Assembly (NCBI GenBank): GCA_017442585.1
Contig: JAFRZM010000053.1
Coordinates: forward strand, 27,012 to 91,011
DNA: 64,000 nucleotides
Direction of reading: 5' to 3'
Source of the DNA: Lachnospiraceae bacterium
GTDB lineage: Bacteria; Bacillota; Clostridia; Lachnospirales; Lachnospiraceae
Part shown: one piece after another, positions 1-64,000 of the stretch
Layout of the letters: each line of letters starts with the position of its first letter
How positions within the stretch are numbered: position 1 is the first letter of the stretch
Position numbers and translations under genes: made by a program
The notes under the pieces: generated by a model
Seen by the model: the letters and a program-made list of their open reading frames with translations, nothing else
Told to the model about the DNA's origin: nothing
Databases searched by the model: none

Positions 1-1
1 G

Positions 2-184
2 ATAGGTGCCGGTGCAAAGCCTGAAGACGGCGACTTGGCAGACCATGTACTTAGCCGTTTTTCCAAGGCAGAACGCGTTAAAATAGACGAGGCAATTAAA
101 GATGCAGCGGATGCGGCAATCCTTCTTATGGAAGGTAGGTCCGACGAAGCGATGAGCAGGTTTAACGGTAAGAAAGAAGAGTAG
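2..184 (+). CDS. pth: Peptidyl-tRNA hydrolase, C-terminal fragment (runs off window start)
   Basis: Manual translation IGAGAKPEDGDLADHVLSRFSKAERVKIDEAIKDAADAAILLMEGRSDEAMSRFNGKKEE* resembles the Pth C-terminus; pth-mfd adjacency is conserved in Firmicutes. Confidence 0.85.
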   Translation: MGAGAKPEDGDLADHVLSRFSKAERVKIDEAIKDAADAAILLMEGRSDEAMSRFNGKKEE

Positions 185-185
185 C

Positions 186-3100
186 ATGAGCATATTTACC
201 GACCCATTAAAAGAGCTTGCAAGCTACGAGATAATTGAAGAAAGAAGGAAAAAGACCGGGGGGTTAATCCAACTCTCCGGCGTTCTTGATGCAATAAAAC
301 CGCTTTTAGTCACAGGCTTTTCCAAGAAGCCATATAGATTATTCATCACACATGAAGAGGTAAAAGCGAAAGAATATATAGAAGAATACCGCCTTTTTGA
401 TAAGAACGTATGCTTTTTCCCACCACGAGATATCCTGTTTTACGAGGCGGATATAAGAGGAAATGTCTTAACCGAAGACCGTGTCGAAGTGCTTCATAGA
501 CTTCATGAAGCAGAAAGCCTTACGGTAGTTACGACGTTTGATGCATTAATGGATAAGTTATCCGCACCGGCGGTCTTTTACGGACAGATTATCAACATAG
601 AAAAGGCGGATACGATAGATGTAGAAAAGCTTTCAAAGGACCTGGCAGCTATAGGATATGAGCGCAATTTCCAGGTTGAGGCTCCGGGAGACTTTGCAAT
701 CAGAGGCGGTATAATCGATATTTATCCTTTAGCTGAAAAGACGCCTATACGTATAGAATTATGGGATGATGAAGTTGATTCCATAAGACGTTTTGACGCG
801 GAAAGCCAGCGTTCTATAGAGGATATCGATAGTATAAAGGTATATCCCGCAAACGAAAGTGTGAAGGTAGCGGAAGCAAGGGAGCTTCCGGCGACTCTTC
901 TTGATTACTTTAAAGCGGATGAAACAGACATATTTATAGATGAACCTGCCCGCGTTATAGAAAAGGGTAAGGTTGTTTTCGAAGAGTATAAAGAGAGTGT
1001 GATTCAAAGACTTGAAAAGGGATACATCGAGTCTAAGGAAGCGGATATCATAAACTCTGTAAAAAAGACAGCAGATGCTTTAAAAAAGTACTTCCTTATC
1101 ATGTTTTCAACTCTTGATAAGACTGCGTCTGAACTTAAGCCTACAGGTATATACAATATTGAAGGAAAGTCTATAGGCGCTTACAATAAGAGCTTTGACC
1201 TCCTAATAAAGGACTTGAAGCGGTATAAGCGAAACGGATATAAGACGATAATCGTATCCCCATCCAAAACCAGGGCAAAGCGATTGGCGGAGGATATTAC
1301 GAATGAGGGCGTAACTGCGGTTTATACCGAAGACCTTACGCGTTCCATAAAGAAGAAAGAAGTCGTGGTATTTTACGGTAAGATTCGTCGCGGCTTCGAG
1401 CTTACACAGATAGGGTACGCTTTAATTGCGGAAAGCGACATTTTCGGTACCGATCACGAAAGAAAGCATAAAGCTAAAGATAAGTCGGGCGATTACATAA
1501 GAGAATTTGCCGATCTTAAGATTGGCGATTATGTTGTTCACGAAAACCACGGACTCGGTGTCTATAAGGGTATCGAGAAAGTTGAAATGGACGGCGTAAC
1601 GAAGGATTACATAAAACTTGAATATGATAAAGGCGGAGTGCTTTACGTTCAGGCCAATAACTTAGACGTATTGCAAAAGTACTCCGGCAAAGATGCAAAG
1701 AAAGTAAAGCTAAATACACTCGGCTCAAAAGAGTGGGAGAAATCAAAGACAAGAGTACGTTCCGCGGTTAAAGATATCGCGGCAGATTTGGTACGCCTAT
1801 ATGCTGCGCGTCAGCAGGTTAAAGGTTTCGAGTACGGTCCGGACACTGTATGGCAGAAAGAATTTGAGGAAGCTTTCCCCTTTGAGGAAACACCGGGACA
1901 GATAGATGCGATAGAAGCCGTTAAGAAAGATATGGAATCAAGCCGTGCCATGGATAGACTTATCTGCGGTGACGTAGGATTCGGAAAGACGGAAGTTGCG
2001 CTTCGTGCGGCGTTTAAGGCAGTGCAGGATTCAAAACAGGTGGCCTACCTTGTGCCTACAACGATTTTGGCAGAGCAGCATTACAATACCTTCGTACAGA
2101 GAATGAAGGACTTCCCTGTACGTGTGGAACTTTTGTCTCGTTTTAGAAGTAAGAAAGAACAAGATCAGACGATAGAAGCCTTGAAGAAGGGCGAAGTTGA
2201 TATAGTTATCGGAACACATAGACTTTTATCGAAGGATGTAAATTATAAAGATCTGGGTCTTTTGATAATTGACGAGGAACAGCGTTTTGGTGTTGCACAT
2301 AAAGAAAAGATAAAGGCGTTAAAGAATAGAATTGATGTTTTGACGCTGTCTGCGACACCGATTCCGCGTACACTTCACATGTCACTTGTCGGAATACGAG
2401 ATATGAGCGTGCTTGATGAAGCGCCTGTAGACCGTATGCCGATACAGACGTACGTTATGGAATATAATGACGAACTTGTGCGAGAAGCGATTAAGCGCGA
2501 GATTGCACGAGGCGGTCAGGTATATTACGTTTATAATAAGGTCAAAGGAATACGCGATGTAGAGGATAGGTTATCCGCGCTTTGTCCTGATGCAAGAATC
2601 GCATACGCTCACGGACAAATGCATGAAAAAGACCTTGAAGACATAATGTATCAGTTTATAAACGGTGAGATAGATGTACTTGTATCGACGACAATCATAG
2701 AAACGGGACTCGATATACAAAATGTAAATACGATAATCATAGAAGATGCGGAAAACTTCGGCTTATCGCAGCTTTACCAGTTACGTGGTCGTGTCGGTCG
2801 AAGCAATAAGACCGCTTTTGCCTTCCTTATGTATAAGAGGGATAAGCTCTTAAAGGAGATTGCGGAAAAGCGTCTTCATGCGATGAGAGAGTACACGGAA
2901 CTGGGCTCGGGTATAAGAATCGCGATGAAGGACTTGGAGATTCGAGGCGCGGGAAATATCTTAGGCGCGGATCAAAGCGGTCACATGGAAGCGGTCGGCT
3001 ACGATATGTACTGTAAGATGTTAAATGAAGCGGTTAGACTTTTAAAGGGTGTAACCGATGTTGAAGATTTCGAGACTTCGATAGATATAATGACGGACGC

Positions 3101-3536
3101 ATTTATTCCATCTACGTATATTCCGAACGAGTACCAGAAACTCGATATGTACAAGCGTATCGCGAACGTGACGACCGAGCACGACAAGGAAGAAATGATA
3201 GATGAGATGGTAGACCGCTTCGGTGAGCCGCCAAAGTCTGTACTAACTCTTTTAGACGTGGCACTTCTCAAAGCTCGCGCGAATAAGTGCTTTATAACCG
3301 ATATCAAGGAAAAAGATATGGATATAAAGTTTACGATGTTTAAGCATGCGAAGATTGATGTGGCGAAGATTCCGGAGATGTTATCCGGGTTCTCGGGCGA
3401 GTTTACGGTAAATACGAAGGTTGTACCGCCGGTATTTATCTATAACAAAGAGTACAATAATAAGATAAAAGGAAAAACGAATACCGAGATTATAGATGAA
3501 GTGCTTACGGCACTTTCGGATATAGTGTTAGAGTAG
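186..3536 (+). CDS. mfd: Transcription-repair coupling factor
   Basis: 1116 aa; UvrB-like N-terminus, RID ([10 protein letters not shown]), Walker [38 protein letters not shown] motif RDLEIRGAG-like. Confidence 0.98.
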
Positions 3537-3623
3537 GCTAAAGCGGCTTTGAAGTGAATTCAAGGCCGCATTTTGCGCGATAACGTCGCTTGATTAATGC
3601 GGGAAATAAATATTCTGAAAAAT

Positions 3624-3650
3624 TTAGCACTCGCCTCTTGACAGTGCTAA
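3624..3650. promoter_or_regulatory. CIRCE element (HrcA operator)
   Basis: TTAGCACTC-gcctcttga-CAGTGCTAA: one mismatch to the consensus TTAGCACTC-N9-GAGTGCTAA, upstream of clpB. Confidence 0.9.
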
Positions 3651-3666
3651 CAAAACGATATATAAC
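3638..3666 (+). promoter_or_regulatory. Sigma-A promoter of clpB
   Basis: TTGACA (3638-3643), 17 bp, TATAAC (3661-3666); the -35 lies inside the CIRCE. Confidence 0.85.
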
Positions 3667-3726
3667 TATTATGGAAACTGAAAAAGTGGCATGCGCCACA
3701 GTAGTGAAAGTGAAGAGGGTGAGTTT

Positions 3727-6312
3727 ATGAACATACAGAAATTTACGCAAAAATCGATAGAAGCTTTAAATGAGTGCGAAAGACTGGCGAATGAATACGG
3801 CAATCAGTATATGGATTGCGAGCATTTATTATATGCGCTTTTGACTCAGGAAGAGGGAATATTGCCGCGTCTTTTGGAAAAGATGGAGGTAAATGTGCCT
3901 GATTTTATAGGTGCGGTAGAAGGAAAGCTTTCAGCCTACACAAAGGTTTCGGGCGGTGATACAAATTATTACACAAGAGAGCTTAATAAGACATTGGTTG
4001 AAGCTGAGACCGAAGCCAAGAAAATGGGCGATTCCTATGTATCCGTAGAGCATATATTCTTATCATTATTGAGAAATGCGAATAAGCAGGTTAAGGGATT
4101 ATTTAAAGATTTCGGTATAAATAAAGACGGATTCTTGAAAGCCTTGATGACAGTAAGGGGCAACAGACAAGTTAATACCGATAACCCTGAAGGCACATAC
4201 GATACGTTGGAAAAGTACGGATACGATATGGTCTCCCGTGCAAAAGAGCAGAAGCTGGATCCTGTAATAGGCCGAGATGCAGAGATTAGAAACCTCGTAC
4301 GCATCCTTTCAAGAAAGACCAAGAATAACCCTGTATTAATAGGTGAGCCGGGCGTAGGTAAAACCGCCGTAGTAGAGGGTTTGGCACAGCGTATCGCCAG
4401 AGGCGACGTGCCCGGAGGCCTTGAAGATAAGCGCCTTTTTGCGCTTGATATGGGAGCGCTGATTGCGGGTGCAAAATACCGTGGTGAATTCGAGGAACGT
4501 TTAAAGGCCGTACTTGATGATATTAAGGCATCTGACGGCGAGATCATTTTATTTATAGATGAGTTACATACGATAGTGGGCGCCGGTAAGACGGAAGGCT
4601 CGATGGATGCGGGAAACCTCTTAAAGCCTATGCTTGCCAGAGGCGAGCTTCATTGTATCGGAGCAACGACTCTTGATGAATATAGAAAGTATATAGAAAA
4701 GGATGCGGCGCTCGAACGTCGTTTCCAGCCGGTTATGGTATCCGAGCCTACCGTAGAAGATACGATATCAATCCTTCGTGGCTTGAAAGAACGTTACGAA
4801 GTATTCCACGGCGTAAAGATTACGGACGGCGCATTGGTATCGGCAGCAGTTTTGTCAAACCGCTATATCTCTGACAGATTTCTTCCTGATAAGGCGATAG
4901 ACCTTGTGGATGAGGCCTGTGCGCTTATAAAGACAGAACTTAACTCGATGCCAGGAAGCCTTGATGAACTTAACCGTAAAATCATGCAGCTTGAAATAGA
5001 GGAGATGGCATTAAAGAAGGAAGAAGATTCCTTAAGCCGCCAGCGTCTTAAAGACTTAACTGATGAACTTGCTGCACTCAGAGAGGAATTTGCGAAGGGC
5101 AAGATTCAGTGGGATATGGAAAAAGCTGCAATTGATAAGGTTACGGCACTTCGTGAAAGAATCGATAAGGTTCGTTCTGATATAGAAAAAGCCAAGAGTG
5201 AATATAACCTTGAAGAAGTGGCAAGACTTCAGTATGGTGAGTTGCCGAATCTTCAGAAGGAACTTGAAGAGGAAGAGGCAGTTATAGCAAAGAATGAAGT
5301 TCCGCTTGCGCATGAAAGCGTTTCGGAAGAAGAGATAGCGCATATAATCTCCAAGTGGACAGGAATTCCTGTTGAAAAGCTTAACGAATCTGAGAGAAGT
5401 AAGATTTTAAACCTTGACTCCGAGCTTCATAAGCGTGTAATCGGTCAGGACGAGGGCGTAACAAGAGTTACCGAAGCAATCCTTCGTTCCAAAGCAGGTA
5501 TAAAGGACGAGAGTAAACCTATTGGTTCATTTCTTTTCCTTGGTCCTACAGGTGTAGGTAAAACCGAGCTCGCGAAGGCTTTGGCTAAGGCGTTATTCGA
5601 TGATGAGTCAAGTATGGTACGCCTTGATATGAGTGAGTATATGGAGAAATTCTCCGTATCGAGACTCATCGGAGCGCCTCCGGGATACGTAGGATACGAT
5701 GAAGGTGGACAACTTACGGAAGCCGTACGTAGAAAACCTTATTCCGTAGTTCTTTTCGATGAAGTGGAAAAAGCGCATCCTGATGTATTTAATACCCTTT
5801 TACAGGTATTGGACGATGGACGTATCACCGATTCTCAAGGAAGAACGGTAGATTTTAAAAACACTATAATCATAATGACTTCAAACCTTGGTTCCGATGC
5901 ACTTTTATCGGGTATCGATGAAAACGGAGAGATAACCGATAAAGCTAAAGAGGAAGTTATGAATATGGTTCATATGAATTTCAGACCGGAGTTTATTAAC
6001 CGACTTGATGAAATCATAATGTTTAAACCACTTAATATCGGTGAAATCGGTAAGATTGTAGACTTAATCGTAACAGAGATTAATAAGCGTATCGAAAATA
6101 AAGAATTATCGGTTAAGCTTACGGATGAAGCTAAAGAATTTATCGTCGAAAACGGCTTCGATCCGTTATATGGTGCAAGACCGCTTAGACGATATATTCA
6201 AAAGAACGTAGAGACGTTGGCAGCAAAGCTTATCTTACAGGATGAAGTACGCCAGGGTGATACGATACTTGTGAAAGTAGAAGACGGTCACTTAAAGGCT
6301 GTACGAGAGTAA
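3727..6312 (+). CDS. clpB: ATP-dependent chaperone ClpB
   Basis: Two AAA+ modules (GEPGVGKT, GPTGVGKT), middle coiled-coil domain, IDLVDEA, GARPLRR; start set at ATG 3727 after a purine-rich SD (MNIQKFTQKS). Confidence 0.98.
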   Translation: MNIQKFTQKSIEALNECERLANEYGNQYMDCEHLLYALLTQEEGILPRLLEKMEVNVPDFIGAVEGKLSAYTKVSGGDTNYYTRELNKTLVEAETEAKKMGDSYVSVEHIFLSLLRNANKQVKGLFKDFGINKDGFLKALMTVRGNRQVNTDNPEGTYDTLEKYGYDMVSRAKEQKLDPVIGRDAEIRNLVRILSRKTKNNPVLIGEPGVGKTAVVEGLAQRIARGDVPGGLEDKRLFALDMGALIAGAKYRGEFEERLKAVLDDIKASDGEIILFIDELHTIVGAGKTEGSMDAGNLLKPMLARGELHCIGATTLDEYRKYIEKDAALERRFQPVMVSEPTVEDTISILRGLKERYEVFHGVKITDGALVSAAVLSNRYISDRFLPDKAIDLVDEACALIKTELNSMPGSLDELNRKIMQLEIEEMALKKEEDSLSRQRLKDLTDELAALREEFAKGKIQWDMEKAAIDKVTALRERIDKVRSDIEKAKSEYNLEEVARLQYGELPNLQKELEEEEAVIAKNEVPLAHESVSEEEIAHIISKWTGIPVEKLNESERSKILNLDSELHKRVIGQDEGVTRVTEAILRSKAGIKDESKPIGSFLFLGPTGVGKTELAKALAKALFDDESSMVRLDMSEYMEKFSVSRLIGAPPGYVGYDEGGQLTEAVRRKPYSVVLFDEVEKAHPDVFNTLLQVLDDGRITDSQGRTVDFKNTIIIMTSNLGSDALLSGIDENGEITDKAKEEVMNMVHMNFRPEFINRLDEIIMFKPLNIGEIGKIVDLIVTEINKRIENKELSVKLTDEAKEFIVENGFDPLYGARPLRRYIQKNVETLAAKLILQDEVRQGDTILVKVEDGHLKAVRE

Positions 6313-6324
6313 TACATAAAACTA

Positions 6325-6351
6325 AAGCCCTGCAGGACTCCTGCAGGGCTT
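6325..6351. terminator. Likely bidirectional terminator between convergent clpB and HD-GYP genes
   Basis: 12-bp perfect stem AAGCCCTGCAGG/CCTGCAGGGCTT with a 3-nt loop. Confidence 0.8.
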
Positions 6352-6362
6352 ATATTCTTTAA

Positions 6363-7625
6363 TTAAATCAATGCTTCGATATACACATCCGAAGGCTCTT
6401 TTAAAAGATCCAGGAATGTTCCGTCTTTCATCTGAAGTATCGGACGGGAAAGCTGCTTATCGTTTAATAAAACGATGGTTCCAATCCTGTTATCAGAAAG
6501 GCGCACACGGTTATGCTGATAGGTGTTTGCTACTCTATTTAAGAATGGGAGAATTACGGACGGTTTATATTTTTGTAATCCGTCTGACTCGAATTCTGCA
6601 ATAACCATGAAAGGACAAAGCGAATGGCGATAGCTTCTGGCGGAAGTCATTGCGTCATATACGTCAGCGATTGCGATAACCATTGTAAATTCATCAAGCT
6701 CGTCGTCGCCCTTTTTGTTAGGGTATCCGGATCCATCGCAACGCTCGTGGTGATTAAGAATCGCATTTAAGATTCTTGCGTTAAGACCACTTCCTCTTAA
6801 AAGGTCATATCCCATCTGGGAATGCATCTTAACAATTTCGTATTCTTGCGATGTAAGCTTGCCCGGCTTATCAAGGATGGTCTTAGGAATTAAAGTTTTA
6901 CCTATATCATGGAAAAGACCTGCAATTGTAAGGTCATCAATTTCTTCTTTATCAAATTTGCACCACTTACCTAAAACACGTGCGATGTATGCAACGTTAA
7001 GTGAATGTGCGTAGATTGAATCTTCTATGGTTCTGATATTATGTAACACATCGAATAATTCGATGGTTGTAAACTTATGCTCGTTTAAGATTTCCAAAAC
7101 CGTAAGCATTAAAGTCTTAGGCGCGAGTATGTGATCGCGCTGATAGTTTTCAAAAGCTTTCTTTAATTCCTCGCAGTTTTGGGTGTAAGAAATCTGGAAG
7201 GCCTTAAACTTATCTGACATAACGACCTTTTGCACATAAGAAGCGCTTGACTGTCTTACAAACTCTTCATGCTTTTTAGGAGCGGCTTTTGCTTTTTCCT
7301 CTTCTTCTTTTTTTCTTTTGGCTTCTTCTTCAGCGATACGGCGAGCTTCTTCTATCGCAGCAGCTTCCTTTGCAGCAGCTTCTTCAGCGATACGCTTGGC
7401 AGTTTCTTCCGCGGCGATAGCGGCAAGGCGTTCTTCTTCGGCCTTGTCTTCATCGACATCGGATTCAATTACTTCGACTTCTCTTATCGAATAAAAATGC
7501 AGTCTTTCAATAAGACGACGGTCGAGTGCTACACCTTCGTTAACGATAAGCTGTCCTGTTTTAGTTTTGACTGCCTCGGCCGTAACCATTCCCGGCACGA
7601 GATCTTTGGTGCTAAGTAAGCTCAA
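6363..7625 (-). CDS. HD-GYP domain cyclic-dinucleotide phosphodiesterase
   Basis: FHDIGK, HHERCDGSGYP and ADVYDAMTS motifs; probable TTG start at 7625 after GGGGTGG SD. Confidence 0.9.
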   Translation of the reverse strand: MSLLSTKDLVPGMVTAEAVKTKTGQLIVNEGVALDRRLIERLHFYSIREVEVIESDVDEDKAEEERLAAIAAEETAKRIAEEAAAKEAAAIEEARRIAEEEAKRKKEEEEKAKAAPKKHEEFVRQSSASYVQKVVMSDKFKAFQISYTQNCEELKKAFENYQRDHILAPKTLMLTVLEILNEHKFTTIELFDVLHNIRTIEDSIYAHSLNVAYIARVLGKWCKFDKEEIDDLTIAGLFHDIGKTLIPKTILDKPGKLTSQEYEIVKMHSQMGYDLLRGSGLNARILNAILNHHERCDGSGYPNKKGDDELDEFTMVIAIADVYDAMTSARSYRHSLCPFMVIAEFESDGLQKYKPSVILPFLNRVANTYQHNRVRLSDNRIGTIVLLNDKQLSRPILQMKDGTFLDLLKEPSDVYIEALI

Positions 7626-7774
7626 AGTTCCACCCCTTAAATCCCTTGAAGAAAATGATAGAATCCCTAATTTAAAAGAGCACTCTTCACTTTTAAGTAT
7701 AGGAATTATAGGGTTAAAAGTCAACAATAGTTAAGGAAATTGTGTGCATTATTTGTTGTCGCTTGTTAAATTTA

Positions 7775-7803
7775 TTGACAGATAGATTTTCCTATTGTAA
7801 ACT
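7775..7803 (+). promoter_or_regulatory. Sigma-A promoter of the metK leader
   Basis: TTGACA (7775-7780), 17 bp, TAAACT (7798-7803), just upstream of the riboswitch. Confidence 0.75.
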
Positions 7804-7829
7804 AGTCCATGTTATGTATTTAAATATTT

Positions 7830-7930
7830 CTCTTATTCAGAGTGGTGGAGGTACATAGGACCTATGAAGCCACGGCAACCCCGGGGATCCGGAAGGTGCC
7901 TTTCCTGAGCGATTTATCGAACAATAAGAG
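7830..7930 (+). promoter_or_regulatory. SAM-I (S-box) riboswitch aptamer
   Basis: P1 CTCTTATT/AATAAGAG; conserved AGAGTGGTGGAGG, GGCAACC and AAGGTGCC blocks; directly upstream of metK. Confidence 0.92.
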
Positions 7931-7948
7931 GATTGGAATAATGATTTT

Positions 7949-7980
7949 AATCCGCTTATTGAATAATAAGCGGATTTTTT
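7949..7980 (+). terminator. Riboswitch expression-platform terminator
   Basis: AATCCGCTTATT-gaat-AATAAGCGGATT followed by Ts; the 3' P1 strand AATAAGAGGATT (7923-7934) can pair with the 5' terminator arm (one mismatch) as an antiterminator. Confidence 0.88.
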
Positions 7981-8035
7981 CTTATCTTCTGATCGCTAGA
8001 AAGAGAAAAGATTTCAAACTAAAAGGAGAATTAAT

Positions 8036-9223
8036 ATGGAGAAGAAAATTTTTACCTCAGAATCCGTAACAGAAGGACATCCTGACAAAGTCTGCGATCA
8101 GATTTCTGATGCGATCTTAGACGAAATGATTAAGCAGGATCCGATGAGCCGTGTTGCCTGCGAGACAGTATGTACAACAGGTCTTGTAATGGTAATGGGT
8201 GAAATCACAACAAATGCTTATGTTGATATCCAGAAAGTTGTACGTGATACAATCAAGGAAATTGGATATGACTCTGCAGATGCAAGTTTTGACGGCAACA
8301 CTTGCGGCGTTATAGTAGCACTTGACGAGCAGTCGGGCGATATCGCAATGGGCGTAAACAAAGCATTAGAGGCAAAAGAGCATACAATGGACGATTCTGA
8401 AATCGAAGCAATCGGTGCCGGCGACCAGGGTATGATGTTCGGATATGCTACAAACGAGACACCTGAATATATGCCGTATTCAATCGCTCTTGCACATAAG
8501 CTTACAAGAAAGCTTGCAGAAGTCAGAAAGAACGGAACTTTGTCCTACCTTCGTCCTGACGGAAAGAGCCAGGTCTCTGTTGAATATGACGAGAACAATA
8601 AGCCTGTAAGACTTGAGGCTGTTGTTTTATCAACACAGCATACAGCAGACGTATCACAGGAGCAGATTCACGAAGATATAAAGAAGTACGTATTTGATCC
8701 TGTACTTCCGAAGGAACTTATCGATAATGATACAAAGTTCTTTATCAATCCTACAGGACGCTTCGTTATTGGCGGACCTCAGGGTGATTCCGGACTTACA
8801 GGTAGAAAGATAATCGTAGATACTTACGGTGGATTCGCCCGTCACGGCGGCGGAGCTTTCTCCGGTAAGGACTGCACAAAGGTAGACCGTTCTGCATCAT
8901 ACATGGCACGTTACGTTGCAAAGAACATCGTAGCTGCAGGTATTGCAGACCGTATCGAGATTCAGCTTTCATACGCTATCGGTGTTGCAAAGCCTACATC
9001 CGTGCGTGTTGATACTTATGGCACAGGTAAGCTTTCAGACGAAAAGATTGTCGAGATTATAAGAAAGCATTTCGACCTTCGCCCTGCAGGCATCATCAAG
9101 GCACTTGACCTTCGCCGTCCGATCTACAAGCAGACTGCAGCTTACGGACACTTCGGACGTCTTGACGTCGATCTTCCGTGGGAGAGAACAGACAAGGCAG
9201 AAGAATTAAAGAAAGAGCTTTAA
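8036..9223 (+). CDS. metK: S-adenosylmethionine synthetase
   Basis: [28 protein letters not shown] signatures. Confidence 0.99.
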
Positions 9224-9265
9224 TTTAAAATAATATTTTCATAAGAGTAATCTTAAGGAGTACAT

Positions 9266-10381
9266 ATGAAGACAGGGAAGAATCATACGCTGTGGCTTTC
9301 TTTTTTGGGAGTCACGGCGCTTCCTGTTATTGTGGTATTTATCATAACGATAATGGTCACAAGAAGGGAATTTTTTGAATTAAGAAGAATATACGGACCG
9401 AGCTTTAACGCGGATGTAAGGGAATCTCTTTTTATGATTTTAATATTCGTGCTCGGGCTTATAGTCATAGCAAATTCTTTATGGATGATCTGGATGAAAG
9501 GCCTCGTAATAAAGCCGATACAGGATATCGAAGCTGCAACGAAGAGAATAGCATCCGGTGATCTTAACTTTTCCCTGGAAACGGAAAGAAATGACGAAAT
9601 CGGTGAACTTTGCCGTGACTTTGAAGAGATGAGGAAAAAGCTCAAAGAGTCAGCAGAAGAGCGCCTTTTGTCAGAGCAGCAGCAACAGCAGTTTATAAGC
9701 AATATCTGTCATGATTTAAAGACCCCGATAACTTCAATTCAAGGCTATGTCGAGGGTATAATGGACGGAGTTGCAAAGACGCCGGAGATGCAGGATAAGT
9801 ATTTAAGGACTATCCACAATAAGGCGTCCGAAATGAACCTTTTAATTAATGAGCTTACAATGTATAATAAGCTTGATAATAATCGTATTCCTTATGATTT
9901 TAAGATTGTGCCGTTTAAGAAGTATTTGGATGATTGCGCGGTCGAGATAGAGGATGAGTTAGAGACTTACGACATAGGATTTACCTATAATTGTTATGTT
10001 TTGGATTCGGTAAATGTTATAATGGATCCGGAGCAGTTTAGCAGGGTTATCAGAAATATAATCGGTAACTCAGTTAAATATATGGATAAAGAAAATAAGT
10101 GGATTAAACTTTCGGCGCGCGAAGTCGGTGACAGCGTCGAGATAGAGATAGAAGATAACGGACAGGGTATAAGCGGACGAGATCTTCCTAGAATTTTTGA
10201 CAGATTCTACCGTGCGGATGCATCGCGCGGTAAGACGAAGGGGTCCGGCATCGGCCTTTCGATAGTGAAGAAAGTAATGGAAGACCATAACGGTATGGTG
10301 CGTGCCGTAAGCCGCGAAGGCGAAGGTACGGCGATTTATCTTGATATAAGAAAGTGCGAGAAGGAGAGTAAAGTTGAGTAG
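9266..10381 (+). CDS. Membrane sensor histidine kinase (HAMP-HisKA-HATPase)
   Basis: Two N-terminal TM segments, HAMP, H-box CHDLKTP, N-box NSVKY, EDNGQGI, FDRFYRAD, GSGIGL. Confidence 0.95.
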   Translation: MKTGKNHTLWLSFLGVTALPVIVVFIITIMVTRREFFELRRIYGPSFNADVRESLFMILIFVLGLIVIANSLWMIWMKGLVIKPIQDIEAATKRIASGDLNFSLETERNDEIGELCRDFEEMRKKLKESAEERLLSEQQQQQFISNICHDLKTPITSIQGYVEGIMDGVAKTPEMQDKYLRTIHNKASEMNLLINELTMYNKLDNNRIPYDFKIVPFKKYLDDCAVEIEDELETYDIGFTYNCYVLDSVNVIMDPEQFSRVIRNIIGNSVKYMDKENKWIKLSAREVGDSVEIEIEDNGQGISGRDLPRIFDRFYRADASRGKTKGSGIGLSIVKKVMEDHNGMVRAVSREGEGTAIYLDIRKCEKESKVE

Positions 10382-11060
10382 GATTCTTATAATTGAGGAT
10401 GAAAAAGAAATAGCGGAGCTTGAACGTGATTATCTTGCGATTGCGGGATATGACATCGACATTTGCTTTGACGGAGAAGAAGGCTTGAATAAAGCGCTTT
10501 CCGAGGATTACGACCTTTATATCTTGGACGTAATGCTTCCGTCAATCGATGGATTCGAGCTTTGCAAAAGAATAAGGGAAGCGAAAAATGCTCCTATCGT
10601 GATGGTATCCGCAAAAAAAGATGATATCGATAAAATCCGCGGACTCGGATTCGGTGCAGACGACTACGTATGTAAGCCGTTTTCACCATCTGAGCTTGTT
10701 GCGAGAGTTAAGGCTCATCTTACAAGATATGAGACCTTAACCGGCAAAGAAAAGAAGAATGAAGTAATAACAATCCGCGGACTTAAGATTGATAAGACTG
10801 CACACAGAGTCTTCCTTAACGACGAGGAAAAAGCTTTTACCTCAAAGGAATTTGAACTCCTGCTTTATATGGCGCAGAATCCTAACCGTGTATTTACGAA
10901 GGAAGAGCTTTTCAGTAAGATTTGGGGAATGGAATCTGTCGGAGATATCGCGACGGTAACGGTTCATGTAAAGAAGATTCGTGAGAAGTTGGAAGTAGAT
11001 AACCAGAATCCACAGTATATAGAGACAATCTGGGGCGTCGGATACCGCTTTAAAATTTAA
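10374..11060 (+). CDS. OmpR-family response regulator
   Basis: ILIIEDE, LDVMLP, GADDYVCKPFS, winged-helix end IETIWGVGYRF; overlaps the kinase stop. Confidence 0.95.
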   Translation: MSRILIIEDEKEIAELERDYLAIAGYDIDICFDGEEGLNKALSEDYDLYILDVMLPSIDGFELCKRIREAKNAPIVMVSAKKDDIDKIRGLGFGADDYVCKPFSPSELVARVKAHLTRYETLTGKEKKNEVITIRGLKIDKTAHRVFLNDEEKAFTSKEFELLLYMAQNPNRVFTKEELFSKIWGMESVGDIATVTVHVKKIREKLEVDNQNPQYIETIWGVGYRFKI

Positions 11061-11141
11061 GTTTACCCGATGCAACATTTTTAAAACCGCATCTGTATTA
11101 TTTGCAGAAGGGCGATAAGCCAGGTTTAAGGAGGAAACTTT

Positions 11142-12089
11142 ATGAAAAAAATATTGACCGGCCTTTTGGCAGTAGTTATGGCAGCGATGCTTTGCGCATG
11201 CGGAGCGACGAAAGACGGAGCAGCTTTGGAAGAAGCTTATAACGGTTCGGCTGATTACAGCGGATTTAACAGCGGTAGTGAATACGATAGCAAGAGCGAT
11301 ACTACCGGAGAGAATTCGGGAAGTGGCGAAACCGGAAATGTCGACTATCAGAAGAAACTTATTTTTACATATAATTTGTGCTTCCAGACAACGGATTACG
11401 ATAAGTCCTATGCTTATATAGAAAGTAAAGTTGCTGAATACGGTGGATATATCGAGTCATCTGATGAGTATGGTTCAGATCTTAAACATGCAAATCTGAC
11501 TCTTAGAATTCCTGCTGATAAGGCAGAAGAATTCTTAAAGGAAACAGGTTCTATCGGTACAGTTACGTCAAAGAGCAAGGCTGCACGCGATGTTACAAGA
11601 GATTATTATGATTTAAAATCACATATCGAGACATTGCAGACTAAGAGAGCGCGTCTTTTGGAGCTTTTGGAGCAGGCTGAATCTGTAGCAGATATCATGG
11701 AGATTGAAAGCCAGATTAGTGATTGCGAGTACGAGATTAATTCTTATACTCAAAGTTTGAAATTATACGATAATCTTGTTGATTATGTAACTATTTATAT
11801 GAGCCTTGATACGGTAAGAGATATTACTGTAGTTGATGAAGACAGCAGCATGGTACGTATTCAGAAGGGCTTTATGACAAACCTTCATGATGCGTGGGCA
11901 TTCCTTGTAGACGGAATTATATGGCTTATTACATCGATACCGTTTATCGTGCTTATGTGCTTCTTTGCGCTTATAATCTTCCTTATCATAAGATTGGTAT
12001 TACGAATTGAGAAGAGAAATAAGAAAAAGAGAGCCGATAAGAAAAGCGGCGAAGTTATAAACGTAAACAATACGGAAGAGCGTAAGTAA
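11142..12089 (+). CDS. DUF4349-type lipoprotein with C-terminal TM helix
   Basis: Lipobox LCACG, acidic linker, LRIPA and DVTRDYYD motifs, coiled coil, C-terminal hydrophobic helix. Confidence 0.75.
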   Translation: MKKILTGLLAVVMAAMLCACGATKDGAALEEAYNGSADYSGFNSGSEYDSKSDTTGENSGSGETGNVDYQKKLIFTYNLCFQTTDYDKSYAYIESKVAEYGGYIESSDEYGSDLKHANLTLRIPADKAEEFLKETGSIGTVTSKSKAARDVTRDYYDLKSHIETLQTKRARLLELLEQAESVADIMEIESQISDCEYEINSYTQSLKLYDNLVDYVTIYMSLDTVRDITVVDEDSSMVRIQKGFMTNLHDAWAFLVDGIIWLITSIPFIVLMCFFALIIFLIIRLVLRIEKRNKKKRADKKSGEVINVNNTEERK

Positions 12090-12110
12090 TTCTTTAAAGT
12101 TAGGAACAAT

Positions 12111-12773
12111 ATGGAAATCGTATACGAAGACGAATATCTTTATGTCATAAGAAAAGAAGCCGGAGAACCGGTGGAAACAAGAAGTATCGGAACAAAGGAC
12201 ATAGTTACGATGCTTAAGAACATAAGGGTTAAGAAAAAAGAGAATCCATATATCGGGGTCATCAACAGGCTGGATCAGCCTGTTGAGGGCCTTCTTTTAG
12301 TGGCAAAAGATAATAAGACGGCAGCAATGCTGTCGGAAGAATTAAAGAAACATGCCATAGATAAGCATTACTATGTGGTTTGTTACGGAATTCCTTCGGG
12401 AAACGAATACAGAGATTTTATAGATTTCGATAAGAAAAGTAATCTTTCTTTTGTAACGGATGGAAAATCCGGCAAAGAATCTTTGCTGGAGTTTAAAGTT
12501 ATTAAGACCTTTGAAGTTAATGAAGAAAAGGTTTCCTTGGTTGATATTAATCTTTTAACCGGTCGTCATCATCAGATAAGGGTTCAGTTCGCGAGTCACG
12601 GACATCCCCTTTTAGGTGACAGAAAATACGGTAACAAGGAAGGAAGCGACGCGAAAAATGTGGCGCTTTGTTCATATGAATTATCTTTTATACATCCCTA
12701 TAAAAATGAGCCTTTATGCTTTAAAATCAAGCCTTCCGGCAAAGCCTTTATGCCTTGCGAATATTCCTTTTAG
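12111..12773 (+). CDS. RluA-family pseudouridine synthase
   Basis: NRLDQPVEG catalytic motif, TGRHHQIRVQ, GDRKYG. Confidence 0.93.
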   Translation: MEIVYEDEYLYVIRKEAGEPVETRSIGTKDIVTMLKNIRVKKKENPYIGVINRLDQPVEGLLLVAKDNKTAAMLSEELKKHAIDKHYYVVCYGIPSGNEYRDFIDFDKKSNLSFVTDGKSGKESLLEFKVIKTFEVNEEKVSLVDINLLTGRHHQIRVQFASHGHPLLGDRKYGNKEGSDAKNVALCSYELSFIHPYKNEPLCFKIKPSGKAFMPCEYSF

Positions 12774-12824
12774 GTGTTAGAATAATATAGATTATTTGTA
12801 TGCCTTTAAGCAGGAGTAATTGTT

Positions 12825-14009
12825 ATGCAAAATAAGGGTAAGTCGACTATTAGAACCAAGGCGGGAACGCGTGCATTAGAGCGTCTTGCCATGGAAAATG
12901 TCAGAAGAGATTTCTTTTCTGCGTTGGGTTCTTTGGTTGTGTATTCTATATTATTTATACGATATTTATTCGCGGAGCTTTTTCCTATTAAGAACACTAT
13001 AGTTCTTGCGATAATGGTCGTGTATGTGGTAATGGATGTATGCTTTGCCGTAATTTCATATAAGAAAGTCGTAAGTCGCGATTCTTCAAGGAGCGGAGAA
13101 CTCAACAGGGTATTCTGGATTTCGAGATATGGTTTGGCTCTTATTTTCTCGCTTTATGCAAGCTCGAAGACGGGTGCGACACTTCTTATCTTAATGATAA
13201 TGCTGTCGTTTGCGCTTGTACCGCTTTTTGAACTAAAAGAAATCGTGGTTGCAACGGCATTGCAAGTTATAATGCTCGTGCTTCATTTCGCAATAAACAT
13301 GATCGATGCGGAGCGCTTTGTGACGGGGATTATCATACTTACGCTTTGTACGGTTATTTCAAGACAGGCGTATTATGCGGCACTTCGTCGTGAAATGGAT
13401 GCCGGCGAGATAAGTGACGTTAAAAATCTTGCTGATACAGATCCGATGACGGGATTACTTAATAGACGTGGTTTAGAGCGCAGAATTATGCAGCTTTGGC
13501 CTATGTGCATAAGAGAGAAGTTATCGGTTGCGGTAATGATGATCGACATCGATAATTTCAAGAAATATAACGATACGTTCGGACACCCCGAGGGCGACGA
13601 GTGTATCAAGATGATAGCGAAGTGTTTGAAGGAAAATATAAGACGTCGTACGGATTATATAGCTCGTGTCGGCGGCGAGGAATTCTTGATTGTTTTGACG
13701 GACGTAACAAGACAGGGTGCGATTGACGTGGCAACAGCTTGCAAGACGTCTGTGGAAGAGGCAAGACGACCCCATTCGAAGGACAATTTCCTTCCGTACG
13801 TAAGTATAAGTACGGGATTAAGCTTTGCATCGCCTGTAGTCCCCGGCAAGGAGTTTTGGGAATTGAGAAATGATGCGGATAAGCAGTTGTATACTGCCAA
13901 AGAAAACGGCAAGGCCTGCGTATATATTGAAGGCGAGTGCTTTGCAAAGACGGAACCTTTAAGATTTAACAGGCAGTATGAGAAAGAAAGATTGTTCCAT
14001 CAGATTTAA
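12825..14009 (+). CDS. Membrane-bound diguanylate cyclase
   Basis: Multiple TM helices, DPMTGLLNRR, DIDNFKKYNDTFGH, GGEEF active site with an RxxD I-site (RRTD). Confidence 0.92.
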   Translation: MQNKGKSTIRTKAGTRALERLAMENVRRDFFSALGSLVVYSILFIRYLFAELFPIKNTIVLAIMVVYVVMDVCFAVISYKKVVSRDSSRSGELNRVFWISRYGLALIFSLYASSKTGATLLILMIMLSFALVPLFELKEIVVATALQVIMLVLHFAINMIDAERFVTGIIILTLCTVISRQAYYAALRREMDAGEISDVKNLADTDPMTGLLNRRGLERRIMQLWPMCIREKLSVAVMMIDIDNFKKYNDTFGHPEGDECIKMIAKCLKENIRRRTDYIARVGGEEFLIVLTDVTRQGAIDVATACKTSVEEARRPHSKDNFLPYVSISTGLSFASPVVPGKEFWELRNDADKQLYTAKENGKACVYIEGECFAKTEPLRFNRQYEKERLFHQI

Positions 14010-14042
14010 GGATGAATATTATAAGTAAAGGATGAGATAGAT

Positions 14043-15482
14043 ATGGCAAGAGATAAGAAAATGGTAGAATCGATCACATCTATGGATGTCGATTTTGCGC
14101 AGTGGTACACAGACGTTGTAAAGAATGCTGAATTAACGGATTATACAAGCGTTAAGGGTTGTATGGTAATTAAGCCTTACGGTTACGCAATCTGGGAGAA
14201 CATCCAGCATGAACTTGATAAGAGATTTAAAGAAACAGGCGTAGAAAATGTTTACATGCCGATGTTTATACCTGAGTCACTTCTTCAGAAGGAAAAAGAT
14301 CACGTTGAAGGATTCGCTCCTGAAGTTGCGTGGGTTACACATGGTGGGCTTGAACCGTTGCAGGAGCGTCTTTGCGTACGCCCTACATCAGAGACTTTAT
14401 TCTGTGATTTTTATAAAGATGCAATTCAGTCATACAGAGACCTCCCAAAGGTTTATAACCAGTGGTGCTCAGTTGTAAGATGGGAGAAGACAACACGTCC
14501 TTTCCTTCGTTCAAGAGAGTTCTTATGGCAGGAAGGCCATACGGCACATGCAACAGCAGAGGATGCTGAAGCAAGAACAGTTCAGATGCTTAATGTATAT
14601 GCTGACTTTGTTGAAGAGTTTTTGGCAATCCCGGTAATCAAGGGTAGAAAGACAGATAAAGAAAAGTTTGCCGGAGCAGAGGCAACTTATACTATAGAAG
14701 CTATGATGCATGACGGTAAGGCATTGCAGTCAGGTACAAGCCATAACTTCGGTGACGGCTTCGCTAAGGCATTCGGTATCCAGTTTACAGATAAGGACAA
14801 TCAGCTCCACTATGTAAACCAGACATCTTGGGGATTATCAACAAGACTTATCGGTGCAATCATCATGGTTCATGGTGATGATGAAGGTCTGGTTCTCCCG
14901 CCTTACGTTGCTCCGACACAGGTTATGGTTATTCCGATAAGACAGGATAGCGAAGGCGTTCTTGATAAGGCTAATGGAATTAAGGATGCGTTAAAGGCAG
15001 CAGGTCTTCGCGTGAAGATTGATGATTCCGAGAAGAGTCCCGGATGGAAGTTCTCCGATCAGGAAATGCGCGGTATTCCGGTACGTATCGAAATCGGGCC
15101 GAAGGATATCGAGAACGGTACATGTATCGTTGCTCGCCGTGATACACACGAGAAGCAGACTGTTGCGATCGATGAATTGGTAAATGTAATTCCTGGACTT
15201 TTGGATGCAATCCAGCATGATATGTTTGAGCGTGCAAAAGCACACAGAGATTCAAGCATGTATGAAGCTACGGATTACGAAGAGTTCAAGAAGACTATAG
15301 ATGAGAAGCCTGGATTCGTACGCGCTATGTGGTGCGGCGATGAGGCTTGCGAAATCAAGATTAAAGAAGATACGACAGCAACAAGCCGTTGCATGCCGTT
15401 TGATGCAAAGAATATCTCCGATAAGTGCGTATGCTGCGGTAAACCGGCTAAGCACTTGGTAATCTGGGGTAAGGCATATTAA
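14043..15482 (+). CDS. proS: Proline--tRNA ligase (archaeal/eukaryote-like short type)
   Basis: [27 protein letters not shown], cysteine-rich C-terminus ending GKAY; no INS editing domain. Confidence 0.97.
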
Positions 15483-15500
15483 AATAATGATTTTTAAAAG

Positions 15501-15535
15501 AGCAGGATTGGAAAATCAATCCTGCTTTTGTTTTT
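15501..15535 (+). terminator. Rho-independent terminator after proS
   Basis: AGCAGGATTG/CAATCCTGCT 10-bp stem followed by a T-rich tract. Confidence 0.88.
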
Positions 15536-15663
15536 CAATTAGTCTCGGTGGATGAAATGATTCCCGTGACACTCGGAAGTAACGAAGCCGTTTACTTTGG
15601 GTAATTGGGTGTGATATCATAAAAATGATGACGTGATAAATTGGGAGGTGTGGAGAATATAAA

Positions 15664-16041
15664 ATGGGATTCTGGATTTTTATGATGATAATGGAATTAC
15701 TTATTCCGATTATTATGGTTGCATTTGGAAAAGTTTTTATGAAAAGACCGCCGAGCACAATTAATTTTGCTTATGGTTATCGGACTAAACGTTCGATGAA
15801 GAATATGGATACGTGGATTTTTGCACATAAGTATTTTGGTAAGATATGGTATATCAGCGGTTTGGTATTACTCCCCGTCTCGGTAATTCCAATGATTCTT
15901 GTAGTGGGGAAAGAACCTGGGATTGTCGGTAGTGTTGGAGGAATCGTTAATTTCGTGCAGTTGATTTTGCTTATTGGAGCGATAATTCCAACAGAGTATG
16001 CTTTATCAAAAAGGTTTGATTGTGAGGGTAATGCTCGATAA
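15664..16041 (+). CDS. SdpI/YhfL-family membrane (immunity-like) protein
   Basis: Hydrophobic 125 aa with IN..YGYRT..SM....W motif. Confidence 0.8.
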   Translation: MGFWIFMMIMELLIPIIMVAFGKVFMKRPPSTINFAYGYRTKRSMKNMDTWIFAHKYFGKIWYISGLVLLPVSVIPMILVVGKEPGIVGSVGGIVNFVQLILLIGAIIPTEYALSKRFDCEGNAR

Positions 16042-16090
16042 TTTTGAGTTTGTGAAGACGGGCGCTTTTGCCTGGGAAGGTTGTTTAAAT

Positions 16091-16579
16091 ATGGAATTAG
16101 TTAGGGTAAGCAGAGAAAATGTGGATGCGATAGCGCCTCTAGTGGCATTATTTAGAATGCAGTTAAAGTTATATAAAGGGATTAAATCTGAGCCGGATAA
16201 TGAAGCAGGAAAGGAAGAGTTGCTTGAGTTTCTGGATTCGGATTTTCCGGTTTATGCCGTAAAAGATAATGGCGTTTTTGCTGGATACATAGTATGTAGG
16301 ATTGATGAGCCATGTTTGTGGGTTGAGCATATTTTTGTAAAGGAAGAGTATCGAAGAAGAGGTGTCGCGACGTTGCTTTTTAATAAGGCGGAAGAAATTG
16401 CGGCTTCTATGGGAGAAGATACCGTATATAATTTTGTTCATCCGAATAATGAAAATATGATTCAATTCCTTCGCACAAAGGGTTATACCGTTTTGAATAT
16501 GCTGGAAATTAGAAAACCTTACGAGGGCGAAAAACTGATGACGACCATTCGCGTTGAGAATGAGATTTTTGATTATTAA
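16091..16579 (+). CDS. GNAT acetyltransferase
   Basis: IFVKEEYRRRGVA acetyl-CoA loop; start placed at ATG 16091 after GGAAGG. Confidence 0.85.
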   Translation: MELVRVSRENVDAIAPLVALFRMQLKLYKGIKSEPDNEAGKEELLEFLDSDFPVYAVKDNGVFAGYIVCRIDEPCLWVEHIFVKEEYRRRGVATLLFNKAEEIAASMGEDTVYNFVHPNNENMIQFLRTKGYTVLNMLEIRKPYEGEKLMTTIRVENEIFDY

Positions 16580-16818
16580 CGTTGGAACATAGTGAGTTTA
16601 TGGTCGAGAAGTGTGGACAGGAAAAAGTTCAGAGAAATGCAGAGTTTAGACTATTTTCCCGAGGTCGGGAAATTGGTAGAGCGTGTTGAAATGAACGCAA
16701 GAATCGCCATATGCATATATGGCGGGGAAAAACGACACATTGAACAGCACTTTGCACAGCACATTGAATAAGAAAATACTATTTTTTATAAGAGATATAA
16801 CTATATAGGGAGACAGTA

Positions 16819-17403
16819 TTGATGGAACTTGCTTTGGATGAGATTATTCTTCGTGATTATCGACTTTCTGATGTAGAAGATGAAGTCCGGTGGACAAATG
16901 TAGACACTGCGTGGTTTTGTACGACTACCCCTTGGATGGAAATGACGCCGGTGGATCCACAAGAGCTACGTGCAGATATGGCAGAAGTTATTTCTGAAAT
17001 GACGGAAGATAAGATACGGATGCGCTTTGAAATAGAGGTGGTGGGGCGTCATATAGGAACAATGTCATCTTATTATCTGAGCGAAGACTTTGAGTCAATG
17101 CCATATGAAAAGATTGATTACAGTAAGAACGCGGAAGAAAATCACGCAGTTCGTGCGCTTGGAATCGAGATATGCGAGATGGATTATTGGGGAAAAGGAC
17201 TTGGCGCAAAGGCATTGACCTGTGTTATGGATTATTATCGTGATTTCGGTGAGCATCGCTTTATCCTAGAAACGTGGACAGGGAATACACGGATGCTCGG
17301 CTGTGCAAAAAAGTTAGGCTTTAAAGAAGTGCTGCGCAGAAAAGATGCATATACGGTCAACGGTAAGCAGTATGATGAGGTTGTGCTTGAAAAAGTGAGC
17401 TAA
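16819..17403 (+). CDS. GNAT acetyltransferase (RimJ/RimL-like)
   Basis: GIEICEMDYWGKGLG, ETWTGNTRM, KKLGF motifs. Confidence 0.85.
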   Translation: MMELALDEIILRDYRLSDVEDEVRWTNVDTAWFCTTTPWMEMTPVDPQELRADMAEVISEMTEDKIRMRFEIEVVGRHIGTMSSYYLSEDFESMPYEKIDYSKNAEENHAVRALGIEICEMDYWGKGLGAKALTCVMDYYRDFGEHRFILETWTGNTRMLGCAKKLGFKEVLRRKDAYTVNGKQYDEVVLEKVS

Positions 17404-17445
17404 TAAGTTTGTAAATGTGATTGTGTTAACTGAGGAATATTAAAT

Positions 17446-17979
17446 ATGGAAAACATGAAATTTATAGAACCCACATTTGAATATGCGGAGCAGGTGCGCG
17501 CATATAGACAGGAACTCTTGGATGCAGGCAGTTCCATGGATGGCACGGGAGCACTTAGGCGTATGGAAGACCCTAAAGAGTGGATTGAGTACTGCATTAA
17601 GGGTAAGAAAAAGGATACACAGCCGGAAGGAAGAGTTCCTGCAACGCAGTATATTTTCGTTCGCGAAAGCGACAATAAAATAGTCGGAATGCTTCAGATA
17701 AGGCATTACCTTAACGAGTTTTTGGAAAAGTATGCCGGCCATATAGGATATTCCGTTGCGCCGAGCGAACGCCGTAAAGGTTATGCCACAAAAATGCTCG
17801 AGATCGGCTTAACGAAATGTAAAGACCTGGGGATTCATAAAGTACTTATATCCTGCATCGACGATAACGTAGGTAGTAGAAGGACAATCCTTAAGAATGG
17901 CGGAGTATATGAATCCACAGTTTACGAACCCGGCGAAGGCGTAAACTTAGAAAGATATTGGATAGATTTACAAGATTGA
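17446..17979 (+). CDS. GNAT acetyltransferase
   Basis: GHIGYSVAPSERRKGYA, NVGSRRTILKNGG, ERYWI. Confidence 0.88.
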   Translation: MENMKFIEPTFEYAEQVRAYRQELLDAGSSMDGTGALRRMEDPKEWIEYCIKGKKKDTQPEGRVPATQYIFVRESDNKIVGMLQIRHYLNEFLEKYAGHIGYSVAPSERRKGYATKMLEIGLTKCKDLGIHKVLISCIDDNVGSRRTILKNGGVYESTVYEPGEGVNLERYWIDLQD

Positions 17980-18046
17980 GTTAAGAGAATCACCTTGTTC
18001 GTGCTTGCAGTGAGTAATATAGCAATTGTATAAAGGGGGTATCGAA

Positions 18047-18718
18047 ATGGATATTGATAAGATTAGAGCGGAAGTAGCAGAAAAATTCGTAAATGAGTTC
18101 ACGTGTGAGAAAATTAAGGAAGACGAGTATTCTTCGTTTTCATATCCGAAGTTAATAAAGATGATGAAATTTGATACGATAAGGCATAAAGTAGAAGGCT
18201 TCGGTCATATTATGAGCATGCGTACCAAAGGCCCTTTCGGGATGAGACTCCTTACAATGTCGTTTATGCCGTATGAAGGCGGAAACGTGCCGTATCTTCT
18301 TATCGATATGATGACAGTAGGCAAGAAGATAACCGTATTCGTAGAGTATTACGACTGTACGGAGGAAAAAGCCCCTAAAGATGAACTTTTAAGAATTAAA
18401 GAAAGATACGATCATCTTACGGAATACGATGAAAAGCCAAAGTGGTACGTACCGATGCGCACACCGTATTCCTTGATAAAGTGTGGCGTAAAAGAAGAAG
18501 GGAAGAGCTTTTGCGATATGATATGTGATTCCGTCGATGCATACATAAAAGAGATAAAAGCGTCGGGATTAAGCGATACTAACATCCCGGGCCTTTCAGC
18601 ATTTAGAGACAGAATGATAAACGAAGGCAATCCGTCTTCAAGCATATTGGAAAAAGTCTTCGGCAAAGAAGGTGCAGAGAAGTTTTTCAAAGAGTGCGTA
18701 ATGCCGCTTAAGAAATAG
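18047..18718 (+). CDS. Hypothetical protein resembling the ferredoxin-dependent bilin reductase / red chlorophyll catabolite reductase fold
   Basis: By-eye match to PcyA/PebA-type motifs: FMP....VPYLLIDMM, W....TPYSLI, C-terminal NPSSSILEKVFGKEGAEKFFKECVMP; ATG 18047 after GGGGG SD. Confidence 0.6.
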   Translation: MDIDKIRAEVAEKFVNEFTCEKIKEDEYSSFSYPKLIKMMKFDTIRHKVEGFGHIMSMRTKGPFGMRLLTMSFMPYEGGNVPYLLIDMMTVGKKITVFVEYYDCTEEKAPKDELLRIKERYDHLTEYDEKPKWYVPMRTPYSLIKCGVKEEGKSFCDMICDSVDAYIKEIKASGLSDTNIPGLSAFRDRMINEGNPSSSILEKVFGKEGAEKFFKECVMPLKK

Positions 18719-18828
18719 AACATAAGAACATAAGGGTAACTGTATGAATTAATGGACTGACCTTGAGTTAGGCTTAGGATGTAGCGTGATTAAGGCTATT
18801 TGATTATTTTGAATCGGAGGTGGCTTTT

Positions 18829-19095
18829 ATGATGTTAGATCCAAGGTCTTATGTCGATGAGTTCAGGAAGGCGTCATTTGAGAAATTAGTAAAGGAACGC
18901 GAGAGACTTTACAAGGAAATTAAGGCTATTGAGAGTGTGGCATTCGAAAAGGAACGTACGAGCAATGCGTGGCTTGTCTGCCCCGGCCCTGATGTAAAGT
19001 ACCAGGTGTATTTGCAGTATTTGGCAGCACTAAGCGAGTTCATGGCTGAGAAGTATAGACAGGAAAAAGTTTGGGGAGAAGGTGAGTTGAAATGA
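18829..19095 (+). CDS. Small hypothetical protein, translationally coupled to the downstream hydrolase
   Basis: GGAGG SD before ATG 18829; stop overlaps the next ATG (ATGA). Confidence 0.75.
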   Translation: MMLDPRSYVDEFRKASFEKLVKERERLYKEIKAIESVAFEKERTSNAWLVCPGPDVKYQVYLQYLAALSEFMAEKYRQEKVWGEGELK

Positions 19096-19877
19096 TTGGA
19101 GCTATTCTTGGCGATATGGTTGGTAGCCCATATGAATTTGATAGGGGTGCGAAGGTAAAAGATTTTGGCCCATTATTTATAAAAGAATCAACGTACACAG
19201 ATGATTCCGTAATGACAATTGCAGTTGCCGAAGCATTGATGAATGTGAGTCGTGGCGCAGATGATGAAACAATTAAAAACGAAGTTATCAAATCAATGAG
19301 AGCTTGGGGAAGAAAATATCCCAATGCAGGTTATGGCGGAAAGTTCCGCCAATGGCTTTCGCGGGAAGGCTATGGCCCATACGGTAGCTGGGGCAACGGA
19401 TCGGCTATGAGAGTTTCTGCTGTAGGCTGGTTATATGATTCGTTGGAGCGCACGCGCGAAGTCGCAAGATTTACCGCGGAAGTAACGCATAATCATCCGG
19501 AAGGAATTAAGGGAGCAGAAGCTACAGCATCTGCAATATATATGGCACGTACCGGTAAGTCAAAGAAAGAGATTAAGGATTATATCGTTTCGGAATTTGG
19601 TTATAATCTTTCAAGAACCTTAGACGAAATCCGCCCGAACTATCATCATGTCGAAAGCTGTCAGGAAACAGTCCCCGAAGCAATTACAGCATTCTTAGAG
19701 GGCAATGATTTTGAAGACGTCGTAAGAAACGCAGTATCACTCGGTGGCGACTGCGATACGCTTACCTGCATCGCAGCTTCGATAGCGGAAGGCTTCTATG
19801 GCGTACCGGAGGAGTACCGGAAGGAAGTTTTAAATAGACTTGAAGATGATATGATTGCGGTATTGAAGAAGCTGTGA
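19092..19877 (+). CDS. ADP-ribosylglycohydrolase (DraG/ARH family)
   Basis: GAILGD, YTDDSVM, GNGSAMR, THNHP, GGDCDT metal-binding motifs. Confidence 0.93.
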   Translation: MIGAILGDMVGSPYEFDRGAKVKDFGPLFIKESTYTDDSVMTIAVAEALMNVSRGADDETIKNEVIKSMRAWGRKYPNAGYGGKFRQWLSREGYGPYGSWGNGSAMRVSAVGWLYDSLERTREVARFTAEVTHNHPEGIKGAEATASAIYMARTGKSKKEIKDYIVSEFGYNLSRTLDEIRPNYHHVESCQETVPEAITAFLEGNDFEDVVRNAVSLGGDCDTLTCIAASIAEGFYGVPEEYRKEVLNRLEDDMIAVLKKL

Positions 19878-20014
19878 GGGACGGCCGAAATGTCTGCAGA
19901 GAAAAAATGCGGATAGCCGCAAATTTTTAATGAAAAGATTGCTTTAAAAATTGGATATAACTTGTTTACAGGGTTGCGGTATGTGGGCGTTTGGTAAAAA
20001 ATGAGCGGGAGTTA

Positions 20015-20101
20015 TGTCATTAATAACATATTTTGATGCAATATGTTATTAATGACAATTTTGTTTGAATTTACGGGATAATATGTTATACTTAACATAT
20101 T
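20015..20101. promoter_or_regulatory. Operator array and promoter of the XRE-ATPase-TOPRIM operon
   Basis: Perfect 18-bp inverted repeat (20015-20032/20040-20057) and a 9-bp inverted repeat (20080-20088/20093-20101) share the half-site AATATGTTA; extended -10 TGtTATACT at 20084-20092. Confidence 0.75.
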
Positions 20102-20114
20102 GGAGGCGATAAAT

Positions 20115-20432
20115 ATGAGTGCTAATAAGATTGATAAAATATTTGAGCAGATAGATAAATTAAATAAACCTAATTCAGAGCAAGAAGCTTTACCGGCCGC
20201 TAAAACAAATGGTATATCGCGTAGTGTTCTAAACGAGATTTCGTCGGAAATACAAAGAATATTGGATGAAAACGGTTTTACGCAAGAGGATTTGTGTAGA
20301 ATAACGGGTATGTCACAATCTAATATAAGTAAGATACTTAACGGCAAAGTGGCGCCAAGGATAGATACATTACAAAAGATAGCGGAATCAACACATACAA
20401 AATTAGTGATAAGTTTTGAAAGTAATGATTAA
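20115..20432 (+). CDS. XRE-family HTH transcriptional regulator
   Basis: FTQEDLCRITGMSQSNISKILNG..PRIDTLQKIA; GGAGG SD before ATG 20115. Confidence 0.92.
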   Translation: MSANKIDKIFEQIDKLNKPNSEQEALPAAKTNGISRSVLNEISSEIQRILDENGFTQEDLCRITGMSQSNISKILNGKVAPRIDTLQKIAESTHTKLVISFESND

Positions 20433-20443
20433 GGGGATTAAAT

Positions 20444-21568
20444 ATGGCACATATTAATTCAATAGAAATAAAAAGTTACAGAGGAATAAAAGCATTATCA
20501 GTTTCAGATTTTTCAAATATTAATATAGTTGTGGGAGACAACAATAGTGGAAAAACCTCTTTTCTAGAGGCCATTCAATTATTGTTTGCCGGTACTCAAC
20601 TGGGAACTTTGAAAAATATTATAAATCAACGAACTGTACTTAATCCTGACAAGAGTAGTTTTTATGTTTCGCTCACAAAAATGTTCAACAAGGAGCAAAG
20701 ACCGGATTCGATGGACTTTGAGATTTCTGCAGAAAGTAATAGTGGAATCCTACAGTTTCGTTTTATGGGGCGAGAAGGCAGTGTTTCGGGTGAAGAAGCA
20801 CTTCAAATGTCTGCTTTATCTCAGCGAGAAAAAATGCAGTATAAAAGGAATTCGATTATATTGCCGGAAAAGGCAAAAGTATTTATAGGGAATGTAGTCG
20901 CACAAACTGGAGAAGAAATTTCACAGCAGGAAGTAAGAAGTACATCTTTAGATAGTGGGCTTCCGGGGGCTTCTTTAAAGAAGGAAATTCTGTATATTTC
21001 GGCATTTGGACATCTTAGATATGATCTTTTACAGAATATTGTAGGTAATCCGGAATATAAAAAGCTGGCAGTTGATATTCTTGGACAATTTGAAACAGAA
21101 ATAGAGGATATATGTTATACCAAGGCAGATGATGGCTCTTATTTAGAAACGATTGTAGCTACGAGTGGGATAAATATGCCGCTTTCGGTATATGGCGATG
21201 GTATTAAGAAGATTTTGTATATACTTAATAAGCTTTTTGATTCCGCAGATTCAATACTGCTGATTGATGAAATTGAGACGGGGCTCCATAAGAAATATTA
21301 TGATATGTTGTTCCCTGTAATATTTGCTTTAGCTAGTAAGTTGAATGTTCAATTGTTTATTGCAACACATAGTATTGAGGCGATAGATGCTATACTTAAA
21401 TACGGAGATTACGACAATAAGAAAGAAGAGAAGGATCCGATTAAAGTCATTACATTAAAGAAAATTGAATCAAAAACCGGTAAAGGAAGCAACATAGTTG
21501 CTAGAAACGTTACAGGTAATTATGTATACGAAAATAGAAAAGTGTTTGAATATGAGGTGCGTCTATGA
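20444..21568 (+). CDS. ABC/SMC-like ATPase (AAA_15/AAA_21 type)
   Basis: Walker A GDNNSGKTS, signature LSVYGDG, Walker B ILLIDEIETGLH, H-loop IATHS. Confidence 0.9.
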   Translation: MAHINSIEIKSYRGIKALSVSDFSNINIVVGDNNSGKTSFLEAIQLLFAGTQLGTLKNIINQRTVLNPDKSSFYVSLTKMFNKEQRPDSMDFEISAESNSGILQFRFMGREGSVSGEEALQMSALSQREKMQYKRNSIILPEKAKVFIGNVVAQTGEEISQQEVRSTSLDSGLPGASLKKEILYISAFGHLRYDLLQNIVGNPEYKKLAVDILGQFETEIEDICYTKADDGSYLETIVATSGINMPLSVYGDGIKKILYILNKLFDSADSILLIDEIETGLHKKYYDMLFPVIFALASKLNVQLFIATHSIEAIDAILKYGDYDNKKEEKDPIKVITLKKIESKTGKGSNIVARNVTGNYVYENRKVFEYEVRL

Positions 21569-22302
21569 TTGAATTAGTACTTGTAGAAGGCGTATCAGAT
21601 GTTCAGCTGATAAGTTACTATATGCAGAGCGTATATGAGTGGAAGCATGTTAATGAAAATATACTTGGAATAACGGTATTGGATGCGCATGAACATATAG
21701 AAAATTTAACAAAAGGTGATAATGAACTTGTGTTATGCGGTGTTGGAGGAAATAGTAAATTTGCGTCGTTTGTGGAAAAACACCGTATAAATGCAATGAT
21801 TATTGAAAAAGAAATAGCATCATTTATGGTTGTGACGGATAGAGATAAAGAAAGCAATCTAAAGATGACAAGAAGAATTAATGCAGTATTTGAAAATATA
21901 ACATTCGAAGCAGGAAAATGGGTGAAAAATAAGATAGCGGATGGCTATGGCCAGGATAAGTTGGTTAATACTTACTTGCTAATTATCCCAGAAAATGAAA
22001 ATGGTGCATTGGAAAGTGTAATCATTAATGCATTGAAGGATATACCGGAAGAAAAAGAACTTATGCAAGAGGTAATTGACTTTATAGATAATGTAAAGAA
22101 TGATTTGGTTCCGGAATTATGTAAAATTAATAAATATAATAAGGCTGTTGTTGGAACGTTTTTCAGCGTTAGAAATCCGGAAAATGCAATGCGTTCTTTT
22201 GGAGCTTTCGTATCAAAGGTAGAGTGGTTAAAGTCGGAGTCACTTAAACAGATTTTTATGCCGCTCGGCTGTTTGGGTAAGGAAAAAACGATTAATAATT
22301 AA
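21565..22302 (+). CDS. TOPRIM-like (DUF3226/DUF4435-like) putative nuclease
   Basis: N-terminal LVEGVSD, DxD motif VVTDRD, later IIP...GALE; ATGA-coupled to the ATPase. Confidence 0.7.
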   Translation: MIELVLVEGVSDVQLISYYMQSVYEWKHVNENILGITVLDAHEHIENLTKGDNELVLCGVGGNSKFASFVEKHRINAMIIEKEIASFMVVTDRDKESNLKMTRRINAVFENITFEAGKWVKNKIADGYGQDKLVNTYLLIIPENENGALESVIINALKDIPEEKELMQEVIDFIDNVKNDLVPELCKINKYNKAVVGTFFSVRNPENAMRSFGAFVSKVEWLKSESLKQIFMPLGCLGKEKTINN

Positions 22303-22441
22303 ATTTAAGGAAGGATTGCGCTTACTTAGTCGATAGTGCGACGGTTTTTCTCTGGCCGACTTGTTTTGAGAAGTTTTGATCGAAGGATTCTTCTAGAGAT
22401 TAAATGAAAAACTAAACGCAAGGTAAGGGCTTTTGTTCTTA

Positions 22442-22518
22442 AATCGGTAGTGGTTTTTATGATGCTAGATATGAGGTTTATGTTAATGAGTTTATGAAGG
22501 CGTCGCTCGAGAAGTTTA
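22442..22518 (+). pseudogene. Degenerate copy of the RBS and 5' end of the 18829..19095 gene
   Basis: Hand alignment with 18812-18888 gives about 60 of 77 identical positions with one gap. Confidence 0.7.
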
Positions 22519-22578
22519 CAGGATATTTAAGAAGATACGGGGATAAAAACTATATTATTAAGTCTAGGAGAATTTAAA

Positions 22579-23742
22579 ATGCTTGAAAACGAAGTTGTCA
22601 AGACAAATAATAGTGTTGCAAATATGACGGAAGAGTTTTTAATGGATGTCAGAAAGGAGCTAATCCCGACGGAAAGAGCTATAAGCCTTCCGTTTGCAGA
22701 GATTGGATCACTTGGCACTGCAATGGCAGCATTTGCTCCGGCAGTAGAAGTGTTATCAAAAATAAATGATGGAAAACTTTATAGAATAACTAATGCCAAG
22801 AAGGGATTCGAACTGGCAAAAGCTAAAGGAGGAGGAAACTGGCCTTCGCTTAGAAAGGGTAATGAGAAAATTCTTGCAAAGCTTGAAGAGGCAGATATTT
22901 CTGATGCGGCATCTTGTATAGATCCGGCAATGATTATGATAGCAGTGGCTTTGTATGATATAAATAAAAATCTCGATGAGATTAAGAGCACGACTAAGCA
23001 AATCTTGTCATTTTTGCAAATTGAGAAAGAGTCTCAGATTGAGGCTGATGTGATTACTCTTGATGACATCGTTAGTAAGTATAAGGATAATTGGAATAAT
23101 GAACTTTGGATGTCAAGCAATCATCAATTAGTGTGCGATATTAAGCGTGAAGCTCGAAAGAATATATTATCATATCAACGTGAAACTGAAGAGTTGATGA
23201 AAGATAAGAAAATTCTAGTATTGCAAGGTCATACAAATTCAATACTTAATGATTTGCTTAATAAATATAGATATTATCGACTTTCACTTTACATTTTTTC
23301 GCTAGCATCAATGTCAGAGATTATGCTTGAAGGTAGATTTACGGAAGAAAGTATTGAAGCGGCTATTAGTGAAATAAGAAAGTACTCTAATGAGTATAGA
23401 GAACTCTTTGGTAAAAGTTCGGAATTTTTGGAGGAAAGGTCGGGAGAAGCTTTGGAAGCTTATGCATATAAAGGTGTTGGAATAGCTGCAAATGCCATGG
23501 GTAAGCTTGTTCAGAAGATTCCGAATATGAATGGCGAGAAAATTGGTGACTCGCTTCAGGAAAAAGGAAAGCAGATTCAGAAGTTTGCTGAAGACGGAAA
23601 CAGGAAGATTGTCGAGGCTTTCGCAGAAGCGGGAGACCCTAAAACAAGAGTACTTTTGAATGAAATGGAAAACTTAATGCAGATATATAATGGGACAACA
23701 GAAATATGTATGGACAATAAAGGGTTTTATTTGATAGCATAA
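22579..23742 (+). CDS. Conserved-looking hypothetical protein (helical, 387 aa)
   Basis: Long ORF with SD AGGAG; hydrophobic segments (IDPAMIMIAVAL) followed by a heptad-rich region. Confidence 0.8.
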   Translation: MLENEVVKTNNSVANMTEEFLMDVRKELIPTERAISLPFAEIGSLGTAMAAFAPAVEVLSKINDGKLYRITNAKKGFELAKAKGGGNWPSLRKGNEKILAKLEEADISDAASCIDPAMIMIAVALYDINKNLDEIKSTTKQILSFLQIEKESQIEADVITLDDIVSKYKDNWNNELWMSSNHQLVCDIKREARKNILSYQRETEELMKDKKILVLQGHTNSILNDLLNKYRYYRLSLYIFSLASMSEIMLEGRFTEESIEAAISEIRKYSNEYRELFGKSSEFLEERSGEALEAYAYKGVGIAANAMGKLVQKIPNMNGEKIGDSLQEKGKQIQKFAEDGNRKIVEAFAEAGDPKTRVLLNEMENLMQIYNGTTEICMDNKGFYLIA

Positions 23743-23785
23743 AGGTAGAATTCGAGATTAAGCGTTATTAGGAGGGAATGTTAAA

Positions 23786-24016
23786 ATGAATGAAAAATTG
23801 GATGCGCTAGTTTTAGTAAAAAACGCGGTGACGAATTGGGTTCAAATAACAACGCATGGTTCTAGATATACATGCGAGACCAAAATGCTTGATGGAGTAG
23901 AATGCTTTAAATTTAAAAACAGATGGCATAGTGTAAATGATTATGTGGGACCAAATACTGAGGAACTGATTGAAGAAAATGGCAAGCTAATATCAAGATT
24001 GTTTAAAAAGAAATAG
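23786..24016 (+). CDS. Hypothetical protein
   Basis: 76-aa ORF with AGGAGG SD; no recognisable motif. Confidence 0.7.
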   Translation: MNEKLDALVLVKNAVTNWVQITTHGSRYTCETKMLDGVECFKFKNRWHSVNDYVGPNTEELIEENGKLISRLFKKK

Positions 24017-24168
24017 TATATGCTGGTATCACTATTACTTGCAATTTCTATGTTTATTATGCGTACTGACTCCATTTTTGAAGGAGTAAAGGGAATTACA
24101 GGTAGTATAATGGTTTTTACTAAAGTAAAAGGGAAAAGTTAGTTATACGGAATACGGAGAATGTTATT

Positions 24169-24687
24169 ATGCCAAAGGTATCCACAAAAGAAAACAAAAA
24201 TGCATATTTTTTACGACGTGAGGAACTGAAGCTTACCCGTGATCAGGCGAGCGAGCTCTTGGAATCAATTCCACCGGAGCGTATTGAAAAGATTGAAAAT
24301 GAACGTTTGGAGCCGCATCCGGAAGAAGTATTAATTATGGCGGATAAGTATAAGGCACCGGAACTATGTAACTATTATTGTTCGACGCAGTGCCCGATTG
24401 GCTTACAGTATGTGCCGGAAGTCAAAATACATGACTTATCTCAGATTATATTAAAGATGGTTGATTCTTTAAACTGTGTGCAGGAAAAGAAAAATAGGCT
24501 TATTAATATAACTGCTGATGGAGTGGTAAGTGATGATGAGATTGATGACTTCGTAGATATACAGGATGAACTTGAGAAGATTTCTATTTCTGTAGAGGCA
24601 TTACAGTTATGGTCGGAGCAGATGCTTGCGGATGGTGTAATTAATCAAGAGAAGTATGAGGATAGACGCAAAGAAAAGAATATGTAA
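24169..24687 (+). CDS. XRE-type HTH regulator with C-terminal helical domain
   Basis: REELKLTRDQASE...ERIEKIENE, LCNYYC..CPIG, ITADGVVSDDE. Confidence 0.8.
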   Translation: MPKVSTKENKNAYFLRREELKLTRDQASELLESIPPERIEKIENERLEPHPEEVLIMADKYKAPELCNYYCSTQCPIGLQYVPEVKIHDLSQIILKMVDSLNCVQEKKNRLINITADGVVSDDEIDDFVDIQDELEKISISVEALQLWSEQMLADGVINQEKYEDRRKEKNM

Positions 24688-24993
24688 GGTGTGGTATACG
24701 AGCGCTTTTTCACTATTTAGGAAGAGCACTTTTTTATTTTGCTAAAATCGGAGAGATAACAAAGGATAGTTGCTGATGTAATCATGTTGTTTATGAATGA
24801 AAGGGATTATTATTAAAGCATAAAGAACAAGGAATACATTATAAAACGAATCCGAAAACGAATAGAACAAAAATCCACGAAGTGTGGACACAGAAGAGGG
24901 AATTCAAATATATAATGTAGACAAGTTCTAAGAGAAGGAGGTTAAACTTAGCAACAGTTGTTTTAAGAAAACTATTTAATGGAGGAACAGACT

Positions 24994-25212
24994 ATGAAGT
25001 ATCAGGTAAAATTAATATTTGCAGATGGTGAAGAAATAATTGACGATACGCTTTGTGATACTTATGATGAGGCAGTTGATTACTCGGATTATTTAGTAAG
25101 CTGCTACCAAACAGGTGCAGAAACACTTAACATGAGCAATATGGGCGATTATGAGTATGACGAAGATAATTTTGAACTCCCGGATTGTGAAATAATCGAG
25201 GTCGACGAATAA
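24994..25212 (+). CDS. Small acidic hypothetical protein
   Basis: GGAGG SD before ATG 24994; D/E-rich. Confidence 0.7.
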   Translation: MKYQVKLIFADGEEIIDDTLCDTYDEAVDYSDYLVSCYQTGAETLNMSNMGDYEYDEDNFELPDCEIIEVDE

Positions 25213-25276
25213 GGGATTGAATGGCGGCACCTAAAAACGGTGCAGCCGAAGAAACTTTCATTAAGGAGGAATAAAA

Positions 25277-25675
25277 ATGGCAAAAGATTGGATTTATGCA
25301 AATTTTGCAAAGGTAGCAAGTGCCAATGGCGGACCGGTTAACTATTTAAATTCAATAGCAAGAAATAATTTCAAGGCGGGTTTTAATAGTGGACATCTAA
25401 GAGGAGCAGCAGAGTTGCTTTTGTTTGAGGGAGCCTGTTATGGATGTTATAGAGCGGGTAGGTATTTCTTTGAAAATAGAAAGAGCAAAAATAAAGAAGT
25501 TCAGATGATAGAGCCAATTAAGCTATTCGAGATTATTAAAAACGATTGTTATAATGAAAGAGGCGAGAATGATGAGAGTAAAAAACAGAATCGCAACAAT
25601 CCGGTTTATCGAAAAAGCAAAGACACATCCTCAGTTTGTGAAGAGGGAATTAAAGATAAAGACGGAATCTGTTAA
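25277..25675 (+). CDS. Hypothetical protein
   Basis: AAGGAGG SD; no recognisable motif. Confidence 0.6.
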   Translation: MAKDWIYANFAKVASANGGPVNYLNSIARNNFKAGFNSGHLRGAAELLLFEGACYGCYRAGRYFFENRKSKNKEVQMIEPIKLFEIIKNDCYNERGENDESKKQNRNNPVYRKSKDTSSVCEEGIKDKDGIC

Positions 25676-25695
25676 GCGTAGATAATATACAAATA

Positions 25696-25735
25696 AGGTG
25701 CCTTTCGCATAGGTATAGGCGAAAGGCATCTTTTT
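25696..25735 (+). terminator. Rho-independent terminator
   Basis: AGGTGCCTTTCGC/GCGAAAGGCATCT stem (one G-T) followed by Ts. Confidence 0.8.
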
Positions 25736-25873
25736 ATTCTAGGGGGATGAGCGAATTAGAGTTTAATAATTTCCTGAAAGTATTAGGTAAATAAAATGGT
25801 TTTGAAAGAGAAGACTGTTAGGAGGTGCCTGCGGTCTTTGCATTCGAATAAAGGGATAGTTGATGTAGGTATA

Positions 25874-26056
25874 AATCGGCGGGGAAGAAAAGTTTAACGA
25901 AGTGACCATAGCGAAGTGAGCGTCGTGGCGCAGTGCGATGCGCGGCAACCAAGCCCACTGTTTGAGCGAAGCGAGTTTGGGCGACTTGCCGCAATTGGCG
26001 AGCGCGAGCCACAGAGAACGAGCGTGTCACGAGTAAACTTTTCTTTCCTGCCGATT
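25874..26056. repeat. ~183-bp rod-like palindromic element (element 1)
   Basis: Imperfect terminal arms AATCGGCGGGGAAGAAAAGTTTA/TAAACTTTTCTTTCCTGCCGATT; nested stems GTGAC/GTCAC, GTGGC/GCCAC, GCGGCAA/TTGCCGC, GCCCA/TGGGC; GCGAAGC at 25966-25972. Confidence 0.8.
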
Positions 26057-26179
26057 CTATATTTGTTCCATTTTATAAAAATTTTATAATTCGTTCGAGT
26101 TAAAAGCCCGAAAATAGGCCGATTTTAGAAAAATTTAATTAGGACGTGCTTGTGGTTTTGCAATTGGCAATAAGGACAA

Positions 26180-26264
26180 CAAAAAAGCTAAGTAACCGCC
26201 CGCTCAAAAGTGTGTTACTTAGCTAACCACCGAGGGCAACCGTTTATCGGTAGCACCTTTTGTT
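26180..26264 (-). ncRNA. Candidate ~85-nt small RNA (ends approximate)
   Basis: Bounded by a consensus promoter and an 11-bp stem terminator (AGCTAAGTAAC/GTTACTTAGCT, 26186-26224) followed by Ts on the minus strand; no ORF; internal hairpin ACCGA/TCGGT. Confidence 0.7.
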
Positions 26265-26270
26265 TACTAG

Positions 26271-26299
26271 ATTATAGTGCATATTTCAATAATTGTCAA
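26271..26299 (-). promoter_or_regulatory. Consensus sigma-A promoter of the candidate sRNA
   Basis: Minus strand TTGACA (26299-26294), 17 bp, TATAAT (26276-26271). Confidence 0.85.
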
Positions 26300-26303
26300 T
26301 GAA

Positions 26304-26332
26304 TTGATATTTGTCCCCCTTTATAGTAAAAT
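26304..26332 (+). promoter_or_regulatory. Probable sigma-A promoter of the cca operon
   Basis: TTGATA, 17 bp, TAAAAT; back-to-back with the sRNA promoter. Confidence 0.6.
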
Positions 26333-26392
26333 AGAGAGTGCCATTTTAGGCGTATTTTAAAATAACGATAATGATTTTGTGAGAGAACGCGA

Positions 26393-27613
26393 ATGCACTT
26401 GCCGATAGATGTTAAAAATATCATAGAGCGTCTGGAACAAGCCGGCTACGAAGCATATGCCGTAGGCGGCTGCGTTCGTGACAGCTTGCTTAACGAAGAG
26501 CCCGGAGACTATGATATGACAACATCTGCATTACCATTTGAGGTAAAAGCGCTCTTCAAAAGAACTTTCGATACCGGAATAAAGCACGGCACGGTAACCG
26601 TACTTATGCCGGGAGGCACATATGAAGTTACGACCTACAGAGTAGATGGCGAATATGAAGACATGCGCCACCCTAAAGAAGTGACATTCACGAGAAACTT
26701 AAAAGACGACCTTTCAAGACGCGATTTCACAATAAACGCGATGGCATATAACGAGAAAGACGGCCTTATCGATTTATTTAACGGTAAGGAAGACCTTGAA
26801 AAAAGAGTTATCCGTTGTGTCGGAGATCCGATAAAAAGATTCTCCGAGGACGCGTTAAGAATGCTTCGCGCGGTAAGATTTTCCGCAAAACTTGGATTTT
26901 CAATAGAAAAAGATACACTTAATGCTATAAACGAATTGCACGAGAACTTAAAAGCCGTATCGTCCGAGCGAATCTACGTTGAATTTATAAAGACCGTACT
27001 TAGCGATAATCCGGATAACCTAAAAGTGGCCTACGAAACAGGCCTTTTACCGTTATTCCTCGATGAAGTGTCTCCGCTTTTTAAAGACGAAGAAGCTTTA
27101 AACGAAGCCTTTAGAAGGATGAAACAAGTCGATAAAGACCACATACTTCGCCTTGGAATAATGTTTTCGGAAGCTAATAAAAAGAAAAAGTTCTCACCGA
27201 AGACCGTATTAAAGCGCCTTAAAACAGACAGAGATACTTTTGAAGGCGTAGAAAAACTCGTAAACTTATCCGAGAAAGAACTTCCAACAACTGATTATGA
27301 GGTCAGAAGATATCTTGCGGATAACGGCCTTGATATGACAAAGCGTGTGCTTGCACTTATTTCTTCAATCGGAGAAAAAGAAAGCACCAAGTGCAAAGAA
27401 GTTCTAGAGCGAATAGACACAATACTTAAAAACAACGACTGCATAACCCTTAAAACCCTTGCGGTTACAGGAAACGACGTAATAACTTTAGGCGTTGAAA
27501 AAGGCACAAGAGTAGGAACAGTTTTAGAAGCATTATTTGATAGGGTGTTACAAGACCCTTCATTAAACAATAAAGATACATTAACTTCGATAGTAAAGAA
27601 GGAATTTTTGTAA
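26393..27613 (+). CDS. cca: CCA-adding tRNA nucleotidyltransferase (class II)
   Basis: VGGCVRD..DYD, DLSRRDFTINA, EDALRMLRAVRF, SERIYVEF. Confidence 0.92.
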   Translation: MHLPIDVKNIIERLEQAGYEAYAVGGCVRDSLLNEEPGDYDMTTSALPFEVKALFKRTFDTGIKHGTVTVLMPGGTYEVTTYRVDGEYEDMRHPKEVTFTRNLKDDLSRRDFTINAMAYNEKDGLIDLFNGKEDLEKRVIRCVGDPIKRFSEDALRMLRAVRFSAKLGFSIEKDTLNAINELHENLKAVSSERIYVEFIKTVLSDNPDNLKVAYETGLLPLFLDEVSPLFKDEEALNEAFRRMKQVDKDHILRLGIMFSEANKKKKFSPKTVLKRLKTDRDTFEGVEKLVNLSEKELPTTDYEVRRYLADNGLDMTKRVLALISSIGEKESTKCKEVLERIDTILKNNDCITLKTLAVTGNDVITLGVEKGTRVGTVLEALFDRVLQDPSLNNKDTLTSIVKKEFL

Positions 27614-27614
27614 G

Positions 27615-28649
27615 ATGGAAGATAAGAAGATAAGCGTCATCGTTCCGGTTTACAATGCTGCAAAGTATGTTCAAACCTGCGTTGACTCCATATTAAATCA
27701 GACATATACAAACCTCGAGCTTATCCTTGTGGACGACGGTTCAAAGGACGAATCGCCTGCACTTTTGGATGAGATAAAGAGTAAAGATCCTCGAGTAGTG
27801 GTAATTCATAAAGAAAACGGCGGCGTATCCGCTGCGAGAAACGACGGAATCGTTGCGTCTACAGGCGAGTACATTCATTTCATAGATTCCGACGACTGGC
27901 TTGATAAGACCTGCTATGAAGATATGATATCGCTCATGGTCAAAGAAGACGCAGACGTAGCGTATTTCGGATGGTCAAAGGACAATGTCTATAAGACCGC
28001 ATTCGTTCAGTCCAAGGAAGGCTTTACAGGAGTCGGAGGCCAAAGCGAGATATTAAAATATATGCTTTCACTCGTAGGTGTGGGCGGCGGCTATGTAAGC
28101 TACGGAAACTACGTATGGAATAAGATATATAAGAAAGCATCATTAAAGGATTGTAACGGTAACTTCGTGCTTTTCCCTACTGATGTAAACATTGCGGAAG
28201 ACGGATTATGGCTTGTAGAAGCCGCAAAGAACTTCAAGAAAGGCGTATTCAATAAGACACCTTATTATCATTACTATCAAAACCCTGATTCTGTAATGAA
28301 TACCAAGGAGAAGTATTTCAAGACACGCCTTGGGTCTGAGAGCGCTCACGTTAAAATGGTTAAAATCGTGGAAGCTTACAACAAGGAAATGGCCGACCTT
28401 CATAAAGAAGTGTGCAATAGCTTTTTCCTGTCTCATATTGACGGTGCGCCTGAGAAGGCCCCTGAGTTTATAGAGGCTGTATTTAATAATCTTATAGAAT
28501 TGAATGACGGAAAATGCCCGGCATCACTTGCAAAAAAATATGCGGCACTCCTTAACAACGTGCCGAAGGATGCGGGATTACTTAATAGAAAGTTAGTCAG
28601 AATGGCTGTTAAAGTCACGAAGAAAATCGATAAAAAGAGAAAAGGGTGA
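27615..28649 (+). CDS. Glycosyltransferase family 2
   Basis: ISVIVPVYNA, VDDGSKD, NGGVSAARN, FIDSDD. Confidence 0.95.
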   Translation: MEDKKISVIVPVYNAAKYVQTCVDSILNQTYTNLELILVDDGSKDESPALLDEIKSKDPRVVVIHKENGGVSAARNDGIVASTGEYIHFIDSDDWLDKTCYEDMISLMVKEDADVAYFGWSKDNVYKTAFVQSKEGFTGVGGQSEILKYMLSLVGVGGGYVSYGNYVWNKIYKKASLKDCNGNFVLFPTDVNIAEDGLWLVEAAKNFKKGVFNKTPYYHYYQNPDSVMNTKEKYFKTRLGSESAHVKMVKIVEAYNKEMADLHKEVCNSFFLSHIDGAPEKAPEFIEAVFNNLIELNDGKCPASLAKKYAALLNNVPKDAGLLNRKLVRMAVKVTKKIDKKRKG

Positions 28650-28653
28650 AATA

Positions 28654-29766
28654 ATGTCGGATAATCGTAAGACGATCGGAATCTTAACATTCCATCGTGC
28701 GATAAATTACGGTGCGCTTCTCCAGGCGTACGGCCTTCAGGAAGCGTTAAAAGGCTTAGGACAAAACGCAAAAGTAATAGACTACAGATGTCCTTTCGTT
28801 GAAAAAGCATATCGCTTAACATGGGGCCTTAATAAGAAGAAACTTAAAAGTTACATCGTAACCTTCAAAGGAATGAGCAAGGTAAAAGAGAAAAACCAAA
28901 TGTTTAGGGCTTTTGCCTCAAAACACTTAGACCTTTCGAAAGTCTACAACGCAAGCGATGTAAAACAAATCGAGAATGATTTCGACGAGATAATCACAGG
29001 TTCCGATCAGGTTTGGAACATGGATATAAGCGGAAACGACAGGAATTTCTTATTGGAGAGCCTTAAGGATTCGAAAAAGAAAAATTCCTACGCCGTATCA
29101 CTCGGAACATATAAATTAAGCGAGAAAGACGTAAACGACATAAAGGGCTTTGAAAGAATCTCACTTCGTGAGCCTGCAAGTGCGGCATACGTAAAGAGCC
29201 TCACGGGTCGTGATGATGTGCATGTTGATATCGATCCGACACTTTTGCTCAATCAGGAAAAATGGGAAGAGCTCGTAGGAAAAGAAGGCCCGGTGAAGGG
29301 TGACTACATTTTTATCTACTCTGTTCATCCGCAAAACCACATGATTGAGTATGCGAAAAAGCTTGCAAAAGAAAAGAACATGAAGGTCATCTACCTTCAT
29401 AACCGCATTAAGATGGATCTTAAGTTTAAGGATGTTACAATGCTTACGCACGTGACACCAGAAGACTTTTTGACACTTATACATAATGCTTCGTATGTTA
29501 TTACGAATTCGTTCCACGGAACGGTATTCTCGATAATCTTTAGAAAGCAGTTTTTGTCGGAGCTTACGACAAAGGGCGGATTCAATAACAGAGTTTACGA
29601 CCTTTTGACGGAGCTTGGAATAAGCCGCAGAATCTTGGAGCCTGTACGTAATGTAAACGACGGACTTACGATAGACGAGTCGATAGACTTCGACAGTGCA
29701 AATGAAAGATTAGAAGAATTGCGAAAGAAATCGTTGAAGTACCTTGAAACTATAATAGAAAAGTAG
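28654..29766 (+). CDS. Polysaccharide pyruvyl transferase family protein
   Basis: NYGALLQAYGL, GSDQVW, SLRE, DPTLLL, TNSFHGTVFS. Confidence 0.9.
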   Translation: MSDNRKTIGILTFHRAINYGALLQAYGLQEALKGLGQNAKVIDYRCPFVEKAYRLTWGLNKKKLKSYIVTFKGMSKVKEKNQMFRAFASKHLDLSKVYNASDVKQIENDFDEIITGSDQVWNMDISGNDRNFLLESLKDSKKKNSYAVSLGTYKLSEKDVNDIKGFERISLREPASAAYVKSLTGRDDVHVDIDPTLLLNQEKWEELVGKEGPVKGDYIFIYSVHPQNHMIEYAKKLAKEKNMKVIYLHNRIKMDLKFKDVTMLTHVTPEDFLTLIHNASYVITNSFHGTVFSIIFRKQFLSELTTKGGFNNRVYDLLTELGISRRILEPVRNVNDGLTIDESIDFDSANERLEELRKKSLKYLETIIEK

Positions 29767-29776
29767 GAGGAAGGAA

Positions 29777-31519
29777 ATGTATTCGAAGATTAAAAACGTC
29801 CAGTTTCTGGTTCAGTTATTGAAAGAGCACGGAGTTCACCATATGGTGTTATCCCCGGGCGCAAGAGATATACCGATCTCTCACTCTGTAGAGGAGGATC
29901 CTTTCTTTAAATGTTATTCCGTAGTTGATGAGCGTTCTGCAGCATACTTTGCAATCGGACTTTCTCAGCAGCTTGGAAATGAGATAGTTGCGATAGTTTG
30001 TACATCGTCTGTTGCAGCGTCAAACTATATGCCGGGTATAACGGAAGCGTTCTACTTAAAGGTGCCGCTTCTTGTAATTACTTGCGACAGAAACCCGAGA
30101 CTTCTCGGACAGATGGAAAATCAGATGATCGATCAGGTAGATATGTTCAAAAACTTCTGCAAGAAGTGCGTAAATCTTCCTTTAATCGAAGCACCTGAAG
30201 ATGACTGGTATTGCCAGCGTCTCGTAAATGAGGCAATTCTTGAAGTAAAGCATCACGGCATGGGACCTGTACAGATAAACGTTCCGATATCAGGCGGTAT
30301 CGGTATGTTCCAGGAAGAGCCGTTGCCGCCTGTTACAAAGATTGAGCGTCTTGAGTATATGCGTGATGATAACGCTTGGGAAGATAGAAAGAATAAACTT
30401 CGCGAAGCTAAGCGTATCATGGTTGTATGCGGACAGAGAACTCCTGTAACTGCAGAAGAATACGGTTACATGGAGCAGTTTGCGAAAAAGTACGACTGCG
30501 TTATCGCGACAGAGCGAATTTCAAACGTAGAGGTTGAAGGAAGTCTTAATATCTTTGGCGCAGCACAGGTTATGCCGCTTGAAAAATTCGATGAATTCAT
30601 TCCTGATATAGTAATTACAATCGGCGGAAACTTCGTATCACGTATAAAGGACCTTCTTCGCGCAAGATGCGGTAAGTTCGAGCACTGGTCGGTTGCGGAA
30701 GACGGAGTTATCTGCGACGTATTTAAGAGCCTTACAACTGTATTTGAATGTACACCGTATGACTTCTTTAAATACTTCGGCGAAGATGACGGCGAAGGTG
30801 TAGGAAATGACCTTATGTACTTCAAGAAGTGGGCTGAGTATGTTGAATTTACTAAGTTTCCGGATCTTGAGTATTCAAACTCATATGCAATTAAGAAGCT
30901 TGCAGAAAAGATGCCGGCTAATTCTTTGATGCACCTTGGAATTTTAAATGCGACACGTATCATGTCGAGCTGTATCGTTGCGCCAAACCAGATTTCTTAC
31001 AGCAATGTCGGAGCATTTGGTATCGACGGATCCATGTCGACATTTATGGGTCAGGCAGTTGCAAGCCCTGATAAGCTCGCATTCCTTGTAATAGGAGACT
31101 TAAGCTTCTTCTATGATATGAATGCATTACAGATTAAGCACGTAGGTAAAAACGCGAGAATTTTCCTTATCAATAACCACGGAGCAGCTGAGTTCCATTA
31201 CTTCATGGGACAAAAGCTCATACCTACAATTAACTGGCATATTGCTGCCGAGCATTCAACGGATGCGGAAGGCTGGGTTAAGAGCAGACACTTTAATTAC
31301 TTCAGCGCTCATAACAAAGAGGAATTTGATGCGAACCTTGACGCATTTATAAATCCTGATGCAGATTGTCCGCAGGTATTCGAAATCTTTACGGAAAAAG
31401 ATAAGGATGCGGATATCTTGAAGGCATTCTATGCAACCTTTAAGCCACAGAAGTCTACTATGGAAAAGGTTGAAAATAAAGTAGAGAAAGCGGTTAAAAA
31501 ATGGAATCCATTTCGTTAA
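29777..31519 (+). CDS. MenD-like thiamine-diphosphate-dependent enzyme
   Basis: SPGARD, catalytic Glu in VDERSAAYFAIG, CDR...ENQMIDQ, GIDG, ThDP motif GDLSFFYD...NNHG. Confidence 0.9.
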   Translation: MYSKIKNVQFLVQLLKEHGVHHMVLSPGARDIPISHSVEEDPFFKCYSVVDERSAAYFAIGLSQQLGNEIVAIVCTSSVAASNYMPGITEAFYLKVPLLVITCDRNPRLLGQMENQMIDQVDMFKNFCKKCVNLPLIEAPEDDWYCQRLVNEAILEVKHHGMGPVQINVPISGGIGMFQEEPLPPVTKIERLEYMRDDNAWEDRKNKLREAKRIMVVCGQRTPVTAEEYGYMEQFAKKYDCVIATERISNVEVEGSLNIFGAAQVMPLEKFDEFIPDIVITIGGNFVSRIKDLLRARCGKFEHWSVAEDGVICDVFKSLTTVFECTPYDFFKYFGEDDGEGVGNDLMYFKKWAEYVEFTKFPDLEYSNSYAIKKLAEKMPANSLMHLGILNATRIMSSCIVAPNQISYSNVGAFGIDGSMSTFMGQAVASPDKLAFLVIGDLSFFYDMNALQIKHVGKNARIFLINNHGAAEFHYFMGQKLIPTINWHIAAEHSTDAEGWVKSRHFNYFSAHNKEEFDANLDAFINPDADCPQVFEIFTEKDKDADILKAFYATFKPQKSTMEKVENKVEKAVKKWNPFR

Positions 31520-32349
31520 GTAACGGTAAAAATATACCGAAGGTGATGCTTGGTTCATTCCAGATGAATAAAGAATCCGATATGGAAGCCGTAGTTGAAG
31601 AAGCGATTAGCAAAGGCGTTTACGGATTCGATACGTCACCTAGTTATAAAACAGAGGAGTCGCTTGCGAGAGCCGTACATAAGGCTCTTTCAAAGCACAC
31701 CGATGTAAAAAGAGAAGATTTATTCATAGGATCAAAGATCGATTCGTGGATGATGATGGAAGGCAAAGGCGATATAAGAAAGTACGTAGAAGATGTACTT
31801 GAGAGGACAAAGCTCTCATATTTAGACCTTCTTTTAATCCACTGGCCACAGCCTGAATACCTCGTACAGACATATCTTTGTATGGAAAAGCTTTACGAAG
31901 AAGGCATGGTTAAGTCAATCGGTGTTTGTAATCTTAAGGTACGCCATTTTAATAAGCTTATAGAGGGCGGTGCGACAATTACACCGCACGTTGCACAAAA
32001 CGAGATTCATCCGTTTAATACGGAAGAAGAACTCGTTTCATACTGCAAGGAAAAGAATATAGTCGTTCAGGCGTATAGTCCGCTTTGTCGTATGATACCT
32101 GAGATTAAAAATGACGCAACGCTTAATATTTTAGCAATAAAGTACGGTGTATCTGTAGCACAGCTTATGCTTCGTTTCCATACACAGCGAGGACTTGTGC
32201 CGATAGTTAAGACATCAAGCCCTAAGCGCGTATCAGAGAATACAGACATATTTAACTTTACTATAGAAGAAGATGATATGAAGACGATATCCTTACTCGA
32301 CAGACACTTTAAGATGTTCTTAGAGTCAAGATGCTGTCCGGGATATTAA
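31501..32349 (+). CDS. Aldo/keto reductase
   Basis: Catalytic tetrad motifs FDTSPSY, SKI, LLIHWP; SIGVCN, QNEIHP, QAYSPL; overlaps the MenD-like stop. Confidence 0.93.
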   Translation: MESISLSNGKNIPKVMLGSFQMNKESDMEAVVEEAISKGVYGFDTSPSYKTEESLARAVHKALSKHTDVKREDLFIGSKIDSWMMMEGKGDIRKYVEDVLERTKLSYLDLLLIHWPQPEYLVQTYLCMEKLYEEGMVKSIGVCNLKVRHFNKLIEGGATITPHVAQNEIHPFNTEEELVSYCKEKNIVVQAYSPLCRMIPEIKNDATLNILAIKYGVSVAQLMLRFHTQRGLVPIVKTSSPKRVSENTDIFNFTIEEDDMKTISLLDRHFKMFLESRCCPGY

Positions 32350-32360
32350 GGAGGCGCGAT

Positions 32361-33113
32361 ATGAGAGGTTTAATAATAGCAGTTATCATATTGGCTGTGC
32401 TTATTTTGATTGCGCTTTTCCTTTGGCTTTCAAACAAAGCGTATTTTAAGTTTTTGCGTCACGATAAGCCGACAAGCTATTTTAAGGATTTAAGATATCG
32501 TAATGTAGAAGGAATAATAGTCGGAAACGGCGCGGTATTTAAGTATTTATATCCGAGACGTAATCAGCAAAAGATTTATATCTGCACGACCCACAGAAGG
32601 TCGCTTGATATGGATTTTGCGGCTTTAAAGACGTACTTTTCTCACGTAAAGGATGGCGGAACAGCCTATATTTACGCAGATTACGGCGACTTTAAGAAGT
32701 ATAAGGATTTACGTACTCCGGCGGATTTTGAAATAATACATCCGCATATCTTCCTTGAACGTCAGGAAAAGCCGAGAAAATTAAGAAACAAGTATCCGGT
32801 AATATTCTTCCCGGGATACACTTTTTCCTATCTTTTTATGCGTACGTTTAAGATGATGGGAATGTATAAGAAAGACCGCGCGTTATTAAGTAACGTAGCG
32901 TATAACGAGAAAGATGTTAAAGAAATGGGCGAGATGCTCTCCGAAATGGCAAGCTTTTGCCTCGAGCGTACGCTTAAACCGGTAATCCTTCTTATGGACA
33001 ATGGAGATATGCGCGTCAACAACGAATTAAAGGAAACGTGCGTAAGATCCGGCGAGGTAGAAGTTAAAATAATCAAGCGTTCGTCAGATTTTAAAGAGAT
33101 ATTATTTAAGTAA
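32361..33113 (+). CDS. Membrane-anchored hypothetical protein
   Basis: AAGGAGG SD before ATG 32361; one N-terminal TM helix. Confidence 0.75.
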   Translation: MRGLIIAVIILAVLILIALFLWLSNKAYFKFLRHDKPTSYFKDLRYRNVEGIIVGNGAVFKYLYPRRNQQKIYICTTHRRSLDMDFAALKTYFSHVKDGGTAYIYADYGDFKKYKDLRTPADFEIIHPHIFLERQEKPRKLRNKYPVIFFPGYTFSYLFMRTFKMMGMYKKDRALLSNVAYNEKDVKEMGEMLSEMASFCLERTLKPVILLMDNGDMRVNNELKETCVRSGEVEVKIIKRSSDFKEILFK

Positions 33114-33125
33114 AGGTGGTGCCGT

Positions 33126-34217
33126 ATGAAGCAAAGAAGCATGAAAAATGTATTGCTCTTAATAATGCTTACTATAGCTATGCTTGTTTGTGCGTGCGGA
33201 AACAACGGCCCGCGTGTCGAGTATGGCAACGGCAGTAATATCTTAAAGCCTAAGGGCGAGGGAGACGACGAGGAGTATACGGAAGAAGACCTTCCGACAC
33301 TTTATATATTTGAAAATGTAAACAAATCTGCGAATCTTTTAAGTTTCATGAAGATTGGTGGTTCGAATAGGGAATTTATTTATTCTTATTCGGGACAGAC
33401 GGCATTTGTTACGCGTTACGGTTCGTATATGACGGTTGACGGGCTTAATCCGGGCGATGTAGTAGAGCTTAAGATAAAAGAGTCTGAGCAGTTATGCCTT
33501 GAAGTTAAGGTCTCAGACCATGTATGGCTCTTTGACGATATCGATAAATACGATATCAATATGAGTAAGAACATGCTGACGGTCGGAAGCAACAAGTATT
33601 ATATAACGGAAAATGTGCCGGTATATAAAGGAAATGAAGCACTTACGGTAAACGACCTTACAGGAAATGAATCGATAGCTTTATACGGATATGATAAGAC
33701 GATTATTTCTGTAGTTATAACGACGGGACACGGAACGCTTGCTTTTACGCATACGGATGACTATGAGGGTGGATATTTCGTTCTCGGAAATGTCGCGGCG
33801 GCGGAGATTACGAAAGATCTTCGTATGAACGTAAAGTGCGGAACGTATCTTTTAATGGTATCCGCAAACGGCATGAGCGGTAGCATGCAGGTTACGATAG
33901 AGGACGGAAAGACAGCATTTATCAACCTTTCTTCGTTCGTAAAGAAGACGGAGAAGCGCGGCGAAGTAACCTTTATGGTATCGGTTAACGGTGCGAAGCT
34001 TACAATAAACGGTAAAAAGATAGATTATTCAAATCCGATATCGCTTAAGTACGGTGTATATAAGGTTGTATGTACTGCGGACGGATATGACGAGTGGGTG
34101 AGATACATCATAGTTAATTCGAAGACGGCATACATCGATATTAACCTCGATAAAACAGTCATTAGTAATGACGACGATGATGACTCGGGAACCGTCTCCG
34201 GAGACGAGGGAAATTAA
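33126..34217 (+). CDS. Lipoprotein with C-terminal PEGA-like domain
   Basis: Lipobox LVCACG; GAKLTING...L.YG.Y.V...ADGY..W pattern. Confidence 0.75.
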   Translation: MKQRSMKNVLLLIMLTIAMLVCACGNNGPRVEYGNGSNILKPKGEGDDEEYTEEDLPTLYIFENVNKSANLLSFMKIGGSNREFIYSYSGQTAFVTRYGSYMTVDGLNPGDVVELKIKESEQLCLEVKVSDHVWLFDDIDKYDINMSKNMLTVGSNKYYITENVPVYKGNEALTVNDLTGNESIALYGYDKTIISVVITTGHGTLAFTHTDDYEGGYFVLGNVAAAEITKDLRMNVKCGTYLLMVSANGMSGSMQVTIEDGKTAFINLSSFVKKTEKRGEVTFMVSVNGAKLTINGKKIDYSNPISLKYGVYKVVCTADGYDEWVRYIIVNSKTAYIDINLDKTVISNDDDDDSGTVSGDEGN

Positions 34218-34342
34218 CAAATGTGCCCGATTTGAGTTCGCTTTATATAGTGGTAAAGCGGTCAAAAATACACAAAATGCGGAACTGCGCGGTTTAAATA
34301 CAAAAAAATGCATAAAAATCGCGGAAAATGGGCATTTTTTTA

Positions 34343-34371
34343 TTGACAAATGTTAAAAAAGCAAGTATAAC
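34343..34371 (+). promoter_or_regulatory. Sigma-A promoter of hup
   Basis: TTGACA, 17 bp, TATAAC. Confidence 0.85.
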
Positions 34372-34438
34372 TAAAGGGTGAGAGAAATCTCAGACAAAAA
34401 AATATCCCGTATTATTGAATACAAGGAGGAACTTAATA

Positions 34439-34720
34439 ATGAACAAAGCAGAATTAGTAGCAGTTATGTCAGATAAGGCTGGCATCACAAAGAAGCAGGC
34501 AGAGATCGCTTTAAAGGCTTTCACAGAGACAGTTGGTGTTGAATTAAAGAAGGGCCAGAAGATTCAGTTAGTAGGTTTCGGTACATTCGAAGTTGTTAAG
34601 AGAGCAGCTAGAACAGGTAGAAACCCTCAGACAGGTAAGGATATGAAGATTCCGGCATCAAAGGCTCCTAAGTTTAAACCAGGTAAGGCTTTAAAGGATA
34701 TCGTTAATTCTGGTAAGTAA
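34439..34720 (+). CDS. hup: DNA-binding protein HU
   Basis: MNKAELV...LVGFGTFEV..RAARTGRNPQTG..FKPGKALKD; AGGAGG SD. Confidence 0.98.
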   Translation: MNKAELVAVMSDKAGITKKQAEIALKAFTETVGVELKKGQKIQLVGFGTFEVVKRAARTGRNPQTGKDMKIPASKAPKFKPGKALKDIVNSGK

Positions 34721-34745
34721 TTTATTTACTATAACAAGAATTATG

Positions 34746-34771
34746 GGGACGTGCTTCGCACGTCCCTTTTT
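34746..34771 (+). terminator. Terminator after hup
   Basis: GGGACGTGC-ttc-GCACGTCCC followed by Ts. Confidence 0.88.
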
Positions 34772-34848
34772 ACTTGATTAAATTGATTGGGCTATAATAA
34801 GTTCAAGTTCTTTCTTAAAAATAAAGTTTGTGAAGAAGGGGTAATAAA

Positions 34849-35088
34849 ATGAGATTAGATAAATATTTAAAAGTATCAAGATTAATTAAGCGTCGTACTG
34901 TTGCAAACGAAGCATGTGATGCAGGAAGAGTTACAATAAACGGTAAAGTTGCAAAGGCCGGCACGGAAGTAAAGGTCGGCGACATAATCGAGATCGCATT
35001 CGGTAATAATCCTGTAAAGGCAGAAGTCCTGGACGTACAGGAGACAACAAAGAAAGAAGATGCAAAGGAACTTTTCAGGTATCTTTAA
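34849..35088 (+). CDS. yabO: S4-domain RNA-binding protein (YabO/HslR/RqcP family)
   Basis: MRLDKYLKVSRLIKRRTVANEACDAGRV. Confidence 0.93.
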   Translation: MRLDKYLKVSRLIKRRTVANEACDAGRVTINGKVAKAGTEVKVGDIIEIAFGNNPVKAEVLDVQETTKKEDAKELFRYL

Positions 35089-35177
35089 TCTATAATTTTA
35101 AAGTGAACTGTCTTGAATTTAAAAGATACATAGGTTAAAATTTCTTATGTATTCTTTTAATGGTAAGGAAGGTATAT

Positions 35178-35462
35178 ATGTCTGCTAGAAGGAAAAAGCA
35201 AAGAAAATCTTATCTTGTGACGATAACCTTAGTGCTGCTTTTGATAGTACTGGGCTTTAATATGGTGAAGTTATACAGCAAGAACCGTGCGCTTGAAGCA
35301 AGGGAAGAGTATCTTAATAAGCAGATAGAAGACGAAGAAGACAGGTACGAATCGCTTACGGAATACGAGAAATTTACTAAGACTATAGAGTTTGTTGAAA
35401 AGATTGCCAGGGAGAAGCTCGGCCTTGTCTTTGGTAATGAAATAATATTTAAGGAGAAATAG
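35178..35462 (+). CDS. divIC: Septum formation initiator (DivIC/FtsB family)
   Basis: Basic N-terminus, single TM, coiled coil, EKIAREKLGLV...EI motif. Confidence 0.85.
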   Translation: MSARRKKQRKSYLVTITLVLLLIVLGFNMVKLYSKNRALEAREEYLNKQIEDEEDRYESLTEYEKFTKTIEFVEKIAREKLGLVFGNEIIFKEK

Positions 35463-35482
35463 CGTCGCATGACGCTTTTTTT
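35461..35482 (+). terminator. Small terminator-like hairpin after divIC
   Basis: AGCGTC-gcat-GACGCT followed by Ts. Confidence 0.6.
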
Positions 35483-35536
35483 CATACGGCGGTAAAGCTG
35501 TAGCAGAAGTTAAATCATAACGGAGCGTTTTAAAGG

Positions 35537-36898
35537 ATGGAATTTATCGATAAGGTTAAAGAGACTATTAAAAAAAACAACCTTATAAATAGCGGCGACC
35601 GTGTACTTATCGGAGTATCGGGCGGCGCTGATTCCGTATGCCTTCTTTTGATATTAAATGGTTTAAAGGAAGAGTTTAAGTTTGATATCTCGGTTCTCCA
35701 TTTTCATCACATGATAAGAACCGAAGCAGATAAGGACGCAGCCTTTGTAGAAGATTTATGCAAGCGCCTTAATGTGCCGTTTTACTTTTACAAAGAAGAT
35801 GTAATTGAGTATGCTAAAGAAACAGGGACTACAACAGAAGAAGCCGGAAGGATTCTTAGATATAAAGCATTTAACGAATGCATGAAAGAGCATGACATTA
35901 ATCTTCTTGCAACAGCACATCATGCAGATGATCTTGCGGAGACGATGCTTTTATTTTTGACAAGAGGCACGTTGCTTAAAGGACTTTCTCCTATAAAAGT
36001 AAAAAATGGTAATACAATCCGCCCGCTTTTAAACGTCACAAAAGAAGAGATAAAAGAGTATCTTTTAAGAAATAACGAAACATACTGCGAAGACGCGACT
36101 AATAACGATAACGACTATTCCAGAAATTATATAAGAAACGAGATAATGCCTCGTTTATCAAAATTAAATGATAAAACGACAGAGCATATGGTTAAGACAG
36201 CATCATTTATCGATGAAGCAACAGAAATCTTAGATGACGTCGTAAAAACTGCCGAAAGTACGCTTTTAAGGCGTGAAAATGATAGGGTTGTAATTTTAAA
36301 CGAAGCAGTAAACGAGAAATCCTATATAAAAAAGAGTATTATTCATAACGCGCTTGTTGAAACCTGCGGACGTATGAAAGACATTGCCAATATCCACGTA
36401 GATGAAGTGCTCGCACTTTTTGATAAGCAAGTCGGAAGAATTATAAATCTTCCATACAGCATGATTGCAAGACGTGAATATGACGGCGTTTCGGTGAGAT
36501 TAAGCGCCGATGAGGCAGACGAAGCCACAGAAAAAAGCAATAAGTCAGAGATAAATTATAAAGTCCGAACTTTTGCCTACGACGGAAGTGCCGATTTTCC
36601 GCAAAAAACATATACCAAATGGTTTGATTATGATATAATAAAGGATAACTTTGAAATTAGAAAAGTTAGAGACGATGACGTTATCGTAGTATTAAAGAAC
36701 GGTGGAAGCAAGAAGGTATCGGATTTACTTAAAGATATGAAGGTACCTTTTGATGAAAGGACAGACGTATATGTTTTAGCTACCGGCAATCATGTATATT
36801 GGGTCATCGGAATAAGAATGGGCGAAGATGCAAAGATTACGCCCGATACTAAAAATATCACAGAGATTAAAATAGAAGATAAAGTGGAGGTAGAGTAA
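35537..36898 (+). CDS. tilS: tRNA(Ile)-lysidine synthase
   Basis: PP-loop SGGADS, AHHADD..ET, IRPLL, RNYIR. Confidence 0.97.
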   Translation: MEFIDKVKETIKKNNLINSGDRVLIGVSGGADSVCLLLILNGLKEEFKFDISVLHFHHMIRTEADKDAAFVEDLCKRLNVPFYFYKEDVIEYAKETGTTTEEAGRILRYKAFNECMKEHDINLLATAHHADDLAETMLLFLTRGTLLKGLSPIKVKNGNTIRPLLNVTKEEIKEYLLRNNETYCEDATNNDNDYSRNYIRNEIMPRLSKLNDKTTEHMVKTASFIDEATEILDDVVKTAESTLLRRENDRVVILNEAVNEKSYIKKSIIHNALVETCGRMKDIANIHVDEVLALFDKQVGRIINLPYSMIARREYDGVSVRLSADEADEATEKSNKSEINYKVRTFAYDGSADFPQKTYTKWFDYDIIKDNFEIRKVRDDDVIVVLKNGGSKKVSDLLKDMKVPFDERTDVYVLATGNHVYWVIGIRMGEDAKITPDTKNITEIKIEDKVEVE

Positions 36899-37422
36899 TG
36901 AGCGAGAAAATATCCGTAATGATCGACGAAAGCAAGGTAGATGCAAGAATTAAGGAACTTGGAGAGTTAATTAGTCGTGATTACGAAGGCAAGACGGTTC
37001 ACATGATCTGTGTGCTTAAGGGCGGCGTATTCTTTATGTGCGAGCTTGCAAAGAGAATTTCCGTGCCGGTTACAATGGACTTCATGTCTGTATCAAGTTA
37101 CGGCAACGGTACAGTATCAAGCGGTATAGTCAAGATCGTAAAGGATCTTGATGATATGATAGAAGGTAAGGATGTCCTTGTAGTTGAGGATATCATCGAT
37201 TCCGGAAGAACATTAAGTTATCTTTTGGAGACATTAAAGAGCAGAAAACCGAATAGCCTTAAGCTTTGTACTCTTTTAGACAAGCCTGACAGACGTGTTG
37301 CAGAAGTACACGTTGATTATACGGGCTTTGAGATTGAAGATAAGTTCGTTGTAGGTTACGGACTTGACTATGCTCAAAAATACAGAAACCTTCCGTATAT
37401 CGGAGTGGTTGAATTAGACTAG
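36898..37422 (+). CDS. hpt: Hypoxanthine phosphoribosyltransferase
   Basis: VLKGG, VEDIIDSGRT, FVVGYGLDYAQKYRNLP. Confidence 0.98.
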   Translation: MSEKISVMIDESKVDARIKELGELISRDYEGKTVHMICVLKGGVFFMCELAKRISVPVTMDFMSVSSYGNGTVSSGIVKIVKDLDDMIEGKDVLVVEDIIDSGRTLSYLLETLKSRKPNSLKLCTLLDKPDRRVAEVHVDYTGFEIEDKFVVGYGLDYAQKYRNLPYIGVVELD

Positions 37423-37449
37423 AACCTGTAGAAACGAGAGGACGAATAA

Positions 37450-39279
37450 TTGAAAAACGGAAGAAGAGGGATATTTTTATATTTCTTACTCATTCTTGTG
37501 GTTATCGGAGTGTGGATATTCTTCGACAGAATGTCTATCGTTGACGATAATTACAATAAGACCAATCTTGCCGAAGATATAAAGGCTGGAAAGGTAAGCG
37601 AGATAACGATTGAGCAGGCGAGAGAAGTGCCGACCGGTATCTTAAAGGTTAAGATTAACAGTAACGGCGGTTCCGAGATCAAGGTTATGGCTACATCAGA
37701 TGTATCTGACACGGTTAAGCTTCTGGAATCACTTGATTTTACAAAATATAAACTGACGGAGGTTCCGCAGGAAAGTTTCCTTAAGGATCTTTTACCGTTA
37801 CTCCTCGTATTTGCGGCGATGTTTATCCTTTTCATGATAGTGATAGGAAGACAAAACGCAGCATCGGGCGGTGGCGGCGGAGTCAGAAATGATTTCGTAA
37901 GAAGCCATGCGCACCTTCACGAGAAAGATAATATTGACGTTAACTTTACAAATGTAGCGGGCTTACAGGAGGAAAAAGAGGAACTTGCAGAGATCGTCGA
38001 TTTCTTAAAGGCTCCGCAAAAGTATACAGATCTTGGCGCAAGAATTCCTAAGGGACTTATCTTGGTAGGCCCTCCGGGAACAGGTAAGACACTTCTTGCA
38101 AAAGCAGTAGCCGGTGAAGCAGGCGTACCGTTCTTCTCGATATCGGGTTCCGATTTCGTAGAGCTTTATGTCGGTGTCGGTGCGGCTCGTGTAAGAGACC
38201 TTTTTGCTGAAGCTAAAAAGAATGCACCGTGCATCGTATTCATCGATGAGATTGATGCGGTAGCGCGTCATAGAGGTTCGGGTCTTGGCGGCGGACATGA
38301 TGAAAGAGAGCAGACATTAAACCAGCTCCTTGTTGAAATGGACGGATTTGCCAATAACCAGGGTATAATTGTTATGGCGGCTACAAACCGTGTTGATATC
38401 TTAGACCACGCTATTATGCGTCCGGGAAGATTCGACAGAAAGGTTTATGTAGGAAAGCCTGATCTTAAGGCCCGCCGTGAGATCTTAGATGTTCATGTAA
38501 AGAATAAACCATTAGGCGATGATGTAGATCTTGATAAGGTAGCAAAGACAACATCCGGATTTGTCGGTGCCGATCTTGAAAACCTTATGAATGAAGCAGC
38601 AATAGCTGCCGCGCGAGATGATCGTAAATACATCGTGATGGAAGATATAAGAAAGAGCTTTATTAAGACAGGTATCGGTACAGAAAAGAAGAGCCGTGTC
38701 GTAAGCGAGAAAGAGCGCAAGATTACTGCGTACCATGAAGCGGGACATGCAATTCTCTTCCATGTACTTCCTGATGTCGGACCTGTATATACGGTATCCA
38801 TTATCCCTACAGGTGCATCCGCGGCAGGATATACAATGCCTTTGGACGATAATGATGATATGTTCCATACAAAGGGCGAGATGCTTCAGGATATTATAGT
38901 ATCGCTTGGTGGACGTGTGGCCGAGGAACTTATATTTGACGATATAACAACCGGAGCTTCACAGGATATAAAGGTTGCAACAAAAGCAGCCCGTGCCATG
39001 ATAATGAAATATGGTATGTCAGAGAATATCGGACTTATGAGTCTTGATAATGACGATTCCGAAGTTTACATCGGACGTGATATTGCACATACAAGACCGT
39101 ACGGTGAAGATGTTGCAGGCGCCGTAGATAAGGAAGTTAAAAAGATTATCGATGAGTGCCATGAAAAAGCCAGAAAGCTTATCAATGAGAACATTGATGT
39201 TCTTCATAAGACAGCCGATCTTCTTCTTGAGAAAGAAAAGATTACAAAAGAAGAGTTTGAAGCATTATTTGAAGCTTAA
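37450..39279 (+). CDS. ftsH: ATP-dependent zinc metalloprotease FtsH
   Basis: Two TMs, [11 protein letters not shown] region, HEAGH zinc motif; TTG start. Confidence 0.98.
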
Positions 39280-39291
39280 TATGTATAGAGT

Positions 39292-39326
39292 AAACTGCGG
39301 CAGAAACTTGCCGCAGTTTTGTTTTT
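39292..39326 (+). terminator. Terminator after ftsH
   Basis: AAACTGCGGCA/TGCCGCAGTTT stem followed by Ts. Confidence 0.88.
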
Positions 39327-39553
39327 AGGTAAAGGCAGCACTTATAATTGTTTAAATTGTCGTTAGATGAAGACAATTCACCTTAAAGTTTACGAAAATG
39401 AATTTCGTTTGTGCATATATCACAAAAAACGTTTTCGCAAGCTGTAAATTTTGGTAAACGTTACAGCGATACGTATGGTATTATAATAGACGTAAACCCC
39501 CAATACATTATATAATTTTTGCTAACCCCATAGTAAAAATACCTTCTCCTAAA

Positions 39554-39582
39554 AGGCAACCATTAGTGGTTGTCCTTTTTTT
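39554..39582 (+). terminator. Terminator-like hairpin ~100 bp upstream of the TetR-kinase gene
   Basis: GGCAACCA-ttag-TGGTTGTC followed by a T-run. Confidence 0.6.
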
Positions 39583-39680
39583 GTGATTTAATCGTGAAAG
39601 CGCTTGCGGGTGCAACATTTTTCCCCTATACTGATTTTAAAATCAATATTGAGCTGTTTTCTTTTCATGAGGGCAAAACA

Positions 39681-42600
39681 TTGGAAAACAAAAGAAAGAA
39701 TACCGGCAGCAGGACTAGAATCCTTAACGCTGCAATAAAAGAATTCGGAGAAAGAGGCTACACGAATGCGAAACTTTCGGATATTGCAAAGCGTGCGAAT
39801 GTGTCTTACGGACTTATTTCCGCACACTTTGGTTCGAAGGAAGAGCTTTTGCGGGCCTCTTTGCGCGTAGTAGACGAAAATCTTATATTCCCGGTGCGTG
39901 AAGGAGCAACTCTTCACGAGATATTGGACGGGCTTATTACCGCGCTTAAGGACATTGGTTATTATAAGCGAGATATGTTTGAGTTTCTTTACGCGGTTCT
40001 TGTTGGGAAAGATATTCCGGAACGTGTAATGAAGCTTTTGTCGGCAGGATTTAAGGATACCAGATTCTTTGTTGATGGAGAAAACGATAAAAAGTTTGAT
40101 TTTAAAGCATGCAATACATTTTTAAAAGCCGTAATGGAAGTAATGCATGCGGAGTTTATAACGGGTCGCACATTCTCAGATAATATGGTTCTTTTGTCAC
40201 TCCTTAATGCTGATAAGATACAGGATAGAAGCGAAGTCGCGGTTAAAAAGGAGTTAAGCAATACTTATAAGGAATTAAATGAATACACAGCCGTAACTAA
40301 CCTTCTTGCGAAAAAGTACATATCAATTATGTATGTAAATATAGAAGACGGCTCAACGGAATTTGTGCGTATAAATAGGACACTTGGCGACCAACCGTTA
40401 AAAAAAGGCAATTTCTTTGAGCGTCTAGAAGAATATCTTAAGGAATTTTCGGCTAAAGAAGACCGCGCACGAATACTTAAATTCGTAAATAAGAAAAATA
40501 TACTTAAAGGTCTTAAGGAAAAAGAAACTATTGCAGAGTCTTACCAGGACCTTTCGACAGGAACACCGTTCCACAACCTTATCCAGATAACCAGAGGAAT
40601 GGATGAAGGGCATATAGGCGTTTCTTTCCTTGATATTGACGATACGGTACGAGCAGACAGAGAACGTCAGGCGGAAATTGCGGTAGAAAAGAGGGAAAAG
40701 GCAGAACTTATACGAGATGCGGAGCTTTACAGACAGGCCGTTCTTTTGCATGCGGATACATACTGGAAGGTGAATGTTTCGAAGAATAAGACCGTAACGC
40801 AACCTGTATTAGGAAGGGAAGCGACATTTGAAAGGAAGAAAGGCATATATGACGACAAACTTGACGATTATGACGGAGCATTGTCTTCATATGCATATGA
40901 TTATGTTGATAAAGCAGAGCGTAGAGGCTTTATCGAAGCGATGGGTAAGGACGGTTTAACTGCGGCATATGAAGATGGATATACAATGCCTGAGATAACG
41001 GTAAAGATTTTGTTTGAGGGCAAGGTACTGTATAGGCGTTTTCTTGCATATCTTTCCGAGTTTGAAGAAGACGGTGATATTTATGCCATGATCGTAGTAT
41101 ATAACGTTACCGATCAGTTTAAGGCTCTCCGCGAGGTTGAGGAGCGAGAAAATGCAATAAAGCAAAGCGTTGAGACTCTTTTCCAGGTTACTAATCCGGA
41201 TGAGGCATTAAGACGTATACTTTTAACCATCTTGGATTATTATAAAGCTGATAGAACCAGAATATATGAGTTCAGTAAAGATGGGGAATATGCATCGCTT
41301 ACTTATGAATGGTGTAAAAAAGGTGTAAGGCGCCTAAAACAAGAGTCCCAAAGGATGCCGATGAGGTATTTTTCAAAATGGCTTTCGGCTTTTGAGAAAA
41401 ATTCGGATATTGTTATAAAATCGATTCCTAATGGCATGGATAAACGAACGGCTATGTATAAGCGCTTTACTGCACATGGGATTGAAAGCATAATGGTTAC
41501 GCCGTTTATGTCGGACGGTGTGCCGGTTGGATTTATCGGTGTCGATAATGCAAAAGAACATCTGGAAGATTTCCATGTAATGAAGATTAATGCGATTCTT
41601 GCGTATAGTGAGATCTTACGCCGTAAACAGACCGACGAAGAGCACGTCGTATCGGAACACATTTATCAAAACTTCCAGTCGGTATATTATGCAGACTTTA
41701 TTACAGATTATGTCTGTGCGTATAAGACGGATGACCGATTAAAGGAAAGTATTGCGGAAAGCAGAAGATACTCGATGTTTATTCGTGACTATATTGCAAA
41801 TATCATAGCACCGAGTAATAGCGACAGATGTAGCGTAATGCTTAATCCGCATTACATTATGGAACAGTTTAAAAACACGGATACGGTAGAAGTGCCTTAT
41901 CTTTCAAACACCGGCCAGCAGATAGCGTTTAAGTTTATTAAAGCTAATGATGAAGGAACCGTAGCGGTTATTTGCGAGATTGATAATACTGCGATTGTTG
42001 AAAGCGAGCGTCAAAATCAAGAACGCCTTGAGGAAGCAAGAAAGCAGGCGGAAGCCGCAAACGAAGCAAAGTCAAGATTCCTTTTCAACATGTCGCATGA
42101 CATAAGAACGCCTATGAATGCGATAATGGGCTTTACAGAGCTTGCTGAGGAAAAAGCGACAGACCCTGAAGCTGTAAAAGGATATTTAGGTAAGGTGCGA
42201 GAAGCAAATGAATATCTCATGTCGTTGCTTGATGATGTACTTGATATGGCACGTATCGAAGCCGGCAAACTTAAGGTTGAAGAGACAATTTCTGACATAA
42301 GAACCAACGTAACGGAGATTGTAAGTATCTTAAAACCGATGGCGGAAGAAAAGGATCTTAAGTTTGGATTCGATATTTCCGGAGTAAAGCATTATAATAT
42401 ATGGGAAGATAAACTTCGTGTAAGGCAGATATTGATAAATGTTTTAACCAATTCTTTTAAGTATTCTTACGACAAAGGAACGGTATCTTTTACGATAAAA
42501 GAGGAACCGTCCGAAAAAGAAGGATATGCAAGATATTGTTTTATCATAAAGGATAACGGTATCGGTATGAGCGAAGAATTCCTGTCGAAAATTTATAATC

Positions 42601-43205
42601 AGTTTGAGCGAGCCGACAATTCCGCCATTGTTAAAGCAAAGGGCACGGGCCTCGGAATGGCTATCGTTAAGAGACTTGTCGATATATTGAACGGTACCAT
42701 TGATATAAAGAGTAAGGAAAGTTTTGGTACGACAGTTACGATATGTTTTGATTTTAGGATAGCGCAAAAGACTGAGAAGGAATATAATAAACAGGTAGAG
42801 GAATCTTTGACAGTTGATTCATTTAAAGATAAACGAGTTCTTCTTGTTGAAGATAATTCTTTAAATCGCGAAATCATGGAGAATATTCTTCGTAAGTTCA
42901 AGATGAAGGTGCGTTATGCCGAAAACGGTGAAGAAGCAATCAAAGTTCTTAATGAATCTAGAAGATGTAGCTTTGACCTCGTTTTGATGGACATTCAGAT
43001 GCCAAAGATGAATGGATACGAGGCGACGCGGTTTATAAGAAAGATGTCCGATAAGGATAAGGCAGGCGTGCCGATTATTGCGATGACTGCCAATGCCTTT
43101 GAGGAGGATAAACGCGAAGCGTTAAATGCAGGTATGAACGATCATATCGCAAAGCCTATAAGCTCAAAGGAACTGATACAGGCGATGCATCGCGTGTTGG
43201 ATTAG
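39681..43205 (+). CDS. Hybrid histidine kinase: TetR HTH, PAS-like, GAF, HisKA, HATPase, receiver
   Basis: RILNAAIKEFGERGY..LSDIAKRANVSYGLISAHFGSKEEL (TetR); FIGVDN (GAF); MSHDIRTPMN; GTGLG; LLVEDN..LMDIQMP..HIAKP. Start at TTG 39681 is inferred. Confidence 0.9.
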   Translation: MENKRKNTGSRTRILNAAIKEFGERGYTNAKLSDIAKRANVSYGLISAHFGSKEELLRASLRVVDENLIFPVREGATLHEILDGLITALKDIGYYKRDMFEFLYAVLVGKDIPERVMKLLSAGFKDTRFFVDGENDKKFDFKACNTFLKAVMEVMHAEFITGRTFSDNMVLLSLLNADKIQDRSEVAVKKELSNTYKELNEYTAVTNLLAKKYISIMYVNIEDGSTEFVRINRTLGDQPLKKGNFFERLEEYLKEFSAKEDRARILKFVNKKNILKGLKEKETIAESYQDLSTGTPFHNLIQITRGMDEGHIGVSFLDIDDTVRADRERQAEIAVEKREKAELIRDAELYRQAVLLHADTYWKVNVSKNKTVTQPVLGREATFERKKGIYDDKLDDYDGALSSYAYDYVDKAERRGFIEAMGKDGLTAAYEDGYTMPEITVKILFEGKVLYRRFLAYLSEFEEDGDIYAMIVVYNVTDQFKALREVEERENAIKQSVETLFQVTNPDEALRRILLTILDYYKADRTRIYEFSKDGEYASLTYEWCKKGVRRLKQESQRMPMRYFSKWLSAFEKNSDIVIKSIPNGMDKRTAMYKRFTAHGIESIMVTPFMSDGVPVGFIGVDNAKEHLEDFHVMKINAILAYSEILRRKQTDEEHVVSEHIYQNFQSVYYADFITDYVCAYKTDDRLKESIAESRRYSMFIRDYIANIIAPSNSDRCSVMLNPHYIMEQFKNTDTVEVPYLSNTGQQIAFKFIKANDEGTVAVICEIDNTAIVESERQNQERLEEARKQAEAANEAKSRFLFNMSHDIRTPMNAIMGFTELAEEKATDPEAVKGYLGKVREANEYLMSLLDDVLDMARIEAGKLKVEETISDIRTNVTEIVSILKPMAEEKDLKFGFDISGVKHYNIWEDKLRVRQILINVLTNSFKYSYDKGTVSFTIKEEPSEKEGYARYCFIIKDNGIGMSEEFLSKIYNQFERADNSAIVKAKGTGLGMAIVKRLVDILNGTIDIKSKESFGTTVTICFDFRIAQKTEKEYNKQVEESLTVDSFKDKRVLLVEDNSLNREIMENILRKFKMKVRYAENGEEAIKVLNESRRCSFDLVLMDIQMPKMNGYEATRFIRKMSDKDKAGVPIIAMTANAFEEDKREALNAGMNDHIAKPISSKELIQAMHRVLD

Positions 43206-43234
43206 TAGAATTAAAAGAAAAGGAGATAAATATT

Positions 43235-43954
43235 ATGGCAACACCACATAACAGAGCTGAGAAAGGCGCATTTGCAAAAACAGTTTTAATGCCGGGCGAT
43301 CCGCTCCGCGCAAAATTTATCGCAGATACATTTATGGAGAATGTAGTTTTGGTAAACGATGTAAGAAATATGCTTGGTTTCACGGGAACATATAAGGGTA
43401 AGAAGGTATCCGTTATGGCGAGCGGTATGGGAATGCCAAGTATCGGTATCTATTCTTACGAACTTTATAAATTCTACGATGTTGATAACATCATAAGAAT
43501 CGGATCTTCGGGTTCATACACAAAGGATCTTGACGTACTTGACGTATGTCTTGCAAAGTATGCATATTCGGATTCTACATTCGCAAAGATGCAAAGCGGC
43601 GAGAGCGCTCATACACTTTATCCTTCAAAGGAATTAAATGAGAGAATTTTGGATAAGGCCAAAGAGCTCGGTATCGAGTGTAAAGAAGCAGCAGTTCATT
43701 CCGCAGACGTATTCTACGTAGAAGATTCATTGGAGTCTTTTGAAGAAATTCGCGAAAGAACAAAGACAGATTGCGTAGAGATGGAAAGCTTCGCCCTCTT
43801 CCATAATGCTAACGTATTAGGTAAAAGAGCAGCTTGTCTTCTTACTATCTCTGATTCATTCGTTACAAAGACAGAGATTGACGCAGATAAGAGACAGGTG
43901 GCATTTAAAGATATGATGAAGATTGCGCTTGAAACAGCAATCTCATACGAATAA
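43235..43954 (+). CDS. deoD: Purine nucleoside phosphorylase (DeoD type)
   Basis: MATPH, MPGDPLRAK, GMGMPS, IIRIGS, VEMES. Confidence 0.97.
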   Translation: MATPHNRAEKGAFAKTVLMPGDPLRAKFIADTFMENVVLVNDVRNMLGFTGTYKGKKVSVMASGMGMPSIGIYSYELYKFYDVDNIIRIGSSGSYTKDLDVLDVCLAKYAYSDSTFAKMQSGESAHTLYPSKELNERILDKAKELGIECKEAAVHSADVFYVEDSLESFEEIRERTKTDCVEMESFALFHNANVLGKRAACLLTISDSFVTKTEIDADKRQVAFKDMMKIALETAISYE

Positions 43955-43981
43955 TCATAATTGGATAATTTGAGGTAAGAT

Positions 43982-45151
43982 ATGAATAGACGAGTATTCT
44001 TAATAGTTCTGGACAGCTTCGGTATAGGTTACGAGCCTGATGCCGATAAGTTCGGTGATGTCGGAGCAAATACAATTAAGTCTTGCATGACATCCAAAGA
44101 ATTCGATACAAAGACCATGGGCAAGATGGGATTATTCAATATCGACGGCGTTGAAGGTGGAGAAAAGTGTGCTGCACCTATAGGTTCTTACGGCCGTTTA
44201 CAGGAACGTTCCATGGGAAAAGATACAACCATAGGACACTGGGAGATTGCAGGTATCGTATCCCCTAAGCCGCTTCCTACATTCCCTGACGGATTCCCGG
44301 AAAAGACAATAAAAGAATTCGAAGAGAAAACAGGACGTAAAGTATTATGTAATAAACCGTATTCGGGAACACAGGTTATCGCAGATTACGGCGAAGAGCA
44401 TATGAAGACAGGTGCTTTAATCGTTTATACGTCTGCAGACTCCGTATTCCAGATAGCTGCACACGAGGACATTGTTCCGATTGAAGAGCTTTATAGATAT
44501 TGTGAGATTGCGCGTAACATGCTTAAAGGTGATGTCGGTGTAGGTCGTGTTATTGCACGTCCGTTTATCGGTAAGCCGGGTGCATTTGAGAGAACTTCAA
44601 GAAGACATGATTATTCTCTTACACCGCCGAAGGATACAATGCTTGAGGCACTTATCAATGCAGGTTACAAGACACTTGGCGTAGGTAAGATTTATGATAT
44701 CTTTGCAGGTGCGGGAATTCAGGATACTGTACGTATTCAGAATAACTCTGATGGTATGGTTAAAACCTTGGAGCGCCAGGGTTGGGACTTTAACGGTTTA
44801 TGCTTTGTAAACCTTGTTGATTTCGATATGGTTTACGGACATAGACGTGATATCGACGGCTATGCAAAGGCTCTTACAACATTCGATAAAGAGATTACAG
44901 AATTCATCGGCAAGATGCGTGATGAAGATATCCTTATGATAACTGCAGATCACGGATGCGATCCGGGATTTACGGGAACAGACCATACAAGAGAGTATAT
45001 TCCACTTCTTGTATACGGTAAGGATATCAAGGAAGGTGTAAATATCGGTACGAGAACGACATTCTCCGATATCGCCGCAACAATCCTTGATATATTTAAC
45101 GTTCCGAATAATACCGACGGAACAAGCTTTAAGGATATGATATTAAAATAG
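43982..45151 (+). CDS. deoB: Phosphopentomutase
   Basis: IVLDSFGIG, GKDTTIGHWE, NLVDFD..YGHRRD, TADHGCDP, DHTRE. Confidence 0.97.
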   Translation: MNRRVFLIVLDSFGIGYEPDADKFGDVGANTIKSCMTSKEFDTKTMGKMGLFNIDGVEGGEKCAAPIGSYGRLQERSMGKDTTIGHWEIAGIVSPKPLPTFPDGFPEKTIKEFEEKTGRKVLCNKPYSGTQVIADYGEEHMKTGALIVYTSADSVFQIAAHEDIVPIEELYRYCEIARNMLKGDVGVGRVIARPFIGKPGAFERTSRRHDYSLTPPKDTMLEALINAGYKTLGVGKIYDIFAGAGIQDTVRIQNNSDGMVKTLERQGWDFNGLCFVNLVDFDMVYGHRRDIDGYAKALTTFDKEITEFIGKMRDEDILMITADHGCDPGFTGTDHTREYIPLLVYGKDIKEGVNIGTRTTFSDIAATILDIFNVPNNTDGTSFKDMILK

Positions 45152-45161
45152 AGGTTTAAAA

Positions 45162-45581
45162 ATGACAGATATAGAACTTGTAAAAGAAGCGTTTGAAGCG
45201 AGGAAGAATTCTTATTCTCCGTATTCGGAATTTAAAGTAGGTGCCGCACTTTTGACAAAAGACGGTAAAGTGTACAGAGGATGTAATATCGAGAATTCTT
45301 CTTACGGTGCGACTAACTGCGCTGAACGTACCGCAATATTTAAAGCGGTATCGGAAGGTGAAAGACATTTTACGGCGATAGCTATCGTGGGATTTAAAGA
45401 TGGAGTAACTCCTGGCTTGGAAGAATACGCATATCCTTGCGGTGTATGTCGTCAGGTAATGCGCGAATTCGTTAATCCTAAGGAGTTTAGAATTATCGTG
45501 GCATCCGGAGAAGATCATTTTAAGAGCTTTACGTTGGAAGAGCTTTTACCTTGTAGCTTTGAACCGGAGAATTTGTTATAA
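45162..45581 (+). CDS. cdd: Cytidine deaminase
   Basis: YSPYSEFKVGAA, NCAERTA, PCGVCRQ. Confidence 0.97.
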   Translation: MTDIELVKEAFEARKNSYSPYSEFKVGAALLTKDGKVYRGCNIENSSYGATNCAERTAIFKAVSEGERHFTAIAIVGFKDGVTPGLEEYAYPCGVCRQVMREFVNPKEFRIIVASGEDHFKSFTLEELLPCSFEPENLL

Positions 45582-45628
45582 GGGGATATAAAAGCCCATA
45601 AAAGTGTTGTATAAAGGGGTAATGTATC

Positions 45629-46951
45629 ATGAGAATGGTAGATTTGATTTTAAAGAAAAAGAGGGGAGAAGCCCTTACGAAAGAGGAAATCGACTTTGTC
45701 GTAACCAATTTCGTAAACGGTGAAATCCCTGATTATCAGATGTCGGCATTCCTTATGGCAGTATGCTTTAAAGGAATGACGAAGGAAGAGACGGCTATAT
45801 TTACCGATGCTTTTGCGCATTCGGGAGATATGGTAGATCTTTCCGCAATAAAGGGCATTAAAGTTGATAAGCACTCGACAGGCGGTGTCGGTGATAAGAC
45901 TACGCTTGTTATCGCACCAATCGTTGCATCATGTGGCGTTAAGGTTGCGAAGATGTCCGGTCGTGGACTCGGTCACACAGGCGGTACAATTGATAAGCTT
46001 GAGGCTATTCCGGGATTTAATACAACTATCGATAAGGACAGATTCTTCGAGATAGTAAATGAAATCGGTGTAAGCGTTATCGGACAGTCGGGTAACTTAA
46101 CACCTGCAGATAAGAAGTGCTACGCGCTTAGAGATGTCACGGGAACGGTTGATTCGATTCCGTTAATCGCTATATCAATCATGAGTAAGAAACTCGCCGC
46201 TGGATCCGATTGCATCTTACTTGACGTAAAGACCGGAAGCGGTGCCTTTATGAAGACAGTTGACGATTCAATCGAGCTTGCAAAGACAATGGTTGATATC
46301 GGTACAAACTGCGGCAGAAAGGTTGTAGCGTTAATCACCGATATGGATATTCCACTCGGAGATAACATCGGTAACGCGTTGGAAGTTATAGAAGCAATTG
46401 AAACATTAAAGGGACAGGGTCCTAAGGACTTAACGGAAGTTTGTATCGAACTTGCCGCAAACATGCTTTACATGGCAAAGATGGGCGATATTGATAAATG
46501 CCGTAAGATGGTTAAAGATAAAATCGAAAGTGGCGAAGCTTTACAGGTACTTGCAAAGATGGCAAAGGCCCAGGGCGGAGATCCTGAATACATTCTTCAT
46601 CCGGAGAAGTTTACAATTGCACCGGTAAAGGTTGAGGTAAAAGCGGAAAAAGATGGTTTTATTTCACACATGGATGCTGAGGGAATCGGTATTTCGTCAA
46701 CTATGCTCGGCGCAGGTCGTGAAACAAAGGAAAGTGTTATCGACTTTGGAGCAGGTATAAAGCTTGTAAAGAAGACACATGATAAGGTAAGTAAAGGCGA
46801 TACTATTGCAATACTTTATACATCTGATGAGAAACTCGTAGAAAATGCAAAGGCAAGATTCTTAAAGAGTGTTACAATAGAGGATAAGGACAGCAAGGTA
46901 GATCCGCTTATATTTGCAAGAGTTACACATGACAACATAGAAAGGTATTAG
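45629..46951 (+). CDS. pdp: Pyrimidine-nucleoside phosphorylase
   Basis: DKHSTGGVGDK, KMSGRGLGHTGGTIDKLE, ADKK.YALRD, SIMSKK. Confidence 0.97.
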   Translation: MRMVDLILKKKRGEALTKEEIDFVVTNFVNGEIPDYQMSAFLMAVCFKGMTKEETAIFTDAFAHSGDMVDLSAIKGIKVDKHSTGGVGDKTTLVIAPIVASCGVKVAKMSGRGLGHTGGTIDKLEAIPGFNTTIDKDRFFEIVNEIGVSVIGQSGNLTPADKKCYALRDVTGTVDSIPLIAISIMSKKLAAGSDCILLDVKTGSGAFMKTVDDSIELAKTMVDIGTNCGRKVVALITDMDIPLGDNIGNALEVIEAIETLKGQGPKDLTEVCIELAANMLYMAKMGDIDKCRKMVKDKIESGEALQVLAKMAKAQGGDPEYILHPEKFTIAPVKVEVKAEKDGFISHMDAEGIGISSTMLGAGRETKESVIDFGAGIKLVKKTHDKVSKGDTIAILYTSDEKLVENAKARFLKSVTIEDKDSKVDPLIFARVTHDNIERY

Positions 46952-46955
46952 AAAA

Positions 46956-47603
46956 ATGGAAGTAAAAGAAATATTATCACACGTAGATCATACAGAACTT
47001 AAGGCATTTGCTACATGGGAGCAGATAAAGAAACTCTGTGAGGAGTCATTAAAGTACGGTACCGCATCGGTATGCGTTCCGCCTACATATATCAAGAGAA
47101 TCAACGACGAATTTAACGGTAAGGTTAATATTTGTACAGTTATCGGATTCCCTTTAGGATATTCGGTTACTGAGGCAAAGGTATGCGAAGCTAAGAAGGC
47201 TATTGAAGACGGTGCATCTGAGATTGATACTGTTATCAATATCTGCGATGTTAAAAACGGTAACTTTGATGCTGTTGAAAAAGAGCTTCTTGCAATCCGT
47301 GAAGCTACAAAGGGCAAGATTTTAAAGGTTATAATCGAGACATGCTACTTAACCGAAGAAGAAAAGATTAAAATGTGCGAAATCGTAACGCGCGTTAAGG
47401 CAGATTATATTAAGACTTCAACAGGCTTTGGTACTGCAGGTGCTACGATGGAAGATATTAAGCTCTTTAAGGAGCATATAGGTCCTGATGTTAAGATGAA
47501 GGCAGCAGGCGGTATAAGAACGAGAGAGGATATGGAAGGATATCTTGCACTCGGAACCGACAGACTCGGTTGCAGTGCGGCAATGAAACTCGTGGAGGGT
47601 TAA
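46956..47603 (+). CDS. deoC: Deoxyribose-phosphate aldolase
   Basis: DHTELK, CTVIGFPLG, KVIIET, IKTSTG, KAAGGIR. Confidence 0.97.
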   Translation: MEVKEILSHVDHTELKAFATWEQIKKLCEESLKYGTASVCVPPTYIKRINDEFNGKVNICTVIGFPLGYSVTEAKVCEAKKAIEDGASEIDTVINICDVKNGNFDAVEKELLAIREATKGKILKVIIETCYLTEEEKIKMCEIVTRVKADYIKTSTGFGTAGATMEDIKLFKEHIGPDVKMKAAGGIRTREDMEGYLALGTDRLGCSAAMKLVEG

Positions 47604-47609
47604 TCAGTC

Positions 47610-48263
47610 ATGGTTGAGGGGACAGGCGAAGAAAAAGTTTTAAATTCCCACGAAAAAGAGTGGGAATATGTCGAGAAGCTTTTTAAAGAAAGCGGAAAGG
47701 ATACGTTTGGCGGCGGTTCAATATGCGATTATCCGTTCAGATCGCGATTTGAACATACAAAAAGAGTCTACAGGTGGTTACATCGTTTGCTTGATGATGT
47801 GGGTGCGGTAGACTTGGTAGCTATGGAACTTGCCATAATATTTCATGACGTAGGGTATGTCAAAGGTGAAAATGCCGGACATGCTGCTGTTTCTGCGGAT
47901 ATTTTTAAAGAGTATGCGCTCAAAAACGCGCTTTTTCCTGAAAAACAAGACTTAATAGAGTACTTAATAAGAAATCATAATAAAAAAGACCTTCTTCGTC
48001 GTGGCGAAAAAGACGAGCTTATCTTAATCATGGAAGCTGACATAATGGACGAGGAAGGTGCGATGAGAGTCGCTTGGGATAACATGGCAGCAGGTGTCAT
48101 CGGAGTTAAAAGCTTTAAAGAAAGCTTAAACCGTACGGAGAAATATTTTAATCCGCAGTACAATCCGATGGTAACACCTCTTGCACATGATCTCTTCGAG
48201 GACAAGCAGCAGTTTGTTCGCGATTATATAAAAAGAATGAAAGAAGATTTGGGAGAAATTTAA
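47610..48263 (+). CDS. HD-domain phosphohydrolase
   Basis: RFEHTKRV, IFHDVGY, GHA, RNHN, EADIMD. Confidence 0.85.
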   Translation: MVEGTGEEKVLNSHEKEWEYVEKLFKESGKDTFGGGSICDYPFRSRFEHTKRVYRWLHRLLDDVGAVDLVAMELAIIFHDVGYVKGENAGHAAVSADIFKEYALKNALFPEKQDLIEYLIRNHNKKDLLRRGEKDELILIMEADIMDEEGAMRVAWDNMAAGVIGVKSFKESLNRTEKYFNPQYNPMVTPLAHDLFEDKQQFVRDYIKRMKEDLGEI

Positions 48264-48956
48264 ATGAATAGCGTAACGTGGTTTTTCCCGACGTATATCG
48301 CATGTCTTATAGTATTACTCATAGATGTGCATATCGATAAAAAAAGAAATTATTATGTGCCGATAAAAACCTTCGTAAGTGCGATGTTTGTATTTGGCTG
48401 CATATATTTTATGTATTTTGCAGAGAAGATGGAGCACGCGCATTACTTCATGCTTGCGGCGATAGCGTTTTGCATGACGGGTGATGTGCTTCTCGGCTTT
48501 TATCAAAAAAAGTGGAAGAAGAGATTCTTACTTTCCGGAATGATATCCTTTGGATTGGCGCATATGTTGCTTTTAACATATCTTTATATGGGCGATTCGA
48601 AGTTTTCGATTGCGCAGATTATAGTGCCGGTAGTTTTATTCGGTGTAACGATAGGGTTAATTAAAGGCTTTGACCTTAAAACCGGAAGGATGCTTATACC
48701 GACGCTTATTTATTCCGTTCTTGTAACATCCTTTATGACAAAGTCTATAATGATGCTTGTCATGAATAATCCCCTCGCAAAGGCTAATCTTATAATGGCA
48801 CTTGGCGGAATACTGTTTTTCGTTTCGGACTTTATCCTGCTATTCCTTTATTTCGGTCATATAAGAAACAGGAAATCTAAGGGTGCATGCCATATATTGA
48901 ATCTTGCATCCTATTATTTGGCTGTACTTTTGATAGTTTCAACGACACTTTTATAG
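48264..48956 (+). CDS. YhhN-family (lysoplasmalogenase-like) membrane protein
   Basis: Multi-TM; K..S, GDVLL, FGLAH, FFVSD, YY motifs. Confidence 0.8.
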   Translation: MNSVTWFFPTYIACLIVLLIDVHIDKKRNYYVPIKTFVSAMFVFGCIYFMYFAEKMEHAHYFMLAAIAFCMTGDVLLGFYQKKWKKRFLLSGMISFGLAHMLLLTYLYMGDSKFSIAQIIVPVVLFGVTIGLIKGFDLKTGRMLIPTLIYSVLVTSFMTKSIMMLVMNNPLAKANLIMALGGILFFVSDFILLFLYFGHIRNRKSKGACHILNLASYYLAVLLIVSTTLL

Positions 48957-48970
48957 GTGATATTCAAAGT

Positions 48971-48999
48971 TTGCCTGAGGTCGTTTTTTATGATATACT
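48971..48999 (+). promoter_or_regulatory. Sigma-A promoter of buk
   Basis: TTGCCT, 17 bp, TATACT with an extended TG. Confidence 0.65.
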
Positions 49000-49041
49000 T
49001 TAGCGGGGTAAAACTACTTACTTATAAAAGGAGAAGTTAAT

Positions 49042-50100
49042 ATGAAGATATTGGTTATTAATCCGGGTGCTACAAGCACTAAGATTGCGGTTTACGAAGA
49101 TGAGAAGCAAATCTTTAAGACAGGCATCGATCACAGCATCGAAGAATTAAAGCCTTTTGCAAAGATTGTAGATCAGTTTGAATTTCGTAGAGATCTTGTT
49201 TTAAATACATTAAAAGAAAACGGATTTGAAATGAAAGACTTCGCAGCAGTTTGCGGACGCGGAGGACTTTTAAAGCATATTCCGTCAGGTACATATGAAG
49301 TTAACGATGCAATGATTCGTGATATCGAAGATCCGCCATACGGTGAGCATGCAGCAAATCTCGGTGCGATTATTTCAAAGTCACTTGCAGATTCTGTAGG
49401 AATTAAGGCATATATCGTAGACCCTGTATGTGTTGATGAGATGACAGACATCGCACGTATCAGCGGTTTTGAAGGAATGGAGCGTCAGAGTTTCTTCCAT
49501 GCTTTAAATCAGAAGGGTATGGCTCGTCGTGCAGCAGAAAAGCTCGGTAAGCCTTACGAAGAATTAAACTTAATAGTTGTACATATGGGCGGAGGCGTAT
49601 CTGTTGCAGCACATCAGAAGGGCCGCGTTATCGACGTATATAACGTAAAAGACGAAGGCTCATTCTCACTTGACCGTGGCGGTTCACTTCCTACAAACGC
49701 GATTATTAACGTATGCTTCTCAGGTAAGACAAAGGCAGAAGTTAAGAAGATGTTTGGTTCCGAAGCAGGTGTTTATTCATACCTTGGAACAAAGGACTTT
49801 AAGGAAATCTGCGACAAGGCACTTGTTCAGCATGATGAGAAGTTCTTACTCATCTACAAGGCACTTGCTTATCAGCATGCAAAAGATATCGGCGCTATGG
49901 CAGCCGTTTTACATATGGATGTAGATGCCATCGTATTAACAGGCGGTATGGCATTCTCTGAAGAGTTTGACGAAGAAATCAAGAGCTACTGCGGCAAGAT
50001 TGCTCCGTTTATAATACTTCCGGGCGAAGCTGAAATGGATTCACTTGCTCTTGGAGCGTTAAGAGTTTTAAGAGGCGAGAAGCCGGGATTATATGAATAA
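49042..50100 (+). CDS. buk: Butyrate (short/branched-chain carboxylate) kinase
   Basis: ILVINPGATSTKIAVY, GRGG, HAANLG, HALNQK, HMGGGVSV, ILPGE.E. Confidence 0.93.
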   Translation: MKILVINPGATSTKIAVYEDEKQIFKTGIDHSIEELKPFAKIVDQFEFRRDLVLNTLKENGFEMKDFAAVCGRGGLLKHIPSGTYEVNDAMIRDIEDPPYGEHAANLGAIISKSLADSVGIKAYIVDPVCVDEMTDIARISGFEGMERQSFFHALNQKGMARRAAEKLGKPYEELNLIVVHMGGGVSVAAHQKGRVIDVYNVKDEGSFSLDRGGSLPTNAIINVCFSGKTKAEVKKMFGSEAGVYSYLGTKDFKEICDKALVQHDEKFLLIYKALAYQHAKDIGAMAAVLHMDVDAIVLTGGMAFSEEFDEEIKSYCGKIAPFIILPGEAEMDSLALGALRVLRGEKPGLYE

Positions 50101-50138
50101 TCGTTCGGAATCCGCTTTTTCCTAAAGGAGGCGTGTAG

Positions 50139-50807
50139 ATGCCAACTGAATATAATATTGCGGAACTTGTTCAAAAGCTCGGCAACAACAAAGAGATTTT
50201 TGAATCCGCAAAAGAATTTCAGGATATGATGATGCGTTACGAATGCGCAGCGATGGAGATTGAAACGAAGATTAAAATTTTAAACGAAGAATTCTCCCTT
50301 CGTACGCAGCGTAACCCGATAGAATCAATTAAATCAAGAATCAAGTCACCTGCCTCGATATACGAGAAGATGTCAAGAAAGGGATATGACATGACAATAG
50401 AAGCGATGGAGCAGCATTTAAGTGATATCGCGGGCGTAAGAGTCATATGCTCGTTCCCGGAAGACATCTACGCCGTTGCAAGACTTATAACGGAGCAGGA
50501 CGATATTATAATCTTAGAAATTAAGGATTATATCGCAAAGCCTAAAGAAAACGGCTACAGATCATTACATTTAATCGTTGCGGTTCCAATATTCCTTGCG
50601 AACGAAAAGCGCAATATGAAGGTTGAAATCCAGTTTAGAACAATCGCGATGGACTTCTGGGCAAGCCTTGAGCACAAGGTTAAGTATAAGAAGAACGTCG
50701 AGAATCCTGAAGAAATAGCCCGAGAATTAAAAGAATGTGCGGATATCATTACATCGGTAGACTACCGAATGCAGGAGATAGAGCACAAGACATCGGTTAT
50801 TGAATAA
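50139..50807 (+). CDS. Small alarmone synthetase ((p)ppGpp synthetase, RelP/RelQ-like)
   Basis: RIKS, DIAGVR, GYRSLH, EIQFRT, FWASLEH. Confidence 0.93.
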   Translation: MPTEYNIAELVQKLGNNKEIFESAKEFQDMMMRYECAAMEIETKIKILNEEFSLRTQRNPIESIKSRIKSPASIYEKMSRKGYDMTIEAMEQHLSDIAGVRVICSFPEDIYAVARLITEQDDIIILEIKDYIAKPKENGYRSLHLIVAVPIFLANEKRNMKVEIQFRTIAMDFWASLEHKVKYKKNVENPEEIARELKECADIITSVDYRMQEIEHKTSVIE

Positions 50808-50811
50808 TTTT

Positions 50812-50840
50812 AAGCCCCGCCTTTAAAACGCGGGGCTTTT
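50812..50840 (+). terminator. Terminator after the alarmone synthetase
   Basis: AAGCCCCGC/GCGGGGCTT stem followed by Ts. Confidence 0.8.
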
Positions 50841-50861
50841 GAAACCAAAGGAGTGTGTATC

Positions 50862-51743
50862 ATGAAGAATAAGACGACCAAATTTTTAATTAACCTTCTA
50901 TTGATCACGATCGGCACGGTAATATATTCGTTTTCAATTGCCATGTTCCTTGACCCATATAATATGGCGCCCGGTGGCGTTACTGGTCTTGGTATGATCT
51001 TGGCGCATTTTACACATCTTAAGACCGGTACTGCAATCTACATGTTACAGATACCGATTATGATTTTCGGTCTTATCAAATTCGGCTGGAAAATAATGGG
51101 ATTGACGCTTTACGTTACAACCCTTTCATCTGCGATAATGAATGGTATTACGACGTATATTTTGCCTGTAACAGGCGTTCCTACAGACGGAGACATGATT
51201 ATGTCGGCACTTGTCGGCGGAGCACTTCTTGGTACAGGTATGGCACTTATTTTTAAAAACGGCGCAACTACAGGCGGTATCGACGTAATCGTTAAGGCAT
51301 TGAGGCAAAAGTTCCCATATTTAAAGACCGGCAGCATGTTCCTTATGTGTGACTCGTTTATAATCTTTTTATCGATGCTCGCATTCGGAAACGTTAAGGT
51401 TGGTTTATATGCGATAATCGCAATCGTAACAAATAATACAATCCTCGACTTCTTCCTTTACAAGAACGATGGAGCAAAGCTTTTATATGTTATTACAGAC
51501 AAGGCAGAAGCGGTTGCAGACCGTGTAATGAAGGAAGTTGATATAGGCGTAACCTTTATCGAAGGCGAAGGCGCATACACAGGCGAAAAGAAAAAGATTG
51601 TAATGATTGTTGCAAAACCTGTTGTATATCCGAAGATTCGCGTTATCGTGCGAGAAGAAGACAAGAATGCATTCTTCATCGTAACCGGTGCATCCGATGT
51701 ATTCGGATACGGATATAAAGATCATTTTATGCAGGAATTATAA
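50862..51743 (+). CDS. YitT-family membrane protein
   Basis: APGGVTG, GATTGGIDV, C-terminal DUF2179-like D.NAF. Confidence 0.88.
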   Translation: MKNKTTKFLINLLLITIGTVIYSFSIAMFLDPYNMAPGGVTGLGMILAHFTHLKTGTAIYMLQIPIMIFGLIKFGWKIMGLTLYVTTLSSAIMNGITTYILPVTGVPTDGDMIMSALVGGALLGTGMALIFKNGATTGGIDVIVKALRQKFPYLKTGSMFLMCDSFIIFLSMLAFGNVKVGLYAIIAIVTNNTILDFFLYKNDGAKLLYVITDKAEAVADRVMKEVDIGVTFIEGEGAYTGEKKKIVMIVAKPVVYPKIRVIVREEDKNAFFIVTGASDVFGYGYKDHFMQEL

Positions 51744-51758
51744 AACTTAAAAACAAAG

Positions 51759-51791
51759 AAACCCGAAGTCGGTTGTGCCGATTTCGGGTTT
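51759..51791. terminator. Likely bidirectional terminator
   Basis: AAACCCGAAGTCGG/CCGATTTCGGGTTT between convergent genes. Confidence 0.8.
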
Positions 51792-51796
51792 TTATC

Positions 51797-52531
51797 TTAT
51801 ATCCATCCACCGTCAAAGCTTATAACGGAACCTGTAAGATAAGTAGGGCCTGTTGCAACGTTATATGCCATTTCAGCAACCTCTGAAGGCGAAGCGAATC
51901 TTCCGACAGGAATCTCGTACTGAAGAGCGTCGCGCTCCTCTTGACTTAAGTTACCATTCATCTTGGTATCTATACATCCCAATGCCAAAGCGTTTACACG
52001 GATGTTACTTGGTGCAAGCTCCTTTGCGAGCGCTTTCGTGTAAGCGTTTACACCACCCTTAGATGCGGAGTAAGCCACTTCACACGATGCACCGACAACT
52101 CCCCACATGGAAGATATGTTAAGAATGACACCGCTTTTGTCGTGAAGCATCGACGGTAAAATTTCTTTTACCGTTAAAAACATTGATGTAAGATTTGTAT
52201 CTATAACGTGGCGCCAGTCTTCGTAAGACATATCTGATATAAGACCGATGTATGAGATTCCGGCGTTATTTATTAGAACATCTATCGTGCCGAACTTTTC
52301 CCTGCCGACATTTATAAGAGATGCGACAAATTCGGGGTCACTAATGTCACCGACTGCGGCCCAGACATTGTCACTTTTTTTTGTGAGGTTTTTAATCTCA
52401 TCGCAAAGCGAGTTTAAGCTTTCTATATTCTTACCTGTGGTAAGAATTAAATTGTAGCCGGAAAGGGCAAATTTTAATGCAATTGCACGTCCGATTCCAC
52501 CGGCCGCACCTGTGATACATACAGTTTTCAC
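51797..52531 (-). CDS. SDR oxidoreductase (FabG/YmfI-like)
   Basis: TGAAGGIG, NNAG, NISS, YSASK; GTG start. Confidence 0.92.
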   Translation of the reverse strand: MKTVCITGAAGGIGRAIALKFALSGYNLILTTGKNIESLNSLCDEIKNLTKKSDNVWAAVGDISDPEFVASLINVGREKFGTIDVLINNAGISYIGLISDMSYEDWRHVIDTNLTSMFLTVKEILPSMLHDKSGVILNISSMWGVVGASCEVAYSASKGGVNAYTKALAKELAPSNIRVNALALGCIDTKMNGNLSQEERDALQYEIPVGRFASPSEVAEMAYNVATGPTYLTGSVISFDGGWI

Positions 52532-52686
52532 TTGATAACACCGCCTTTCTAACTTTCTTATAACTCTATTTTAGTACAATTTTTCCTAAACGTATATAGG
52601 TAACTGCGTGTAAATACGCGATTCTTGGGGAAATTTTTGTGAAAGTGAGATAAAGATGTCTTAATCGTGAATTCTTTTCGCCTTTA

Positions 52687-52715
52687 TTTACAGATAATTC
52701 CTAAGATGATATAAT
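52687..52715 (+). promoter_or_regulatory. Sigma-A promoter of hpf
   Basis: TTTACA, 17 bp, TATAAT with an extended TG. Confidence 0.75.
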
Positions 52716-52749
52716 CGTATTACCACATTAGATAAAGGGGGTCCTTAGC

Positions 52750-53283
52750 ATGAGAATAACAATCACAGGCAAGAACATAGACGTAACAGACGGATTAAGA
52801 AGTGCTGTAGAAGACAAACTCAACAAGCTGGACAAGTACTTCAACAAGGAGACGGATGCTTCGGTTACTTTATCTGTAGACAAGCTTAGACAGAAAATTG
52901 AAGTAACAATCCCTGTAAAGGGCAATATTATAAGAGCAGAGCAGGTAAGCTCCGATATGTACGCATCTATCGATATGGTAGAAGAGATTATCGAGCGCCA
53001 GCTTAATCGCTACAGAAAGAAATTCATCGCTAAAAAGCACGGCGAAGACGAATTCAATTCAGATTTCTTCAAGGACACAAATGAGCCGGATGAAGAAGTA
53101 ATCAAGATCGAGCGTGAGAAGCATTTCGGTATGAAGCCGATGTATCCTGAAGATGCATGCCTTCAGATGGAGCTTTTGGGACATAACTTCTTCATGTTCC
53201 TTAATGCAGAGACCGAAGAGGTTAACGTAGTTTACAAGCGTAAAGGCAACACATACGGACTTATCGAACCGGAATTCAAATAA
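52750..53283 (+). CDS. hpf: Long-form ribosome hibernation promoting factor
   Basis: ITGKNIDVT, DMYASID, KPM..E.A.LQMELLGHNFF, VVYKRK.G.YGLIEP. Confidence 0.96.
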   Translation: MRITITGKNIDVTDGLRSAVEDKLNKLDKYFNKETDASVTLSVDKLRQKIEVTIPVKGNIIRAEQVSSDMYASIDMVEEIIERQLNRYRKKFIAKKHGEDEFNSDFFKDTNEPDEEVIKIEREKHFGMKPMYPEDACLQMELLGHNFFMFLNAETEEVNVVYKRKGNTYGLIEPEFK

Positions 53284-53295
53284 GAATTTTAAAAG

Positions 53296-53329
53296 AGCCG
53301 AGGGCGTTATGTCCTCGGCTTTTCTTTTT
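53296..53329 (+). terminator. Terminator after hpf
   Basis: AGCCGAGG/CCTCGGCT stem followed by Ts. Confidence 0.8.
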
Positions 53330-53374
53330 GAGGCAAAAGTTAGAAGGGGTAGAATAAGAAAGGCGTTAGGTTTT

Positions 53375-54265
53375 ATGAAGATAGCATTAATCGTTATAGC
53401 AGTAATAATTGTACTTATAATCTTGGGCGCGGTAGGATTTTATATATTCATAACACATCCGAAGCTCGTAAGCCATGAAGAGGCGCGTAAAATTGAAGAC
53501 AGTAAAGACTTTACGGTCGGATATGATGACTGGGAAAAGCAGGAATTAAACCTTACCATGTCCGACGGGTACGTACTTCACGGCGTATACATACCTTACG
53601 AAGGTAGCAATAAGTATGTCATTATAACTCACGGCTATACGTACAACTATGAGGGAAGCATAAAGTATGCACAAGTATTCCGCGCATTGGGCTATAACAT
53701 ATATATGTATGACATAAGACATCACGGTTACAATAAGAAGATGTATTGCTCGATGGGCAGAAACGAGAGCCGTGATGTGGTTGAAGTATATAATCATTTC
53801 AGGCAAAAGTTCGGATCAGAAGTGGAAATCGGACTTCACGGAGAAAGCCTTGGCGCAGCATCTACGATAATGGCGTTAAAGGATATAAAAGATGCAAATT
53901 TCGTTGTCGCAGATTGCGGATTCAGTGACTTTAAGAGCTTGGCACAGTATCTTGCGTCATCCTGGATGCATCTGCCAAAGTGGTTCTTTACGTTTCCGGT
54001 AATCGTGTGCGTAATCTTGCATCAGTTCCGTTTAGATAAGATACGCCCAATCGATTCATTAGCCGTAAACACGACAACCCCGTGCCTATTTATCCACGGC
54101 GAAGACGATACCTTTATTCCTAAAACCCACGCCGAAGCCTTCTTTGCAGCATGTAAATCCAAGAAGCAACTCGTGTTATTCCCTAAGGCCAACCACGCTG
54201 AAAGTTATGTTTCTGATCGTAAACGATATAAGGATATTGTTGAACAGTTTTTGAGTGAACTATAG
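53375..54265 (+). CDS. Membrane-anchored alpha/beta hydrolase
   Basis: N-terminal TM, HG, nucleophile GESLG, HGEDD, HAES; ATG 53375. Confidence 0.9.
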   Translation: MKIALIVIAVIIVLIILGAVGFYIFITHPKLVSHEEARKIEDSKDFTVGYDDWEKQELNLTMSDGYVLHGVYIPYEGSNKYVIITHGYTYNYEGSIKYAQVFRALGYNIYMYDIRHHGYNKKMYCSMGRNESRDVVEVYNHFRQKFGSEVEIGLHGESLGAASTIMALKDIKDANFVVADCGFSDFKSLAQYLASSWMHLPKWFFTFPVIVCVILHQFRLDKIRPIDSLAVNTTTPCLFIHGEDDTFIPKTHAEAFFAACKSKKQLVLFPKANHAESYVSDRKRYKDIVEQFLSEL

Positions 54266-54271
54266 TAATAT

Positions 54272-54460
54272 GAAAAATCCAAGTATAAAAGTTCTCGTGA
54301 CTGCGGGATTTCTGCTTCTCGCGCTCCACCCTATAGAGACGTCTCCGGCGGAACTTGCTGCTTCGCAGCTTCGGACATCGCCTCCAACGTCTCGGCTCTG
54401 CACTCGAAGTGGCGAAATCTTCCGCAAGTGTCACTCGATTCTTTTATACTTGGATTTTTC
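54272..54460. repeat. ~189-bp rod-like palindromic element (element 2)
   Basis: Perfect 20-bp terminal inverted repeat GAAAAATCCAAGTATAAAAG; nested stems; apical GCTGC-ttc-GCAGC (GCGAAGC on the minus strand, 54360-54366). Confidence 0.85.
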
Positions 54461-54471
54461 CGTAGACTACA

Positions 54472-54603
54472 GAATCGGCGAAAATAATGCAGATGAGCGG
54501 CAATTTGGAACGTCGTTACTTGGCGAGCAGTTATGCGAGCTTAGTAACGCGACGTTACAAGATTGAGTGCGAACGTCCGCGAACTGCATTGTTTCGTCGA
54601 TTC
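54472..54603. repeat. ~132-bp palindromic element (element 3), 11 bp from element 2
   Basis: GAATCGGCGAAA/TTTCGTCGATTC ends; AATGCAG/CTGCATT, AACGTCG/CGACGTT and GTTACT/AGTAAC stems. Confidence 0.75.
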
Positions 54604-54610
54604 GTGATAT

Positions 54611-54639
54611 TTGAAAATACTTATAAATAGTGATACAAT
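54611..54639 (+). promoter_or_regulatory. Sigma-A promoter of the MATE gene
   Basis: TTGAAA, 17 bp, TACAAT with an extended TG; the ORF track's TTG start at 54611 is probably this -35. Confidence 0.65.
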
Positions 54640-54676
54640 AATCTGGTTACGGGATTGGATATTTAGGGAGAAACAT

Positions 54677-56065
54677 ATGGATATATCTAAAGTTAACGGC
54701 AAGCGTGCCATGATAGTGTTAATCGCGACTCTTGCCTGGCCGACTATATTAGAACAACTCTTGCAAACAATAGTTGTTTACGCAGATACCGCAATGGTAG
54801 GCGCACTCGGTAAAGAAGCATCCGCCGCGGTAGGCTTAATTACACCCGTTACCTGGCTCACAAACGCCCCGGCCTTTTCCTTAGGCATCGGAGTTATGGC
54901 ATTTATAGCAAGGAAGAACGGCGCAGGAGACTACAAAGATTTAAAGAAAGCATCAGTTCAGGGCATATACTTAAGTATTATAGTAGGTCTTATCATAGGA
55001 ATCGTCATGATGGGATTAAGCTCTAACCTTCCGTACTGGATGGGTGGCGAAGGCAATGTCGCAAGAGATGCGGGTAAGTATCTTTTAATAACCGGAGCAG
55101 GCTTTTTATTTAGATCTCTAGACATGGTAATAGGATGTACCATAAGAGGAGTCGGAGATACAAGAACACCGATGATAGTAAACCTTTTAATGAACATAGT
55201 TAACATCATCGGCAACTTTTTCTTTATATATGAGACAAGATACATTACAATCGGCACTATTTCTTTTAAAGTGTTCGGTGCAGGATACGGCGTTGCGGGA
55301 GCAGCCTTAGGAACTACGGTTTCGGCGCTTTTCGGCGGTATCGTAATGCTTATCGTACTTTGGAAGAATGATAAGCTTTCGCCTCACGGAGAATCAAAAA
55401 GAGTCGACCGTCACATAATGTATCAGTGTGTAAGAGTCGGCGTGCCGCTTGCGTTACAGCGTATCGTTGTATTTACGGGATACGTGGTATTCGTGGCAGA
55501 AGTTGCAGACCTTGGAACAGTGCTTCTTGCAGCACACTCAATCGCGATAACCGCGGAAGAAATGGTCTACATACCGGGATTCGGCATGCAGGATGCGGGA
55601 GCTACACTTATCGGTAACGCGATGGGTGCGGGTGATGAGAAGAAGTTGGACAGACTTTCGAAGATGCTCATACTTATTACTGTCGGCATAATGACAATAA
55701 CGGGAGGCCTTTTATTTGCGTTCCCGGGACAGGTAATGAGTATCTTTACAAAGGATGCCGAAGTTATAAGAAACGGTATCGTAGTTTTAAGAATGGTTGC
55801 GGTATCAGAGCCGATATACGGTGCACTTATAATGATGGAAGGTATCTTTAACGGAGTAGGTAACACCAAGACTACATTTATCGTAGGCGTTACCACGATG
55901 TGGATAGTGCGCGTCCTTATGACGTACATTTGTATACATGTATTCCACCTGGGCCTTGTTGCCGTATGGTCGTGCATGATAGCAGAAAATGTCACAAAGG
56001 CTACGATTATCGGAATCCTTTATTTAAAGGGTGTATGGAAGAAAGGCGCTGTTAGATACAGTTAA
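54677..56065 (+). CDS. MATE-family efflux transporter
   Basis: About 12 TMs, LAWP..LEQ, DTAMVG.LG, RGVGDTRTP, GVAGAA; AGGGAG SD before ATG 54677. Confidence 0.92.
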   Translation: MDISKVNGKRAMIVLIATLAWPTILEQLLQTIVVYADTAMVGALGKEASAAVGLITPVTWLTNAPAFSLGIGVMAFIARKNGAGDYKDLKKASVQGIYLSIIVGLIIGIVMMGLSSNLPYWMGGEGNVARDAGKYLLITGAGFLFRSLDMVIGCTIRGVGDTRTPMIVNLLMNIVNIIGNFFFIYETRYITIGTISFKVFGAGYGVAGAALGTTVSALFGGIVMLIVLWKNDKLSPHGESKRVDRHIMYQCVRVGVPLALQRIVVFTGYVVFVAEVADLGTVLLAAHSIAITAEEMVYIPGFGMQDAGATLIGNAMGAGDEKKLDRLSKMLILITVGIMTITGGLLFAFPGQVMSIFTKDAEVIRNGIVVLRMVAVSEPIYGALIMMEGIFNGVGNTKTTFIVGVTTMWIVRVLMTYICIHVFHLGLVAVWSCMIAENVTKATIIGILYLKGVWKKGAVRYS

Positions 56066-56114
56066 GAATAATTAGCTTTTTCCTAAAGAAAAGCGTGGGG
56101 AAAGGATAGAATAT

Positions 56115-57164
56115 ATGAATATAGTAGTTGTAGCAGGCGGATTAAGTACAGAACGCGACGTATCACTCGTGTCGGGACGTGGAATCCGTGATGCATTAAG
56201 AAGAAAAGGGCATAACGTAGTTTTGGTCGATCTCTTTTTCGGATTCGGAAAAGAAGGAGACGATATATCAAAGGTTTTCGATAACCCTGAGGCGTTAGAT
56301 CAGCATATAAGCGCGATTCCGACAGACGCACCTGATCTTGAAAAGGTAAAAGCGATGCGTGAAGATAAGTCGGATGCACTTTTCGGACCTAATGTAATCA
56401 AGATTTGCCAGATGGCGGATATCGTATTTATCGGACTTCACGGAGCGTCCGGTGAAGACGGAAGAGTACAGGCAACATTCGACCTTCTCGGAATTAAGTA
56501 CACGGGAACAGACCACTTAAGTGCAGGAATCGCGATGGATAAGGAAATTACAAAAGAGTTCTTTACACGTGCGGGAATCCCTGTACCGAAGGGCGTAGTT
56601 GCGGAAAAAGGAAAGAAGTATCTTAACTTTAAAGAAACGGGACTTACAATACCTGTTATCGTTAAGCCTTGCTGTGGAGGATCGTCGGTCGGCACAAATA
56701 TTGTTAAAGACGAAAAAGATTATGAGGCAGCGTTAAACGAAGCCTTTAAGTACGAAGATCGTGCAATGGTCGAGGAATTCATAAAGAGTAGAGAGTTTTC
56801 TGTAGGAGTTATTGAGGGCAAAGCATATCCGGTAATAGAGATTGCGCCTAAGGAAGGCTTCTACGATTACAAGAATAAATATAAAGCAGGATCTGCGGTT
56901 GAAACATGCCCTGCAGATATCCCTGATGATATCGCAAAGAAGATGCAGGAATACGCAGAGAAAGCTTTTGAATGTTTAAGATATAAGACTTATGCGAGAA
57001 TGGACTTCCTTCTTTCAGAGGATGGACGCATGGTATGCCTTGAAGCCAATACGCTTCCGGGAATGACACCGACATCACTCCTTCCTCAAGAAGCTGCAGT
57101 CTTAGGCATGGGTTACGATGAATTATGCGAGTATATTATTAAGATATCACTTGCGAAGTATTAG
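56115..57164 (+). CDS. ddl: D-alanine--D-alanine ligase
   Basis: GGLSTERDVS, LHG..GEDG, GSSVG, FYDYKNKY, LEANTLPG. Confidence 0.95.
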   Translation: MNIVVVAGGLSTERDVSLVSGRGIRDALRRKGHNVVLVDLFFGFGKEGDDISKVFDNPEALDQHISAIPTDAPDLEKVKAMREDKSDALFGPNVIKICQMADIVFIGLHGASGEDGRVQATFDLLGIKYTGTDHLSAGIAMDKEITKEFFTRAGIPVPKGVVAEKGKKYLNFKETGLTIPVIVKPCCGGSSVGTNIVKDEKDYEAALNEAFKYEDRAMVEEFIKSREFSVGVIEGKAYPVIEIAPKEGFYDYKNKYKAGSAVETCPADIPDDIAKKMQEYAEKAFECLRYKTYARMDFLLSEDGRMVCLEANTLPGMTPTSLLPQEAAVLGMGYDELCEYIIKISLAKY

Positions 57165-57175
57165 ATAGGAAGATT

Positions 57176-58555
57176 ATGAGATTAACGGTTGAAGAGTTAA
57201 TTAAAGCTACAAACGGAGAATATCATGGTAGTGATGCGCTTTTACCTAAGGAGATCACCGGAGTATCGAAAGACAGCCGCGAGATTGAAGAGGGGTATTT
57301 ATACTTACCATTCGTAGGAGAGCGCGCGGACGGACACGCCTTTATAGCGCAGGTGTTTGAAAAGAAAGCGCTTATCACGCTTTCTATGCGTGAGCTTCAA
57401 ATCGACGTGCCGTATATAAAGGTGGAATCGACAGAACAGGCGTTAAAGGATATCGCCGCATATTACAGAAGCAAGCTTGATACGAAAATCATCGGAATCG
57501 TCGGTTCGGTCGGTAAGACATCCACGAAAGAGATGGTTGCGGCAGTTTTGTCGAAAAAGTTTAAAGTTACAAAGACCAAGGGTAATTTCAATAACGAGAT
57601 TGGATTGCCGCTTACGATATTAGATATCAGAGACGAGCATGAAGTTGCGGTAGTAGAGATGGGAATCTCGGGGTTCGACGAGATGACTCGCTTAGCTAAG
57701 ATTGCTCGCCCTGATGCAGTCGTAATGACTAACATCGGTGACTGCCATCTTGAAAACCTTCACGACCGTGCGGGAGTTTTGAAAGCCAAGTCGGAAGTCA
57801 TACCGTTTATAAAAGACGGCGGTTTTTTGGTAATAAATAACGATGATGAATATTTAAAGACCATAAATGAAGATAGAATAGAAGTCGTGCGATATGCAGT
57901 TGATAACACGGAGGGTGCGTTAACGACCGCGTGTGATATCGAAAGCATCGATACAACAGGAATTGCAGCAACTCTTTCCGTAAACGGTAAAGATTGTAAA
58001 GTAACTATTCCGATGGCGGGAATCCATAACGTGTATAACGCAATGGCAGCAGCGTCAGTCGGATTCATGATGAATATGGATATTGACTCCATAAAGGAAG
58101 GTATTGAGTCTGTCGAAGTTTTAAGTGGAAGAAATAATAGACTTGAACTCGACGGCATTACGGTATTTGACGATTGCTATAATGCGAATCCGATGTCAAT
58201 GAAGGCCGCGATTTCTGTATTATCCAAGGCCAAAGGCCGTAAGATTGCAGTGCTTGGCGATATGGGTGAGCTTGGACCTACTGAAGAAGAATTACACTAT
58301 TACGTAGGTGAGGCAGCAGGAACGGCAGGACTTGATTTAATAGTTTTGTCAGGCAAGCTTTCAAGAAAGATTGCGGAAGGCGCGTTAACGGTTAATCCAA
58401 TGCAGACAGTAATGCATTTTGATGATGTCGAAGAGATGCGTAAGGCTCTTCTTGACATAATAGAAAAAGGTGATACTATCCTTATCAAAGCTTCACATTT
58501 TATGAAGTATGATACGGTTGTTGAAGAATTAAAAAAGGCATACAAGAAAGGCTAG
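57176..58555 (+). CDS. murF: UDP-MurNAc-tripeptide--D-Ala-D-Ala ligase
   Basis: DSR, DGHAF, GSVGKTSTKE, NFNNEIGLP, VVEMG, DCYNANP.SM, LGDMGELG. Confidence 0.96.
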   Translation: MRLTVEELIKATNGEYHGSDALLPKEITGVSKDSREIEEGYLYLPFVGERADGHAFIAQVFEKKALITLSMRELQIDVPYIKVESTEQALKDIAAYYRSKLDTKIIGIVGSVGKTSTKEMVAAVLSKKFKVTKTKGNFNNEIGLPLTILDIRDEHEVAVVEMGISGFDEMTRLAKIARPDAVVMTNIGDCHLENLHDRAGVLKAKSEVIPFIKDGGFLVINNDDEYLKTINEDRIEVVRYAVDNTEGALTTACDIESIDTTGIAATLSVNGKDCKVTIPMAGIHNVYNAMAAASVGFMMNMDIDSIKEGIESVEVLSGRNNRLELDGITVFDDCYNANPMSMKAAISVLSKAKGRKIAVLGDMGELGPTEEELHYYVGEAAGTAGLDLIVLSGKLSRKIAEGALTVNPMQTVMHFDDVEEMRKALLDIIEKGDTILIKASHFMKYDTVVEELKKAYKKG

Positions 58556-58570
58556 AAAACGGAGGGTATT

Positions 58571-59803
58571 ATGAAAGTTAAAGAGTTTGAGAAGATTTTT
58601 AAGGACACCGACTTTGTACATATGAGCGGTTCCAGAGAAGAAAAGGAAGTTGCGGAATATTTAAGAGACCGCTGCAAGGATCTTGGTGTTAAGGCTTCGC
58701 TTGAAAGCTTTGAAGTTGATATGGCTAAGATGGAAGACTTCATTCTCACATGCGACGGCAAGGAGATAATGTGTGAGGCATTTAACTGCTGCGGTAGCGG
58801 TGAAGTTACCGGTGAAGTTTATTATATGCCTGCAACAGATCCTGTTTCAATCGCAGGTGCAAAGGACAAGATTGTTTTAATGGATACTTCCGGAATCGGA
58901 TATTTCCCTTATCAGGATCTTGTAAAAGCAGGAGCAAAAGCAATTTTATTTAGATACGGTAACGTGTATTACAGAAATGATGACATCGATGTAAGAGATC
59001 TTCGTGCAGCAGTTGTAGGAGATTCCAAGAAGCTTCTTTGCGCGATGATTAATTCACGCGATGCAATTAAACTTGTAAAAGCAGGAAATAAGACAGTTAC
59101 ATTAAAGGTTAAGCAGGAAGAATACAAGGGCAAATCACATAACGTAGTTGCTACAATAGAAGGTAAGCGCGATGAGTATGTTGTTTTAACAGCACATTAC
59201 GATACAACATCACTTTCACACGGCGCATACGATAACATGACAGGATGCGCGACACTTCTTCATATCATGGAGAAGTTCGCAGGTAAAAAGCCTAACTACG
59301 GTTTGAAATTCGTATTCTGCGGAAGTGAAGAGCGCGGCTTACTCGGTTCTAAGGCATTTGTGAAAAAGCACGAGAAAGAGCTTGAGAAGTTTGCGTTAAA
59401 CGTAAACGTAGATATGGTAGGTTCTATCATGGGTGCATTCCTTGCATGTGTATCTGCGGAAGATAAGCTTGCTCACTACATTTCATACATGGGCGCTGAA
59501 GTAGGATTCCCGATAAGATCTAAGACAGGTGTATATTCATCTGATTCTACACCGTTTGCGGATGCGGGAGTACCGTCACTTTCATTTGCGAGAATGGCAG
59601 CAGGGGATGTTTCTTCATTCCATAGCAGATACGATACAATGGCACTTTTATCAATGAAGCAGCTTTTGGCAGATTCTGAGTTTGTTGCAAAGTTCGTAGA
59701 CAGAATGGCTAACAGCGCGTGCATCCCGGTGTCACGTGAGATACCTGAAAATATCAAGAAAGAACTTGATGAGTACTTATTCAGAAAGAGAAGAAAGAAC
59801 TAA
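58571..59803 (+). CDS. M28-family metallopeptidase
   Basis: AHYDT, GAYDNMTG, SEERGLLGS, NVDM, SD...F, FH...D. Confidence 0.88.
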   Translation: MKVKEFEKIFKDTDFVHMSGSREEKEVAEYLRDRCKDLGVKASLESFEVDMAKMEDFILTCDGKEIMCEAFNCCGSGEVTGEVYYMPATDPVSIAGAKDKIVLMDTSGIGYFPYQDLVKAGAKAILFRYGNVYYRNDDIDVRDLRAAVVGDSKKLLCAMINSRDAIKLVKAGNKTVTLKVKQEEYKGKSHNVVATIEGKRDEYVVLTAHYDTTSLSHGAYDNMTGCATLLHIMEKFAGKKPNYGLKFVFCGSEERGLLGSKAFVKKHEKELEKFALNVNVDMVGSIMGAFLACVSAEDKLAHYISYMGAEVGFPIRSKTGVYSSDSTPFADAGVPSLSFARMAAGDVSSFHSRYDTMALLSMKQLLADSEFVAKFVDRMANSACIPVSREIPENIKKELDEYLFRKRRKN

Positions 59804-59856
59804 TTTACTAAGATTTTATAAGTAAATTGTATATTAATTTGAAAGGTAATTGATAT

Positions 59857-62268
59857 ATGGAAAGCTACAATCCTAAAGTAATTGAGAAAAAATGGCAGAA
59901 ATACTGGGAAGAGCACGAGACATTTAAGACAGATGTTTACGACTTCTCAAAACCGAAATATTATGCGCTTGATATGTTCCCATACCCTTCGGGAGTAGGT
60001 CTTCATGTAGGACATCCGGAAGGTTATACGGCTACGGATATCATGAGCAGAATGAAGAGAATGCAGGGCTATAACGTCCTTCATCCTATGGGATACGATT
60101 CATTCGGTCTTCCGGCTGAGCAGTATGCGATACAGACAGGTAACCATCCTGCAGGATTCACAGCGAAGAATATTGAGACTTTTAGTGGACAGCTTAAGGA
60201 ACTTGGATTTGACTTTGATTGGTCAAAGACATTTGCAACAAGCGATCCTTCATACTACAAGTGGACACAGTGGATCTTTAAGCGTCTCTATGAAAAGGGA
60301 TATGCGAAGTATATCGATATGCCGGTTAACTGGTGCGAAGAACTCGGTACGGTTTTATCCAACGATGAAATTGTAGACGGCAAGTCGGAGCGTGGCGGAT
60401 ACCCTGTTGTTCGTAAGAATATGAAGCAGTGGGTTATCGACCAGCAGGCTTTTGCAGAGGAACTTCTTGAAGGCCTGGACGAGATTGACTGGCCTGAATC
60501 TACAAAAGAAATGCAGAGAAACTGGATTGGCAGAAGTACCGGTGTCGAAGTTGATTTTAAGATTGTCGGCGGCGGAGATTTCTCAATCTTTACAACATGT
60601 ATAGAGACAATTTACGGTATCACATTTATGGTACTTGCTCCGGACGGAGATTTAACAGCAAGCTTACTTGACAGAGTTGAAAACCGTGCTGAAGTTGAAG
60701 CATATATCGCTGAAACAGCTACAAAGAGCGACATGGATCGTACAGAATTAAATAAAGGTAAAAGCGGATGCCCGTTAAAGGGTGTATATGCGATAAACCC
60801 TGTTAACGGTAAGGAAGTGCCGATATTTATCGGTGATTTCGTACTTGCATCATACGGTACAGGTGCCGTTATGGCGGTTCCGTCACACGATCAAAGAGAC
60901 TTTGAATATGCGATTGCGCATAACATCCCGATGATTCAGGTAATTGACGGCGCAGATGTTTCTGAATGTGCATTTGAAAAGCATGATTATCTTGGTAAGG
61001 GCTGCAAGCTTATGAATTCCGAAGAGTTTAACGGTATGACGGCAGAAGAAGCGAAAGAAGCTATAACCGTTAAATTAGAGAAGATGGGCGTTGCGAGAAG
61101 AACTGTAAACTACAGATTCCGTGAGTGGATCTTTGCACGTCAGCGTTATTGGGGCGAGCCTGTTCCTTGCGTATATACAGAAGACGGTAAGATTTACTTT
61201 ATCCCTGATGAAGAGTTGCCGTTAATCCTTCCGGAACTTGAAGATTACAAGGGCAAGAATGGTAAGGCTCCGCTTGAAAATGCAACAGAATGGAAGAAAT
61301 ATGATAGAAACGGCGTAAAGGGTGTTCGTGAAACGTCTACAATGCCGGGTTCTGCGGGATCATCATGGTATTACTTCAGATATATCGATCCGCATAACGA
61401 TAAAGAGTTTGCAAATTATGAACTCTTAAAGCACTGGCTTCCTGTAGACCTTTATGTCGGAGGACCTGAGCATGCGGTAGGACACCTTATGTATTCAAGA
61501 ATCTGGAACCGCTTCCTTTACAACGAGGGATTATCCCCTGTTAAGGAGCCGTTTAAAAAGCTTGTGCATCAGGGTATGATCTTAGGCGAAAACGGAATCA
61601 AGATGGGTAAGAGATTCCCTGAATTTGTTGTAAACCCGACTGATGTCGTAAATGAATACGGCGCAGATACCATGAGATTGTATGAAATGTTCATGGGACC
61701 GCTCGAGGTTTCAAAACCTTGGAAGAAAGATAACGTAATGGGCGCTAAGCGTTTCATTATCCGTGTATGGAATTTCTTTACGGATCCTGAGCATATTGTA
61801 GACGGCGAAGTACCTGAGCTTAAGAAGGTATACCATCAGACGGTTAAGAAGGTTACGGAAGATTACGAGCAGTTGGCATATAACACAGCCATAAGCCAGA
61901 TGATGATTTTCGTAAACGATGTATATAAAGTAGGTAAGTGCTCACGTGAATATGCAGAAGGCTTAATCAAGATGCTTTCGTGTATCTGCCCTCACGTAGG
62001 CGAGGAAATATGGCAGATTATGGGTCATAACGATACTATTGCATACGAGAAGTGGCCGACATTTGAGCCTGCTGCAATAGTAGACGATACGGTAGAAATC
62101 GCTGTACAGGTTAACGGTAAGACAAAGACAACCGTTAATATCGCAAAAGACTGCGATAAGGATACAGCTATTGCTTCCGGTAAAGAAGCACTTGGCAATA
62201 AGCTTACAGGCACTATCGTTAAGGAAATTTATGTTCCGGGAAGAATTATAAATATAGTCGTTAAGTAA
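59857..62268 (+). CDS. leuS: Leucine--tRNA ligase (variant KMSKS loop)
   Basis: DMFPYPSG.GLHVGH, CP1 GTGAVMAVPSHDQRD, RQRYWGEP, YVGG.EHA, AVQVNGK; KMGKR at the KMSKS position. Confidence 0.97.
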   Translation: MESYNPKVIEKKWQKYWEEHETFKTDVYDFSKPKYYALDMFPYPSGVGLHVGHPEGYTATDIMSRMKRMQGYNVLHPMGYDSFGLPAEQYAIQTGNHPAGFTAKNIETFSGQLKELGFDFDWSKTFATSDPSYYKWTQWIFKRLYEKGYAKYIDMPVNWCEELGTVLSNDEIVDGKSERGGYPVVRKNMKQWVIDQQAFAEELLEGLDEIDWPESTKEMQRNWIGRSTGVEVDFKIVGGGDFSIFTTCIETIYGITFMVLAPDGDLTASLLDRVENRAEVEAYIAETATKSDMDRTELNKGKSGCPLKGVYAINPVNGKEVPIFIGDFVLASYGTGAVMAVPSHDQRDFEYAIAHNIPMIQVIDGADVSECAFEKHDYLGKGCKLMNSEEFNGMTAEEAKEAITVKLEKMGVARRTVNYRFREWIFARQRYWGEPVPCVYTEDGKIYFIPDEELPLILPELEDYKGKNGKAPLENATEWKKYDRNGVKGVRETSTMPGSAGSSWYYFRYIDPHNDKEFANYELLKHWLPVDLYVGGPEHAVGHLMYSRIWNRFLYNEGLSPVKEPFKKLVHQGMILGENGIKMGKRFPEFVVNPTDVVNEYGADTMRLYEMFMGPLEVSKPWKKDNVMGAKRFIIRVWNFFTDPEHIVDGEVPELKKVYHQTVKKVTEDYEQLAYNTAISQMMIFVNDVYKVGKCSREYAEGLIKMLSCICPHVGEEIWQIMGHNDTIAYEKWPTFEPAAIVDDTVEIAVQVNGKTKTTVNIAKDCDKDTAIASGKEALGNKLTGTIVKEIYVPGRIINIVVK

Positions 62269-62295
62269 TTTGACTATGTGTTTGGAGATGAGGAA

Positions 62296-63021
62296 ATGTT
62301 AAGAAGTATTGTAACAGTCCTTTTTGTGGCTTTTTATCTTATATTGTCGACACCTTTGATGCTTTATGTAACGGTGCTTAGATGCTTTAATAAGGAAAAA
62401 GCGGATAGAATATCGCTTCATAATGTCTGTTGGGCGTTTGGCTGGGTCAATCGCCTTGCCGGCATGAAGATTGAAAAAGAGGGAATTGAGAATATCCCGA
62501 AAGATACGGCATGTCTTTTTGTAGCAAACCATCAAAGCATCCTTGATGTTACGGTTACATATCCAATGATGATAGACCGCACAGGCTTTATTGCGAAGGA
62601 TAACTTAAAGAAGGTGCCGCTTTTAAATATCTGGATGAGTAAACTTTATTGCTTTTTCCTGGATAGAAAGAGTAAGCGTGCCGGTCTTGATATGATTTTG
62701 TATTCTATCGAGAAAATAAAGGAAGGCATTTCTATCTTTATATTCCCTGAAGGTACGAGAAACAGGGACAATTTAAATGAAGTGGCTGAGTTTAAGTCAG
62801 GTGCCGTAAAGATGGCATCAAAGACGGGCTGCCCTATTGTTCCTGTTGCGATAAAAGGAACCAGACCTGTACTTGAAGATCATTTCCCGTTTTTAAAGAA
62901 GGGCAATGTAAAGGTTAAATTTGGTGAGCCGATAATAATTGACGAGCTCGATGAGGAGAATAAAAAGCATTTGGCAGATTACTGTCATGAAAAAGTGCAG
63001 AGACTTCTTGATACGATGTAA
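62296..63021 (+). CDS. plsC: 1-acyl-sn-glycerol-3-phosphate acyltransferase
   Basis: NHQSILD, FIAKD.L, FLDR, FPEGTR, VPVAI.G. Confidence 0.92.
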   Translation: MLRSIVTVLFVAFYLILSTPLMLYVTVLRCFNKEKADRISLHNVCWAFGWVNRLAGMKIEKEGIENIPKDTACLFVANHQSILDVTVTYPMMIDRTGFIAKDNLKKVPLLNIWMSKLYCFFLDRKSKRAGLDMILYSIEKIKEGISIFIFPEGTRNRDNLNEVAEFKSGAVKMASKTGCPIVPVAIKGTRPVLEDHFPFLKKGNVKVKFGEPIIIDELDEENKKHLADYCHEKVQRLLDTM

Positions 63022-63037
63022 TAGCAGGATGCATAGC

Positions 63038-63118
63038 TGTGGATAACACTATATCTTGTGGGTCGACATTGTGGATAAATGCCTTGCTAAAACTGATAAT
63101 AACACAATATATTGTGTT
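63038..63118. promoter_or_regulatory. Two DnaA boxes and two NrdR-box-like sites
   Basis: TGTGGATAA at 63038-63046 and 63070-63078; ACACTATATCTTGTGG at 63046-63061 and the perfect palindrome AACACAATATATTGTGTT at 63101-63118. Confidence 0.7.
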
Positions 63119-63134
63119 GACTTAAATCTATCAC

Positions 63135-63164
63135 TTGACAAAAGCACAAAATGTGTAGTATACT
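63135..63164 (+). promoter_or_regulatory. Sigma-A promoter of veg
   Basis: TTGACA, 18 bp, TATACT. Confidence 0.75.
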
Positions 63165-63231
63165 GTAAACACAAGAAAAAGCGCAAGATATCACGCTTTT
63201 ACCTAGTTTAAGAAAGAACGAGGTATATTAC

Positions 63232-63486
63232 ATGGCAATGGAACAGGATGTTATTGATAAGATCCGCGCTTCAGTCACAATGCAGATCGGAAGCAGAGTG
63301 AAGATTAAGCAGGATGAAGGTCGTCACAGATCAAGCATTCGAGAGGGCGTTTTACAGGGCGCATATCCGAGCGTGTTCACGGTTGTTGTGGACGGCAGAA
63401 CACCGGGCGAAGAGCAGGTGTTGTCGTATAGTTACAGTGATATCGTAACTAAAGTTATTCGCATGAAATTATGCGAAGCAAGCTAA
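63232..63486 (+). CDS. veg: Veg family protein
   Basis: G.RVKI...GR......GVL...YPSVFTV...SYSYSDI.T pattern. Confidence 0.88.
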   Translation: MAMEQDVIDKIRASVTMQIGSRVKIKQDEGRHRSSIREGVLQGAYPSVFTVVVDGRTPGEEQVLSYSYSDIVTKVIRMKLCEAS

Positions 63487-63504
63487 AACTTAATAAGGGA
63501 TAGG

Positions 63505-63542
63505 AAGAGGGCTTCATGGAATGCATGAAGCCTTTTCTTTTC
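63505..63542 (+). terminator. Terminator after veg
   Basis: GGCTTCATG/CATGAAGCC stem followed by Ts. Confidence 0.8.
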
Positions 63543-63626
63543 CAAAAAATGAAAAAAGACCGTCTTAGTTGAAATAAAGCGCGTAATTTGGTAAAATAAT
63601 AGTATCTTTGGGAAGGAGGAAGGGAA

Positions 63627-64000
63627 TTGAAAAAGAGACTTTTATCGGTGTTGCTGGTTGCGACATTGGTGCTTACATGTTTTTTCAGCGCAGCGCCTGT
63701 AAATGCGTCAAAAGAAGATGCGCAGCGTAAGAAACAGGAAGCGGAAGCCAAGCTTAAGCAACTGGAAGAACAGATGAAAAAGCTTAAGACCGAGCAGGCC
63801 GGAATCCTGGGACAGATGAATGACGTCCAAGCTGAGATAATAGAACTTGTTGCTTCTATCGATGCGATAAAAGACGAGATTTCTTCCGCCGAGGATGAAC
63901 TTGCAAGACTTAAGGTTGAACTTGAAGTTGCAATAGAAACAGAAAACAGACAGTACGAGGCGATGAAGCTCCGTATTAAATATATGTATGAGCGTGGAGA
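63627..64000 (+). CDS. Secreted coiled-coil cell-wall hydrolase/activator (CwlO/PcsB/EnvC-like), N-terminal part; runs off window end
   Basis: Manual translation from TTG 63627: signal peptide MKKRLLSVLLVATLVLTCFFSAAPVNA, long coiled coil, MKLRIKYMYERG; GGAGG SD. Confidence 0.8.
   Translation, partial: MKKRLLSVLLVATLVLTCFFSAAPVNASKEDAQRKKQEAEAKLKQLEEQMKKLKTEQAGILGQMNDVQAEIIELVASIDAIKDEISSAEDELARLKVELEVAIETENRQYEAMKLRIKYMYERG

What the first reader, a model, noticed from the sequence alone, without database searches (positions are those of the whole stretch)
18047..18718. Ferredoxin-dependent bilin reductase / RCCR-like protein in a non-photosynthetic anaerobe
Seen: LLTMSFMP....VPYLLIDMM, W....TPYSLI and NPSSSILEKVFGKEGAEKFFKECVMP line up by eye with PcyA/PebA motifs (LHCVMFP...LPLFGCDIV, W...FS.YCLF, ND.TR.VLEKAFG..WAE.Y...VLFD). 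The D105-equivalent Asp appears retained; the H88 position is Thr, and the C-terminal ND appears as GN. Established: FDBRs and RCC reductase reduce linear tetrapyrroles using ferredoxin in phototrophs and phages. The gut bilirubin reductase BilR belongs to a different (old yellow enzyme) family. Inference: a possible ferredoxin-linked reductase or binding protein for bilins or plant chlorophyll catabolites in a gut or rumen organism, i.e. possibly undescribed anaerobic tetrapyrrole chemistry.
Basis: partly seen in the sequence, partly recalled or inferred. Interest (0 to 1): 0.7.

Follow-up and report, generated by a model that had tools for sequence, protein, structure and literature searches.

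The report
Bilin-reductase-fold enzyme in rumen Clostridia
A rumen anaerobe with no way to open haem rings encodes a well-conserved, unannotated protein with the fold of the pigment-making bilin reductases of plants and cyanobacteria; across its family the gene is tied to dedicated iron-sulfur and flavin electron carriers and other reductases, which points to undescribed oxygen-free reduction of a pigment-like molecule in herbivore guts.

Summary
Window 18047-18718 (+) is a real 223-aa gene with a Shine-Dalgarno site. Its AlphaFold model (pLDDT 95.9) matches only FDBRs and RCCR at the top of the PDB (TM 0.78-0.80). A profile-profile comparison with PcyA, HY2, PebA and PebB gives 89% probability.

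- D87 aligns with PcyA D105 and is invariant in 82 sequences.
- T70 sits at the H88 position.
- N195 replaces the second catalytic Asp.

New findings:
- The family has about 100 species-level members, mostly ruminant-gut Clostridia and Erysipelotrichaceae.
- In 36 of 81 loci the gene lies next to a flavodoxin-2x[4Fe-4S] fusion, a flavoredoxin-like protein, an NmrA-type reductase, a DUF1295 membrane reductase or a TetR.
- The window copy is unlinked, but this genome carries that TetR operon on another contig, plus a second paralog.
- The genome has no haem oxygenase and no HutW/ChuW.

Best reading (about 50%): a low-potential-electron-dependent C=C reductase for an imported tetrapyrrole-like substrate, working as an accessory to that operon. 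The substrate is unproven. I found the family in no paper, though earlier notes of this scan describe the same operon. I rate it a new variant of a known kind, interest 0.6.

The parts
18047..18718 (+). CDS of the 223-aa FDBR-fold protein (type 1 of the Firmicute family), stop codon included
   Evidence: ORF list, translation, AF2 pLDDT 95.9, Foldseek top hits PebA, PebB, HY2, PcyA, PebS and RCCR, hhalign probability 89%
18033..18039 (+). Shine-Dalgarno AAGGGGG, 7 nt before ATG 18047; it argues against the upstream TTG 18026 as the start
   Evidence: Sequence; homologs start at the aligned Met
18305..18307 (+). Codon of D87, the equivalent of the central catalytic Asp (PcyA/PebS D105, PebA D84)
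   Evidence: Alignments; invariant in 82 of 82 sequences
18254..18256 (+). Codon of T70, at the position of PcyA His88 and the HY2 catalytic Asp; Thr in 76 and Ser in 6 of 82
18629..18631 (+). Codon of N195 in the invariant G-N-P motif, at the position of the second catalytic Asp of PebA, PebB and HY2 ('DP') and of PcyA D220
   Evidence: N in 74 of 82, G in the 8 second copies
18479..18481 (+). Codon of K145, aligned with the Arg conserved in the four canonical FDBRs compared (PcyA R149); candidate carboxylate (propionate) ligand
   Evidence: Alignment; invariant in 82 of 82. The propionate role of R149 is recalled from the PcyA structure literature, not tested here.
18344..18352 (+). Codons of E100-Y101-Y102 in the family signature strand VFVEYYDC; E100 aligns with the Asp of the FDBR 'D-x-Q-P' strand
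   Evidence: E100 and Y102 invariant in 82 of 82
15664..19877 (+). Co-directional gene run that holds the gene (SdpI-like, three GNATs, the FDBR-fold gene, a 91-aa orphan, ADP-ribosylglycohydrolase), bounded by terminator-like hairpins at 15498-15529 and 19908-19921. No promoter of its own was detected for the gene. The neighbours are functionally unrelated.
   Evidence: This neighbourhood is not shared even by the 83%-identical homolog L028.

Best explanation

Shown:
- The fold, the homology and the retained central Asp (D87).
- An invariant set of polar residues: E100, Y102, K145, W133, Y134.
- Absence of the classical second proton donors.
- Absence of haem oxygenase and of HutW/ChuW in the genome.
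- Family-wide genetic linkage and co-occurrence with a flavodoxin-2x[4Fe-4S] fusion protein, a flavoredoxin-like FMN protein, an NmrA-type NAD(P) reductase, a DUF1295 (steroid-5-alpha-reductase-like) membrane reductase, a 200-aa membrane protein and a TetR repressor.

Inferred:
- The protein binds a tetrapyrrole-like substrate carrying carboxylates. The substrate is not made by the cell but imported from the gut, for example a bile-pigment or chlorophyll breakdown product. It would sit between the beta-sheet and the C-terminal helices.
- The protein takes single electrons from the dedicated Fe-S or flavin carriers. In this genome that would be the flavoredoxin-like protein of the contig-C12 operon, or general ferredoxin.
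- It then reduces one C=C bond, with D87 as proton donor.
- It works as an optional extra step of the TetR-controlled multi-reductase module, often together with a second ('GG'-type) paralog, which this genome also carries on contig C40.
For: Fold and homology:
- AF2 pLDDT 95.9.
- Foldseek ranks 1-46 are all FDBR or FDBR-derived chains or RCCR.
- hhalign probability 89%, E 2.2e-6.
- Transitive Pfam hits up to 55 bits in distant relatives.
- PebB E 2.2e-5 with relative P0252.

Active-site conservation: D87, E100, Y102 and K145 are invariant in 82 sequences from about 80 species.

Electron donors and partner reductases:
- 36 of 81 loci have redox partners within 3.5 kb: Fld-2x[4Fe-4S] in 21 (gaps of 8-13 nt in 13 of them), Flavin_Reduct-like in 13, NmrA/NAD_binding_10 in 25, DUF1295 in 11, TetR in 10.
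- The Fld-Fd and Flavin_Reduct-like proteins are fused into one 576-579-aa protein in L037-L040.
- Gene order varies but the association persists, and linked and solo loci are interleaved on the tree.

This genome: a TetR-FlavRed-SDR-DUF1295-membrane operon on contig C12, 49-59% identical to the linked versions (TetR 32%).

Co-occurrence: the FlavRed gene is present in 32 of 43 genomes whose FDBR-fold gene is solo, against 9 of 300 background genera (odds ratio 94, p 1e-27, not corrected for phylogeny).

Partner fold: the flavin partner folds as an FMN-binding split barrel of the flavoredoxin/flavin-reductase type.

Type-2 paralogs sit at the 3' end of the same operon in other Clostridia.

No endogenous source of linear tetrapyrrole: no PF01126 haem oxygenase hit; best HutW hit 161 bits against a cut-off of 400.

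Habitat: gut, sheep and bovine metagenomes; 53 of 80 genome titles carry ruminant labels.
Against: - No biochemical data exist for any member.
- The second proton donor used by every characterised FDBR is absent (PcyA H88 and E76; PebA, PebB, PebS and HY2 second Asp). This family has T70, M58 and N195 instead.
- The window copy has no redox gene beside it and no recognisable promoter of its own.
- It lacks the ATGAACACGTTCAT operator found in front of the C12 operon, so co-regulation is not shown.
- This genome has no homolog of the Fld-Fd fusion.
- The window protein has Met at position 137, where 70 of 82 relatives have Glu.
- Eight of ten module-bearing genera have no FDBR-fold gene at all, so the module works without it.
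- The other module enzymes (DUF1295, NmrA-type) more often act on lipids, sterols, quinones or phenylpropanoids. The closest solved relatives of the NmrA-type partner are NDUFA9, SimC7 and triphenylmethane reductase, not BLVRB or ChuY.
- Many type-2 relatives carry an N-terminal membrane anchor that would place the domain outside the cell, out of reach of ferredoxin.
- No expression evidence: the 'RNA' runs behave like DNA.
Confidence: 0.5

Rival explanations
1. It is a non-catalytic ligand-binding protein. An FDBR-fold scaffold would capture, buffer or hand over a tetrapyrrole-like or other hydrophobic molecule to the membrane reductases of the module, without reducing it itself.
For: - The classical second proton donors are missing.
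- The gene is optional for the module: 8 of 10 module-bearing genera lack it.
- Many type-2 relatives have a signal-anchor that would put the domain outside the cell, where no ferredoxin is available, and one is fused to a metallophosphoesterase.
- Pre-3 variants of pre-PcyA can bind cyclic tetrapyrroles, which shows the pocket is plastic (PMC13446030, abstract).
Against: - The central catalytic Asp and several further polar residues are strictly invariant over about 80 species.
- In 21 loci the nearest neighbour is an Fe-S/flavodoxin electron carrier, often 8-13 nt away. A mere carrier would have little use for it.
Confidence: 0.2
2. It is a reductase, or a subunit of one, for a substrate that is not a tetrapyrrole. 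Candidates are conjugated lipophilic compounds of plant feed: an isoprenoid or phytol-derived compound, a carotenoid, a sterol, a quinone, a phenylpropanoid or a conjugated fatty acid. The FDBR fold would have been re-used.
For: - The partner enzymes belong to families that act on such substrates: DUF1295/Steroid_dh, NmrA/NAD_binding_10 and 3Beta_HSD hits.
- The closest solved relatives of the NmrA-type partner are NDUFA9, the SimC7 ketoreductase and triphenylmethane reductase.
- The operon has a TetR and membrane proteins, as is typical of responses to hydrophobic xenobiotics.
- The genome has no tetrapyrrole-opening enzyme.
Against: - Every enzyme among the significant structural matches (the FDBRs, RCCR and, weakly, coproporphyrinogen oxidase) acts on tetrapyrroles (PMC10151467).
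- The basic residue aligned with the propionate-binding Arg is invariant (K145).
Confidence: 0.25
3. It is an ordinary FDBR that makes a phytobilin from biliverdin for a photoreceptor or antenna protein.
For: Fold and central Asp only.
Against: - The genome has no haem oxygenase.
- The Pfam score is far below the family cut-off.
- His88, Glu76 and the second Asp are absent.
- The host is a rumen anaerobe living in the dark.
- The partners are reductases and electron carriers, not bilin-binding proteins.
Confidence: 0.03
4. The similarity is chance, or the ORF is not a gene.
For: The single-sequence Pfam, NCBIfam and PDB searches are insignificant.
Against: - 167 homologs at E <= 1e-3, with 42% mean column identity.
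- A confident AF2 model.
- Foldseek E 1.6e-11 and hhalign E 2.2e-6.
- A Shine-Dalgarno site.
Confidence: 0.01

Closest known systems
Ferredoxin-dependent bilin reductases PebA, PebB, HY2, PcyA, PebS (Pfam PF05996; PDB 2x9o, 6qx6, 6kmd, 2g18/2d1e, 2vck)
   Same: - The same alpha/beta/alpha sandwich over the whole length (TM 0.78-0.80).
- Collinear profile alignment.
- The central catalytic Asp is conserved (D87).
- A basic residue sits at the PcyA R149 position (K145).
- The C-terminal helix motif ...LEKxFG... is conserved.
- In many relatives an Fe-S electron carrier is encoded next door.
   Different: - 10-15% identity, below the Pfam cut-off.
- His88/Glu76 and the second Asp are replaced by Thr, Met and Asn.
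- No haem oxygenase, no bilin-binding acceptor protein, non-photosynthetic obligate gut anaerobes.
- The putative donors are a flavodoxin-2x[4Fe-4S] fusion and a flavoredoxin-like protein rather than plant-type [2Fe-2S] ferredoxin.
- The gene is embedded in, or co-occurs with, a TetR-controlled operon of other reductases.
Red chlorophyll catabolite reductase (RCCR/ACD2; PDB 2zxl, 3aga)
   Same: Same superfamily fold (Foldseek E about 4e-9). RCCR acts on a diet-relevant linear tetrapyrrole, and the family's herbivore-gut habitat makes chlorophyll catabolites plausible substrates.
   Different: - Lower structural similarity than to FDBRs (TM 0.62-0.71).
- No PAO-type oxygenase is expected in an anaerobe (not searched for here).
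- A structure-based census of prokaryotic RCCR homologs reports no RCCR-type genomes (those with a complete set of chlorophyll-catabolic enzyme homologs including RCCR) in Bacillota (bioRxiv 10.64898/2026.03.19.712979).
Pre-PcyA proteins (pre-1, pre-2, pre-3) of heterotrophic bacteria (Rockwell et al. 2023, PMC10151467; Frascogna et al. 2026, PMC13446030)
   Same: FDBR-superfamily proteins in non-photosynthetic bacteria, encoded in clusters with an Fe-S protein, with non-canonical catalytic residues.
   Different: - Pre-PcyAs are recognisable FDBRs that reduce biliverdin. They sit with bilin-binding globins and V4R proteins in Chloroflexi, Proteobacteria, Acidobacteria, Planctomycetes and Myxococcales.
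- Neither 'Firmicutes' nor 'Clostridi' occurs in the text of that paper.
- The present family has different partners and no biliverdin source.
Gut bilirubin reductases BilR and BilV (Old Yellow Enzyme family; PMC10769871, PMC13252198, bioRxiv 10.64898/2026.06.10.731317)
   Same: Anaerobic gut Firmicutes reducing C=C bonds of a host-derived linear tetrapyrrole. That pathway has an acknowledged gap: no enzyme is known for urobilinogen to stercobilinogen.
   Different: An unrelated fold (TIM-barrel OYE with flavodoxin-like and NAD(P)H domains). No evidence here that the FDBR-fold protein acts on bilirubin or urobilinoids.
TetR / flavin-reductase-like / NmrA / DUF1295 / membrane-protein operon of gut Clostridia
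   Same: This genome carries the operon on contig C12. In 36 of 81 relatives the FDBR-fold gene lies inside or beside it, or beside its Fld-Fd variant.
   Different: In this window the FDBR-fold gene is physically separate, lacks the operon's operator and sits among unrelated genes.

Membership tests
FDBR (ferredoxin-dependent bilin reductase, PF05996) | Alpha/beta/alpha sandwich fold of PcyA, PebA and HY2 over the full length | tested here: met
   AF2 pLDDT 95.9; Foldseek TM 0.78-0.80, E 1.6e-11 to 1e-7 to PebA, PebB, HY2, PcyA and PebS
FDBR (ferredoxin-dependent bilin reductase, PF05996) | Score above the curated Pfam or NCBIfam cut-off | tested here: not met
   PF05996 12.8 bits against 31; PebA equivalog 14.7 bits against 263. 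Homology is supported only by profile-profile comparison and by transitive links.
FDBR (ferredoxin-dependent bilin reductase, PF05996) | Central catalytic Asp on the beta-sheet (PcyA/PebS D105, PebA D84) | tested here: met
   D87 aligned; invariant in 82 of 82
FDBR (ferredoxin-dependent bilin reductase, PF05996) | Second proton donor: His88 plus Glu76 (PcyA), or the C-terminal-helix Asp (PebA D205, PebS D206, PebB and HY2 'DP' Asp), or the HY2 Asp at the His88 position | tested here: not met
   T70, M58 and N195 at these positions. Residue roles are recalled from the FDBR literature.
FDBR (ferredoxin-dependent bilin reductase, PF05996) | Basic residue that binds a propionate (PcyA R149; Arg in all four canonical sequences aligned) | tested here: met
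   K145 aligned, invariant; a conservative Arg-to-Lys change
FDBR (ferredoxin-dependent bilin reductase, PF05996) | Electrons taken from ferredoxin, no bound cofactor | not testable with these tools
   Indirect only: a Fld-2x[4Fe-4S] fusion gene lies within about 1 kb in 21 of 81 loci, 8-13 nt downstream in 13 of them. None is present in this genome.
FDBR (ferredoxin-dependent bilin reductase, PF05996) | Biliverdin supply (haem oxygenase) in the same organism | tested here: not met
   No PF01126 match at E <= 1 in the 92%-complete genome; no bona fide HutW/ChuW either
RCCR (red chlorophyll catabolite reductase) | RCCR-type structure closer than FDBR-type | tested here: not met
   RCCR chains score TM 0.62-0.71, below the FDBRs at 0.78-0.80
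RCCR (red chlorophyll catabolite reductase) | Partner pheophorbide a oxygenase (Rieske/PAO) that provides RCC | not tested
   Not searched for. It needs oxygen and is not expected in a rumen anaerobe. No such gene lies among the neighbours.
Firmicute TetR-flavoredoxin-like-NmrA-DUF1295 reductase module (undescribed) | FDBR-fold gene inside or adjacent to the module | tested here: not met
   The window neighbours are GNATs, an orphan and an ADP-ribosylglycohydrolase; no partner lies within 6 kb
Firmicute TetR-flavoredoxin-like-NmrA-DUF1295 reductase module (undescribed) | Module present in the same genome | tested here: met
   Contig C12, about 8426-12202: TetR, FlavRed (59% identical), SDR (57%), DUF1295 (51%), membrane protein (49%)
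Firmicute TetR-flavoredoxin-like-NmrA-DUF1295 reductase module (undescribed) | Shared TetR operator upstream of the FDBR-fold gene | tested here: not met
   ATGAACACGTTCAT lies after the -10 of the C12 operon. No shared 8-mer or palindrome was found in window 17901-18050.

The most novel reading that the evidence does not exclude
Herbivore- and other gut Firmicutes run an oxygen-independent, haem-oxygenase-independent pathway that hydrogenates imported linear tetrapyrroles. Substrates would be chlorophyll-derived phyllobilins from forage or bile-derived urobilinoids, for instance the still unassigned urobilinogen-to-stercobilinogen step. At its centre would be an FDBR-derived enzyme pair (the N195-type protein of this window plus a 'GG'-type paralog). 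The pair would be fed by dedicated flavodoxin-[4Fe-4S] and flavoredoxin-like carriers and assisted by NmrA-type and DUF1295 ene-reductases under a pigment-sensing TetR.
Probability: 0.25. Interest if true: 0.85.

Novelty: new variant of a known kind. Interest (0 to 1): 0.6.

Why it matters
FDBRs are known as pigment-making enzymes of phototrophs, their phages and, since 2023, some aerobic heterotrophs. They always act downstream of an oxygen-dependent haem oxygenase.

A conserved FDBR-fold family in obligately anaerobic rumen and gut Firmicutes, with its own Fe-S and flavin electron carriers and no ring-opening enzyme, would extend this radical-type reductase chemistry to anaerobic catabolism or detoxification of dietary or bile pigments.

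Two poorly understood processes become testable:
- The fate of chlorophyll-derived linear tetrapyrroles in herbivore guts.
- The missing late steps of bile-pigment reduction. The enzyme for urobilinogen to stercobilinogen is unknown (bioRxiv 10.64898/2026.06.10.731317).

Two genomes whose titles carry no MAG label, so presumably cultured isolates, carry linked versions of the cluster: Ruminococcus sp. YE71 and Lachnospiraceae bacterium LC2019. That makes experiments feasible. If the substrate is not a tetrapyrrole, the family would be the first FDBR-fold protein with a different substrate class.

Tried and rejected
1. Single-sequence searches (Pfam, NCBIfam, PDB phmmer) and a family-profile hmmsearch against PDB gave nothing significant. 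Only profile-profile and structure comparison worked.
2. Three first neighbourhood look-ups showed no conserved context and suggested an orphan gene. The 81-locus clustering overturned this.
3. Shared regulation with the C12 operon: no common operator or k-mer upstream of the window gene, and no promoter or terminator of its own.
4. Expression: runs labelled RNA (X9, X13) hold contigs of tens of kb and look like DNA, so they give no transcription evidence.
5. The downstream 91-aa ORF is not related to the small ORFs downstream of homolog P0006.
6. The idea that the flavin-reductase-like partner is a HugZ/ChuZ-type haem degrader or carries a PCP_red domain is not supported. Its fold matches flavoredoxin and flavin reductases, and Pfam shows only weak Flavin_Reduct and DUF447_N hits.
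7. The idea that the NmrA-type partner is BLVRB- or ChuY-like is not supported by sequence search of the PDB.
8. The idea that an FDBR-fold protein (either type) is a universal part of the module was rejected: 8 of 10 module-bearing genera have none.
10. Pocket-level analysis of the model was not possible, because the tools do not give out coordinates.
11. Literature searches for bilin reductases in anaerobic bacteria or Lachnospiraceae, and for the operon, found nothing.
Full report
**1. The observation**

The window holds one long ORF at 18026..18718 on the + strand. The biological start is ATG 18047. AAGGGGG at 18033-18039 lies 7 nt upstream, and all homologs begin at the aligned Met.

It has no signal peptide or membrane segment. 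Its N-terminus is a hydrophilic helix, so it is cytoplasmic.

**2. Is the resemblance to bilin reductases real?**

Single-sequence searches are not significant:
- Pfam Fe_bilin_red gives E 0.096 (12.8 bits, cut-off 31), although the match is collinear over residues 41-216.
- The NCBIfam PebA equivalog gives E 0.019.
- The PDB sequence search finds nothing.

The protein nevertheless belongs to a well-populated family. There are 167 proteins at E <= 1e-3 in the 90% clusters, all unnamed or 'hypothetical', and 210 representative clusters at 50% identity.

Four lines of evidence support homology to FDBRs:
- Ten of 40 aligned members hit Fe_bilin_red, best E 1.6e-4.
- More distant relatives reach 24-55 bits. 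One of them (P0252) finds PebB of Guillardia in the PDB at E 2.2e-5.
- The AlphaFold model built on the 40-sequence alignment is very confident: pLDDT 95.9, pTM 0.92. Foldseek against the PDB returns PebA, PebB, HY2, PcyA, PebS, PcyX, FDBR-derived subunits of the plastid Ycf2-FtsHi motor, and RCCR in ranks 1-46. E runs from 1.6e-11 to 3e-3, and TM reaches 0.78-0.80 for the FDBRs. Coproporphyrinogen oxidase, which shares the fold (PMC10151467), follows only at E 0.07.
- A profile-profile comparison of the family with PcyA, HY2, PebA and PebB gives probability 89% and E 2.2e-6 over 171 columns. Those four sequences were taken from tool print-outs.

**3. Active-site anatomy**

A MAFFT alignment with bridging sequences and hhalign agree on these equivalences:

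| This protein | Canonical position |
|---|---|
| D87 | PcyA D105, the central Asp of PebA and PebB |
| T70 | PcyA H88, which is the catalytic Asp position of HY2 |
| M58 | PcyA E76 |
| E100 | the Asp of the D-x-Q-P strand |
| K145 | PcyA R149, Arg in all four canonical sequences |
| G194-N195-P196 | PcyA N219-D220-K221, the 'DP' Asp of PebA, PebB and HY2 |

PcyA numbering was checked against the printed E76Q and H74Q variant chains.

Conservation over 82 sequences from about 80 species:
- Invariant: G53, P82, D87, E100, Y102, K145 and G194.
- At least 95% conserved: W133, Y134, S142 and Y166.
- T70 is Thr in 76 and Ser in 6.
- N195 is Asn in 74 and Gly in 8.

So the Asp that FDBRs other than HY2 use is kept, and a basic residue sits where the propionate-binding Arg lies. 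The second proton donor of every characterised FDBR is missing. The mechanistic roles of these residues are from my recollection of the FDBR literature. The window protein itself departs from the family at position 137, with Met where 70 of 82 have Glu.

**4. Who has it**

- The window's genome is a 1.70-Mb, 92%-complete assembly.
- Near-identical DNA occurs in gut, sheep-gut and bovine-gut metagenomes.
- A scan of one genome per prokaryotic species found 97 species with a relative. Of the 80 best, 31 titles name a ruminant organ or host and 22 more carry RUG, Tb.RUG or RUI labels.
- Holders are Lachnospiraceae, Oscillospiraceae, Ruminococcus, Ruminiclostridium, Erysipelotrichaceae (Solobacterium, Bulleidia) and one Atopobiaceae. 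There are also a horse-faeces MAG and a UMGS-labelled genome (probably human gut).
- Two titles carry no MAG label and are presumably cultured strains: Ruminococcus sp. YE71 and Lachnospiraceae bacterium LC2019.
- Within the window's own family the gene is rare and patchy. Three of 301 genera have it, and 6 of 399 genomes of the class have any match.
- The list is ranked by similarity to a rumen query, so the herbivore bias is suggestive, not proven.

**5. No source of linear tetrapyrroles in the cell**

The genome has no haem oxygenase (PF01126), no canonical FDBR and no bona fide anaerobic haem-opening HutW/ChuW. The best HutW match is 161 bits against a cut-off of 400, typical of HemN/HemW-like radical-SAM proteins. 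Any tetrapyrrole substrate would have to be imported.

**6. Genomic context, the main new result**

In the window the gene lies in a co-directional run of unrelated genes: SdpI-like, three GNATs, an orphan and an ADP-ribosylglycohydrolase. It has no promoter or terminator of its own. Three first look-ups of homologs also showed unrelated neighbours.

I then clustered all ORFs of 81 loci and annotated the clusters with Pfam. Thirty-six loci have redox partners within 3.5 kb:

| Partner | Size | Loci |
|---|---|---|
| Flavodoxin-like + 2x[4Fe-4S] fusion | 252 aa | 21 (8-13 nt downstream in 13) |
| Flavin_Reduct-like protein | 311 aa | 13 |
| NmrA/NAD_binding_10 reductase | 285 aa | 25 |
| DUF1295/steroid-5-alpha-reductase-like membrane protein | about 263 aa | 11 |
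| Membrane protein without Pfam match | 200 aa | 13 |
| TetR | about 176 aa | 10 |

- In L037-L040 the Fld-Fd and Flavin_Reduct-like proteins are fused into one 576-579-aa protein. They therefore belong to one electron path.
- Gene order differs between lineages: SDR-FDBR-FldFd; TetR-FlavRed-FDBR-SDR-DUF1295-membrane; FDBR-SDR-FldFd. Linked and solo loci are interleaved on the protein tree. This indicates functional coupling rather than inherited synteny.
- The flavin partner models (pLDDT 71) as an FMN-binding split barrel like flavoredoxin and flavin reductases.
- The closest solved relatives of the NmrA-type partner are NDUFA9, SimC7 and triphenylmethane reductase.

**7. The window copy is unlinked but not alone**

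The same genome carries TetR-FlavRed-SDR-DUF1295-membrane as a tight operon on contig C12. Its enzymes and membrane protein are 49-59% identical to the linked versions (TetR 32%), and it has no FDBR-fold gene inside.

- A consensus-like promoter there is followed by the palindrome ATGAACACGTTCAT. This operator is absent upstream of the window gene.
- The genome has no Fld-Fd homolog.
- Among 43 other genomes whose FDBR-fold gene is solo, 32 encode the FlavRed protein elsewhere. The background is 9 of 300 genera of the window's family. The odds ratio is 94 and p is 1e-27, uncorrected for phylogeny and for the different taxon mix.
- The converse does not hold. Eight of ten module-bearing genera have no FDBR-fold gene of either type.

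The FDBR-fold protein is thus an optional addition to a more widespread module. An earlier agent of this scan concluded the same from another genome (e1-5154262), and I re-derived it independently.

**8. A second paralog**

The genome also encodes a divergent 'type 2' protein on contig C40. Its signature is LLSxD...ExY...WY...GG(I/P/V)ST...FFG, with Gly at the N195 position.

- In other Clostridia the type-2 gene sits at the 3' end of the same operon.
- In 8 of 81 loci a 'GG'-type copy lies in cis with the type-1 gene.
- Many type-2 relatives carry an N-terminal signal-anchor, and one is fused to a metallophosphoesterase.

**9. Interpretation**

Shown: an FDBR-superfamily protein with a conserved putative active site, in a rumen anaerobe without haem-opening enzymes. 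It is genetically coupled, across its family, to Fe-S and flavin electron carriers and to other reductases under a TetR.

Inferred: it accepts low-potential electrons and reduces a C=C bond of an imported tetrapyrrole-like compound, with D87 as proton donor. It would act as an accessory step of the module. I give this about 50%.

The main rivals are a non-catalytic binding or hand-over protein (about 20%) and action on a lipophilic plant compound that is not a tetrapyrrole (about 25%). An ordinary phytobilin synthase and a chance resemblance are practically excluded.

**10. Novelty**

- Rockwell et al. 2023 describe pre-PcyA FDBRs in heterotrophs, but their text does not mention Firmicutes or Clostridia.
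- A 2026 structure-based census of prokaryotic chlorophyll-catabolic enzymes reports no RCCR-type genomes (complete sets of such enzymes including an RCCR homolog) in Bacillota.
- The known gut bilirubin reductases BilR and BilV are Old Yellow Enzymes. The enzyme for urobilinogen to stercobilinogen is still unknown.
- Full-text searches pairing bilin reductases with anaerobic bacteria or Lachnospiraceae, or for the operon's components, found nothing.
- Inside this scan the same operon has been reported from three other genomes. The window therefore adds an unlinked, two-paralog configuration and the family-wide statistics rather than a first sighting.

I rate it a new variant of a known kind, with interest 0.6.

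Noticed in passing
own genome, contig C40:69836-70495 (+) (= L015 1462-2151); outside the window: A second, divergent FDBR-fold paralog ('type 2', Gly at the N195 position, C-terminal FFG). Here it lies next to an HTH gene, a membrane protein and a secreted peptidase-like lipoprotein. In other Clostridia the type-2 gene closes the TetR-FlavRed-SDR-DUF1295-membrane operon (L110, L111, L113).
   Followed up: partly
own genome, contig C12 about 8426-12202 (minus strand); outside the window: A tight TetR / flavoredoxin-like / NmrA-type / DUF1295 / 206-aa membrane-protein operon. It has a consensus-like promoter and the palindrome ATGAACACGTTCAT just after the -10. Its substrate is unknown and I found no paper on it.
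   Followed up: partly
L033-L035, L037-L039, L068, L075: Eight of 81 loci carry an N195-type and a G195-type FDBR-fold gene together, in tandem or separated by the SDR gene. This recalls PebA/PebB pairs or a heteromer.
   Followed up: partly
proteins P0207, P0220, P0242, P0252, P0171 (relatives from the representative search): Many type-2 relatives have a basic N-terminus followed by one membrane helix. By the positive-inside rule that would place the FDBR-fold domain outside the cell. P0171 (651 aa) fuses the domain to a calcineurin-like metallophosphoesterase.
   Followed up: no
window 15998-17979: Three different GNAT acetyltransferase genes in a row (193, 194 and 177 aa), directly upstream of the FDBR-fold gene. 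GNAT genes also flank the homolog in L007 and L008.
   Followed up: no
window 18820-19877: A 91-aa orphan ORF without Pfam match. Its stop overlaps (ATGA) the start of an ADP-ribosylglycohydrolase gene at 19092-19877, so the two may be a translationally coupled pair.
   Followed up: no
window 20015-20057: A perfect 18-bp-stem palindrome (TGTCATTAATAACATATT...AATATGTTATTAATGACA) in front of the XRE / ABC-ATPase / DUF3226 genes. It could be an operator or a terminator of the AT-rich defence-like island.
   Followed up: no
window 18356-18358 (Cys104): The Cys in the signature strand VFVEYYDC is conserved in 70 of 82 relatives. No role is known; a bilin-type thioether or a redox role cannot be judged without coordinates.
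   Followed up: no
sequencing runs X9, X13 laid on window 17446-19877: Runs labelled RNA-Seq hold contigs of up to 56 kb with flat depth across genes and spacers, so they behave like DNA. Sheep-gut samples carry a relative about 95% identical over this stretch (63-66 differences in about 1.3-1.4 kb).
   Followed up: partly
L028 (Lachnospiraceae bacterium Tb.RUG.265) compared with window 12047-24718: The 83%-identical ortholog has no neighbouring gene in common with the window. The solo gene changes place between close relatives.
   Followed up: partly

Follow-up and report, generated by a model that had tools for sequence, protein, structure and literature searches.

A PDC-M38 cassette encoding an ABC-type ATPase, a predicted OLD-type TOPRIM nuclease and an XRE-family regulator in a Lachnospiraceae genome from the sheep gut

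Gene organisation of the locus

The window analysed here is a stretch of 64,000 nucleotides from a sheep-gut Lachnospiraceae genome, and positions 20115-22302 of it are occupied by a real three-gene cassette for a small protein presumed to be a repressor, for an ABC-type ATPase and for a predicted TOPRIM nuclease of the OLD type. The features of the cassette and of its immediate surroundings are the following:

20013..20102, + strand: promoter/operator region (promoter by consensus match; boxes conserved across loci)
20115-20432, + strand: gene for the XRE regulator (ORF list)
20444-21568, + strand: gene for the ABC ATPase, designated A (ORF list)
21565-22302, + strand: gene for the DUF3226 protein, designated B (ORF list)
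22342..22358, + strand: weak hairpin resembling a terminator, 40 nt downstream of the B stop codon (consensus scan only)
22579..25675, + strand: neighbouring low-GC cargo outside the system, encoding an unknown protein of 387 aa, a phage-type HTH regulator of 172 aa and three further proteins of 76, 77 and 132 aa

Direct reading of the junctions confirmed the coupling of the three genes that had been proposed in the first-pass annotation: the TAA stop codon of the XRE gene is followed by 11 nt, including AGGGGA, and then by the ATG of the ATPase gene, and the stop codon of the latter overlaps the start codon of the B gene in an ATGA. The XRE gene has an alternative TTG start codon at position 20100, but the ATG at 20115 is favoured because a GGAGG is located 8 nt upstream of it. 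Together with its own promoter the cassette, which is present as an intact copy, has a size of 2.3 kb. Its AT-rich composition, also noted in the first-pass annotation, is evident from GC contents of 0.339 and 0.334 at 20001-22000 compared to about 0.40-0.44 in the flanks (about 0.34 versus about 0.41 nearby). As likewise stated there, the ATPase has no transporter partner: no membrane or transporter gene adjoins it, and a role in ABC transport was rejected for lack of a membrane partner. A metatranscriptome contig of 193 nt covers positions 20578-20770, which is weak evidence.

The ATPase

Protein A comprises 374 aa. Several sequence motifs (G31-N-N-x-G36-K37-T38, Y250-G-D-G253, D275 and H309) are invariant in 31 homologues with identities down to 24%, and E276 is conserved in at least 90% of these; the corresponding codons are located at 20552-20554 (K37), 21266-21271 (D275/E276) and 21368-21370 (H309). 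The complete set of Walker A, signature, Walker B and H-loop motifs described previously is thus present and kept across the homologues, the signature being the signature-like YGDG. The most variable part of the protein is a beta-rich insert at approximately residues 81-180, and the C-terminal tail with E371-x-R373 is invariant.

Among the PADLOC models, PDLC04608 (PDC-M38A) is matched with 4e-120 (residues 1-373 versus 1-366 of 367), and the best named match is AbiLi (PDLC02336; 2.8e-41, residues 4-344); the matches to AriA are partial (2.4e-25 and 9.7e-22) and lie far below both. A also matches the Pfam families AAA_15 and AAA_21, and its N-terminus matches RecF (3.4e-11) and Rad50. A Foldseek search with the AF2 model (pLDDT 87.1) returned PtuA, Rad50, SMC, GajA and OLD with E values of 1e-12 to 1e-10, including the structures of GajA (8x5i) and Thermus OLD (6p74), and AriA was absent among the 50 matches listed. 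The protein contains no coiled coil, and kleisin-like partners are lacking. A is a soluble ABC ATPase of the Rad50/SMC type.

The DUF3226 protein

Protein B (245 aa) is composed of an N-terminal OLD-type TOPRIM domain (approximately residues 1-160) and a helical C-terminal domain (residues 161-240). Its N-terminal motifs are V-E8-G9-V-S-D12 and T91-D92-R93-D94; the EGxSD and DRD motifs reported in the first-pass annotation are therefore present, although the numbering given there (E7/D89) was a few residues off, the residues being E8 and D92. In 79 family members with identities down to 21%, the residues D92, D94 and E150 do not vary, and at least 90% of the members share E8, G9 and D12; within the C-terminal domain, K193 is invariant. 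The codons of the putative catalytic residues are located at 21586-21588 (E8), 21838-21840 (D92), 21844-21846 (D94) and 22012-22014 (E150).

B matches the PADLOC model PDLC04622 (PDC-M38B) with 5.6e-125 (residues 1-243 versus 2-244 of 246) and, in agreement with the earlier placement in a DUF3226 branch, the Pfam family DUF3226 (PF11536) with 9.8e-18 (65.1 bits versus a cut-off of 27). The Pfam family OLD-like_TOPRIM (PF20469) matches 73 of the 79 family members (best 1.6e-7), and hhalign against 23 OLD-like TOPRIM domains gave a probability of 95.2% and an E value of 2.8e-8, with E8, G61-G62 and D92xD94 of B aligned to the TOPRIM motifs. In addition, the NCBIfam model for the nuclease portion of the Ec67 retron RT-endonuclease weakly matches residues 4-162, and five of the 79 family members, not including the window protein, weakly match RloB in Pfam (best 0.0016).

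As to the expectation that a structural search would return a TOPRIM fold, the outcome is ambiguous. Profile methods give OLD-type TOPRIM homology, but in Foldseek a search with the AF2 model of B (pLDDT 94.8) against PDB and BFVD retrieved only 2p62 (chain 2p62_A, E value 1.4e-8, TM score 0.61), followed by generic Rossmann-like and GTPase folds, and entries for OLD, AriB, GajA and DnaG were absent among the 50 matches listed. 2p62 was also the sole match in phmmer and profile searches against PDB sequences (profile E value 1.3e-8). As none of these four kinds of TOPRIM structure was among the 50 matches, the TOPRIM assignment is based on profile comparison and motif logic. By these, B is classified as a TOPRIM relative of the OLD type, and it presumably functions as a nuclease effector. 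A tblastn search of B against phage and plasmid collections gave no match, and PHROGs contains no family for it.

Promoter, operators and the XRE regulator

Upstream of the XRE gene, a promoter was assigned by consensus match only, with a predicted -35 hexamer TTGAAT (20065-20070) and a predicted extended -10 element TGtTATACT (hexamer 20087-20092). The region contains three palindromic boxes of the type ATGTYA-N4-TRACAT, designated O1 (20014-20029), O2 (20043-20058, with one mismatch) and O3 (20083-20098), the last of which spans the -10 element; O1 and O2 together form a perfect 18-nt inverted repeat (20015-20032 / 20040-20057). Within the 150 nt that precede the XRE gene, at least two boxes are present in 28 of 29 other loci and at least three in 21 of 29, their positions clustering near -35, -75 and -110. 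Against a background of nine matches in the 447,847 nt of these loci, the enrichment upstream of the gene is about 1000-fold. In a distant clade, three boxes are likewise found at this location, but with another sequence.

The regulator is a protein of 105 aa of the XRE/Cro-C1 type, whose HTH (residues 46-92; Pfam HTH_3, 7.7e-14) follows an N-terminal extension of about 40 aa. In PADLOC the protein weakly matches capH (3.8e-6) and an RM 'control protein', and it weakly resembles the antitoxins HipB, Y4mF and MqsA. It presumably acts as an autorepressor of the operon by binding to the three palindromes; the layout, with the regulator gene in first position and palindromic operators in its own promoter, is that of C-proteins, with operator binding predicted from this arrangement. 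For the dedicated XRE regulator and the conserved three-operator promoter of this PDC-M38 clade, no earlier description was found.

Distribution of the trio and its genomic neighbourhood

The same three genes occur in the same order and with the same spacing in 28 other complete Lachnospiraceae loci, which have unrelated flanks and in which an XRE protein with 60-72% identity is encoded directly upstream of A. The three-gene arrangement is thus far beyond chance, and the earlier proposal that the pair of ATPase and TOPRIM-type genes has its own XRE regulator holds. An XRE gene also precedes two distant A-B pairs (L049 and L054); the more distant pairs have none. The pairing and coupling of A and B persist down to 24% identity, and in this locus as in each of the 35 pairs examined they are encoded by separate ORFs that overlap in an ATGA. 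Related loci were found with an alignment query, a single-protein query having returned none. The prevalence is patchy (11 of the 201 genera of the Lachnospiraceae), and a search of 30 relatives, of which 12 belong to the same genus, gave no match at the DNA level. Decayed copies are present in four loci (L029, L031, L032 and L034), in the last of which the TOPRIM part was lost and A and XRE were kept; this decay fits a costly or dispensable gene and is no proof of defence. Pairs of the PDC-M38/DUF3226 type are widespread among Firmicutes of the gut and rumen, and archaea have them too.

The cassette is inserted into a variable defence hot spot and was horizontally acquired; its GC content is low and its distribution patchy. 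A contig from another sheep-gut strain matches the window up to about position 22308 and then diverges, so that the right-hand border of the cassette lies at this point. In other genomes the trio is not accompanied by any of the cargo genes located downstream (22579..25675). The 387-aa protein has homologues within defence islands, and the 172-aa HTH protein matches phrog_6499 (4e-40). On a metagenome contig of a related strain, ARH and the 387-aa gene are adjacent without the trio and are followed by AbiGi, the intergenic DNA being too diverged to place the exact insertion borders. No empty site was found among 30 species-level relatives, since synteny is not conserved in them. Scans for Rfam families and tRNAs, covering 19000-27000 and 15000-30000, revealed nothing real, so that neither an RNA component nor a tRNA attachment site is present there.

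In the other loci, the genes found within 6 kb of the trio include a full Wadjet system (JetDABC), a type IV REase with NUDIX PDC-S07, Pycsar, DRT, PDC-S01, SoFic and Tn916-type integrases. The trio is located directly after jetDABC in three Butyrivibrio loci and is adjoined by Tn916-type integrases in five loci and by tRNA-related genes (Thg1-like, PTH2 and a tRNA_bind protein) in a few; several loci have purely housekeeping flanks (e.g. L039). The expected proximity of relatives to defence genes is therefore often found, as a plain tally made without a matched genomic control.

Family assignment

Both models of the PADLOC candidate system PDC-M38 are matched over their full length, with B adjacent to A on the same strand, and by these sequence matches the locus is a member of this already catalogued system and not a new kind of system. 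PDC-M38 was predicted as an anti-phage candidate by guilt-by-embedding (Payne, Hughes, Fineran, Jackson; bioRxiv 10.1101/2024.01.29.577857); PDC systems are cassettes that occur inside the loci of BREX, DISARM or type I RM systems, and PDC-M38 is assigned in supplementary file 8 of that work. The related HEC-01, also consisting of an ATPase and a TOPRIM protein, gave no protection in the assays of the same authors (bioRxiv 10.1101/2024.01.29.577857). A text search of the literature found no paper mentioning PDC-M38 or DUF3226.

The first-pass annotation had described the locus as PARIS-like. [quoted passage not shown] The 25 families listed for the 79 B-family members do not include DUF4435, the genome itself encodes no DUF4435 protein, and hhalign of B against DUF4435 gave a probability of 0.5%, a comparison of low power (five sequences) in which the control, OLD versus DUF4435, reached only 9%. 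Further candidates were also rejected: AbiL proper, as B has no AbiLii match at E<=0.01; a fused OLD nuclease, as ATPase and TOPRIM protein are two ORFs; Gabija, as there is no helicase and no fusion; and Septu, as an HNH partner is missing.

Proposed function and alternative explanations

We consider it most likely, with moderate confidence, that the locus is a self-contained PDC-M38 cassette serving as an anti-phage or anti-mobile-DNA module, with an ABC ATPase as sensor and a TOPRIM nuclease as effector. The XRE protein would bind to the three palindromes, one of them across the -10 element, and repress its own operon, which would keep a potentially toxic nuclease low and buffered, comparable to the action of C-proteins on restriction enzymes and of CapH on CBASS. 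The ATPase would recognise a product of the phage or nucleic acid in an abnormal state, probably via the beta-rich insert, and ATP binding or hydrolysis would then license or release the DUF3226 TOPRIM protein. B could subsequently cleave DNA or RNA in a metal-dependent manner via E8, D92, D94 and E150, and this cleavage would block replication of the phage, perhaps to the detriment of the cell itself.

The strongest competitor, in our view an unlikely one, is a toxin-antitoxin or addiction module without a dedicated anti-phage role, in which the toxic nuclease B would be neutralised by A and/or the XRE protein and loss of the module would kill the cell, so that the islands or integrative elements carrying it would be stabilised. 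The Pfam family AAA_21 is annotated as 'putative AbiEii toxin, type IV TA', auto-repressed multi-operator promoters are typical of type II TA systems, and the resemblance of the XRE protein to antitoxins and the adjoining Tn916-type integrases point in the same direction. PARIS itself acts as a TA pair (PMC13064643), and TA behaviour does not preclude defence, PARIS being both. As the more distant A-B pairs lack an XRE gene, XRE cannot be the essential antitoxin of the family; L034 lost the TOPRIM part and retained A and XRE without an obvious addiction effect, and the published basis of PDC-M38 is its embedding inside defence operons.

Somewhat less likely still is a DNA-maintenance or anti-plasmid module, in which a RecF/RecR-like or Wadjet-like pair of an SMC-type ATPase and a TOPRIM protein would cut foreign or aberrant DNA structures. 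Two TOPRIM proteins, RecR and JetD, have ATPases of this kind as partners, and this explanation would accommodate the RecF and Rad50 matches of A, its fold similarity to Rad50/SMC heads and the position of the trio behind jetDABC in Butyrivibrio. It is countered by the lack of a coiled coil and of kleisin-like partners, and the patchy distribution, low GC content and mobility speak against housekeeping repair; an anti-plasmid role would still be defence in a broad sense and overlaps with the main reading.

A bona fide PARIS system, in which an ATPase scaffold sequesters the TOPRIM protein, detects anti-restriction proteins such as Ocr and releases the nuclease onto tRNA-Lys, shares the domain logic of an ABC ATPase and a separate OLD-type TOPRIM protein and could claim the partial AriA matches and the few tRNA-related neighbours (suggestive only), but is very improbable in view of the DUF4435 results given above, of the absence of AriA among the 50 Foldseek matches listed for A, and of the fit of A to PDC-M38A, which is 95 orders of magnitude better than that to AriA, AbiLi also being better.

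Beyond the anti-phage module proposed here, a more speculative extension, to which we attach little confidence, is that the XRE-bearing PDC-M38 clade represents a distinct, always-split class of OLD-type immune nucleases. Its C-protein-like three-operator switch would delay and cap synthesis of the toxic nuclease after horizontal transfer, the beta-rich insert of A would serve as an exchangeable trigger sensor, and the operators would co-evolve with the regulator, as suggested by the different boxes at the same place in the distant clade. The nuclease could act on tRNA like AriB, and the recurrent Thg1-like, PTH2 and tRNA-binding neighbours hint at tRNA as a possible substrate of B, short of showing it.

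As a discovery, the locus repeats a catalogued candidate and amounts to a sound annotation. The intact, compact copy with its readable regulatory circuit is a convenient construct for functional work on PDC-M38. If protective, the cassette would represent a fourth split/fused branch of ABC-ATPase + TOPRIM immunity beside OLD/Gabija, PARIS and AbiL, and DUF3226 would gain a function; such a result would also reveal how a toxic effector is kept in check by a repressor when genes are transferred.

Comparison with known systems

The only solved structure that matches B significantly is that of PH0156 of Pyrococcus horikoshii (2p62), the founder of DUF3226, an archaeal protein deposited as hypothetical, which shares the EGKTD and DxD motifs with B at 15% identity. 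With OLD and GajA, B shares the TOPRIM domain of the OLD type (E...GG...DxD), but these proteins fuse ATPase and TOPRIM domain in one polypeptide of 520-750 aa, whereas they are split here; B moreover has a beta-hairpin insert of about 25 aa and the extra helical domain, and a GajB helicase is absent. PARIS (AriA/AriB) is similar in having a separate ABC ATPase and TOPRIM effector, a pair that is probably toxic and neutralising, but AriB belongs to DUF4435 and B to DUF3226, and A is only distantly AriA-like. AbiL of Lactococcus (AbiLi/AbiLii), which a 2026 review groups with PARIS (PMC13064643), likewise consists of two genes, for a Rad50-like ABC ATPase and then an OLD-type TOPRIM protein; in contrast to the cassette described here it has no XRE gene, and A, although a clear relative of AbiLi, falls into a separate, better-matching model group. 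The C-proteins of restriction-modification systems and CapH of CBASS resemble the regulator in being small HTH proteins encoded first, with palindromic boxes in their own promoter, whereas here three boxes are present, one of them over the -10 element, and the protein similarity is limited to the generic HTH. The closest counterpart is PDC-M38 itself, with the same gene order and coupling; as defined it is a two-gene cassette, to which the clade described here adds the XRE regulator and the three-operator promoter.

Gene organization and expression of the trio

The first-pass annotation had described three same-direction genes at 20115-22302, and all three were confirmed as open reading frames:

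20115-20432, plus strand, XRE-type gene
20444-21568, plus strand, ATPase gene (A)
21565-22302, plus strand, third gene (B)

The ATG of the XRE gene at 20115 is preceded, 8 nt 5', by GGAGG, and an alternative TTG start at 20100 is possible. The junctions and the base composition are also as first described: 11 nt including AGGGGA lie between the XRE stop codon and the ATG of the ATPase gene, the stop of which is shared with the start of B in an ATGA overlap, and the DNA is AT-rich, with a GC content of 0.339 and 0.334 over 20001-22000 versus about 0.40-0.44 in the flanks; values of at most 0.365 extend downstream of the trio as far as 25000. Expression evidence is minimal and consists of a single sheep-gut metatranscriptome contig of 193 nt located inside A (20578-20770, two mismatches, depth about 2.9), which is weak evidence for transcription of the operon in vivo, DNA carry-over being possible.

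The ATPase A

Protein A matches AAA_15 and AAA_21 in Pfam. Its conservation was scored in an alignment of 31 homologues with identities down to 24%, and the complete motif set proposed earlier was recovered: Walker A (G31-x-N-N-x-G36-K37-T38), Y250-G-D-G253 at the position of the ABC signature, D275 of Walker B and H309 of the H-loop are invariant, E276 of Walker B is at least 90% conserved, and a C-terminal E371-x-R373 is likewise invariant. Since the best PDB matches of the AlphaFold model (pLDDT 87.1) are PtuA (Septu and retron I-A), Rad50, SMC heads, GajA (8x5i) and Thermus OLD (6p74), all with E 1e-12 to 1e-10, the ABC ATPase is a soluble one of the Rad50/SMC type; the supposed lack of a transporter partner agrees with the neighbouring genes, no adjacent membrane protein having been seen. 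Residues 81-180 form a beta-rich insert in the model, which is the most variable region of the protein (identity 0.51-0.60 versus 0.85-0.90 for the core among close homologues).

The third protein B and its TOPRIM domain

The DUF3226-like nature of B was borne out by Pfam (9.8e-18). In 79 family members with identities down to 21%, residues D92, D94, P142, G147, E150 and K193 are invariant and E8, G9, D12, G61 and G62 are at least 90% conserved. The structural search for a TOPRIM fold is not positive by itself, because the highly confident model (pLDDT 94.8, pTM 0.90) has a single significant Foldseek match in the PDB, 2p62 (E 1.4e-8, TM 0.61), which is PH0156 of Pyrococcus horikoshii, the founder of DUF3226, and because OLD, GajA, AriB and primase entries are absent from the 50 Foldseek matches listed. 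PDB sequence and profile searches returned 2p62 again and nothing else, and a viral structure library nothing useful.

The TOPRIM assignment was instead borne out by profiles and by the topology of the model. When the 79 family members were scanned singly, 73 matched OLD-like_TOPRIM (best 1.6e-7), 14 Toprim (best 8.7e-5) and five RloB, and residues 4-162 of B align weakly with the nuclease part of the retron Ec67 RT-endonuclease (NCBIfam, E 0.0067). Alignment of the family by hhalign with 23 genuine OLD-like TOPRIM domains gathered from genomes of the same order gave a probability of 95.2% (E 2.8e-8) and paired E8 with the TOPRIM glutamate, G61-G62 with GG and D92xD94 with DxD; relative to these domains B has about 25 extra residues, modelled as the beta-hairpin 44-59. 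Strands and helices of the model follow the order required of a TOPRIM domain (beta1-E8, helix, beta, helix, beta-DxD, helix, beta). B is accordingly assigned to the OLD-type TOPRIM proteins, with a helical C-terminal domain in addition.

Putative autoregulation by the XRE protein

The XRE protein matches HTH_3 in Pfam (7.7e-14; HTH at residues 46-92), and a promoter-like site (TTGAAT, 16 nt, TGtTATACT) lies 5' of its gene together with three palindromes of the form ATGTYA-N4-TRACAT:

20014-20029, upstream of the XRE gene, palindromic box
20043-20058, upstream of the XRE gene, palindromic box
20083-20098, upstream of the XRE gene, palindromic box spanning the -10

The 150 nt preceding the XRE gene contain at least two boxes in 28 of 29 other loci and at least three in 21, with clusters near -35, -75 and -110 relative to the gene, and only nine matches occur in 447,847 nt elsewhere in the same loci. 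This recurrence and scarcity argue strongly that the XRE protein autoregulates the trio via these predicted operators, in keeping with the proposal that the module carries its own repressor. In a distant XRE-A-B clade (L049, G017:C23), three tandem boxes AAATATATAAAAnTATATATAT with the same placement and architecture and a different sequence lie 5' of the XRE gene (7154), a difference that points to co-evolution of regulator and operator.

Occurrence of the trio in other genomes

An alignment-seeded scan of species-representative genomes gave 34 homologous loci, nearly all from gut or rumen Lachnospiraceae. Order and spacing of XRE-A-B are kept in 28 complete loci, with protein identities of 60-79%, and none of the genes flanking the trio in the window recurs there. 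In each of seven further pairs with lower identity (24-36%), A and B adjoin or overlap, and five of these pairs have no upstream XRE gene (present in L049 and L054); A-B thus forms the core, with the XRE gene as an accessory in one large clade.

Decay is seen in some copies. B is cut down to its C-terminal part, with loss of the TOPRIM domain, in L034 (10001-10183) and L031 (10001-10300), and frameshifted in L029 (10001-10734); A is fragmented in L032 (7031-8291). L034 retains intact A and XRE genes and, at 767-2605, an additional A-B pair that is intact and distant.

The B model has matches in 11 of the 201 Lachnospiraceae genera. B was not found in the phage and plasmid collections searched, and DNA matching 20100-26300 is absent from the 30 relatives searched, 12 of them from the same genus. 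L022, a contig recorded as Thermoguttaceae bacterium and assigned to a planctomycete, carries a trio 61-68% identical to that of the window and a Tn916-type integrase; either the trio has moved between phyla or the contig has been binned wrongly.

Insertion site in this genome

Among the genes downstream of the trio are:

22579-23742, plus strand, gene of a 387-aa protein (homologues at 5001-6197 in L083/L084 and 2064-3227 in L085)
24169-24687, plus strand, 172-aa HTH protein (phage regulator family phrog_6499, 4e-40)

In a related-strain contig (L085, 78-80% nucleotide identity), the ADP-ribosylglycohydrolase gene is followed directly, without the trio, by the homologue of the 387-aa gene and then by a CapR-like gene and AbiGi. 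The match to a further sheep-gut strain continues through B, with divergence from about 22308. In Pseudobutyrivibrio, a more distant homologue of the 387-aa protein is flanked on one side by an Mrr-like REase with SMODS/SLATT genes and on the other by an AAA_15 ATPase with a reverse transcriptase. It follows that the region 3' of the glycohydrolase gene (19092-19877), up to 26393, is a variable hot spot for defence genes, with the trio inserted there as a 2.3-2.7 kb segment. The cargo here comprises the trio and five small low-GC genes, and a different set, including AbiGi, in L085; the site has neither an integrase nor a tRNA gene as a marker.

The 387-aa protein, for which Pfam, PADLOC and PHROG gave no match, has 117 homologues, one of which (85% identical) is encoded 5' of a CapR-like gene and AbiGi; the 387-aa protein may represent an uncatalogued defence gene in its own right. 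The 172-aa HTH protein, whose region has a 66% DNA match in a relative (G017:C52), may be a phage or satellite remnant in the same island. Short non-coding elements at the island end (25905-26032 and 26234-26303) have further copies in relatives and in other parts of this genome (G000:C18:1567-1694 at 89% identity; others on C18, C40 and C55).

Neighbourhoods and possible function

Some of the 253 non-redundant ORFs lying no more than 6 kb from homologous trios score strongly in PADLOC (E<=1e-10); they match, among others, Wadjet JetA, JetB and JetC, type IV and type I restriction enzymes, PbeA, DpdF, a DRT reverse transcriptase, Pycsar PycC and PycTM, SoFic, DdmD, PDC-S01, PDC-S04 and PDC-S07. 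The anticipated proximity to defence genes was thus seen, as a plain tally without matched control and with some loci, e.g. L039, flanked by housekeeping genes. In three Butyrivibrio loci (L003-L005) the XRE gene lies directly 3' of a complete Wadjet type III jetD-A-B-C operon (342, 515, 235 and 1459 aa), in L005 and L013 the gene of B precedes those of a type IV restriction enzyme (PLD-helicase-DUF3427) and a NUDIX protein (PDC-S07), and Tn916-type integrases occur near the trio in five loci.

A PTH2 peptidyl-tRNA hydrolase and a Thg1-like tRNA 5'-repair enzyme are encoded beside the trio in three Butyrivibrio loci (L001 3527-4915, L002, L004), and a tRNA_bind-domain protein between the integrase and the XRE gene in L022 (7197-7661) and L023. 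These tRNA-related neighbours may be due to chance or may hint at tRNA as the target.

In rival readings, the trio could be a pure addiction module, or it could have a DNA-structure or anti-plasmid function. As the most likely reading, and with moderate confidence, we favour an auto-repressed module in which an infection-sensing ATPase licenses a TOPRIM nuclease: the module would keep itself repressed, A would sense infection, perhaps by its variable insert, and would license B, which would then cut DNA or RNA at a putative E8/D92/D94/E150 metal site.

Comparison with known systems

In PADLOC, A and B match PDC-M38A (4e-120) and PDC-M38B (5.6e-125) end to end. The PDC systems are 145 candidate phage defences, drawn from cassettes of genes that sit within BREX, DISARM and type I RM loci, the cassettes CAS_00138 and CAS_00155 being assigned to PDC-M38 in supplementary file 8 (Payne et al., bioRxiv 10.1101/2024.01.29.577857). 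No mention of PDC-M38 or DUF3226 was found in the literature text searched.

After PDC-M38A, the next named PADLOC matches of A are AbiLi (2.8e-41) and AriA (2.4e-25); B has no PADLOC match to AriB, AbiLii, Old or HEC-01B and no Pfam match to DUF4435, which is also absent from the 25 families listed for the 79 family members. Comparison of the B family with five DUF4435 proteins by hhalign gave a probability of 0.5%, a test of low power because the OLD-versus-DUF4435 control reached only 9%. The PADLOC, Pfam and hhalign results place the trio, at the level of sequence, in PDC-M38 and in none of PARIS, AbiL and OLD, although its parts list is like theirs. The PARIS-like designation of the first-pass annotation holds for the combination of ABC ATPase and TOPRIM protein and falls for membership, on which count true PARIS is excluded. 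The explicit TOPRIM alignment of B and the conserved three-operator XRE circuit, which is new here, are useful additions, yet they do not define a new kind of system, and this copy is a further member of a catalogued candidate family.

What the first reader, a model, noticed from the sequence alone, without database searches (positions are those of the whole stretch)
25874..26056. Palindromic element 1: member of a ~185-bp rod-shaped family with conserved sequence blocks and a GCGAAGC apex
Seen: elements 1 (25874-26056) and 2 (54272-54460, read on the minus strand) have different terminal arms but similar length, a central GCGAAGC, and the same ordered blocks: AAAAG..CG(A)AGTGAC, AGTGC, GAGCGCGAG, CAGA.AA, GTCACGAG(T)AA(A)CTTTT. 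Established: d(GCGAAGC) forms an unusually stable single-stranded mini-hairpin; REP/BIME palindromes are substrates of HUH tyrosine transposases (RAYT). Inference: a dispersed non-autonomous repeat or structured RNA family, possibly mobilised in trans by an HUH enzyme; none is encoded in this window. Caveat: GCTTCGC also caps the hup terminator, so the apex alone is not diagnostic.
Basis: partly seen in the sequence, partly recalled or inferred. Interest (0 to 1): 0.7.

Follow-up and report, generated by a model that had tools for sequence, protein, structure and literature searches.

The report
Cross-phylum long-hairpin repeat with conserved tip
The two ~190-base hairpin elements are real copies of a small repeat family in this rumen bacterium, and their 18-base hairpin tip also caps otherwise unrelated hairpins in many bacterial phyla. 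The family matches no catalogued RNA or repeat family, and the factor that acts on it is unknown.

Summary
Element 1 (25866-26066, +) and element 2 (54266-54466, read on -) fold as long rods (z -6.3 and -9.0) and share the listed blocks.

In this genome:
- There is a third close copy (C18), a divergent copy (C31) and two solo 3' boxes.
- A second family of five copies has the same design.

The homologous unit of element 1 is 25901-26033. The outer arms evolve faster but are related between copies, so they belong to the element.

Beyond this genome:
- The exact tip GTTTGAGCGAAGCGAGTT occurs at 120 or more loci, against about 17 expected by chance.
- Carriers include Lachnospiraceae, Bacteroidota, Betaproteobacteria, CPR and Nitrospirota. 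The tip is almost always flanked by complementary arms.

Structure:
- Stems covary strongly (0 of 500 shuffles).
- Only one strand carries the structure: G.A 182 versus C.T 36, G.U 199 versus 64, and sense more stable in 50 of 52 rods.
- Orientation to neighbouring genes is random, and elements 1 and 2 have no promoter of their own.

There is no Rfam match, no phage or plasmid link, and no Y1/HUH transposase in this genome.

Best reading (about 45%): a non-autonomous repeat selected as a folded single strand, probably ssDNA, with an unknown trans-acting factor. Main rival: a structured RNA.

The parts
25866..26066 (+).
   Evidence: RNA MFE -90.4 kcal/mol, z -6.3. The sense strand gives -90.3 against -67.0 for the antisense strand.
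25901..26033 (+). Conserved core of element 1 (AGTGAC...GTCACGAG). This is the unit shared with other copies.
   Evidence: Independent metagenome contigs match exactly this span and then run on into different flanks. It is 89% identical to the copy at C18:1567-1694.
25960..25977 (+). Tip GTTTGAGCGAAGCGAGTT. It is a mirror repeat, GAGCGA|AGCGAG, around the mini-hairpin GCGAAGC (25966-25972).
   Evidence: The exact 18-mer occurs at 120 or more loci of genome contigs in many phyla. Complementary arms flank it at about 97 of 111 evaluable sites.
25898..25922 (+). 5' box CGAAGTGACCATAGCGAAGTGAGCG (G/A-rich internal-loop strand)
   Evidence: Shared with the C18 copy.
26016..26033 (+). 3' box GAACGAGCGTGTCACGAG
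   Evidence: Shared with the C18 copy. It also occurs alone at C40:4433 and C41:27585, directly after stop codons. It is retained in a half-element of a related strain.
25874..25896 (+). Outer 5' arm of element 1 (purine-rich)
   Evidence: Pairs with 26034-26056 at 91%. Both mismatches are G.T on the sense strand. Related arms (AATCGGCGsGGAAGArArG..TTAACGAAGT) appear on other copies in metagenomes.
26034..26056 (+). Outer 3' arm of element 1
   Evidence: A related arm, AGTAAACTTTTCTTTTCCGCCGATTC, appears in run X13.
54266..54466 (-). Its sense strand is the minus strand, antisense to both neighbouring genes.
   Evidence: MFE -93.8 kcal/mol, z -9.0. Sense -87.4 against antisense -77.4. The flanking ORFs 53309-54265 and 54611-56065 are both on +. 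The two closest congeners (G007, G005) have only ~100 nt with no rod between the same two genes.
54360..54366 (-). GCGAAGC apex of element 2, within GCTGCGAAGCAGC
54472..54603 (+). Element 3, a member of a second rod family (B) with the same design. Its apex holds two GCGAGC repeats.
   Evidence: Five copies in the genome share an identical ~85-nt core, and their arms differ. There are 3-5 G.U pairs on the sense strand and 0 on the antisense strand in all five copies.

Best explanation
Elements 1 and 2 are copies of a non-autonomous, hairpin-shaped repeat element. It belongs to a large, apparently uncatalogued superfamily whose conserved part is the hairpin tip (GTTTGAGCGAAGCGAGTT) and a few G/A-rich internal loops. 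The stems are free to change as long as they stay paired.

Shown:
- The family is multi-copy.
- It is gained and lost between relatives.
- Its stems covary.
- Selection acts on one strand only, the strand that carries GCGAAGC and the G.A mismatches.
- It sits in either orientation relative to neighbouring genes.

Inferred:
- The selected form is a folded single strand, most likely single-stranded DNA exposed during replication or during the element's own copying. An unknown trans-acting protein would recognise it by its tip and loops and copy or move the whole rod.
- Arm-to-arm correction within the hairpin, or frequent replacement by paralogues, keeps the stems complementary while they diverge.
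- Effects on the host, such as a stable hairpin in the 3' UTR when transcribed in sense, would be secondary.
For: Copies. Three to four family-A copies plus two solo 3' boxes, and five family-B copies, lie in 1.7 Mb. Many more copies occur in independent rumen metagenome runs, each with its own flanks.

Gain and loss:
- The hydrolase-MATE spacer holds elements 2 and 3 in this genome. The two closest congeners (G007, G005) have only about 100 nt there and no rod.
- A strain about 90% identical (run X23) has only the 3' part of the rod at two loci.
- Synteny breaks exactly at the left base of element 1.
- At one orthologous Variovorax locus, three species carry a (+) unit, a (-) unit and a (-,+) pair.

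Structure is selected:
- In the core, element 1 versus C18 shows 4 double compensations, 3 single compatible changes and 2 breaks.
- In 22 betaproteobacterial units, 93.6% of cells are paired and 15 of 28 pairs show double changes. No shuffle of 500 reaches the observed value on any measure, and the slid controls give 30-48% paired.

One strand only:
- Mismatches G:A + A:G number 182 against C:T + T:C 36. Bulges number 415 in the 5' arm against 139 in the 3' arm.
- The sense strand is more stable in 50 of 52 rods with RNA parameters and 48 of 52 with DNA parameters.
- G.U pairs number 199 on the sense strand against 64 on the antisense strand.

DNA rather than RNA:
- d(GCGAAGC) melts at 76.5 C, whereas r(GCGAAAGC) melts at 39 C. 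Such mini-hairpins mark ssDNA priming origins and hairpin promoters (PMC13037366).
- Orientation to neighbours is mixed: 9 (+,+), 12 (-,-), 7 (+,-), 7 (-,+).
- There is no promoter on the sense strand of element 1 or 2, and element 2 is antisense to both neighbours.
- Compensations are mostly full Watson-Crick swaps (64 cells), with few one-sided intermediates.
- Relatives hold near-perfect palindromes of 240-610 nt.
- Units often form (-,+) inverted pairs, as REPINs do.
Against: - No enzyme was identified. There is no Y1_Tnp in this genome, no rods around Y1 genes in the three other carrier genomes checked, and no recurrent neighbouring gene across 120 loci.
- No target-site duplication or conserved termini were seen.
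- No clean empty site was recovered. The 'half' alleles could be deletions.
- No replication-strand bias is visible in the few complete genomes looked at (the origin was assumed, not determined).
- The 3:1 excess of G.U pairs on the sense strand, the polar unit layout in Bacteroidota and Betaproteobacteria (5' box, rod, 3' box, 3' hairpins) and the solo 3' boxes lying in sense between stop codon and terminator fit an RNA equally well.
- No transposition event has been observed.
Confidence: 0.45

Rival explanations
1. It is a family of structured non-coding RNAs, or cis-acting RNA modules in UTRs. The rod with its conserved tip and G.A-rich loops would bind a widely conserved RNA-binding factor or resist or direct RNases. 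The DNA copies would be paralogous RNA genes spread by recombination.
For: - Strong covariation.
- Sense-strand excess of G.U pairs, 199 against 64.
- The sense strand is 9.6 kcal/mol more stable on average with RNA parameters.
- All three mismatches in the outer arms of the local copies are G.T on the sense strand.
- The unit layout has a polarity and ends in 3' hairpins in other phyla.
- The solo 3' boxes lie in sense between stop codon and terminator.
- The tip can form tandem sheared G.A pairs like a K-loop (read from the sequence; inference).
- A contig of 154 nt in one Xanthomonas RNA run covers a tip (weak).
Against: - Orientation to neighbours is random, and elements 1 and 2 have no promoter of their own. 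Element 2 can only be transcribed in antisense.
- A GAA triloop on a C-G pair is optimal for DNA, not RNA.
- Perfect helices of 100-300 bp in relatives would be RNase III substrates.
- One-sided (wobble) intermediates are few compared with full swaps.
- There is no Rfam match.
- The expression data obtained were uninformative.
Confidence: 0.3
2. The rods serve the host as gene-end hairpins, acting as bidirectional terminators, insulators or mRNA stabilisers. They spread by duplication. The tip is simply the most stable way to nucleate a hairpin.
For: - They lie in intergenic spacers at gene ends. Element 2 starts 7 nt after a stop codon and has A5/T5 at its base.
- Comparable roles are known for REP, ERIC and Correia elements (own knowledge).
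Against: - An 18-nt asymmetric tip that is identical across phyla is not explained by stability alone. The heptamer alone is not enriched.
- Element 1 and the C18 copy lie downstream of ordinary terminators.
- The terminator scan calls neither rod; its one hit (54293-54308) is a short internal stem inside element 2.
- Congeners lack the rods at the same locus.
- The strand asymmetry is unnecessary for a bidirectional terminator.
Confidence: 0.1
3. Only the tip module is mobile. It invades the apex of pre-existing hairpins such as terminators, or it makes its own arms by fold-back copying of the local flank.
For: - At first sight the arms look locus-specific while the tip is constant.
- Half-elements retain the 3' arm in a strain that lacks the tip and the 5' arm.
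- Earlier notes of this scan raised the idea.
Against: - The outer arms of different copies in the same lineage are related to each other: AATCGGCG.GGAAGA..., and TGTATATTCTATGCCA shared by C22 and C23.
- The arms are purine-rich and compositionally unlike ordinary flanks.
- The half-elements also contain part of the conserved core, so they look like truncated elements rather than naive targets.
- Conserved non-complementary loops would be erased by fold-back copying.
Confidence: 0.08
4. It is an assembly or library artefact, either a hairpin adapter or a chimeric palindrome.
For: Palindromes with a constant centre are what missed hairpin adapters produce (own knowledge).
Against: - The same elements occur in independent runs and studies.
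- They occur in complete chromosomes of cultured isolates of several phyla.
- They contain conserved non-complementary loops and covarying stems.
Confidence: 0.01

Closest known systems
REP / BIME sequences and REPINs mobilised by RAYT (TnpA-REP, HUH Y1) nucleases
   Same: Both are multi-copy extragenic palindromes that act as folded single strands with strand-specific recognition. In other phyla the units are often arranged as inverted pairs. Both are non-autonomous.
   Different: These rods are 130-200 nt or more, against 20-40 nt for REPs. There is no GTAG-type 5' head. The conserved part is the tip, and it is shared across phyla, whereas REPs are lineage-specific. No Y1 gene is present in this genome, and no Y1 gene checked in three other carrier genomes is flanked by the rods.
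ERIC / IRU elements of Enterobacteria (and similar long-hairpin MITEs: Neisseria Correia, pneumococcal RUP/BOX)
   Same: Both are rods of about 130-190 nt in intergenic DNA with G/A-rich internal loops of the (A)GTGAG / GAGCGAAC type. The E. coli copy I folded gives -73.7 kcal/mol. Both are present or absent between strains.
   Different: ERIC has conserved termini and a different tip (GCTTACATAAGTAAG). Element 1 has no BLAST match in 5,426 E. coli genomes. Here the ends vary and the tip is constant. No TA duplication was seen.
ssDNA mini-hairpin signals: G4-type and ssiA priming origins, phage N4 hairpin promoters
   Same: They use the same d(GCGAAGC)-type mini-hairpin as a recognition or nucleation point on single-stranded DNA (PMC13037366).
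   Different: Those are single functional sites on phage or plasmid replicons. These are dispersed chromosomal repeats with long variable stems. Apart from coding coincidences, no phage link was found, and among plasmid records only Ralstonia megaplasmids and one other large replicon matched.
Integron attC sites
   Same: Both are imperfect palindromes recognised as folded single strands, with structure conserved more than sequence.
   Different: In attC the conserved boxes (R''/R', L''/L') are at the base and the apex is variable. Here it is the reverse. No RYYYAAC...GTTRRRY cores are seen at the ends of elements 1 or 2.

Membership tests
REP/REPIN-RAYT | A RAYT (Y1_Tnp, PF01797) gene in the genome, typically flanked by the repeats | tested here: not met
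   No PF01797 match in G000, which is 92% complete. In three other carrier genomes (G062-G064) the Y1 genes have no tips or rods beside them.
REP/REPIN-RAYT | A short (20-40 nt) imperfect palindrome with a conserved 5' tetranucleotide head (GTAG-like), in high copy number | tested here: not met
   The rods are 130-200 nt with variable ends and number 4-11 per genome here.
REP/REPIN-RAYT | Inverted doublets forming a larger hairpin | tested here: inconclusive
   (-,+) pairs are common in Parabacteroides and Variovorax. The copies in this window are singles. Elements 2 and 3 are adjacent but belong to different families.
ERIC/IRU | Sequence homology to the ~127-bp ERIC consensus, including its conserved termini | tested here: not met
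   Element 1's core has no match in 5,426 E. coli genomes, all of which carry ERIC. The tip and the ends differ.
Classical MITE | Conserved terminal inverted repeats and a target-site duplication | tested here: not met
   The termini differ between copies, and no direct repeat abuts the rods.
Rfam families (Clostridiales-1, 6S, others) | A covariance-model match at the gathering score | tested here: not met
   The window has no hit at gathering score other than a SAM riboswitch. There is no hit with E <= 10 on either element. Fifteen loci from other phyla give only Flavo-1 hits, near but not on the rod.
Integron attC | R''/L''...L'/R' boxes at the base of the hairpin, with a variable apex | tested here: not met
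   The architecture is the opposite: conserved apex, variable base.
Cross-phylum tip-defined hairpin repeat (uncatalogued; named here only for reference) | Tip GTYTGAGCGAAGCGAGTT flanked by complementary arms, with G.A-rich loops on the same strand | tested here: met
   Element 1 and the C18 copy carry the exact tip. C31 has one mismatch. Element 2 has a degenerate tip. About 97 of 111 evaluable sites with the exact tip in other genomes have arms.

The most novel reading that the evidence does not exclude
The 18-20-nt tip (a mirror repeat, GAGCGA|AGCGAG, around a GCGAAGC mini-hairpin) is the recognition module of an undescribed system that is shared from CPR bacteria to Proteobacteria, Bacteroidota and Firmicutes. 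Two forms are possible. One is a mobilisation or priming machinery that needs no transposase or uses a new one, acts on folded single-stranded DNA, and keeps the two arms complementary by copying one from the other. The other is a new, very widespread class of rod-shaped RNA.
Probability: 0.3. Interest if true: 0.85.

Novelty: new variant of a known kind. Interest (0 to 1): 0.62.

Why it matters
Bacterial repeat families (REP, ERIC, MITEs) are thought to be lineage-specific and defined by their ends. This family is defined by its hairpin tip, which is identical in distant phyla while everything else changes. That implies a conserved partner or process that reads a folded single strand. Identifying that partner could reveal a new route of DNA mobility or priming, or a new RNA class.

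In practical terms, these rods break short-read assemblies. They also mark hot spots of rearrangement: here a synteny break and strain-specific indels lie exactly at their bases.

Tried and rejected
- Rfam at gathering score and at E <= 10: nothing on either element.
- BLAST of the core against E. coli genomes, phages and plasmids: only tip-sized hits on Ralstonia megaplasmids and one other large replicon.
- Arms as captured foreign DNA: a 146-nt arm has no phage match.
- IMG/VR: of 60 hits to the tip, 42 are a coding coincidence (NSLRSN in an apparent phage replication-initiator gene; my reading of the translations, no family search run), not rods.
- Linked enzyme: all-against-all clustering of ORFs within 3 kb of 180 loci gave no recurrent neighbour outside that phage gene set. 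Y1_Tnp is absent from this genome and not adjacent in three other carriers checked. The only reverse transcriptase in the genome looks like a group II intron maturase-type ORF (my reading of its sequence and the RVT_1 hit).
- Replication-strand bias: none is obvious in Parabacteroides or Nitrospirales chromosomes (the origin was assumed).
- RNA evidence: Logan contigs of Xanthomonas RNA runs and of sheep 'RNA' runs were uninformative. A Ralstonia locus could not be sent to the run index.
- Metagenome scan for the 25-nt 3' box: no hit.
- MAFFT/RNAalifold on six divergent local and related rods failed to align the stems, so covariation was measured on a better-behaved betaproteobacterial subset.
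- Literature: the tip sequence appears only as chance primer strings. No paper describing the family was found.

Full report
**Observation**

Element 1 and element 2 exist as described.
- Window 25860-26070 (+) folds into a single rod of -90.4 kcal/mol (z -6.3).
- Window 54260-54475 (-) folds into a rod of -93.8 kcal/mol (z -9.0).
- The terminal inverted repeats are 23 nt (91%) and 20 nt (100%).
- The pairwise alignment shows the ordered blocks AGTGAC, AGTGC, GAGCGCGAG, CAGA and GTCACGAG around a central GCGAAGC.
- GCGAAGC by itself is not over-represented in the window, with 15 found against 9.1 expected.

**The family in this genome**

The window is C33:27012-91011 of a 1.70-Mb assembly of 55 contigs with 39.5% G+C.
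- nhmmer and BLAST find a third copy at C18:1537-1721. Its core is 89% identical to element 1.
- A more distant rod at C31:15227-15406 has a tip that differs at one base.
- Two solo copies of the 3' box, AAACGAGCGTGTCAC(G/T)AG, lie directly after stop codons and ahead of ordinary terminators, at C40:4433 and C41:27585.
- A second family (B) has five copies, including 'element 3' at window 54472-54603. They share an identical ~85-nt core and their arms differ. The apex carries two GCGAGC repeats.
- A further rod at C54:11517-11636 mixes features of both families.
- This small genome therefore holds at least ten such rods.

**Boundaries and arms**

- Contigs from independent cattle, sheep and other gut metagenome runs match element 1 exactly over 25901-26033, and the C18 copy over the equivalent span. 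They then continue into other sequence. That span is the homologous unit.
- The continuations are not random. The left ones read AATCGGCGCGGAAGAGAGGCTTAACGAAGT, AATAACCCGGCAAGAAAAGGCTAACGAAGT and similar. One right one reads AGTAAACTTTTCTTTTCCGCCGATTC. These are clear relatives of element 1's own arms.
- In family B, the C22 and C23 copies share TGTATATTCTATGCCA in their arms.
- The arms are thus part of the element. They evolve faster than the core and stay complementary. They are not copies of the insertion site.

**The tip is conserved across phyla**

- BLAST of the core against 60 relatives hit only the ~20-nt tip, in five genomes of other genera and families. Each hit sits at the apex of an otherwise unrelated rod, and some of these rods are near-perfect palindromes of 240-610 nt.
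I calculate that about 17 are expected by chance in 596 Gb.
- Carriers include Lachnospiraceae, other Clostridia, Negativicutes, Bacteroides, Parabacteroides, Flavobacteriia, Variovorax, Ralstonia, Iodobacter, Xanthomonas, Nitrospirales, Acidobacteriota, Elusimicrobia, Melainabacteria and several CPR lineages. Complete chromosomes of cultured isolates are among them.
- Of 111 evaluable sites, about 97 have complementary sequence on both sides of the tip.
- Copy numbers reach 32 in one Parabacteroides chromosome, mostly as (-,+) inverted pairs 230-340 nt apart.
- In Bacteroidota and Betaproteobacteria the unit is longer and has a polarity: 5' box, rod, 3' box, then one or two 3' hairpins.

**Selection for structure, on one strand**

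- Between element 1 and the C18 copy, the core shows 4 doubly compensated pairs, 3 compatible single changes and 2 breaks.
- For 22 betaproteobacterial units, 93.6% of cells pair and 15 of 28 pairs show changes on both sides. The covariation score is 0.321 against 0.110 in shuffles (0 of 500 reach it), and sliding the partners drops pairing to 30-48%.
- At one orthologous Variovorax locus (flanks 84-91% identical) the loops, boxes and tip are invariant. About 5 of 18 stem positions per unit differ, and all are compensated.
- The structure belongs to the strand that carries GCGAAGC:
  - purine-purine mismatches G:A + A:G number 182 against 36 C:T + T:C;
  - bulges fall in the 5' arm 415 times against 139 in the 3' arm;
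  - that strand folds better in 50 of 52 rods, by 9.6 kcal/mol on average with RNA parameters, and in 48 of 52 with DNA parameters;
  - it carries 199 G.U pairs against 64 on the other strand.
- The local copies behave the same way. Element 1 gives -90.3 against -67.0 kcal/mol. Family B has 3-5 G.U pairs on the sense strand and none on the antisense strand.

**Context**

- Element 1 lies about 130 nt after the terminator of the upstream gene, in sense. Element 2 starts 7 nt after a stop codon, but its sense strand is antisense to both neighbours.
- Neither element has a promoter-like site on its sense strand.
- Across phyla, orientation relative to neighbours is mixed: 9 (+,+), 12 (-,-), 7 (+,-), 7 (-,+).
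- The hydrolase-MATE spacer is about 100 nt and has no rod in the two closest congeners, G007 and G005.
- A sheep-gut strain (X23, about 90-93% identical) lacks element 2 and the left two-thirds of element 3. At the C18 locus it has only AGAGAACGAGCGTGTTACG plus the right outer arm, directly after the gene's terminator.
- Counting the two solo boxes, all four 'half' elements keep the 3' half in sense orientation.
- In two further runs, colinearity with the window begins exactly at 25868, the left base of element 1.

**Enzymes and vehicles**

- There is no Y1/HUH transposase in this genome. In three other carrier genomes checked, the Y1 genes are not flanked by rods.
- The only reverse transcriptase looks like a group II intron type.
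- No gene family recurs next to the rods.
- Phage collections give no real rods, and among plasmid records only Ralstonia megaplasmids and one other large replicon carry them.

**Interpretation**

The data fit a selfish, non-autonomous repeat whose whole rod is copied and which is under selection as a folded single strand.

I favour ssDNA over RNA for these reasons:
- the insertions ignore transcription direction;
- element 2 cannot be made in sense;
- the tip uses a triloop hairpin that is exceptionally stable as DNA (Tm 76.5 C) but poor as RNA (39 C for r(GCGAAAGC); PMC13037366);
- compensation is mostly by complete Watson-Crick swaps, including CG-to-GC flips that cannot pass through a wobble pair;
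- relatives keep near-perfect palindromes hundreds of bases long, which suggests a DNA-level process such as arm-to-arm correction or frequent replacement.

The RNA reading remains a serious rival. It is supported by the 3:1 G.U asymmetry, the polar unit layout and the position of the solo boxes. The consistent retention of 3' halves could mean directional truncation during copying or directional deletion. I cannot tell which.

**Comparison with known families**

- In working style it is closest to REP/REPIN and ERIC-type long-hairpin repeats, but it fails the membership tests for both.
- Its architecture is the reverse of attC sites and of MITEs: the apex is conserved and the base is variable.
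- It has no Rfam model.
- Searches of the held literature for the tip sequence, and for GCGAAGC with repeat terms, found no description.
- Earlier notes of this scan report the same superfamily in at least 25 other genomes. I treated those as leads and re-derived the main points here.

**Verdict**

This is a real element and a new local subfamily of an uncatalogued, cross-phylum hairpin repeat defined by its tip. The mechanism is unresolved.

Noticed in passing
window 25818-25860 and 26140-26182: A direct repeat of ~38-40 nt, about 80% identical over its central part (TTAGGAGGTGCCTGCGGTCTTTGCATTCGAATAAAGGG versus TTAGGACGTGCTTGTGGTTTTGCAATTGGCAATAAGGA), brackets element 1. The right copy starts a small hydrophobic ORF, like a type I toxin, that faces a perfect TTGACA-17-TATAAT promoter on the minus strand (26299-26271). 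The left copy looks like a truncated duplicate.
   Followed up: partly
G000 C40:31152-31418, C6:555-773 and window ~26200-26260: A repeated module with ends AAAGGTGTTACCGATAGACGGTTGCCCTT...AAGGGCAACCGTC encloses short hairpins. It is probably the same small-RNA/toxin module as the one next to element 1.
   Followed up: no
G000 C40:4433 and C41:27585: Solo 3' boxes (T)AGAAAACGAGCGTGTCAC(G/T)AGCAAACC begin at the stop codon of two unrelated genes and lie 35-45 nt ahead of the real terminators.
   Followed up: partly
L006:1767-2380 and L012:911-1288 (relatives G032): Near-perfect palindromes of 614 and 378 nt lie next to the tip-bearing rods. They carry a different apex (GAACACATSAYGTGTTC), so several apex families share the same design.
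   Followed up: no
G000 C40:59460-59700 and C41:6940-7210: GC-rich clusters of short hairpins carry GAGCGAAGCG-type motifs, and there is another exact GAGCGAAGCGAG at C40:59597. They were not classified.
   Followed up: no
L074:3400-3483 (-) and 4267-4350 (+), Flavobacterium caeni: Two Flavo-1 RNA motifs (Rfam RF01705, 74-76 bits) lie on either side of a tip-bearing rod.
   Followed up: no
IMG/VR loci L154-L213: In 42 of 60 viral contigs the 18-mer is the coding sequence NSLRSN inside what looks like a lambdoid replication-initiator gene (my reading of the ORFs; no family search run). This is a coincidence amplified by homology, and a warning for pattern-only counts.
   Followed up: yes
window 26057-26146: Strains in runs X8 and X10 replace these 90 nt, just right of element 1, with TTTATGCTT.
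   Followed up: no
L144:1141-1677 (Ralstonia solanacearum megaplasmid): In Ralstonia the tip sits in a ~535-nt repeat present 2-13 times per megaplasmid at 85-93% identity across the species complex. In this copy it lies next to an IS3 element.
   Followed up: partly
G000 C10:32-1426: The genome's only reverse transcriptase (PF00078/RVT_1 hit) lies at a contig end. By its sequence it looks like a group II intron maturase-type ORF.
   Followed up: no
window 7830-7930: A SAM-I riboswitch (RF00162, 71.9 bits) is the only Rfam hit in the window.
   Followed up: no
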